Shown: positions 1 through 23,889 of the stretch, in pieces
Layout of the letters: each line of letters starts with the position of its first letter
Numbering within the stretch: the first letter of the stretch is position 1
Notes under the pieces: generated by a model
Seen by the model: only the letters and a program-made list of their open reading frames with translations
What the model was told of the DNA's origin: nothing
Databases searched by the model: none
Program-made: the position numbers and the translations under genes
Assembly: GCA_035445045.1 (NCBI GenBank)
Contig: DAOMPZ010000023.1
Location: 1 to 23,889, forward strand
Origin: Crocinitomicaceae bacterium
GTDB lineage: Bacteria > Bacteroidota > Bacteroidia > Flavobacteriales_D > Crocinitomicaceae
Length of the DNA: 23,889 bases
Direction of reading: 5' to 3'

Positions 1-2
1 CT

Positions 3-1340
3 TTGCCTAACAATGTGAATGTATTGAATATTCGTTACAAAGGCGAAAATGGTGTGTATAGCAGTACATTGAGTAAATTGTTTGTGAAATTGCCAAATTC
101 AACTGCTATCAACAACAAAATTATTTCCTACCAGTATTGGATTGATGAGGATTTTGCAGACAAAAAAGTTGTCAACCTCACAACAGCGGTTCAACAGGTA
201 AATGTTTTGGGCGATTTAGATATGTCACAAATCACGAAAGGAAATCACACGCTTTATGTTCAGTTTTTAGATACATTGGGCGTTTGGAGTGTGGTCAATC
301 ACCATGATTTTGAAAAGGAATCGTTTCCAATTTCAGATTTCGACTATGCGCTAACAGCAAACTGTGATTCAACAATCGTAACGTTTACCGATAAGAGCAT
401 CGACGGAGATACGTATCTTTGGGATTTTGGCGATGGAAACACGTCAACAGATGCATCTCCCGAATATGTTTATTACAACCCTGGAACGTATTTGGTAAGT
501 CAAACGGTAACAGACACCCTTACTTTGGCAGACAGTACCACTATCCAAACGGTCGTAATTACAGGGAGAACATACGGTTCAACGACACAGGTTGCGTGTA
601 ATAGTTATACTTCTCCGTCAGGGAAAATTTATACTACAACAGGCGTACATAATGACACGATTACAAATCATTTAGGTTGCGACAGTATTATTGCCATAAA
701 CCTGACAATAAACAACAGTACAACTTATACGGACGTACAAACAGCTTGCGGTAGCTACACTTGGATAGACGGAGAAACATACACGGCAAACAACAACACC
801 GCTACGCATATTTTGACAAACGCTGCTGGTTGTGATAGTCTTGTTACGTTGAATTTAACTATTAAACCAAATCCGAGTATTAACGTTACACAAGAAGAAA
901 TAGTTCTTACGGCAACGCAAACAGGAGCGAGCTATCAATGGTTAGATTGTGATAATGGTAACGCACCGATTGCCAATGAAAACGGAAATGTTTTTACAGC
1001 AACTCAAAACGGAAATTATGCCGTAGAAATTTCGATGAATGGTTGTATTGATACGTCAATATGCTATCCCGTTACAACAGTTGGAATTGTAGAAGCTACG
1101 TTTGACCATGCTATTGCGGTTTATCCTAATCCTACAAATGGACAAGTAACAATTGATTTGGGTAAAATTTATGACAATGTTGCTGTAACAGTTCAGTCTA
1201 TCAATGGACAGGTTGTAAAACAAGTACAGTATCAAAATCAAAAGTTATTGGATTTATCGTTAGATGTTTCCAATGGAATTTACGTAATATCATTGGTTTC
1301 AAATGACAAAACAGCCGTATTGAGAGTAGAGAAACATTAG
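3..1340 (+). CDS. Secreted T9SS cargo protein, 5'-partial. Contains a PKD-like domain, two Cys-bracketed 50-aa modules and a T9SS C-terminal sorting domain.
   Basis: The frame is open from the window edge, so the TTG at position 3 is probably not the true start. A PKD-like signature (TFTDKS..YLWDFGDGNTS..P.Y.Y..GTY.V.QTVTD) lies at about 336-525. The C-terminus (YPNPTNGQVTIDL...GIYVISLVSNDKTAVLRVEKH, about 1110-1337) is typical of Por/T9SS type A CTDs. Stop is TAG at 1338-1340. Confidence 0.8.
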   Translation: MPNNVNVLNIRYKGENGVYSSTLSKLFVKLPNSTAINNKIISYQYWIDEDFADKKVVNLTTAVQQVNVLGDLDMSQITKGNHTLYVQFLDTLGVWSVVNHHDFEKESFPISDFDYALTANCDSTIVTFTDKSIDGDTYLWDFGDGNTSTDASPEYVYYNPGTYLVSQTVTDTLTLADSTTIQTVVITGRTYGSTTQVACNSYTSPSGKIYTTTGVHNDTITNHLGCDSIIAINLTINNSTTYTDVQTACGSYTWIDGETYTANNNTATHILTNAAGCDSLVTLNLTIKPNPSINVTQEEIVLTATQTGASYQWLDCDNGNAPIANENGNVFTATQNGNYAVEISMNGCIDTSICYPVTTVGIVEATFDHAIAVYPNPTNGQVTIDLGKIYDNVAVTVQSINGQVVKQVQYQNQKLLDLSLDVSNGIYVISLVSNDKTAVLRVEKH

Positions 1341-1396
1341 TAAAACATTGCCATTCGCCGTATCTTTTATATTTTTACATTCTCAAATTCAACGTT

Positions 1397-2299
1397 ATGT
1401 CAATCACGTTAAAAAATGTAAGTAAATTTTACGGCGAACAAGCAGCTGTAAATAACATCAGTTTTTCCATTAATAAAGGCGAAGTGGTCGGGTTTTTAGG
1501 ACCGAACGGCGCAGGAAAATCTACGACCATGAAGATGATAACAGGTTTTATTCCTGCATCTTCGGGCGAAATCAGCGTATGTGATTTAAAAGTCGATATA
1601 GACTCGTTGGACACACGCCGTTTAATCGGTTATCTACCCGAACACAATCCGTTGTATTTGGATATGTATGTGCGTGAATATTTGGAGTTTGTTGGTAAGA
1701 TTTACCATGTCAAAAATTTGAAATCACGCATTGATGAAATGATTGAAACGGTTGGTTTGCAAGTAGAACAAAACAAAAAAATCGGAATGTTGTCGAAAGG
1801 TTATCGCCAGCGTGTCGGCTTGGCTCAAGCGATTATCCACGACCCCGAAGTGTTGATTTTGGACGAACCAACATCGGGATTAGACCCCAATCAGTTAGTC
1901 GATATTCGTGAGTTGATAAAAAACATCGGGAAATCAAAAACCGTTATGCTTTCGACACACATCATGCAGGAAGTAGAGGCGATTTGCGACCGTGTTATTA
2001 TCATCAAAAAAGGTTCAATCGTCGCAGACGACAAAGCCGAAAACTTGCAGTACGAAAACCAACATCAAGTTGTTTATGTGGAGTTTGAGCAAAATGTATC
2101 TAAAAATCAGTTGGCAAAAATTCCGACTGTTTCCAAAGTCGAACACGTTGGCGGAAATTCGTGGCTTATCGAAACCAACACCACAACAGATTTGCGCAAA
2201 GTAATCGCACAATTTGCACAGCAAAACAATGTTCTTGTGTTGACAATGCGTCAAGAAGAACGCAGTTTAGAAGAAGTATTTAAAGCATTAACCAAATAA
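1397..2299 (+). CDS. gldA: ABC transporter ATP-binding protein, resembling the gliding-motility GldA type
   Basis: Walker A (GPNGAGKST), ABC signature (LSKGYRQR) and Walker B ([11 protein letters not shown]) are present. Length is 300 aa. The N- and C-terminal pattern (..[14 protein letters not shown]) resembles Flavobacterium GldA. No permease gene is adjacent, as is the case for gldA. The symbol rests on remembered similarity, not on a search. Confidence 0.6.
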
Positions 2300-2300
2300 A

Positions 2301-3599
2301 ATGGTGAAAAATTTAGTAGAAGAATTAAAATGGCGAGGTATGGTGCAAGACATCATGCCAGGAACGGAAGAGCAACTTTTAAATGAACAAACGTCTGCGT
2401 ATATCGGCTTTGACCCAACAGCAGATTCTTTGCATATCGGTAGTTTAGTGCCTATTATTTTACTCGTCCACTTGCAAAAAGCAGGTCACAAACCGTATGC
2501 GTTGGTCGGTGGCGCAACAGGTATGATTGGCGACCCGTCGGGAAAATCAGCGGATAGAAACTTGTTAGACGAACAAACGTTGGAAAAAAACGTTGCTGGA
2601 ATTAAAAATGTACTTTCACGCTTTTTAGATTTTAATTCAACTGCGCCAAACGCTCCTGTTTTAGTCAATAATTACGATTGGATGAAAGATTTTTCGTTTA
2701 TCGCTTTTGCACGTGATGTCGGAAAACGAATTACCGTTAATTACATGATGGCGAAAGATTCAGTCAAAAAACGCTTTACAGGCGATGGCGAAGGAATGTC
2801 ATTCACGGAGTTTACCTACCAATTAATTCAAGGATACGACTTTTACCATTTGTGGAAAAATCACAATGTTTTGTTGCAAATGGGCGGTTCAGACCAATGG
2901 GGAAACATCACAACAGGAACGGAATTAGTGCGTCGCATGGGTGGCGAAAACGCTAAAGCTTTCGCAATGACGTGCCCGTTAATTACCAAAGCTGACGGAA
3001 CGAAATTCGGGAAATCCGAGGGCGGAAATATTTGGTTAGATGCTGAAAATACATCGCCGTATAAATTCTACCAATTTTGGTTAAATACCGCAGATGAAGA
3101 TGCGGAGCGTTACATTAAAATTTACACGTTTTTACCGAAAGAAGAAATCGACACGCTTATTACCGAACACCAGGCCGCACCACATTTGCGGAGTTTACAA
3201 AAGCGTTTAGCCGAAGAAGTGACAACATTTGTACATTCTAAAGAAGACTTGGAAAATGCCATTATTGCATCGAATATTTTGTTTGGAAAATCCACTTCGG
3301 ACGATTTGAAAAAACTGACGAACGCTCAATTTTTAGAAATCTTTGACGGTGTTCCGCAAGCGAAAATTTCCAAAGAAGACATCGCAAACGGGCTTTCGAT
3401 GATTGATGCTTTGGCAGGAAAAACCAACTTTTTGTCGTCCAACAGTGAGGCACGCAGAGAATTAAAAGCCAATGCCGTTGCGGTCAACAAAGAAAAAGTA
3501 GGCGAAGAATATCAAATCACAAAAACCGATTTAATCAACGACACTTTTGTTTTAATCGGCAAAGGCAAAAAGAACAATTATATTTTGGTTGTGGAGTAG
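2301..3599 (+). CDS. tyrS: Tyrosine--tRNA ligase
   Basis: Class I aaRS motifs are present: HIGS (DSLHIGSL) and KMSKS-type (KFGKSEGG). The tyrosine-binding GDPSGKS segment and a C-terminal S4-like domain are also present. Length is 432 aa. The start lies 1 nt after the gldA stop. Confidence 0.93.
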
Positions 3600-3605
3600 A
3601 AATCG

Positions 3606-3613
3606 TATCTTTG
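3606..3613 (+). promoter_or_regulatory. Candidate Bacteroidota sigmaA -7 box (TATCTTTG) with a TTTG -33 element at 3584-3587
   Basis: It matches the TAnnTTTG consensus, and a TTTG lies 18 nt upstream. It sits 24 nt upstream of the ATG at 3638. Confidence 0.45.
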
Positions 3614-3637
3614 TATGGTATCTAAAGCCTGCAAACG

Positions 3638-4360
3638 ATGAAAAAACGCAAAAATATCAGTATTGCAATTCTTTCAATAGGATTGTTGTTTGTGGTGTTT
3701 TCATGCTCCATTACGAAAAGGTATCACAACAAAGGTCTTCATATTGAATGGCGTAAAAATTATTGAAATAAAAAACAAGTTGTTCAAGCAAAAGTTGATA
3801 CAACTAATCAAAGTATTGCCGTTGTTTCTGATGAAATTCCGACACTATCTCATACTTCTGATAATGTCGAAATAACTGCTTTTCAGTCGGTTAATAATCT
3901 CGAACCTGTTGTTTCAGCAATAAACGAACAAAGACCAAGTAAAAATCATCACATCAAACGTTTACAAAACAAATCGCTAAACCAACAAGTCAAAGAAAAC
4001 AAACCCAATCATCTTAAAAAGGAACAAAATATACAGCGCAAACCAACGCCTGAAACATCTTCAGAAAAACCAAAAGTGGAACTGTTTACATGGATTACAA
4101 TCGGAATAATTGGGGTTGCATTGTTATTTCTTGTTATTTTATTATTGTCATTATCTATACCGATACTGCTCCTATCATTGACGTTTTATGCTACGCTTTT
4201 GATAGTTCTTGCAGTACTTTTTGTTATAACAAGTTATACATCAATCGTCAGAATTTTAATAAATCCTAAAAAATATAAGGCTAAATGGCTTAGTTGGATA
4301 TTTTTTGGCTTTGCTACATATATTTTAATTTATTTTACGTTAGCTTTGATATTCAATTAA
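3638..4360 (+). pseudogene. Lipoprotein-signal / C-terminal multi-TM membrane protein gene interrupted by a single in-frame TGA (3764-3766)
   Basis: ATG at 3638 encodes MKKRKNISIAILSIGLLFVVFSC.., a lipobox-like signal. The same frame then continues with no other stop through 3767-4075 (103 codons, with no ATG/GTG/TTG). It runs into the 94-aa hydrophobic ORF listed at 4076-4360. I verified this codon by codon. Confidence 0.55.
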
Positions 4361-4380
4361 CCTAAAAACTCTCAAAACCC

Positions 4381-4418
4381 AAAAAAGCCCAACATTTCTG
4401 TTAGGCTTTATAATTTTT
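4381..4418. terminator. Bidirectional intrinsic terminator between convergent genes
   Basis: The structure is AAAAAA-AGCCCAACA-tttc-TGTTAGGCT-TTATAATTTTT: a 9-bp stem with one mismatch, flanked by an A-run on one side and a T-rich run on the other. It lies between the plus-strand gene ending at 4360 and the minus-strand secG ending at 4432. Confidence 0.5.
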
Positions 4419-4431
4419 GAATTAAAATTTC

Positions 4432-4734
4432 TTATTGTTGTGCGTCAGCAGGAGCTTGTCCAGCAGGAGCTTCTGTGTTTTGTCCTTCTTGAGGTAAAAC
4501 TTTTTGTGTTTTCGGCGTTAAGTAAATCGTTAATACGATACTCAACACAGCAATTAAACCTGCTAAACCCCACGTTGCTTTGTCAATGAAGTCGTTGGTT
4601 TTTTGAACACCTCCTAATTGTGTTGCCGCTCCAAAGTCAGAAGACAAACCTCCACCTTTTGGGTTTTGTGCAAAAATTACTACAATCAAAATTGCGCTAG
4701 CAAGGATAATCAAAATGGAAATAAGAATACTCAT
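4432..4734 (-). CDS. secG: Preprotein translocase subunit SecG
   Basis: The protein is 100 aa with two TM segments. It shows the conserved SecG pattern (..FAQNPKGGGLSSDFGAATQLGGVQKTNDFIDKATW..) and has a Pro/Ala/Gln-rich tail. Confidence 0.85.
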   Translation of the reverse strand: MSILISILIILASAILIVVIFAQNPKGGGLSSDFGAATQLGGVQKTNDFIDKATWGLAGLIAVLSIVLTIYLTPKTQKVLPQEGQNTEAPAGQAPADAQQ

Positions 4735-4738
4735 GTTT

Positions 4739-5845
4739 TTATTTTAAATTATTAATTTTTTCTTTTAACTCTTCTATTTTTTTTGCAAATATCGTTCTTT
4801 TTTCGGGAATTGTCAAGCATAATTGTTCATAAGCTTTAATTGCTAACGGAAAATTACCTTGAATGACGTAAATATTTGCTAGTGTTTCACTATACAACAA
4901 CCCTGAATCATTCACGCTTTCCTGCGCTTTTTTGGGTGCTGAAAAGAACTCTTTTTTCGGTCTGGAAATAGACGGATTTTTTTCAATAAATTGATTAATT
5001 AAGTTATCTTTTTTCGTTTCGAACACCTCTTTTTCGTCTTCAAACGTATTTTTTTTCTCCAATTTTTGCGCTTGTCCAAACGACAGCCAACCCGAAAAAG
5101 TTTGTAAGGTATCTTTTTCAATTACCGTTTTTTGTTCGGTAATTTCGGGTTCAACTTCAGGCGTTTGCTCCGCAATTTCATCACGTTCGAGCTCGGAAAC
5201 TTCCTCCGCAATTTCGTTTTCTAAAAATGCAGGTAAAGCCTTGTCAATGGCACTTTCTAAAATGTCAATTTCCAATTCACTTGGAGCATTGTCTTCAATT
5301 GGTTCTTCTCGATGGATTTCTACTTCCGTTTCATCTTCGATTAGTTCAACTGTTGGAACGTTAATTTCTTCTATTTCACGTTCTATTAGTTCTTCTTGCT
5401 CGGAAATTTCGACGGTTGGAATATCAACTTCTTCTTGCGCGGAAATTTCAACGATTGGAATGTCAATTTCTTCTGTTTCTGGAACGTCAATTTCGTCAAC
5501 AATGACTTCGATTGGTTCGGAAATTTCAGGTGTATTTTCAATCTCAATTTCTGGAATTTCTTCTTCAATTAATTCAATTTCAATTGGTTCACTAATCGAA
5601 ATACTTTCTTTCGCATGGATAATTTCGTACAATTTGGCTTTATCCGTAATGCGATACGCATATTTTGGAAGTTCCTCGTCAAAGGAAAAACTTTTGGAAA
5701 CCGCAAGTGATTTCAAATACAAAACCGCAAAAATCTGCGAATATGGATAGTTGTCCGCCAAAAGTTTTAATTCCGAAACATTCACCGTATCAATAGGTTG
5801 TGCGTTTGAAATAATGTTTGCTATCGCTGTACTATTCATTACCAA
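4739..5845 (-). CDS. Hypothetical protein with a central acidic E/I/P/V tandem-repeat region and a C-terminal TPR-like helix pair
   Basis: The ORF is 368 aa and is translationally coupled to both neighbours. The alternative ATG at 5839 overlaps the LptE-like stop as TAATG. The C-terminus (YSETLANIYVIQGNFPLAIKAYEQL) looks TPR-like. I recognise no enzyme motif. Confidence 0.6.
   Translation of the reverse strand: MVMNSTAIANIISNAQPIDTVNVSELKLLADNYPYSQIFAVLYLKSLAVSKSFSFDEELPKYAYRITDKAKLYEIIHAKESISISEPIEIELIEEEIPEIEIENTPEISEPIEVIVDEIDVPETEEIDIPIVEISAQEEVDIPTVEISEQEELIEREIEEINVPTVELIEDETEVEIHREEPIEDNAPSELEIDILESAIDKALPAFLENEIAEEVSELERDEIAEQTPEVEPEITEQKTVIEKDTLQTFSGWLSFGQAQKLEKKNTFEDEKEVFETKKDNLINQFIEKNPSISRPKKEFFSAPKKAQESVNDSGLLYSETLANIYVIQGNFPLAIKAYEQLCLTIPEKRTIFAKKIEELKEKINNLK
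5390..5467. repeat. Two clean 39-bp tandem units inside a longer degenerate 39-nt periodic tract (about 5290-5590)
   Basis: Unit 1 is ttcttcttgctcggaaatttcgacggttggaatatcaac. Unit 2 is ttcttcttgcgcggaaatttcaacgattggaatgtcaat. On the minus strand they encode the 13-aa repeats VDIPTVEISEQEE and IDIPIVEISAQEE. Confidence 0.7.
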
Positions 5846-6369
5846 TTCGACATTAATTTATTAATCACATCTTGCACAATTTGCTTGTTGATTTCCTCAA
5901 TCAAACTTGTTTCGACCGAAGATAAATCTTGGTTAGCAGGAAAATCCGCAAAACGTGTTGCCGTCAGCATCATTTCATCTTCCAAAATTTCGCCCTCTTT
6001 CGGTGGAACGTTGATAAAAATACTAAATTTTACGGAAATCGTTAGTCTGCTCTTTGCTGCATTTTCCCCTTGCTGAATAGCAGCAGGTGAAACGTTATAG
6101 CCAATCACACTGCCCTCAATCTGAACTTGTGCGGAATCTTTGTTGCTTTCGAGTTTCAAACGTGTATTGTTTTGAATACCTGTTTTTAAATCTTCTGTCA
6201 GTGTTGCAGGATAACTCAACGTCGCATTTGGAGCTTGATTTTCAAGTGTTGTGACCGAAAATTTTTGCCAACGAGGAGGCATCGAACCTGTATCTTTGAA
6301 CGAAACACTACTTGGCCAACACGAAGTTAGCAATAAAGAAACGACTAAAAACAGAAAAAAGCGTATCAT
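5839..6369 (-). CDS. LptE-like outer-membrane lipoprotein
   Basis: There is a lipoprotein signal (MIRFFLFLVVSLLLTSC). Length is 176 aa. Its position between a sigma54 activator and secG is conserved in Flavobacteriia. A 4-nt ATGA overlap joins it to the upstream gene. The LptE assignment comes from size, context and memory, so it is moderate. Confidence 0.55.
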   Translation of the reverse strand: MIRFFLFLVVSLLLTSCWPSSVSFKDTGSMPPRWQKFSVTTLENQAPNATLSYPATLTEDLKTGIQNNTRLKLESNKDSAQVQIEGSVIGYNVSPAAIQQGENAAKSRLTISVKFSIFINVPPKEGEILEDEMMLTATRFADFPANQDLSSVETSLIEEINKQIVQDVINKLMSNW

Positions 6370-7634
6370 TCGTTCAAGTTATATTCTTTAATTTTTCGGT
6401 ACAACGTTCGTTCGGAAATTCCCAAATCGTCTGCAGCATATTTGCGTTTGCCTCGGTGTTTTTCCAAGGCTTTTAGAATCATCTTTTTTTCAATCTCCTC
6501 CAGTGAAAGATTGTCTTCTGTTTTTTCCGAAACCTGATAATCCGACTCGATTACTTGGTCAAAATTAATGTCTTCGTCAATCGGTTCTTCTTGGTGTGGC
6601 GTAGCAATCGTGCTAATTGGCGCAGAAACGAGCAGAGGCGTGTTGTCGCCTTTTGTGTCGGTGTACATTCGGTTGACAATTGCTGTTTGGTCGGCCGTTA
6701 AATTCAAATCGCCTTGCGTGATGAGTTCAGAAACTAACTTTTTGAGTTCGTTTAAGTCATTTTTCATTTCAAAAAGGAATTTATACATCAACTCCCTTTC
6801 CGAAAAATTATCTTCCGCTGTTGATTTTTGCACGACATTTGGCAAAACAGTATGCGACACATCTAAATAATTATTCAGAATTTCGGCATCAATCTCTCTT
6901 GATTTTTCAATCACAGAAAGCTGTTCAACCAAATTTTTTAGCTGGCGAATATTTCCTTGCCACGTATATTTTTGAAGGTATAAAACACCGCTTTCCGTCA
7001 AGCGTATCATCGGCATTTTATATTTGTCGGCAAAATCACTTGCGAATTTTCGGAACAACAAATGAATGTCATCTTTACGTTCTCGAAGTGGCGGTAAATA
7101 AATCGGAACGGTGCTTAGACGATACAATAAATCCTCTCTAAATTTGCCCGATTGAACCGCTTTTTGCATATTTTCGTTGGTCGCTGCAACCACACGAACG
7201 TTTGTTTTTATCACTTTGGATGAACCAACTTTGATAAATTCGCCTGTTTCCAAAACACGCAGTAAACGCACTTGTGTTTGCATTGGTAATTCGGCAACTT
7301 CATCTAAAAAAATCGTTCCGCCGTCTGCCACTTGAAAATAGCCGTCACGACTTCCTGTTGCGCCTGTAAACGAGCCTTTTTCGTGTCCAAAAAGCTCGGA
7401 ATCAATCGTTCCTTCGGGAATAGCACCACAGTTTACGGCAATATACGCACCGTGTTTGCGTGCGCTTAATTGATGTATGACCTGCGGAATAATCTCTTTT
7501 CCCGTGCCACTTTCGCCCATAACCAAAACAGAAATATCCGTTGGCGCAACTTGTGCCGCTACTTCCAACGCTCTGTTTAAAAGCGGAGCATTTCCAATAA
7601 TTCCAAACCGTTGTTTTATTTGCTGAACGTCCAT
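6366..7634 (-). CDS. Sigma-54-dependent transcriptional activator (AAA+ domain plus Fis-type HTH) with no N-terminal sensor or receiver domain
   Basis: Walker A (GESGTGKE), the GAFTGA-type loop (GSFTGA), Walker B (TIFLDEV), and R-finger regions are present. The C-terminal HTH reads AADDLGISERTLYRKIKEY. The AAA+ core starts within about 20 aa of the N-terminus. Confidence 0.88.
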   Translation of the reverse strand: MDVQQIKQRFGIIGNAPLLNRALEVAAQVAPTDISVLVMGESGTGKEIIPQVIHQLSARKHGAYIAVNCGAIPEGTIDSELFGHEKGSFTGATGSRDGYFQVADGGTIFLDEVAELPMQTQVRLLRVLETGEFIKVGSSKVIKTNVRVVAATNENMQKAVQSGKFREDLLYRLSTVPIYLPPLRERKDDIHLLFRKFASDFADKYKMPMIRLTESGVLYLQKYTWQGNIRQLKNLVEQLSVIEKSREIDAEILNNYLDVSHTVLPNVVQKSTAEDNFSERELMYKFLFEMKNDLNELKKLVSELITQGDLNLTADQTAIVNRMYTDTKGDNTPLLVSAPISTIATPHQEEPIDEDINFDQVIESDYQVSEKTEDNLSLEEIEKKMILKALEKHRGKRKYAADDLGISERTLYRKIKEYNLNE

Positions 7635-7652
7635 GTTATTTTTTTATCTTTT

Positions 7653-7789
7653 ACCACATAGGGACATAGAATTTTATAGTTCTTTTGAAAAGGATTTTTT
7701 TAGAAAACAATAGGTGTTTGTCTTTGACGAACACTATGTGTTACTATATTTTCTTTTTTTAACTATGTCTTTTATTGTTGCTATGTGGT
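7653..7789 (-). promoter_or_regulatory. Nested long-range inverted repeats plus an internal hairpin in the miaB / sigma54-activator spacer
   Basis: ACCACATAG (7653-7661) pairs with CTATGTGGT (7781-7789). GACATAG (7663-7669) pairs with CTATGTC (7763-7769). A further CACTATGTG lies at 7732-7740. An internal hairpin GTGTT-t-GTC-ttt-GAC-g-AACAC lies at 7714-7734. Confidence 0.4.
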
Positions 7790-7806
7790 TTATCATGAAA
7801 AATGTA

Positions 7807-9261
7807 TTACTTCCTCCCTGTAAACGTTCCCATTAGCGTTGCGGACGAGCAGTTTTCGATTTTTACAAAAACGTAATCGCCTGCTTTTACACCGTCAACT
7901 TTTGGGAAAATCACTTTATTGTTATACGTATTTCTTCCTGCAAATTCTTCGTCCGAGCGTTTGGAATTTCCTTCAACCAAAACTTCTTGAATTTGCCCAA
8001 TTTGACGTTTATTTGCCGCCAAACTCAATTCTTGTTGCAAGTTGATAATTTCCGTAATACGTTTGTTTTTAACTTCTTTCGGAACGTCATCTTCGTATTT
8101 GCGTTCTGCCAAGGTTTTCGGACGTTCCGAGTATTCAAACATATAGGCAAATTCGTACCCAACTTCTTTCATCAACGAAACAGTATCTTGATGTTGTTCT
8201 TCGGTTTCGCCACAAAAACCAACGATAATATCTGTTGAAATCGCCACATCTTTGACAATACGGCGAATGGCTTTAATTCTGTCCAAATACCATTCACGCG
8301 TATAGCCACGGTTCATTTTGTCCAAAATTTCGGTATTTCCCGACTGAACAGGCAAGTGAATGTATTTGCAAATGTTGTCGTATTTTGCCATGACTTCCAA
8401 AAATTCGTCTGACATATCTTTGGGGTGCGACGTCGAAAAACGAATACGCAAATCGGGATTAACTTTAGCAACTGCTTCCATTAATTGTGCAAAATCCATT
8501 GTTTCACGTGATGGGTCTTTGATTTCGCCTTTGCTGGTCATGTTCCAACGGTAACTGTCCACATTTTGACCAAGCAAAGTAACTTCTCGATAACCTTTAT
8601 CGAAAATATCCTGACATTCTTGAATAATCGAACGAGGGTCACGGGAACGCTCACGACCACGTGTAAACGGTACAACGCAGAACGAACACATATTGTCACA
8701 ACCACGTGTGATACTCACAAACGCCGAAATTCCGCCTTTGTCCAAACGTATCGGACTGATATCGGCATACGTTTCTTCGCGTGAAAGCAACACATTGACC
8801 GCTTTTTGTCCTGTCCCAACTTCTTCAACCATCGTTGGCAAGCTACGATACGCATCAGGACCAGCAATTAAATCAACTAATTTTTCTTCTTCCAGCAAAT
8901 TTTTCTTCAGACGCTCCGCCATACAGCCCAACATTCCAACTACCAAATCAGGGTTTTCACGTTTCATTTTGTTGAAATTACCCAAGCGGTTGCGCACACG
9001 CTGTTCGGCATTATCTCGAATAGCACACGTATTCATAAAAATAACGTCCGCCTCTTCCAATTGGTCGGTTGTCGCATAGCCGTTTTTCGCCATAATTGAT
9101 GCAACTACCTCACTATCAGAAAAGTTCATCTGACAACCGTAACTTTCTATATAAATTTTCTTACTTGGATTATCCACAGGAATATCCAATTTTAAAGCAG
9201 TTCCTTGCAATTCTTCGTCTTGTGATGCGAGTTTTACTGCATTTAATTCTTTTTCGTTCAT
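7807..9261 (-). CDS. miaB: tRNA-2-methylthio-N6-dimethylallyladenosine synthase (radical SAM methylthiotransferase)
   Basis: It has a UPF0004 N-terminal domain with the first conserved Cys ([10 protein letters not shown]). The radical-SAM motif is [10 protein letters not shown]-terminal TRAM domain is present (VLVEG...GRN..NKVIF). Length is 484 aa. Confidence 0.9.
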
Positions 9262-9280
9262 TCTAAAATTAATAGGAATG

Positions 9281-9288
9281 CAAAAGTA
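9281..9288 (-). promoter_or_regulatory. Candidate -7 box (TACTTTTG on the minus strand) for miaB
   Basis: It matches TAnnTTTG and sits 19 nt upstream of the miaB ATG (9259-9261). No well-spaced -33 TTG was found. Confidence 0.35.
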
Positions 9289-9403
9289 TAAAATTATTCT
9301 GTCAAATTGTCAGTTTTGGAAAAATTTACACGCTGAAATTTATTTGAAGACTTCACAAAATAGAACTTACCTACAAAATAGTGTAAGAAATACATAATTT
9401 CCT

Positions 9404-9411
9404 TACATTTG
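9404..9411 (+). promoter_or_regulatory. Candidate -7 box (TACATTTG) for the PfkB kinase gene
   Basis: It matches TAnnTTTG and sits 16 nt upstream of the ATG at 9428. No clear -33 element was found. Confidence 0.35.
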
Positions 9412-9427
9412 CCTAAAAATTATTAAA

Positions 9428-10357
9428 ATGAGTTTATTAACGGTTGGTAGTGTTGCCTTTGATGCAATAGAAACGCCTTTTGGAAAAACAGATAAAATTG
9501 TTGGTGGTGCAGCAACATATATTTCGTTGGCAGCAGCGATGTATCAAAAATCACAAAAAATTGTAGCCGTTGTGGGCGATGATTTTCCGCAAGAAACGAT
9601 TAACGAATTACAACAACGTGGCGTGGATACAGAAGGTTTACAAATCAAACAAGGCGAAAAATCTTTCTTTTGGTCGGGAAAATATCATCACGATATGAAT
9701 GTGCGTGATACCTTGATTACGGAATTGAATGTGTTGGAAAATTTCGACCCGATTATTCCCGAAAGTTACCAAGGTGTTGAGTATTTAATGTTGGGAAATC
9801 TAACGCCAAAAGTTCAAACTACCGTTATTGAGCGTTTGACGAAAAGACCGAAATTCATCGCAATGGACACCATGAATTTTTGGATGGACATTGCATTAGA
9901 CGATTTAAAGGAAACGTTGCAATTAGTTGATATGTTAATCATTAATGACGAAGAGGCACGCCAATTATCCAAAGTTTCTTCGTTGGTTACAGCAGCACGT
10001 ATCATTCGTGAAATGGGGCCTAAATACTTGATTATCAAAAAAGGCGAACACGGTGCATTGTTATTCCACGGTGATAAAGTTTTTGTTGCTCCAGCGTTGC
10101 CTTTGGAAGAAGTTTTTGACCCGACAGGAGCAGGCGATTCATTCGCAGGTGGTTTCATGGGTTATCTTTCTCAAACCGATGATACTTCTTTTGAAAACAT
10201 GAAAAGAGCTTTGATTGCAGGTTCAGCAACGGCATCTTTTTGTGTGGAAAAATTCGGGACACAACGCTTAGAAGAAATTAATCAAAATGATTTACAAAAC
10301 CGCATAGCGCAATTTGTGGAACTCGCAAATTTCGATATGGTTTACCAACACGCATAA
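9428..10357 (+). CDS. PfkB-family carbohydrate/nucleoside kinase
   Basis: The ribokinase-like fold signatures are present: an N-terminal GG motif (KIVGGAATY) and the C-terminal PfkB signature DPTGAGDSFAGGF. Length is 309 aa. The substrate cannot be called from sequence alone. Confidence 0.8.
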   Translation: MSLLTVGSVAFDAIETPFGKTDKIVGGAATYISLAAAMYQKSQKIVAVVGDDFPQETINELQQRGVDTEGLQIKQGEKSFFWSGKYHHDMNVRDTLITELNVLENFDPIIPESYQGVEYLMLGNLTPKVQTTVIERLTKRPKFIAMDTMNFWMDIALDDLKETLQLVDMLIINDEEARQLSKVSSLVTAARIIREMGPKYLIIKKGEHGALLFHGDKVFVAPALPLEEVFDPTGAGDSFAGGFMGYLSQTDDTSFENMKRALIAGSATASFCVEKFGTQRLEEINQNDLQNRIAQFVELANFDMVYQHA

Positions 10358-10367
10358 TTTTTATATC

Positions 10368-12073
10368 ATGGAAAAAACGGAGTTCTTAGAAAAATTGAAA
10401 GCCTTAACCGCAAACGAAGATGTGTTAAGTGTCAATCGGGAAGTCAACGAACTGAAAACGCAATTTGAAGATTTTACGATAGAAGAGGAACGTAAACGCC
10501 AAGTTGCTTTTTTAGAAAATTCTGAAAATGAAGAGAAAATGTTTGAAACGCATATCGCTGATGCCGTCAAAGACGAATTTTACGAGGTGTTTAACGCTTT
10601 CAAAGAAAAAAAGAACGCTGTTTTAAAACAACAAAAAACCGAACAAGATAGCAATTATGCGATTAAACGCTCGCTGTTGGAACGTTTGCGCAACTTAATT
10701 GAAAACGAAGAAAATATCAAAACGGCTTACGAAGTGTCCAAAGAAATTCATGAAAAATGGGTTAGCGTTGGGGAAGTGGCACGTGAAAAACGCCAAGAAA
10801 TTCAAGGCGAATACACACGTTTGCGAGATATGTTCTTTTCTAATCTTTCGATTTTCAAAGAATTACGTGAATATGATTTGAAGAAAAATCAACAAATCAA
10901 AGAAGACATCATTGCGAAAGTTATTGCCTTAAAAACGGAAGAAAATATCAAACATATTGAAGAAGTGTTGAAAGCACTCCAAAATGAGTTTGACGAAACA
11001 GGGCCTGTTCCACGTGAGGAGTGGGAAAAAGTACGTGATGCGTATTGGGATAACGTCAAAGAAGTGTATCAGAAAATTCATAATTTCTACGACGAAAAAC
11101 GTGCGCAACTACAAGAAAATACAGAGAAAAAAGCAGAACTTTTAGAAAAAGTAAAAGCCTTTGTTGCAGAAAATGGCAATTTAGACAACACCAAATCGTG
11201 GGAAACAGCGACCAAAACCTTGATTGCTTTTCAAGAAGAATGGAAAAACATCGGTTATGGTTTGAAAAAACAAAACGAAGAATTATGGGAAGAATTGCGT
11301 GCCAACTGCGATTCGTTCTTTGATAGCAAACGTAAATTCTACGAAAGCCTAAAAGGTAAATTTGACGAAAATGCCACGAAAAAAAATGAGTTGATTAGTC
11401 AAATTAACGAACTCAAAGAAAGCACCGACTGGCAAGCGACGACTAAAAAAATTCTTCAATTACAAGAAAATGGAAGAAAATCGGTCACGCAGGGCAGAAG
11501 TTAGAACAACAACTTTGGAAAGACTTTAGAGGTGCGTGTGATTATTATTTCACAGCAAAAGACACATATTACAAAGAATTAGATGCGGCATCAGCAGAGA
11601 ATTTAGTAGCCAAACAAGCGGTTATCGAAAAAATCAAAGCGTTCGAGCCAAGCGATGATAAAAAACAAGTGTTGGACACGTTGAAAAACTTTTCTGCGGA
11701 ATTTAACGCTATCGGAAAAGTGCCGTTCAAAGAAAAAGACACGATTTATAATGCGTTTAAAAGTGCGCTTGATGTGCATTATGGCAAACTCAAATTAGAA
11801 GGTGAGGAAAAAGAAAAAGCGTTATTTCAAGCACAATTAAGCAACTTGAAAGCTGCGCCAAATTCCGAGGAATTGCTCGACCGTACAAAGAAAGATTACC
11901 AAACGCAAATTCAAACCTTGCAACAAGCTGTTCTTCAATATGAAAATAATTTGGGTTTTTTCTCAAATGCAAGTGCAACCAATCCGATTATTGCGGAAAT
12001 CAATCAAAAAATAAAGTCAACCAAGAATAAAATCGAACAATTAAAATTAAAAATAAGTTTGCTCAATGAATAA
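10368..12073 (+). pseudogene. DUF349 repeat protein split by a 1-nt frame shift near 11467-11470
   Basis: The DUF349-type motif (W..IG....E.LW..F....D.FF) recurs in frame 0: EKWVSVGEVAREKRQEIQGEYTRLRDMFF and EEWKNIGYGLKKQNEELWEELRANCDSFF. Frame 0 stops at 11502-11504. The next repeat, WKKIGHAGQKLEQQLWKDFRGACDYYF, continues in the -1 frame. That frame is open from 11447 to the TAA at 12071-12073. Confidence 0.65.
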
Positions 12074-12740
12074 ATTTGTCAATTCCGTACTGCTGTTTTT
12101 GTGTTTAATCACATTTTTTATGACAGTTGTTGTCGGTAGAGATTTGCCTATTTCTTTTCTCAAAACAACAGGACAATATTTGCCGTACAAAGAAGTCTTT
12201 TTTATTGGTGCAGCATTAACTATTTTTACAATTGGCGGAAGACGAAGCGTTCAACGTTGGATGGGGCTTTTTATGATTAAAAATGTGGCACGCTACCAAT
12301 GGAACGAACCTGTTGGGAAGGAACGCAAAAGCCGAGCGATATTTTATTTGATATTGGAGGGGTTTGTGCATCTTGTTTTGGCATTTATGATGATGTCGTT
12401 TACAAAATATGCGTTTCCTGTTTTTATTGCCTTGACTTTGTTGGGGATAGACCATTTTATTTATGCTTTGGTCGGGAAAATCAAAAATGTATTTCGTATC
12501 GGTATAACCAAAACAGCTGTCGTGTTGGTGGACAGAGATGTACGTGTTTTGTATTTTTCGGGCTTGCGCAAAGTGAGCGTTTTTCAGAAAGAAATTTTCT
12601 TCGATTACATTAAAGATTTAACCCTCGAAATCCCAAGCGATGCCGTAGATGCTCAACACCGAAACGAATTTAAAACAGCGTTAGAAAACCAATTAGATTT
12701 GTCACGTGTGTATATTGATGAGTCGTTTAAGAAATATTAG
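12066..12740 (+). CDS. Hypothetical integral membrane protein
   Basis: The ORF is 224 aa with about 4 hydrophobic segments. Its ATG overlaps the end of the DUF349 gene (ctcAATGAATAA). I recognise no family. Confidence 0.55.
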   Translation: MNKFVNSVLLFLCLITFFMTVVVGRDLPISFLKTTGQYLPYKEVFFIGAALTIFTIGGRRSVQRWMGLFMIKNVARYQWNEPVGKERKSRAIFYLILEGFVHLVLAFMMMSFTKYAFPVFIALTLLGIDHFIYALVGKIKNVFRIGITKTAVVLVDRDVRVLYFSGLRKVSVFQKEIFFDYIKDLTLEIPSDAVDAQHRNEFKTALENQLDLSRVYIDESFKKY

Positions 12741-12769
12741 AAGAGTTAAGAGTGCAGATACGTGGTGGA

Positions 12770-12805
12770 ATTGTTAAACCAACAAGTCTCATCGGGACGA
12801 CGGAC
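12770..12805. repeat. Hairpin-repeat family, copy A (degenerate, first hairpin only)
   Basis: The sequence is ..ttaaaccaacAAGTCTCATCGGGACGACGGA. The stem is GTCTC/GGGAC with one T-G wobble. It is preceded by AGTTAAGAGT (12744-12753), which also precedes copy C. It overlaps the 3' end of the minus-strand TonB_C gene. Confidence 0.55.
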
Positions 12806-13217
12806 TTTTATTCAAGGTAAATTCAACAGGCAAAATAAAATACGAATTAACGATTTGCCCATTCTTTTTAGCAGGAATCCATTTTGGCATTATTTTCACA
12901 ACACGAATAGTTTCGGCATCACATTCGGGGCAATCTTTTGCACCTTTTATAACTTCTGCATTTGTGATACTTCCCTCTTTACTAACAACAAGTTTAAGAA
13001 TGCTTCTTCCTCTGTATGAAATCTCTTGAAGTATAGCGGGCAAGCGAAGATTTTCTCTTAAAAATTTAAGCAATTCCTTTCTGCCACCTGGAAATTCGGC
13101 ATACTCATCTACATACGTTTCAATTTCGGGGTTTTGGTCTTTTGGCTGAACAGGCGGTTGCGCAAGACTCATGCTCGAAAACAAAGCAATTACACTAAAA
13201 ATGACTACGGCTTTCAT
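12789..13217 (-). CDS. Secreted TonB C-terminal-domain protein (TonB_C only)
   Basis: There is a signal peptide (MKAVVIFSVIALFSSMSLAQ). The TonB_C-like pattern follows: AEFPGGRKELLKFLRENLRLPA...GRSILKLVVSKEGSITNAEVIKG......VVKIMPKWIPAKKNGQIVNSYFILPVEF. Length is 142 aa. There is no N-terminal TM anchor and no long Pro-rich spacer. Confidence 0.7.
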   Translation of the reverse strand: MKAVVIFSVIALFSSMSLAQPPVQPKDQNPEIETYVDEYAEFPGGRKELLKFLRENLRLPAILQEISYRGRSILKLVVSKEGSITNAEVIKGAKDCPECDAETIRVVKIMPKWIPAKKNGQIVNSYFILPVEFTLNKSPSSR

Positions 13218-13325
13218 ACTATTCGTGTTAAAATGATTATCTCAAAGTTAGGAATAAAGTCCGAATGGTGTGAAAAAATAAGGGGTGTTTTTATTGTGCG
13301 GTAGGGTTTGTTGATTGCAAACAAC

Positions 13326-13382
13326 ATTAACAAGTCCCATCGGGACGACCGATATTGTTCGCAGGGATTTTAATCCCTGCCG
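13326..13382. repeat. Hairpin-repeat family, copy B (best-formed copy)
   Basis: The sequence is attaacAAGTCCCATCGGGACGACCGAtattgttcGCAGGGATTttAATCCCTGC. Hairpin 1 is GTCCC-atc-GGGAC. Hairpin 2 has a perfect 9-bp stem. It lies between the menC stop and the TonB_C gene start. Confidence 0.7.
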
Positions 13383-13383
13383 T

Positions 13384-14427
13384 CTAAACAACCCACAATT
13401 CCCCACCTCTAATCTCCGTCTTTGCTACCGTATTTTTAACAAACAATCCGCCTGTTCCCAAACCTTGGTGCGCACGAGCGACGTCATAAGTGGACACAAA
13501 TTGCGCAATCATATTTAAACCAACATTCGATTCTAACGCTGAGGTTATCCACCACGGAATATTCAGCGATGTCGCTAAATCAATCCATTCCCGACAACCT
13601 TTTAAACCACCATGCAAACTTGGTTTCAGAATGATGTACTGCGGACGTATCGTTCCCAAAAGTTCTTTTTTTGTGGCGTAATCATAAACACCAATTAATT
13701 CTTCATCCAAAGCAATTGGGCAGGGCGTTTGTCGGCAAAGTTTTGCCATTAAATCCCAATTTCCTGCTCGAATAGGTTGTTCAATCGAATGAATGTCTAA
13801 GGCGGCTAATCGTTGGAGTTTTTCCAAAGCCTCGTGATATGAAAAAGCACCGTTTGCATCAACACGCAAGGTCATTTGTTGGGAAGTATAATGTTTGCGA
13901 ATGTTAGACAACAGGCCAATTTCCGTATCAAAATCAATCGCTCCGATTTTCATTTTGATACACGAATAACCCTCGTGAAGTTTTGTCTGAATTTGCTCGT
14001 TCATGTAGGTTTCGCTCCCCAACCAAATCAAACCGTTAATCGGAATACCGATTTCTTTGCGAGTGAAAGCCGTGTCGTAAAAAAGTTGTTTTCCGCCAGT
14101 CGAAAAATCCAAAAAAGCAGTTTCCAAGCCAAAATACAAAGACGGTTTGTCGTACCATTTTTCAATAAATGGATTGAAATTGTCCGTTGTCAACTGATTT
14201 TCGTTGAGTTCATTTACGCATTGTTCCAACCAATTTTGAAACGTATCAAGTTGCTCAAATTCTTTGGTTAAACCCTCAATAATACTGATTTCGCCAATTC
14301 CAACTAGTTCACTTCCTGTTTCTGAAAGATAAATATACCAAGCGTGTTTTTGGGTTAAAATCCCTCTACTTGTACCACTCGGACGTTTAAAGGTCAAAGG
14401 CGCATATTTTAATTCAAATCGTAACAT
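13384..14427 (-). CDS. menC: o-Succinylbenzoate synthase (enolase superfamily, MLE subgroup)
   Basis: Enolase-superfamily catalytic pattern is present: KxK (CIKMKIG), metal ligands in RVDANGAF, IEQP and LDEEL, and a second Lys in ILKPSLHGG. Length is 347 aa. It sits immediately downstream of menA. Confidence 0.75.
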   Translation of the reverse strand: MLRFELKYAPLTFKRPSGTSRGILTQKHAWYIYLSETGSELVGIGEISIIEGLTKEFEQLDTFQNWLEQCVNELNENQLTTDNFNPFIEKWYDKPSLYFGLETAFLDFSTGGKQLFYDTAFTRKEIGIPINGLIWLGSETYMNEQIQTKLHEGYSCIKMKIGAIDFDTEIGLLSNIRKHYTSQQMTLRVDANGAFSYHEALEKLQRLAALDIHSIEQPIRAGNWDLMAKLCRQTPCPIALDEELIGVYDYATKKELLGTIRPQYIILKPSLHGGLKGCREWIDLATSLNIPWWITSALESNVGLNMIAQFVSTYDVARAHQGLGTGGLFVKNTVAKTEIRGGELWVV

Positions 14428-14429
14428 AC

Positions 14430-15374
14430 CTAAAGAATAGAACTTAACGCAAATAAAATACTGATTAAAAAAGTTGCCAGCGCAACAGTTTTTAAAAATG
14501 GGTCAAACGCTTTGTCTTCTTGAACATGCCAAACTTTACGAATATGAACAAGCAAAATTAAAATCGGAATACCAAGCGAACTAAAAAATAATGTCAGTTT
14601 CTGAAATAACAAAATGTACGCAAGCAAACTCGCAATCGCTGAAAGAATTAAAAACGTATGGTATATTTTAGCATTTTTTCGACCAATTTTCACGACCAAT
14701 GTACGTTTGCCGACTTTTTCATCGTTTTCGCAATCTCGCATATTGTTGAGGTTCAAAACCGCCGTGCTTAACGCTCCGATTGTAAATGCAGGTAACAGTA
14801 GTTTCCATTCAAAAGTTTCCAATGATAACTGTGCAGGAAACAAGTGATAGACACCAATTACGCTTACAAATCCGAAGAAAATAAACACGAAAATATCGCC
14901 CAAGCCCAAATATCCGTAGGCTTTTTTGCCCATAGTATAGGTAATTGCTGCGAAAATGCAGAAAAATGCCAGCACGATGTAAAACAACCAAAATGAAAAG
15001 TCTTTTCCGTTTGCACTGACGTAAATCAACGAAACTGAACTGATAAATGCCAAAACACTCGTCAATCCAACAGCAATTTTCATGGACGAAATGCTAATTC
15101 CTCCCGACTGCACGGCTCTTGTTGGACCAACTCGATTGGCGTTGTCTGCACCTTTGAGTGTGTCGCCTAAGTCGTTGGCGAAATTGGATAAAACCTGAAA
15201 AAACAAGGTTGTCAACAATGCTAAAATAAAAATTGTTTTGTTGAAAATATTGTCATTAAATGCCACAAAACTCCCAAAGATAATGCCCGAAAGTGACAGC
15301 GGTAAGGTACGCAAACGTGCGGCGTGTAACCAAATTTTAATGCGTGACATCATTCGTTTTATTTCTGTTTGCAA
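14430..15374 (-). CDS. menA: 1,4-Dihydroxy-2-naphthoate polyprenyltransferase (UbiA family)
   Basis: It has about 8-9 TM segments. The motif NFANDLGDTLKGADNANRVGPTRAVQSGGIS parallels E. coli MenA NLANDYGDAVKGSD..RIGP.R. A second Asp-rich motif, NNMRDCENDEK, is present. The true start may be the internal MMSR (15350/15353). Confidence 0.82.
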   Translation of the reverse strand: MQTEIKRMMSRIKIWLHAARLRTLPLSLSGIIFGSFVAFNDNIFNKTIFILALLTTLFFQVLSNFANDLGDTLKGADNANRVGPTRAVQSGGISISSMKIAVGLTSVLAFISSVSLIYVSANGKDFSFWLFYIVLAFFCIFAAITYTMGKKAYGYLGLGDIFVFIFFGFVSVIGVYHLFPAQLSLETFEWKLLLPAFTIGALSTAVLNLNNMRDCENDEKVGKRTLVVKIGRKNAKIYHTFLILSAIASLLAYILLFQKLTLFFSSLGIPILILLVHIRKVWHVQEDKAFDPFLKTVALATFLISILFALSSIL

Positions 15375-16092
15375 TATCTAATAAAAAATCGGCATTTTGC
15401 TCAATGTGATTGCCGATAACAATAACATTTGCATCGTTTTGAAAATTCTCAATTTCTTGAATAGAGCGAATACCACCGCCCACAATAATTGGGCAATTCG
15501 GCAATGCTTTATGTGTTTGTTCAATTAAATGCAAAGGAACGGTATTTTTTGCGCCACTTCCTGCATCGTAATAAATAATACGTTTACCTTGCATCGCTCC
15601 TGCCAAAGCCGTTTGTAATGCAATTTGGTCTTGGTCGGACGGAATAGGTGTCGTCTGACTGATGTAAGCGACCGAACTTTTTGTGCCTCCCTCAATTAAA
15701 ATATATGCTGTTGGTAAAATCTCCAAACTCGATTGGTGCAATTCGGGACTTGCCAAAACATGATGACCGATTAAAAAATCCGCATTTCTACCTGAAAGTA
15801 AACTCAACAACAAAATCGCATCGGCATCGTGCGAAATCTGATGACTTGAGCCAGGGAATAAAATAAGCGGAATATCTGTGTTCGCTTTTAAAATTGAAAC
15901 GATGTTTTCGGTTTCTTTGCGTGTGACGGTACTTCCTCCGATAAAAAAGAAATCAATTTGCGCAAATTCTGCCTTTTGGATAAGGGCAAGCAAGGCAACT
16001 TTATCCGTTGCTTTTTCGGGGTCGATTAAAATGGCAATTTGCCCTTTTTTCTGTGCGAGCTTATTATAAATATGTGTTCGATTCTTGTACAA
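15337..16092 (-). CDS. Geranylgeranylglyceryl/heptaprenylglyceryl phosphate synthase family protein (PcrB/GGGPS-like TIM barrel)
   Basis: The family pattern is present: ILIDPEK, FFFIGGS, LFPG, LLSLLSGRNADFLIG, YYDAGSGA, VGGGIRS, VIVIGN. This is collinear with B. subtilis PcrB and archaeal GGGPS. Length is 251 aa. It overlaps both neighbouring genes. Confidence 0.8.
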   Translation of the reverse strand: MYKNRTHIYNKLAQKKGQIAILIDPEKATDKVALLALIQKAEFAQIDFFFIGGSTVTRKETENIVSILKANTDIPLILFPGSSHQISHDADAILLLSLLSGRNADFLIGHHVLASPELHQSSLEILPTAYILIEGGTKSSVAYISQTTPIPSDQDQIALQTALAGAMQGKRIIYYDAGSGAKNTVPLHLIEQTHKALPNCPIIVGGGIRSIQEIENFQNDANVIVIGNHIEQNADFLLDIANRNKTNDVTH

Positions 16093-16705
16093 GTGCGTTC
16101 TTATTAAAACTAAAGATGTAATTATCTTTCACAAAAGTAGTAAATTCTGTCACGTACCATTGATTTTTTAGCAAGACACACCCGAAGTAGGTATTATTTA
16201 CCTGACTTATAATAATATGATTTTGATAATCCAATCCGACAATCGAAACGGCTTTGTACAAAACTTCTTTCATCGTCCAAATGCGTGTTAATTCTTCTGC
16301 GGAATTTAAATCAAAATGCTGTTCTTCGTGCGCATTGATAAATTTAGACGTAACACGTTTTACTTTGTCCGAAATTAGTTCAATATCCAACCCGATTTGA
16401 AAATCTGCGACAAGCATACCTATATATATAAAGGAATGACTAATTGAAATGTGTTTTTCTGCATGATAAAGTAGGCGAGGCGCACCATTTTCGCTGTAAA
16501 TTATTTCCTCGTTTTCAAAAAGATAATTTTTCAGACAAACCACACCTTTAAATTCTCGTTTGCGTTTTTCGGACGAAAATTCATTCAAGCGTTTTAATTC
16601 GTGTTCCCGAAATTCAATTTTTGCCAAATCCAACGACGGCTCATTTTTCAAAAAAACAAGCTGAGTATCATCTATTTTATATTCTTCAATCAAGCAATCA
16701 GACAT
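16064..16705 (-). CDS. 4'-Phosphopantetheinyl transferase (Sfp-type)
   Basis: PPTase motifs are present: ISISHS, GLDIE and WTMKEVLYKA (the W-x-x-KE-x-x-K motif). Length is 213 aa. It overlaps the GGGPS-like gene by 29 nt. Confidence 0.75.
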   Translation of the reverse strand: MSDCLIEEYKIDDTQLVFLKNEPSLDLAKIEFREHELKRLNEFSSEKRKREFKGVVCLKNYLFENEEIIYSENGAPRLLYHAEKHISISHSFIYIGMLVADFQIGLDIELISDKVKRVTSKFINAHEEQHFDLNSAEELTRIWTMKEVLYKAVSIVGLDYQNHIIISQVNNTYFGCVLLKNQWYVTEFTTFVKDNYIFSFNKNALVQESNTYL

Positions 16706-16838
16706 TTCACTAAATTTACATAACGAGTTACAAATAAAATTGCTAATATAGCAACAAAGTATTTAATGATAGACAAATTTTTAGTACAGAGTTAAACAAG
16801 TTAAGAGTTTAGGGTGATGAGTTAAGATGAGTGACGGA

Positions 16839-16897
16839 ATTTAATAAGTCCCATCGGGACGACCGATATCAATAGGCAAGCGGTTTTAACCCTTGCC
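16839..16897. repeat. Hairpin-repeat family, copy C
   Basis: The sequence is atttaatAAGTCCCATCGGGACGACCGAtatcaataGGCAAGcggttttaaccCTTGCC. It lies in the divergent spacer between the PPTase gene and the TBDR-like gene. Confidence 0.7.
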
Positions 16898-16913
16898 GAA
16901 AATAAAGGGCGAA

Positions 16914-16972
16914 ATTTAACAAATCCCATCGGGATGACCGACTATTATAAGCAGGCTGTTTCAACCCTTGCC
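16914..16972. repeat. Hairpin-repeat family, copy D (tandem to C, 75-bp offset)
   Basis: The sequence is atttaacAAATCCCATCGGGATGACCGActattataaGCAGGctgtttcaacCCTTGCC. Hairpin 1 is ATCCC-atc-GGGAT, a compensatory G-C to A-T change at the base of the stem relative to copies B and C. Confidence 0.7.
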
Positions 16973-17078
16973 TCAAAAAAAAACTAAAAACTTTTAAACA
17001 GTTGGCTGTTTGTATGCGGATTTAACTATCTTTACGCACTTTTTAGTAGTAGAATATGTATAATTTTAAACGTGAATT

Positions 17079-20000
17079 ATGATTAGACGATTACATTTAA
17101 TTGTTTTAAGTATCTTTTTATCAGCCACATATTCCTTTGCACAAGGAGGTTTGGGGAATATTAAAGGATACGTGAAGAATGCAGAAGGGAAGCCAGTCGA
17201 TTTTGCAAAAGTAATGATTAAGCAAGGGTCATCAACCAAAGCGGTAGATATGACGGACGACGAAGGTATGTTCCAAATCATGTCAATAGAGCCAGGTGAC
17301 TATGACATTGTTGTAGAATCGGAGGAGTATCCTACTTTTACTTTGGAGAAATTCAAAGTGAGAGGAGACCAAACGAATGAAGCCAACATTAAACTTGGAA
17401 GTGCCGAGGAATTAGGCGTGGTTAGAGTTAGAGCTGAAACGAAGCTTATCGACCCGCACAGTGCTAACAAAGGTATTCTCGGTCGTGAGGATATTGGTAA
17501 CTTAGCTCCTCGTAGCCCAGCAGAGTTGGTTAAAACTCAAGCAGGTGTTCTTGAAAGTGAAGGTACAGGCGAAATCAGTATTCGTGGTTCACGTCCAGAA
17601 GATAACTATTTCTATATAGATGGTATCAAAGTGCGTGGTTCAAGTAACATTCCAAAAGGTGCGATTGAGGAAATCTCGGTGTTCGTTTCGGGTTTACCTG
17701 CATCGTACGGTGACGTTACGGGTGGTGTAATCTCGGTTACAACACGTGGACCGCAAGGGCAATTCTTCGGAAGTGTTGAGGGCGTTACGTCGGGTTTCTA
17801 CTTTAAAGGAAAAGACAAATTCGGTTATGACGGTAAAGTGTTCGGTTTGGATAAATACGGTTATAACTTAATTGAAGGCTTATTTGCAGGACCACTTTGG
17901 ATGCAAAAAGATTCTTTAGGAAATAAAACAAAACCACGTTTAGGTTTCTTAGTGACTGCTATGTACAACGATATGTTAGACGGCAGACCAATGGGAAATG
18001 GTGGTAACTACCGTGTTAAAAAAGAAGTACGTGACGAATTGTTGGCAAATCCACTTCGTTCCGATGCGTCGGGAACAGGTTCCTATCCAAATGCAGAATT
18101 CTTGAGAGAAAGTGATTTTGAACGTGTGAAATGGAGAATGAATGCGCGCAGAAGAGTAATTTCGGGAACAGCTAAATTAGACGTTGCCACAGGGCCACGC
18201 ACAAACTTATCTTTTGGTGGTTCGATGAACTACAATGGCGGTTCGTTATATGGTTATTCAAATCGAGAGCTTTGGGGTAATAGCTATACAAATTCATTGT
18301 TTAACTTCAACAATTTTGCGATTGAAAATAGATTAGATTGGCGTGTTTACGGACGTTTTACACAGCGTTTCATTAACAATGACGCAAAAGCAAAAATTAG
18401 AAGTTTCGTTTATACTTTAATGGTCGATTATTCACAATCTTCTATTGAAAGATACGACCCGAAACACAAATTTAATTTCTTTAATTACGGTCACGTAGGT
18501 ACGTTTATTATCGACAGAGAAAATTCGTATGAAATTAATTTTGCAAATCAATCGGCTGTTCACAATGGATTTAGAGATAAAGAAGTTTATTACACACCGT
18601 CACGTATTAATCCCGATTTAGCTGCTTACACAAGTCAATATTATAATATCTATGATGGAATGGCTACGGGACACTATGAGAATTTAACACAAATTCAATT
18701 AGGAAACGGTTTGATTAACGGTGATGTTCCGAGAGCAGTTTATAATACATGGAACAACATTGGTGCACCTTTCAATGGTTTTGCACAAACAAACAACCAA
18801 CAAATTCGTCTTTCAGGTTCGGGAACAGTAACGGCAGGAAAACACTCTATTACGTTAGGTTTCGAGTTTGAACAACGTTTTGACCGTGGATTTACAAACG
18901 GTTACGACCAAGCAGGAAGTAGTAATGGACCTGTTGGCTTGTGGACAATTGCACGTCAGTTGGCAAACTTCCACATTCGTGAGTTAGATTTGGACAACCC
19001 AATGATTTCTATTGAAAACGGACTTCAAATTATTAACTACAACCGTTTAAATTCAAGTTATGCTTATGCAAATAACGGTGTTTATGGAGGTCAAAAAACA
19101 GGTGATGAGCAATCATTCTTCGATTACAACTTGCGTAAAAAATTAGGTATGTCGGGTGGAAGTAGCACATTTGTTGATGTGGACGCTTACGACCCGAATA
19201 TGTATTCATTAGATATGTTCTCTGCTGATGAATTATTAAATTCAGGTTCATCATTCGTTTCTTATTGGGGATATGATCATACAGGAAAACGTGTGAAAGG
19301 AACAACAGACATCAACAAATATTTCAATGAATATGATGCGAATGGTAACTACAGACGTTTTGTAGGTGCGTTCCAACCAATTTATGCATCGGTTTTCGCC
19401 ATGGATAAATTTGAGTTCAAAAACATGATTTTCAACATCGGTGTACGTGCTGACATCTTTGACGCCAACCAACCCGTATTGAAAGACCCTTATTTATTAT
19501 ATAATGCTTACACAGTAGGAGAGGCTAAAAAAATAGCAGAAGACATGGGGCTTACATGGGCAAAAGATATGCCTTCAAGCATCGGTGACGACTATACTAT
19601 TTATGTAAATGACGTAAATAATCCTACAGCAATCAATGGATATAGAAGTGGTGATACTTGGTTCAACAAAGACGGAGACGTTGTAGATGATCCAAAATTA
19701 ATTAGAGGTTCGGCTGGTATTGCTCCGTGGTTGAAAGACCCGAACAATCAAGTGGTGAATGCAGATGCGTTTACAAAATACAAACCACAAATTAACATCA
19801 TGCCACGTATCTCATTTGCTTTCCCTATTTCAGAAAAAGCATTGTTTAGTGCGCATTACGACATCTTGACAAAACGTCCAACGTATGGTCTTCGTTTTGA
19901 CCCGTATGAATATCAATTCTTGAAAAACCGTTCGGCGATTGTAAACAATCCAAACTTACGACCAGAACAAACAATCGACTACGAAATTGGTTTCCAACAA

Positions 20001-20867
20001 GCGATTGGTACAAAATCATCAATTAAAATTTCAGCTTACTACCGTGAGCAAAGAAATGTAGTACAGATGATTAACGTACAAGAGGCATACCCAAGAACAT
20101 ACAGAACGTATGGAAACAGAGATTTCGGTACAGTAAAAGGTATTATCTTGTCGTATGATTTAAGAAGAACTGGAAACATTCGTTTGACAGCGAACTATAC
20201 GTTACAATTTGCAGAAGGTACAGGTTCAAATGCTAACTCTGCTTCTGGTTTGATTAATGCAGGTCAACCAAACTTACGTAACATCTTCCCGTATGATTAC
20301 GACAGAAGACACGCATTTGCAATTACGTTTGACTACCGTTACGGAAGAGGTGCAGATTACAACGGACCAAGCATCAAAGATGTGAAGTTGTTTGAAAACA
20401 TGGGATTGAATATTATGACAAATATTTATTCAGGTTCGCCATACTCTGCACAAACGATAATTACAGATGAAGGTCACTTCTCTCCACAGTCGGCAGGTTT
20501 GTCAGGAACAACAAACGGTTCTCGTTTACCATGGACATACAGATTAGATTTACAAATCGACAGAACGATTCCAATTTTAATGGGTAAAAAACCTTCAGAA
20601 GGTGAAAAAGACAATAGAAAAAAGACACATTTACAAGTTTATTTAAGAATTACAAACCTTTTGAACCAAATGAACGTTATTAATGTGTATCGTGCTACAG
20701 GTAACTGGAATGACGACGGATATTTAGAGGCTGCACAATATCAGTTAGCAATTCAGTCACAATTAGACGAGGCTTCGTATAGAGATTTCTATACTATGAA
20801 GATACAAAATGCGTCTAATATCAGTATGCCGAGACAAATTCGTTTAGGAGTTAAATTTGATTTTTAA
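17079..20867 (+). CDS. Large outer-membrane beta-barrel of the CarboxypepD_reg + Plug + TonB-dependent-receptor type (Oar-like, not SusC-like)
   Basis: There is a signal peptide (..SATYSFAQ). An N-terminal carboxypeptidase-regulatory-like domain follows (GNIKGYVKNAEGKPVDFAKVMIKQGS...PGDYDIVVES). Plug motifs are present (ISIRGSRPEDNYFYIDGIKVRG and IEEISVFVSGLPASYGDVTGGVISVTTRGP). A long barrel ends in the aromatic terminus RLGVKFDF. Length is 1262 aa. Confidence 0.8.
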   Translation: MIRRLHLIVLSIFLSATYSFAQGGLGNIKGYVKNAEGKPVDFAKVMIKQGSSTKAVDMTDDEGMFQIMSIEPGDYDIVVESEEYPTFTLEKFKVRGDQTNEANIKLGSAEELGVVRVRAETKLIDPHSANKGILGREDIGNLAPRSPAELVKTQAGVLESEGTGEISIRGSRPEDNYFYIDGIKVRGSSNIPKGAIEEISVFVSGLPASYGDVTGGVISVTTRGPQGQFFGSVEGVTSGFYFKGKDKFGYDGKVFGLDKYGYNLIEGLFAGPLWMQKDSLGNKTKPRLGFLVTAMYNDMLDGRPMGNGGNYRVKKEVRDELLANPLRSDASGTGSYPNAEFLRESDFERVKWRMNARRRVISGTAKLDVATGPRTNLSFGGSMNYNGGSLYGYSNRELWGNSYTNSLFNFNNFAIENRLDWRVYGRFTQRFINNDAKAKIRSFVYTLMVDYSQSSIERYDPKHKFNFFNYGHVGTFIIDRENSYEINFANQSAVHNGFRDKEVYYTPSRINPDLAAYTSQYYNIYDGMATGHYENLTQIQLGNGLINGDVPRAVYNTWNNIGAPFNGFAQTNNQQIRLSGSGTVTAGKHSITLGFEFEQRFDRGFTNGYDQAGSSNGPVGLWTIARQLANFHIRELDLDNPMISIENGLQIINYNRLNSSYAYANNGVYGGQKTGDEQSFFDYNLRKKLGMSGGSSTFVDVDAYDPNMYSLDMFSADELLNSGSSFVSYWGYDHTGKRVKGTTDINKYFNEYDANGNYRRFVGAFQPIYASVFAMDKFEFKNMIFNIGVRADIFDANQPVLKDPYLLYNAYTVGEAKKIAEDMGLTWAKDMPSSIGDDYTIYVNDVNNPTAINGYRSGDTWFNKDGDVVDDPKLIRGSAGIAPWLKDPNNQVVNADAFTKYKPQINIMPRISFAFPISEKALFSAHYDILTKRPTYGLRFDPYEYQFLKNRSAIVNNPNLRPEQTIDYEIGFQQAIGTKSSIKISAYYREQRNVVQMINVQEAYPRTYRTYGNRDFGTVKGIILSYDLRRTGNIRLTANYTLQFAEGTGSNANSASGLINAGQPNLRNIFPYDYDRRHAFAITFDYRYGRGADYNGPSIKDVKLFENMGLNIMTNIYSGSPYSAQTIITDEGHFSPQSAGLSGTTNGSRLPWTYRLDLQIDRTIPILMGKKPSEGEKDNRKKTHLQVYLRITNLLNQMNVINVYRATGNWNDDGYLEAAQYQLAIQSQLDEASYRDFYTMKIQNASNISMPRQIRLGVKFDF

Positions 20868-20886
20868 TAATGTAACAATCAAGATT

Positions 20887-23800
20887 ATGAGAGTAAAGAT
20901 TAAATATTTATTAATGGTTACAGCGATGACATTCGCTATGCCTTCATTCGCTTACTTTAAAGCTAAAGACAAAAGTGGCGATGACGGAAAAGGAAGTAAC
21001 CAAAATGGCTTTGACGGTAAAGCCAATTGTGCGCCTGCAACGGCAACGTTAAACATGGAATTTAATAACGTTCGTGCGGTATTAAACACGAATGGTGTAT
21101 TATTCCGTGACTTCCGTAACAACGGAAAAGCGGGTTACGAAGTTCCAAAAGTGGACATCGGAATTAAAAGAACAGCGATTTATGCTGCTGCCCTTTGGAT
21201 GGGAGGAACAGATGTTAACAACCAGTTGAAATTAGCAGGAACTACGTTCGGAGAAGGAAATGACTTTTGGGCAGGTCCTTTAACAGTAAACTTAGGGACG
21301 GGAGATTACGACCCACGTTATCCTGTTGGAGATTTAGCACGTAGAGATTTCGGAGAAGCATCAATTATGCCTGAACAATGTGCTAAGTACGATAAGTTTT
21401 TTACGATTACAAAATCGGAAGTTATCCAATTTATTACATGGTGGGAAGTAAATAATGGCGTTGTAGAAGCAGGTTCAGAACCTATTGCAGAACCTTCTGC
21501 CGTAACGATGGACCGAATTTTGAATTGGCCTGCACACGGTGATCCAACATTAGGACAAGATCATTATTTAGCTCCGTTCTATGATAGAGCGGCTGAAAAC
21601 GAGTCAACAGGAAATGGTGTTTATAACCCAATGGAAGACGGTGATTACCCGTGGTATGACGATATTATTGGTAGAGATGATGTTCAGTGTGGTGTTGACC
21701 GTCGTATTACATTGTTTGGTGATGAAACAAATTGGTGGATTTTTAACGACAAAGGAAATATTCATACATCATCAAAAGGCGACCCAATCGGTATGGAAAT
21801 TCGTGCGCAAGCATTCTCCTTCACAACTGCTGATGAAATTAATAACATGACGTTCTACAATTATGAGATGATTAACCGTGGAACACAAACTCTTTACAAT
21901 ACATATTTCGCACAATATGTTGACCCAGACTTAGGGGGAGCAATGGACGACTATGTAGGTTGTGATGTATCAAGAGGTTTGGGATATGCGTACAATGGAG
22001 ATAATTATGATGATGATTTCCAAGGAAACCCTGGTTATGGTGCAAATCCTCCTGCTGTTGGGGTTGACTTCTTTGAAGGCCCTTATCAAGATGCGGACGG
22101 AGAAGATAACTATGGACCATACAACGACTCTGTTACAGGTTTACCTGCTCAAATGGACGTGTTTAAAGCAATTCAAGAAAAAGGTATTGTTTACAAAGGT
22201 TTGGGTATCGGTTATAATGACGGAATTATTGACAACGAGCGTTTTGGTATGAAACGTTTTACATACTATATCAATGGTGGACAAGCAGCGATGTCTGACC
22301 CTTCAACAGCAGCACAGTTTTATAATTATATGAAAGGTAGTTGGAGATATGGAGATGCCATGACATTCGGAGGAACTGGTTTTGGAGGTACGTTACATGC
22401 CGATTATATGTTCCCAGGCGATTCTGACCCATTAAATTGGTCAACAGCTGGAATTGCTCCTTCTTTTGACGGTTGGGCTGAAAATAATACAGACGGAAAC
22501 GGAGGTAGTAACCAACCAGGTGACCGTCGTTTTGTTCAGTCTGCTGGTCCTTTTACATTAAGACCAGGTGCAATCAACAACATTACGGTTGGATTTGTAT
22601 ATGCTCGTTCGATTGAAGGTGATTTGATGGCGTCCGTTAGAGCATTGAAAGTAGCAGACACAAAAGCGCAAGCGTTGTTTGACAACTGTTTTGAGTTATT
22701 AGATCCGCCAAATGCACCGACATTGACAATTCAAGAGTTAGACCAACATTTAGTTTTGATGTTGTCAAATCCTGTAAACTCAAACAATTATCATGAAAAA
22801 TACAAACAAGAAGATAAAATCAACATTGTTGACCCACCAGACGGTTCTGTAATATATGATAAATATTATCGTTTTGAAGGTTATCAAATCTTCCAATTAA
22901 AAGATGCAACGGTTTCTGTTTCTGACATTTATGACACAGATAAAGCTCGTTTAGTAGCACAATGTGACATCAAAAACGACTACAAATCTTTGATTAATCA
23001 TGAATTAAACGAAGAGTTAGGTATTACCATCGGTTCATTGAAAGTGAAAGGTGCAAATGAGGGTATCAAACACTCGTTTAAAGTTACAGAAGATCAATTT
23101 GCACAAGGTGTAAGAACATTGGTAAATCATAAGAAATACTATTATGTGGCGGTGGCTTACGCCGTGAATATGTACAAAGAGTATGACCAAAATGACCCAC
23201 TTAAACTTGATGGTCAAAAAATACCATACATTTCTTCACGTATCAGTCCTGACGGTACGGCAATTGAACCAAGTATTGCTATTCCGCATAACCCTGCACC
23301 TGAGGCAAACGGTTCAAGAACAAATAGCTCGTATGGTGATGTTCCTGAAATTACTGCAATTGATGGTTACGGAAACGGAAGTATGGCATTGCAATTAACA
23401 GAAGCATCATTAAATACGATTTTACAAAATGGATTTATTACAGAGCCTACTTACAAAAAAGGTTTTGGTCCATTGAATGTAAAAATTGTTGACCCATTAA
23501 ATGTTGCAGGAGGTTATTACGAAGTGGTATTTAATAAGTATAGTACAAATCCATCTTATCCGATTTATGTAAACAACCACTTTGGTACAGATACAGCATC
23601 TTGGACAATTTACCGTTACGAATCGAAAGGTGGCGCATTGGTTGACTCGATTAATTCAGAGAGTACAATTGCTGTTGGAAACGAACAGTTAATTCCTGAA
23701 TGGGGTATTTCAGTTGATATTTATCAAGACAAATACTTCTATGACAATGGAAATCCCGATGCAATGCCTACAGAAAAGGAAAGAACAACAAATTTCCTTT

Positions 23801-23889
23801 CAGCAACGATGGATTTTGAAGATTCTACAAAACGTTGGTTGACAGGTGTTTTTGACACGGAAGATTATTTCCCTACCAACTGGATTTTA
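20887..23889 (+). CDS. Very large secreted protein of unknown function (3'-partial, at least 1001 aa). This ORF is absent from the supplied ORF track.
   Basis: ATG at 20887 lies 19 nt after the barrel gene stop. I read all 1001 codons to the window end and found no stop. The frame coincides with the first base of every 60-nt sequence line. The signal peptide is MRVKIKYLLMVTAMTFAMPSFA with no lipobox Cys. Codon usage is like that of neighbouring genes. Every track ORF in this interval is short and out of frame. Confidence 0.85.
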   Translation, partial: MRVKIKYLLMVTAMTFAMPSFAYFKAKDKSGDDGKGSNQNGFDGKANCAPATATLNMEFNNVRAVLNTNGVLFRDFRNNGKAGYEVPKVDIGIKRTAIYAAALWMGGTDVNNQLKLAGTTFGEGNDFWAGPLTVNLGTGDYDPRYPVGDLARRDFGEASIMPEQCAKYDKFFTITKSEVIQFITWWEVNNGVVEAGSEPIAEPSAVTMDRILNWPAHGDPTLGQDHYLAPFYDRAAENESTGNGVYNPMEDGDYPWYDDIIGRDDVQCGVDRRITLFGDETNWWIFNDKGNIHTSSKGDPIGMEIRAQAFSFTTADEINNMTFYNYEMINRGTQTLYNTYFAQYVDPDLGGAMDDYVGCDVSRGLGYAYNGDNYDDDFQGNPGYGANPPAVGVDFFEGPYQDADGEDNYGPYNDSVTGLPAQMDVFKAIQEKGIVYKGLGIGYNDGIIDNERFGMKRFTYYINGGQAAMSDPSTAAQFYNYMKGSWRYGDAMTFGGTGFGGTLHADYMFPGDSDPLNWSTAGIAPSFDGWAENNTDGNGGSNQPGDRRFVQSAGPFTLRPGAINNITVGFVYARSIEGDLMASVRALKVADTKAQALFDNCFELLDPPNAPTLTIQELDQHLVLMLSNPVNSNNYHEKYKQEDKINIVDPPDGSVIYDKYYRFEGYQIFQLKDATVSVSDIYDTDKARLVAQCDIKNDYKSLINHELNEELGITIGSLKVKGANEGIKHSFKVTEDQFAQGVRTLVNHKKYYYVAVAYAVNMYKEYDQNDPLKLDGQKIPYISSRISPDGTAIEPSIAIPHNPAPEANGSRTNSSYGDVPEITAIDGYGNGSMALQLTEASLNTILQNGFITEPTYKKGFGPLNVKIVDPLNVAGGYYEVVFNKYSTNPSYPIYVNNHFGTDTASWTIYRYESKGGALVDSINSESTIAVGNEQLIPEWGISVDIYQDKYFYDNGNPDAMPTEKERTTNFLSATMDFEDSTKRWLTGVFDTEDYFPTNWIL

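Follow-up and report, generated by a model that had tools for sequence, protein, structure and literature searches.

The window analysed here, a 23,889-nt stretch of Crocinitomicaceae DNA, carries the gene of a very long TonB-dependent transporter (TBDT)-type barrel directly followed by that of a giant secreted protein, and this raises the question of whether the two work together at the outer membrane and in which direction the barrel would act. A sequence-only reading had proposed a two-gene module with an Oar-like barrel, serving either as exporter of the giant protein or as partner of a surface binder. Our comparison of related loci indicates that the locus is a conserved, predicted outer-membrane module of three genes, of which the window holds the first two; the proposed number had to be revised because a PorV/PorQ-family barrel is always the third.

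The barrel gene and its upstream region

The barrel reading frame, which ends with a TAA codon whose last nucleotide is position 20867, encodes a 140-kDa protein with the C-terminus ...GVKFDF (Table 1). A Crocinitomicaceae MAG encodes the same protein (P0001, 100% identity), and an exact-sequence look-up in the contig collection gave no match. Q22, which follows the predicted signal peptide, is invariant in 27 homologues. The TonB-box-like segment, which would bind TonB, has the family consensus E-V-x-V-V-x-Y-x-V-P-L-I-D, and this is kept across 54 orthologues, those of Bacteroidales and 'Chlorobi' MAGs included. The best-conserved region of the barrel protein is the Plug domain (column conservation 0.78).

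Table 1. Positions of the module features in the window, with the evidence for each
Feature	Position	Strand	Basis
Conserved spacer block including CTATCTTTACGCACTTTT and GTATAATTTTAAA, likely promoter/5′ leader	16987..17078	+	Alignment with L005 and L001
TBDT-type outer-membrane barrel gene, 1262 aa	17079..20867	+	ORF and translation
Barrel signal peptide, aa 1-21, predicted cleavage SFA/Q	17079..17141	+	Predicted from the sequence
CarboxypepD_reg N-terminal extension, aa 28-106	17160..17396	+	Pfam PF13620 (50.4 bits), PF13715 (34.9 bits)
TonB-box-like segment, aa 111-125, ELGVVRVRAETKLID	17409..17453	+	Conserved motif
Plug domain, aa 133-217	17475..17729	+	Pfam PF07715 (30.3 bits, cut-off 23.9)
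Beta-barrel with several very long inter-strand insertions (49-121 aa), aa ~233-1262	17775..20864	+	DSSP of a low-confidence model, approximate boundaries
19-nt gap separating the barrel gene from the giant CTD-protein gene	20868..20886	+	ORF ends
T9SS-cargo protein gene, first 1001 codons of ~1400 aa, open to the window end	20887..23889	+	ORF
Sec-type signal peptide of the giant protein, aa 1-22, MRVKIKYLLMVTAMTFAMPSFA/Y	20887-20952	+	N-terminal sequence

The barrel had been described as atypical, very long and non-SusC, with CarboxypepD_reg and Plug domains, and the Pfam and NCBIfam searches bear this out. At E < 0.1 neither the TonB_dep_Rec barrel (PF00593) nor the SusC/RagA signatures (TIGR04056/TIGR04057) were found in it; PF00593 was matched in two of its orthologues (L086 and P0106). 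Identity to any solved TBDT was 10% or less, and a comparison of the barrel profile with PDB sequences gave weak matches, to the plugs of PqqU and YncD. When the trimmed AF2 model (pLDDT 50) was searched with Foldseek, 22-strand TBDTs such as FhuE, PfeA and BtuB were retrieved with probability 1.0 and a TM of ~0.5. DSSP assigned ~24 long strands to model m0422a56d0216, an unreliable count, and the boundaries of the beta-barrel are approximate because the mean pLDDT of this model is 50. The conservation of the long loops was 0.63-0.73 versus 0.72 for the strands, an approximate comparison on the same low-confidence model, and this suggests a fixed protein partner. With its Plug, TonB-box-like motif, TBDT fold matches and unusually conserved loops, the protein looks like a working TBDT.

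As the sequence-only reading had noted, the barrel gene is preceded by a 373-bp spacer with two repeat copies. The spacer (16706-17078) separates the barrel gene from a divergent ACPS-like gene, and the copies, of 75 nt each, lie in tandem (16824-16973). The repeat pair (150 nt) is missing from the aligned spacers of the nearest locus, L005 from a Taishania MAG, and of L001, and conservation in this alignment is restricted to the ~90 nt immediately ahead of the ATG. The repeats are an inserted dispersed element and not part of the module, and the conserved block is the likely promoter or 5′ leader of the module. A sigma-70 scan gave 8 sites versus 14.8 expected and was uninformative, the TAnnTTTG promoter motif was not enriched in a scan, and no Rfam element or riboswitch was found within the window.

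The giant protein and the third gene

The giant-protein gene starts with an ATG at 20887 on the strand of the barrel gene. The short spacing, the shared strand and the lack of an intervening hairpin had been cited for an operon, and these observations stand, no terminator-like hairpin being found on the + strand within 16500-21200. The last ~400 aa of the protein, including the type-A C-terminal domain (CTD) of type IX secretion system (T9SS) cargos, and the PorV/PorQ-family gene lie outside the window, and their properties are deduced from orthologues at 83-91% identity.

The N-terminus is a Sec-type signal peptide without a lipobox cysteine, and no SusD domain was found in the protein; it is therefore not a SusD-like lipoprotein, in agreement with the earlier view. 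The closest orthologue, P0121, which is 91% identical, has 1407 aa with a CTD at 1327-1387, which scored 21.5 bits with TIGR04183, just below the cut-off of 23 bits, and matched the PorZ CTD with an E value of 1.4e-8. Among 15 distant members of the family, TIGR04183 was matched in six (best E 2.8e-13), the PorZ CTD was the best NCBIfam match in ten, and the PorU CTD was matched in three; one family member matched PF18962 (E 2.1e-12). The CTD also matched the PorZ structure 5m11 in the PDB, and the NCBI name of the orthologues is 'T9SS type A sorting domain-containing protein'. Few parts of the giant protein are as well conserved as the CTD (0.71-0.75 versus a mean of 0.62). The organism itself has a T9SS and T9SS cargos, since another reading frame of the window (3-1340) carries Por_Secre_tail (40.9 bits).

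For the body of this ~150-kDa protein, which has five invariant cysteines, no Pfam or PDB family was matched, and no catalytic domain or motif was detected with Pfam or NCBIfam. AF2 prediction of the 1001-aa fragment reached a pLDDT of 42, and the Foldseek matches, to tandem Ig/FnIII-like folds only, were insignificant, so that neither a fold nor a binding site was assigned. The family is large, with over 1500 clusters at 50% identity (E ≤ 1e-30). Orthology to PorZ or PorU was considered and rejected, the models NF052228 and NF033707 being matched in the CTD portion only, with at most 34 bits against cut-offs of 260 and 420; of the 757 positions of the PorZ model, the family covers 663-753.

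In all 54 related loci with complete genes, the giant-protein gene is followed, after ~25 nt, by a gene for a ~350-aa barrel of the PorV/PorQ family (14-strand type). The gene product scored 149 (L003) and 141 bits (L001) with NF033709, the model of the PorV/PorQ family, against a cut-off of 90, and matched F. johnsoniae PorV (6h3i_F) with an E value of 3.6e-8. It was not accepted as an orthologue of PorQ, PorV or PorV2, with scores of 80-89 versus 220 bits (NF033711), 60-74 versus 250 bits (NF033710) and 31-42 versus 325 bits (NF052325), respectively; the PorQ equivalog score is thus the higher of the first two.

On this evidence the giant protein is a predicted T9SS substrate. A Sec signal, a type-A CTD and a PorV-like partner of its own give it another export route, and it is almost certainly not the cargo of an Oar-like exporter that leaves the cell through the TBDT barrel.

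Gene order and possible roles of the module

The order barrel, CTD protein, PorV-like barrel and greA was found in 54/54 loci with complete genes, from Crocinitomicaceae, Cryomorphaceae, Salibacteraceae and Parvicellaceae and at barrel identities down to 43%, and the same four-gene order is present in one Bacteroidales MAG and one 'Chlorobi' MAG. In L005, for instance, the giant protein is encoded at 5491-9714, the PorV-like protein at 9745-10866 and greA at 10956-11426. Median gaps between successive genes, from the barrel gene to greA, were 20.5, 24.5 and 77 nt, so that the first two genes form the tight same-strand unit that had been described. The proposed check of pair conservation came out in favour of the linkage: the barrel and giant-protein genes are adjacent in every related locus whose sequence continues past the barrel gene, and the pairwise divergences of the three module proteins correlate (r 0.87-0.93; 0.79-0.88 after controlling for greA, a short and slowly evolving control, with shared phylogeny inflating the r values). 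The neighbours of the module are housekeeping genes. Linked to the module there are neither TonB/ExbBD genes nor regulators or catabolic enzymes, so that nothing points to a substrate. In the literature on PorV-like proteins, PorQ, T9SS and TBDTs, we found no published description of the trio.

The explanation we prefer, and to which we give about an even chance of being right, is that the TBDT acts together with a surface subunit that is delivered by the T9SS and tethered through its CTD to its own PorV-like barrel. Export of the giant protein would use Sec at the inner membrane and, at the outer membrane, the T9SS translocon rather than the TBDT; its dedicated PorV-like partner would then collect it. 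By retaining its CTD it would remain tethered non-covalently to the surface, as PorZ is on PorQ and PorU on PorV, and could serve as the capture or lid subunit for the neighbouring TBDT, which, energised by TonB, would bring in the substrate. Its role would be analogous to that of the SusD, BtuG and XusB caps, but it would reach the surface via the T9SS and not as a lipoprotein. The data show which genes the module has, the identity of their domains, the CTD, the PorV/PorQ-family membership of the third gene, the deep synteny and the tight spacing; retention of the CTD, a physical ternary complex, the direction of import and the substrate are what we infer. Of the two roles put forward by the sequence-only reading, a barrel/surface-binder system distinct from SusCD is compatible with all the evidence and is the basis of this explanation, while barrel/cargo export is at odds with the Sec signal, the T9SS type-A CTD and the cognate PorV-like partner.

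The evidence bears unequally on the other explanations. That the genes are neighbours by chance and functionally independent has a negligible probability, and conserved synteny effectively refutes it: a lone giant-protein paralogue without an adjacent barrel (L087) speaks for independence, and also against the preferred explanation, but order and spacing are kept in 54/54 complete loci, which come from several families and from two orders or more. An outward-working Oar-like TBDT with the giant protein as its dedicated cargo, which would account for the tight linkage of the two genes, is highly improbable. The putative cargo has a full route of its own, from Sec signal peptide to T9SS type-A CTD and neighbouring PorV-family barrel, and at ~150 kDa with five invariant cysteines it differs from PopC, the 51-kDa protein without a signal peptide whose secretion requires the TBDT Oar (PMC6434023). 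The Oar-like label itself carries little information, because the CarboxypepD_reg architecture dominates Bacteroidetes TBDTs, as stated in the Oar paper (PMC6434023), and the domain does not mark the barrel as an Oar relative.

Two further explanations keep the T9SS at the centre. The trio might be an accessory or alternative T9SS module, a lineage-specific counterpart of PorF, PorZ and PorQ that acts in cargo attachment or glycolipid delivery; we regard this as unlikely. It would fit the PorZ CTD as best NCBIfam and PDB match of the giant-protein CTD, the greater nearness of the third gene to the PorQ than to the PorV equivalog, the housekeeping-gene setting, the high conservation and the absence of uptake-type regulators or enzymes, as well as the reports that P. 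gingivalis PorF (PG0534) is TBDT-like and needed for T9SS function and that C. hutchinsonii PorV co-precipitates a TBDT (PMC5445135; PMC8564354). However, the similarity to PorZ and PorU is confined to the CTD, the third gene remains far below the PorQ cut-off of 220 bits, and PorF, of ~92 kDa, is reported to have no plug (PMC8564354), whereas the window barrel has a strongly conserved one and a TonB box. It is distinctly unlikely that the PorV-like barrel is a mere shuttle for a conventional cargo, whose CTD would be cleaved and which would be released or lipid-linked without a stable complex; the TBDT would then be co-transcribed because it imports the product of the giant protein's extracellular activity, as when an importer accompanies an enzyme. 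T9SS-secreted enzymes that supply TBDT uptake are a familiar theme in Bacteroidota, and the gene set, synteny and CTD evidence agree with a shuttle as well as with the preferred explanation. Against it are the giant protein's lack of a detectable catalytic domain or motif, the conservation of its CTD above the protein's average and the conserved long loops of the barrel, which suggest a fixed partner. Moreover, the only other cargos known to have a private PorV paralogue are ones that retain their CTD (PMC10202324).

Returning to the tethered-subunit explanation, the trio may represent a widespread and undescribed class of Bacteroidota outer-membrane machine, in which a T9SS-delivered protein of ~150 kDa caps or serves a TBDT and has its uncleaved CTD seated in a private PorV/PorQ paralogue; for this generalisation the chances seem somewhat below even. 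Both large proteins are 'dark', with no sequence relative in the PDB, and the gene order next to greA, kept across Bacteroidota orders, is a deep conservation. If the complex is real, Bacteroidota TBDTs can obtain surface subunits via the T9SS, and not only lipoproteins can take this place. The module would then be the first hard-wired functional coupling of T9SS export to TonB-dependent uptake and the third example of CTD-mediated tethering after PorU-PorV and PorZ-PorQ, and the principle of a retained CTD with a cognate PorV-like barrel would reach beyond the T9SS attachment complex. For the aquatic Flavobacteriales, which are abundant, it would also suggest an uptake or surface function that is important and probably of the housekeeping kind. 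As a wider correction, 'CarboxypepD_reg plus Plug' is no sign of an Oar-type exporter.

Comparison with known systems

In SusC-SusD, BtuB-BtuG and XusA-XusB, as in the present locus, the gene of a TBDT that has an Ig-like N-terminal extension, a TonB box and a plug lies immediately ahead of that of a surface-exposed partner, and the structures matched by the barrel model included the BtuB and XusA complexes of B. thetaiotaomicron. The pair was rejected as a SusCD system, with no SusC/RagA match and no SusD-like lipoprotein. Unlike SusC, the window barrel has no SusC/RagA signature, is ~1262 aa long and has very long conserved loops; and unlike SusD, BtuG and XusB, the partner is a protein of ~1400 aa that is not a lipoprotein and has a T9SS CTD and its own PorV-family barrel.

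The resemblance to PorZ-PorQ and PorU-PorV lies in the pairing of a type-A CTD cargo, nearest to the PorZ and PorU CTDs, with a barrel of the PorV/PorQ family. In both of these pairs an uncleaved CTD anchors the protein on its barrel (PMC10202324), and no cargos other than PorZ and PorU are known to retain it (PMC5445135; PMC10202324). However, in its body the giant protein resembles neither the two beta-propellers of PorZ nor the C25-type peptidase of PorU, and the pair of the present module is genetically joined to a TBDT gene. In F. johnsoniae, porU and porV are adjacent by gene number (Fjoh_1556 and Fjoh_1555) and porQ and porZ lie far from each other (Fjoh_2755 and Fjoh_0707) (PMC5445135).

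PorF (PG0534) and CHU_1606 are TBDT-family outer-membrane proteins linked functionally or physically to T9SS components (PMC5445135; PMC8564354). By its description, the plugless PorF is set apart from the 140-kDa barrel with conserved plug and TonB box. The accessory subunits of the Bacteroidota BAM (BamG/H/M/P) were considered because PorV-like or FadL-like barrels and surface proteins are found in that complex too, and were excluded by comparison with the descriptions in two 2025 BAM papers. Myxococcus xanthus Oar, which was discovered via TBDT and Ton gene clusters (PMC6434023), is similar in architecture to the window barrel: both combine a CarboxypepD_reg extension with a plug and a TonB box, and the 22-strand-type barrel of Oar would have its counterpart in the TBDT fold of the low-confidence model. 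In contrast to the Oar system, a T9SS signal and a PorV-like partner accompany the putative cargo of the present locus.

Gene order around the barrel

As the sequence-only reading had claimed, the barrel gene and the gene for the giant downstream protein lie on the same strand with a 19-nt gap, and no terminator-like site of the + strand was found between or within the two genes. A synteny scan restricted to a single genome for each species yielded 80 loci, and wherever the sequence extended beyond the barrel gene, the giant gene followed immediately. Gene order, the lack of which was to count against a coupled pair, was clearly conserved; however, the proposed two-gene module was one gene short, because in every locus with enough downstream DNA a PorV/PorQ-family (PorV-like) gene came next, and then greA. 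In the 54 loci with four complete genes, the spacing had a median of 20.5 nt between the barrel and giant genes, 24.5 nt between the giant and PorV-like genes and 77 nt between the PorV-like gene and greA; read-through into greA across the last of these gaps is possible. The taxa included Fluviicola, Taishania, Lishizhenia, Wandonia, Brumimicrobium, Crocinitomix, Putridiphycobacter, Parvicellaceae, Cryomorpha and Salibacteraceae. Carriers available in culture include Wandonia haliotis JCM 16083 (L034), Brumimicrobium glaciale IC156 (L038), B. oceani C305 (L057) and Sanyastnella coralliicola (P0461). When distant members of the giant family were used for searching, two further MAGs, one of Bacteroidales and one labelled 'Chlorobi', were found to keep the order barrel, giant, ~350 aa, greA, HIT, RuvC, and the same-strand block of greA, HIT-family (and RuvC) genes after the trio was seen across orders (loci L001, L003, L085 and L086). 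We regard a conserved three-gene module of TBDT, T9SS cargo and PorV-family protein as highly probable, and no description of the trio was found in the searchable literature.

The exceptions to this order were minor. A Crocinitomicaceae MAG (L050) carries the giant gene twice in tandem (copies at 13740-17879 and 19260-23435); the extra copy, which is 72% identical and has its C-terminal domain (CTD) intact, separates the PorV-like gene from greA. At another locus (L087, 8001-12002), a giant-protein paralogue of 1333 aa occurs alone, without adjacent barrel or PorV-like gene; its neighbours are a TonB_C-domain gene in divergent orientation and a further Por_Secre_tail protein. Frameshifts splitting the barrel and/or giant genes in two long-read MAGs (L061, 13691-17816; L077, 9959-13715 and 14626-17980) probably stem from errors in the assemblies and do not mark pseudogenes. 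The pairwise divergences of the three trio proteins co-varied (r = 0.87-0.93, and 0.79-0.88 after regressing on greA), which we take as no more than suggestive. Separately, the Crocinitomicaceae-type locus is present at 53-60% identity in MAGs labelled non-Bacteroidota (L015, L055 (titled Akkermansia), L046 (Arenicella) and P0200 (Sphingomonadales)), labels that are likely due to mis-binning or mislabelling.

Properties of the three proteins

Pfam placed CarboxypepD_reg at aa 28-106 and Plug at aa 133-217 of the barrel and gave no match to the TonB_dep_Rec barrel domain, and neither Pfam nor NCBIfam matched it to SusC/RagA, in agreement with the earlier description of a long barrel lacking a SusC signature. 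Barrel homologues are abundant and strikingly conserved, the best 120 database matches all being at least 58% identical to the window protein, and mean column identity across the alignment of 27 selected homologues was 75%. A TonB-box-like block (E-V-x-V-V-x-Y-x-V-P-L-I-D) is conserved in the family and precedes the highly conserved plug, and the protein ends in ...KFDF. Although the AF2 model of the trimmed barrel was poor (pLDDT 50), its fold matches were classical 22-strand TBDTs only (probability 1.0, identity at most 10%); therefore, the barrel is a TBDT but has no orthologue among the importers of known structure; such an orthologue would have spoken against the earlier proposal. Five long inter-strand segments (49-121 aa), delimited by strands taken from this low-confidence model, were conserved at 0.63-0.73 versus 0.72 for the strands, a level that would be unusual for the surface loops of TBDTs, suggesting that the barrel has a fixed partner.

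At its N-terminus the giant protein has a Sec-type signal peptide that lacks a lipobox cysteine, and it is not a SusD-like lipoprotein, as had been stated. Its full-length homologues have ~1400 aa, and several are named 'T9SS type A sorting domain-containing protein' by NCBI. The CTD of the orthologue P0121 (91% identical), at 1327-1387, scored 21.5 bits against TIGR04183, slightly below the cut-off of 23; its fit to the CTD portion of the PorZ model was better (E = 1.4e-8). Among 15 distant family members, with a mean column identity of 37%, the PorZ CTD was matched in 10, TIGR04183 in 6 (best 2.8e-13) and the PorU CTD in 3. PorZ (5m11) was also the sole PDB match of the family profile, via the CTD, which is among the best-conserved segments (0.71-0.75 versus 0.62 overall); outside the CTD, nothing was matched in Pfam, NCBIfam or PDB sequences. 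AF2 with 30 sequences gave a pLDDT of 42, with moderate confidence limited to tandem beta-sandwich-like elements at residues ~610-950, for which a fold search returned no significant match. Five cysteines are invariant, as is consistent with an extracytoplasmic protein. At E<=1e-30 this very large family comprises 1586 clusters at the 50% identity level.

In contigs carrying close homologues, the gene directly 3' of the giant gene encodes 350-376 aa. These proteins reached 141-149 bits with the model of the PorV/PorQ family, for which the cut-off is 90, were below the equivalog cut-offs of PorQ, PorV and PorV2, and matched F. johnsoniae PorV (6h3i_F) with E = 3.6e-8.

Upstream region and other features of the window

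Features of the window
Feature	Position	Strand	Remark
Partial ORF entering at window start	3-1340	+	PKD domain and Por_Secre_tail (40.9 bits)
LptE-family gene	5839-6369	-	4-nt overlap with sigma-54-dependent activator gene
Sigma-54-dependent activator gene	6366-7634	-	AAA+ plus HTH_8
18-nt repeat core TCCCATCGGGAYGACCGA	12787-12804, 13335-13352, 16849-16866, 16924-16941	+	dispersed, intergenic
Divergent spacer upstream of barrel			373 bp, contains two 75-nt repeat copies
Tandem 75-nt repeat units	16824-16898, 16899-16973	+	
Barrel ORF	17079-20867	+	1262 aa, ORF call and translation
Bacteroidetes -7-like motif TAAATTTG	20852-20859	+	last barrel codons, 28 nt ahead of giant start
Giant-gene ORF	from 20887	+	open 1001 codons up to window end

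The spacer upstream of the barrel has the length and the repeat pair described before. Its conservation with the two closest loci is limited to the last ~90 nt before the barrel ATG, and both 75-nt repeats are missing from the homologous spacers of these loci. The core TCCCATCGGGAYGACCGA occurs 4 times in the window versus 0.01 expected. Since the repeats are dispersed and absent from the relatives' spacers, they are an insertion into an ancestral spacer of ~220 nt and no regulatory part of the module, and the copies look like a REP/MITE-like element. Folding of the repeat pair was not better than ~5% of shuffles (z = -1.7), and Rfam gave no match in the window. The motif TAAATTTG overlaps the conserved ...VKFDF coding sequence, so it may have arisen by chance, although it might mark an internal promoter ahead of the giant gene.

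The partial ORF is an ordinary T9SS type-A cargo, indicating that the organism uses a T9SS. Elsewhere in the window, an LPS-assembly lipoprotein gene (LptE family) is paired with an enhancer-binding-protein gene.

Possible function of the trio

Proteins with a type-A CTD cross the outer membrane via SprA/Sov and are then handed over to PorV. PorU and PorZ are cargos with uncleaved CTDs, staying bound to PorV and PorQ, respectively, and it is hypothesised in review that CTDs are shielded from cleavage by cognate PorV-like barrels (PMC5445135; PMC10202324). In the trio, the gene for a cargo with a PorZ/PorU-like CTD adjoins that for a private PorV/PorQ paralogue, and a TBDT gene always precedes the two. 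The simplest interpretation is that the T9SS would export the giant protein, whose retained CTD would tether it to the PorV-like barrel, and that at the surface it would form a capture or lid subunit acting together with the TBDT, which would take up its substrate using TonB. Gene content, domains and gene order were observed directly; we infer the physical complex, the retention of the CTD, the direction of transport and the substrate, and give this specific tethered-cap import mechanism a chance close to, or a little short of, even.

It is rather unlikely that the trio instead belongs to the T9SS itself, as an accessory module in the manner of PorF, PorZ and PorQ. PorF is a TBDT-like T9SS component, C. 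hutchinsonii PorV co-precipitated a TBDT (PMC5445135; PMC8564354), and the third-gene scores lean to PorQ; however, the giant protein resembles PorZ in the CTD only, and PorF is smaller than the barrel and reportedly plug-less (PMC8564354), whereas the plug and TonB box are the best-conserved parts of the barrel. Somewhat less probable again is an enzyme with a cleaved CTD paired with a TBDT importer, because no catalytic domain is detectable in the giant protein and the conservation of the CTD speaks against its cleavage. The Oar-like export of the giant protein through the barrel, proposed in the sequence-only reading, is very improbable, since the giant protein has a predicted T9SS export route of its own and the CarboxypepD_reg architecture is generic, being dominant among Bacteroidetes TBDTs according to the Oar paper (PMC6434023). 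Adjacency of the genes by chance is excluded for practical purposes by the conserved synteny.

By comparison with the literature, the trio does not belong to the BAM complexes recently described in Bacteroidota. Two known principles meet in it, a TBDT partnered by a surface protein and the retention of a CTD by a PorV-like barrel, a combination for which the searchable literature gave no earlier description.

Follow-up and report, generated by a model that had tools for sequence, protein, structure and literature searches.

We propose, with moderate confidence, that the long open reading frame at the end of the window (the whole 23,889-nucleotide stretch of Crocinitomicaceae DNA analyzed here) encodes a T9SS-exported surface protein that is docked through a retained C-terminal domain (CTD) on its own PorV/PorQ-family barrel and works with a transporter-like barrel. 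The long frame and the gene for the transporter-like barrel lie in the window; the CTD and the PorV/PorQ-like gene lie outside it, and we inferred both from homologs at 82-91% identity with the same synteny. Coordinates are given in Table 1.

Table 1. Features of the barrel gene and the long open frame in the window
Feature	Position	Strand	Description
TonB-dependent-transporter-like outer-membrane barrel, first gene of the putative operon	17079..20867	+	1262 aa; CarboxypepD_reg, Plug, large barrel; ends in ...VKFDF and stop
Gap between barrel gene and long open frame	20868..20886	+	19 nt; no terminator-like site on the + strand
Predicted Sec (SPI-type) signal peptide	20887..20952	+	Residues 1-22; predicted cleavage SFA/Y; read by rule from the translation
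Gly/Asp/Lys-rich linker	20953..21024	+	Residues 23-46; poorly conserved; pLDDT 28-31
Conserved core, fold without match	21025..22686	+	Residues ~47-600; invariant columns; pLDDT mostly 70-89; no Pfam/NCBIfam hit
Beta-sandwich (FN3/Ig-like) region	22687..23889	+	Residues ~601-1001; truncated by window end; all-beta in model

The open frame is a genuine gene

Translation of positions 20887 to 23889 from the ATG at 20887 on the + strand gave 1001 sense codons and no stop up to the window edge, as the original prediction had stated. Given the base composition of this very segment (38.8% GC), one stop per 14 codons would be expected, and 1001 open codons would arise by chance with P ~1e-32 (log10 P = -32). 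The remaining five frames of this interval all close within 42-97 codons, in agreement with the expectation that random frames close quickly in this AT-rich DNA. The previous stop in the frame ends at 20847, and the start agrees with the N-terminus (MRVKIKYLLMV) of a full-length homolog of 1407 aa (P0001), which is 91% identical across all 1001 window residues. The window ORF is the N-terminal 71% of a ~1407-aa protein, with ~406 residues beyond the window end. Its absence from the ORF track is explained by the missing stop, because the ORF list leaves out any ORF that continues past an end. In GC content by codon position, the frame matches the neighboring gene.

The 3' end falls outside the window, and this is the only point in favor of an assembly artifact or a pseudogene that stays open by chance and has no function in this genome. 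The length of the frame, the identity to P0001 together with thousands of homologs, and the codon-position GC have already effectively refuted that reading, whose probability we regard as negligible. The frame had been described as encoding a giant secreted protein; the secreted reading is supported, whereas "giant" is generous for a full length of ~1407 aa.

A large family without curated assignment

Clustering at 50% identity placed the protein in a family of 6706 clusters from Crocinitomicaceae, other Bacteroidota, and related metagenome-assembled genomes (MAGs); the family extends across the phylum. No Pfam or NCBIfam family was found above threshold for the window protein, the full-length homolog, or six longer members with insertions, and the only sub-threshold hits bearing on family assignment were CTD-related. 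The window protein alone had no sequence relative in the PDB; a family profile searched against PDB sequences matched solely the PorZ CTD (5m11). Foldseek against the PDB gave no convincing fold match for the body, and the C-terminal model matched only via its CTD. The only public-database name for the family is NCBI's "T9SS type A sorting domain-containing protein," with distant members named "hypothetical" or given a generic T9SS label. The statement that the protein could not be assigned to a family therefore holds against curated families, solved relatives, and folds, and the HMM and fold searches (Pfam, NCBIfam, Foldseek) for a characterized family returned no confident hit. Thousands of Bacteroidota lineages, including abundant freshwater Crocinitomicaceae and Flavobacteriales, carry a ~150-kDa protein without a curated family, structure, or paper in the literature searched. 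Its two conserved domains are candidates for new Pfam families.

Within a bacterial family, members remain 58% identical, and between orders 35-40%; hundreds of residues are invariant. This conservation bears on whether the protein might be an abundant, Ca-stabilized, sheet-forming S-layer or coat protein exported by the T9SS, like TfsA/TfsB of Tannerella forsythia, with the barrels as anchors or merely syntenic. The protein is indeed of large size and predominantly beta structure, it has FN3-like sandwiches as well as acidic loops of a Ca-binding-like type, and in some lineages it occurs as tandem paralog pairs reminiscent of tfsA-tfsB, the paired S-layer genes of T. forsythia. However, S-layer proteins normally evolve fast, Pfam detected no repeat architecture here, and the Tannerella S-layer proteins have ordinary cleaved CTDs, whereas this family has a dedicated pairing of CTD and barrel. 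We consider an S-layer role quite improbable.

Signal peptide, core, and body

Residues 1-22 (MRVKIKYLLMVTAMTFAMPSFA, followed by Y) show by rule a basic n-region, a hydrophobic core, and S-F-A at -3 to -1. No lipobox cysteine was found in the translated signal region, and the n-h-c pattern is maintained in homologs (consensus ...NAFA/Y), consistent with the classical SPI signal predicted earlier. The Gly/Asp/Lys-rich linker reported after it is real; it is modeled as disordered and is the least conserved part of the sequence, with scores of 0.50 (close set) and 0.31 (distant set).

The six conserved-looking blocks singled out in the original prediction all lie in the core and fall on invariant columns of a 59-sequence alignment: C48, F59, N60, and G70 (block 1); L103-G107 and D109 (block 2); D126-W128 and G130-L132 (block 3); W283, W284, F286-D288, and G290 (block 4); D346, D348, G350, D354, D355, G358-V361, R363-G366, and N370 (block 5); and D546, R548-V550, A553-F556, L558, and G561 (block 6). 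The core also holds the acidic Ca-binding-like loops and the conserved cysteines C48, C165, C268, and C359. The part absent from the window, read in P0001, comprises a second conserved domain and the CTD.

The N-terminal model was of moderate quality (pLDDT 69.4). Its best PDB match by Foldseek (E 4.5e-4, TM 0.13) was among weak, partial matches to beta-sandwich domains of GH94, GH116, and GH15 enzymes and to the sandwich accompanying a GH174 catalytic domain; the region ~601-1001 matched FN3 arrays from phage tail proteins at low TM. Pfam, NCBIfam, and fold searches revealed no recognizable binding or catalytic domain in the body. Consistent with the earlier view that the protein has neither a catalytic signature nor SusD-like features, Pfam and NCBIfam hits stayed below threshold, there is no HExxH motif, and no SusD model hit accompanies the missing lipobox. 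Two enzymatic candidates were rejected. A cysteine peptidase had been suggested by the near-invariant Cys359 and His293, which are replaced in paralogs (in those of locus L083, C359 is V and H293 is lost). Hits to HK97 prohead protease (S78/TIGR01543) stayed below threshold and covered residues ~696-771, a region that models as an FN3-like sandwich, and a BFVD fold search found no prohead protease.

The sandwich matches could be read as signs of a conventional T9SS enzyme that is released, such as a new family of glycoside hydrolases, lyases, or peptidases, with its CTD cleaved and its neighbors importing the products. Genes of T9SS-secreted enzymes commonly adjoin those of TonB-dependent transporters in Bacteroidota, as the long gene adjoins a barrel gene here. 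The matched domains, however, are accessory sandwiches rather than catalytic domains (TM ~0.13), and no catalytic motif is conserved. For a released enzyme, moreover, a dedicated PorV/PorQ-family gene would be superfluous and a CTD as conserved as the core, with an invariant extra tail, would be unexpected. The locus also lacks other polysaccharide-utilization genes (no SusD; a regulator in some lineages only). We judge this reading improbable.

The C-terminal domain has its nearest relatives in PorZ and PorU

The original prediction had proposed looking for a T9SS CTD at the 3' end. Full-length homologs, at 38-91% identity, all terminate in a T9SS CTD-like domain, and it is of the PorZ/PorU-like kind. 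The homolog CTDs matched the PorZ model NF052228 (E 1.4e-8 to 4e-10) and also the PorU CTD. They narrowly missed TIGR04183, with 19-21.5 bits (21.5 for P0001 and 19.4-21.2 for distant members; cutoff 23), and P0001 likewise missed PF18962 (16.2 bits; cutoff 27). No type-B CTD hit was found in the protein or its homologs. An AF2 model of the C-terminal 548 aa (pLDDT 84.7) had as top Foldseek matches PorZ (5m11; E 5e-6, 23% identity), PorU (6za2), the CTD of NucA within the T9SS translocon (8glk_D; TMt 0.68), and the CTD of RgpB. HMM and fold comparisons both place the family's CTD nearest to those of PorZ and PorU, the two T9SS proteins that retain this domain.

Orthology to either protein was rejected. 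NF052228 scored 33.6 bits against a cutoff of 260, with only model positions 664-744 (the CTD) aligned and no propeller in either structural model. PorU (NF033707) scored 18.5 bits against 420 through the CTD alone, with no Peptidase_C25 hit and no conserved Cys/His pair.

Few parts of the protein are as well conserved as the CTD, which is on a par with the core; it scores 0.80 in the close set and 0.55-0.62 in the distant set, in which most blocks have lower values. In its motif skeleton, it can be aligned to the canonical CTD encoded by window ORF 3-1340. It carries two family-specific inserts and an invariant C-terminal tail, which the ordinary CTD in the same window lacks. This conservation argues for a CTD that is retained rather than cleaved.

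The window also encodes GldA (444.6 bits; equivalog cutoff 402.6) and a canonical type-A cargo protein well above both thresholds (34.8 bits for TIGR04183 and 40.9 bits for PF18962). The T9SS core genes gldKLMN and sprA are absent within the window.

Homologs place the gene between two barrel genes in a conserved putative operon

Pfam identified CarboxypepD_reg (50.4 bits; cutoff 32.3) and Plug (30.3 bits; cutoff 23.9) in the upstream barrel, and a candidate TonB box (EELGVVRVRAET) can be read between these two N-terminal domains. The barrel domain of the window copy had no Pfam hit above threshold; orthologs in distant loci hit TonB_dep_Rec_b-barrel or OMP_b-brl_3. A Plug followed by a beta-barrel, as supplied by the orthologs, and the C-terminal ...FDF mark the protein as of the TonB-dependent-transporter type, with putative import. 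It had no SusC/RagA or other equivalog hit in NCBIfam and no sequence relative in the PDB.

Tight linkage to an outer-membrane barrel gene, claimed from the window, is borne out across genomes. The two genes are adjacent in 79 of 81 close loci, both exceptions being contig ends, and in six of seven distant loci. Their short spacing and the absence of a terminator between them suggest that they are co-transcribed. Upstream of the barrel gene, Rfam detected no riboswitch or leader RNA, which could have given a clue to the substrate; the Bacteroidota -7 motif TAnnTTTG was not enriched and had no exact copy in the upstream gap, and a sigma-70 promoter scan was at background. A 75-nt tandem repeat in this region is a dispersed element specific to this genome.

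In loci that are 82-84% identical (L001-L003), a PorV/PorQ-family gene lies just past the position of the window edge. Against the PorV/PorQ family model NF033709 (cutoff 90), this third gene scored 152, 137, 113.7, 164.6, 134.5, and 147.5 bits in L001 and L083-L087, so that every locus scanned (113.7-164.6 bits) has a member of this family. Its best scores against PorQ (NF033711), PorV (NF033710), and PorV2 (NF052325) were 90.7, 76.3, and 58.6 bits, below the equivalog cutoffs of 220, 250, and 325, respectively, and it therefore represents a separate subfamily. In one comparison it was slightly nearer PorQ than PorV (90.7 versus 63.5 bits). The partner barrels reached at most 25.9 bits against PorP/SprF (TIGR03519; cutoff 90.55). 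A single-sequence phmmer search of PDB sequences with the PorV/PorQ-like protein, too insensitive here, gave no meaningful match.

The order barrel, long gene, PorV/PorQ-like gene, greA is the same in all 58 close loci whose sequence reaches far enough and includes the third gene. It recurs in the distant loci L083-L087, including MAGs labeled Bacteroidales, "Chlorobi," and KSB1, and stays the same over identities of 38-91%. The genes are separated by 19-41 nt (22-41 nt between barrel and long gene in the distant loci), and the synteny with greA-HIT is constant across orders. The barrel, the long protein, and the PorV/PorQ-like protein diverge alike (~83/82/84%, 62/63/58%, and 58/56/54% identity). 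One Crocinitomicaceae subclade (L043, L045, L049, and L071) has no third gene downstream; in L045, the one examined, a superoxide dismutase gene occupies its position. In L082, two tandem paralogs of the long gene have neither of the two barrel genes next to them.

Secretion machinery is an unlikely alternative role

The trio might instead belong to the secretion and attachment machinery. The long protein would then be an accessory factor akin to PorZ or PorU, seated on a PorQ-like barrel; together they would make up a second or lineage-specific complex for attachment or sorting, which processes or anchors other T9SS cargo or a cell-surface glycolipid and does not serve nutrient uptake. The nearest relatives of the CTD, PorZ and PorU, are both machinery components, the third gene leans toward PorQ, the family is very widely distributed, and its conservation and the constant greA-HIT synteny are housekeeping-like. 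However, the PorZ beta-propellers and the PorU C25 peptidase domain are missing, with alignment confined to the CTD, and no Cys/His pair is conserved. The third gene falls short of the PorQ equivalog cutoff, and separate PorZ and PorQ are already present in Flavobacteriia (Fjoh_0707, Fjoh_2755; PMC9127263). A machinery role also leaves the Plug-containing TonB-type barrel, the constant first gene, unexplained. We consider it unlikely.

A model for the trio

In our preferred model of a docked, T9SS-exported surface protein, Sec would export the long protein to the periplasm via its predicted SPI-type signal peptide. The CTD seen in the homologs and the T9SS-related genes in the surrounding context suggest that the T9SS would then carry it across the outer membrane. 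The CTD would be kept and dock on the dedicated 14-strand-type PorV/PorQ-family barrel encoded directly downstream, much as PorZ docks on PorQ and PorU on PorV, whereas ordinary type-A cargo loses its CTD. The ~130-kDa body, made up of two conserved domains, Ca-binding-like loops, and FN3-like sandwiches, would lie over or beside the upstream barrel, and the invariance of the operon suggests that all three assemble into a single complex in the outer membrane. Each of these steps, from export through retention of the CTD to assembly of the complex, is our inference. Most likely, but speculatively, the body would capture or process an extracellular substrate for import by the barrel, as a T9SS-delivered counterpart of SusCD-type lipoprotein lids and binding proteins. 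The body has no recognizable binding or catalytic domain, and it is operon logic that suggests this uptake role. Conservation that is very high for a surface protein, combined with the constant greA synteny, might speak for a housekeeping function in the envelope instead of the capture of nutrients.

The CTD, the barrel linkage, and the absence of a known family support the original suggestion of a surface or secreted component of an uncharacterized system. Going further, we tentatively raise the possibility that the trio is an unrecognized phylum-wide outer-membrane machine, in which a T9SS-delivered ~150-kDa protein of new fold is the extracellular working part of a TonB-dependent transporter and is held by a third class of cognate anchor barrel (PorV/PorQ type, distinct from PorQ, PorV, and PorP/SprF). 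Such a machine would correspond to the lipoprotein-based SusCD "utilisome" but be assembled by the T9SS, and its genes would have passed down vertically beside greA from a time before the Bacteroidota orders split. If so, it would add a third type of cognate T9SS cargo/anchor-barrel pair beside PorZ-PorQ/PorU-PorV and type-B/PorP-SprF, provide a natural, highly conserved test case for CTD escape from cleavage, and physically link the T9SS to a TonB-type transporter, which bears on the nutrient-capture surface of T9SS-reliant Bacteroidota. A "hypothetical protein" becomes a three-gene module open to clear genetic and biochemical tests.

Comparison with known systems

No description of this trio was found in the literature searched. 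A paper on type-B shuttles deals with a different CTD class. In two papers on the BAM of Bacteroidota, BamG is a barrel of the FadL/PorV-like type; no BAM component matches the trio.

Among the closest parallels are PorZ-PorQ and PorU-PorV of the T9SS attachment complex in Porphyromonas gingivalis. In these pairs, the CTD is kept and anchors the protein to the barrel; PorZ binds PorQ, which has been proposed to take its own substrate over from the translocon, and cognate PorV-like barrels are hypothesized to shield the CTD from cleavage (PMC10947112, PMC10202324). These systems share with the trio a T9SS substrate CTD that is the closest sequence and fold relative and a partner from the PorV/PorQ family. 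In contrast, the body of the long protein is unrelated, without PorZ propellers or the PorU C25 peptidase, and is about twice the size of PorZ. Its CTD has two inserts and an invariant tail, and its barrel falls below both the PorQ and PorV equivalog cutoffs. Furthermore, the long gene and its barrel gene are adjacent, whereas in P. gingivalis and F. johnsoniae porZ is not linked to porQ, and a TonB-type barrel is a constant third partner.

Type-B cargo with PorP/SprF-like barrels (for example, SprB-SprF and the Fjoh pairs of PMC12618676) likewise places a large T9SS surface protein beside its own small barrel, and there the cognate barrel takes the cargo from the translocon and sets its final location. 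Unlike these, the CTD here has the type-A/PorZ skeleton (PNP ... IY..G ... GxY), the barrel belongs to the PorV/PorQ family (113.7-165 bits, versus <=26 bits against a PorP/SprF cutoff of 90.6), and the family is strongly conserved, whereas type-B proteins are fast-evolving adhesins.

In SusC/SusD and BtuB/BtuG, as here, a protein with CarboxypepD_reg, Plug, and a barrel is encoded beside a surface-exposed partner (surface exposure being putative for the long protein), and the operon logic suggests substrate capture feeding a TonB-dependent channel. Neither window protein has a SusD, SusC/RagA, or BtuG signature, however. The long protein is two to three times larger and is no lipoprotein; it would reach the surface through the T9SS, and its set includes a third, PorV/PorQ-type barrel.

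Generic type-A cargo (TIGR04183/PF18962) has the same Sec signal and C-terminal ~90-aa beta-sandwich with PNP, IY..G, and GxY motifs, whereas the CTD here lies under both curated thresholds, is highly conserved, and is extended. The trio is a variation on a known pairing, that of T9SS cargo with a cognate barrel.

An open reading frame of 1001 codons runs off the window

The frame that opens at ATG 20887 translates into 1001 codons with zero stops. At the composition of this segment (38.8% GC), stops should occur about once per 14 codons, which puts the log10 probability of an open run of this length at about -32. The remaining five frames of the segment close within 42-97 codons. These values bear out the original prediction of a long stop-free ORF reaching the window edge, and the absence of this ORF from the ORF track has, as proposed, a single cause: the ORF runs off the end of the window. 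The chance that it is an artefact or pseudogene is negligible.

ATG 20887 is the right start, given that the nearest upstream in-frame stop lies just before it (end at 20847) and that its N-terminal sequence agrees with full-length homologues. Visible in the sequence itself is a signal peptide of SPI-type appearance (residues 1-22, SFA/Y, without a lipobox), followed by a disordered, poorly conserved Gly/Asp/Lys linker (residues 23-46). In an alignment of 59 sequences, all six blocks that had been picked out as conserved-looking coincide with invariant columns. The original observation on this ORF was thus confirmed in every particular.

Coordinates of features in the window
Feature	Position	Strand	Evidence
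PKD-domain protein with canonical T9SS type-A C-terminal domain (CTD)	3-1340	+	TIGR04183 34.8 bits (cutoff 23); PF18962 40.9 (cutoff 27)
GldA, gliding-motility ABC transporter ATPase	1397-2299	+	TIGR03522 444.6 bits, cutoff 402.6 (equivalog)
Small TonB C-terminal domain protein, 142 aa, little else	12789-13217	-	TIGR01352 27.1 bits, exactly the cutoff; Pfam TonB_C 44.7
Four-gene block	13384-16705	-	MenC-like enolase-superfamily protein, MenA, PcrB-family synthase, phosphopantetheinyl transferase
Dispersed REP-like element	16824-16973, 13336-13352, 12788-12804		Four copies, one common orientation
Upstream barrel, TonB-dependent-transporter-like, 1262 aa	17079-20867	+	CarboxypepD_reg and Plug domains; C-terminal end FDF
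Large ORF	20887-23889	+	1001 codons to the window edge

The large protein belongs to a widespread family

The nearest full-length relative of the large protein, P0001, is 1407 aa long and 91% identical across all 1001 residues. Because this alignment spans 1001 of 1407 aa, the window accounts for 71% of the protein, counted from its N-terminus. A word-indexed search returned >6242 homologues, nearly all of 1380-1420 aa, with no Pfam domain on record for any of them. In an exhaustive HMMER search of 1.84 billion cluster representatives, 6706 clusters passed E <= 1e-3, and 1586 passed E <= 1e-30. With two strict peptide patterns, matches were obtained in genomes from 531 GTDB species; Crocinitomicaceae gave the best of these, including a Taishania pollutisoli MAG (83%). 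At 35-40% identity, remote members derive from MAGs that carry the labels Bacteroidales, Bacteroidia, Salibacteraceae, 'Chlorobi', and KSB1. Several MAG records with a clearly Crocinitomicaceae-like locus (L007, L016, L029, L060, L065, and L080) bear titles of other taxa, namely Chryseobacterium gleum, Chitinophaga pinensis, Akkermansia sp., and Candidatus Planktophila lacus, and are probably mislabelled or contaminated bins.

Publicly, members are named only 'hypothetical protein' or 'T9SS type A / C-terminal target domain-containing protein'. Pfam and NCBIfam hold no family for the protein body, members of 1536-1760 aa included, and a PDB sequence search with the single large protein gave no match. 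A second full-length paralogue (55-59% identity) sits in tandem in some lineages, as in the distant loci L082 (3668-7840, 55%), where the two paralogues have neither barrel adjacent, and L083 (13072-17034, 59%). Within the L083 pair, one copy has Val in place of the near-invariant Cys359, and His293 is lost; these changes argue against a Cys/His active site.

Predicted structure and the C-terminal domain

The AlphaFold2 model of the window's 1001 residues was of moderate quality only (pLDDT 69.4, pTM 0.64; core residues 50-800 mostly 70-89). Foldseek comparison of this N-terminal model with the PDB yielded weak partial matches only (best E 4.5e-4, TM ~0.13), and these were with beta-sandwich domains accessory to GH94, GH116, and GH15 enzymes. 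Among viral models, FN3 arrays in phage tail proteins gave low-TM matches. In our reading, FN3/Ig-like sandwiches follow a conserved core of unknown fold that covers approximately residues 47-600.

As the window stops at residue 1001, all statements about the CTD and the third gene of the locus are drawn from homologues. For the C-terminal 548 residues of P0001, a separate model was good (pLDDT 84.7). PorZ ranked first among its PDB matches (5m11, E 5e-6, 23% identity) and PorU second (6za2); after these came the NucA CTD as captured within the T9SS translocon (8glk_D, TMt 0.68) and the RgpB CTD. The domain ahead of the family CTD (~residues 1000-1300) shows high conservation and the motif GMGWFPGYAIDxExGxRL...FGENS...WNP; it had no PDB match in the fold search.

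A T9SS CTD, which the original prediction had considered for the 3' end, is thus present in full-length homologues by fold, and the HMM evidence agrees. In every full-length member tested, the PorZ model gave the best NCBIfam match, through its CTD end (E 1.4e-8 to 4e-10). TIGR04183 scored 19-21.5 bits, just below its cutoff of 23, and the PorU CTD scored lower than TIGR04183. A family profile searched against PDB sequences matched solely the PorZ CTD.

As an in-genome control for an ordinary CTD, we aligned the PKD-domain protein, whose 5' end is probably truncated by the window start, with the family CTD. Beyond the skeleton PNP / IY..G / GxY / V.K, which it retains, the family CTD has two inserts, one of 9 residues (YYAYSxYEN) and one of 8, and a tail of ~10 residues, FFGGMRQxDxxxI, whose Arg and Asp are invariant in 62 diverse sequences. 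Conservation of the CTD is 0.80 in the close set; in the distant set it is 0.55-0.62, a level that most other blocks do not reach. The CTD is among the best-conserved stretches of the protein and is therefore unlike what a cleaved, discarded tag should show. An ordinary released enzyme is quite improbable given this conserved, extended CTD and the lack of a catalytic domain.

Homologues lie in a conserved three-gene locus

The large ORF starts 19 nt past the barrel gene, with no terminator between them. The related locus L001 (82% identity) has the gene order barrel, large protein, a 375-aa protein, and greA. The 375-aa protein scored 152 bits against the PorV/PorQ family model NF033709 (cutoff 90) and below the equivalog cutoffs for PorQ (90.7/220), PorV (63.5/250), and PorV2 (33/325). 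By these profile scores, the third-gene barrel is a PorV/PorQ family member in none of its named equivalogs.

Co-occurrence with the upstream barrel gene, raised in the original prediction, held across related loci: tblastn detected that gene in 79 of the 81 close loci, the two exceptions being contig ends, and the Plug-containing barrel is an invariant operon partner. The adjoining PorV/PorQ-family gene and greA were present in 58/81, the remainder being mostly contig ends. Both are missing downstream of the large gene in one Crocinitomicaceae subclade (L043, L045, L049, and L071); in L045 (e.g. 12216-13256), the subclade locus examined, that position is taken by a superoxide dismutase gene. 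The order of the trio is kept in the distant loci L083-L087, which include L083 (38% identity), L085 (KSB1), L086 ('Chlorobi'), and L087 (Bacteroidales). Distant barrels are 1218-1311 aa long, some with TonB_dep_Rec_b-barrel or OMP_b-brl_3 matches, and distant third genes score 113.7-164.6 bits for the PorV/PorQ family. In four of these five loci, greA-HIT follows the trio. Such a dedicated barrel, together with a family this conserved, makes an S-layer-like coat protein very improbable.

Ahead of the trio, L085 (1-3143) and L087 (1-3188) carry genes for a Y_Y_Y/Reg_prop-type histidine kinase and a LytTR response regulator, plus a small ORF of 145-170 aa that matched no family. These three genes may be a lineage-specific operon regulator.

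Elsewhere in the window, the small TonB_C protein is encoded 4 kb upstream of the barrel gene, with no link to the trio established. The four-gene block is also found upstream of the trio in L001. Its PcrB-family geranylgeranylglyceryl/heptaprenylglyceryl-phosphate synthase gene (NF003198 248.4 bits, cutoff 247) lies beside a prenyltransferase gene, which in a Bacteroidota genome may indicate a link to ether-lipid synthesis. Upstream of the barrel gene, a 373-nt gap contains a 75-nt tandem repeat (75% identity), and two extra copies of its core, CCCATCGGGAYGACCGA, occur at other intergenic or gene-end positions (0.03 expected by chance). Each REP-like unit forms two hairpins, the second stem with compensatory changes between copies. 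The element has no Rfam match and is absent from 87/87 related loci; it is therefore genome-specific rather than a conserved operon leader.

A proposed T9SS-dependent surface complex

GldA scores above its cutoff, which points to a gliding/T9SS-type Bacteroidota genome. The signal peptide and the CTD suggest that the large protein would be exported through the T9SS, and it is very probably a T9SS substrate. PorQ anchors PorZ; it has been proposed that PorQ takes its own substrate from the translocon and hypothesized that cognate PorV-like barrels shield CTDs from cleavage (PMC10947112, PMC10202324). Type-B cargo makes the same use of cognate PorP/SprF barrels (PMC12618676). By analogy, the large protein would keep its CTD and dock on its own PorV/PorQ-type barrel, a reading that we favor with some reserve. 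The three proteins would then form one surface complex. More speculatively, the protein body may capture or process a substrate imported by the TonB-type barrel; such an uptake role is a tentative suggestion. Taken as a single statement, export, retained-CTD docking, complex formation, and uptake stand evenly balanced between right and wrong.

The likeness of the CTD, the housekeeping-like conservation, and the synteny with greA would also fit secretion or attachment machinery, with the trio as a second PorZ/PorQ-like module. However, the PorZ propellers and the PorU peptidase are absent, the third gene falls below the PorQ cutoff, Flavobacteriia have separate PorZ and PorQ (PMC9127263), and the Plug barrel would be left unexplained. 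We consider such machinery unlikely.

Comparison with known systems

Membership of the large protein in PorZ or PorU was rejected, as their defining domains were tested for and absent. For the trio, a type-B/PorP pair and a SusCD pair were likewise rejected, and the Bacteroidota BAM components are unrelated. By fold and motif skeleton, the large protein is a T9SS CTD protein, but its scores narrowly miss the curated type-A cutoffs. Pairing of a T9SS cargo with its cognate anchor barrel is already known as a principle; the trio itself is neither curated nor described in the sources searched, and we found no description of it in that literature. That it forms a T9SS-assembled transporter complex, a counterpart of lipoprotein-based SusCD machines, is a bolder and somewhat doubtful reading. 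In how the trio would work, PorZ-PorQ and PorU-PorV offer the closest likeness. What sets it apart is a PorZ-like extended CTD, its own PorV/PorQ subfamily, and a constant TonB-type barrel partner, together with two domains of unknown fold in the large protein and a phylum-wide, greA-linked distribution.
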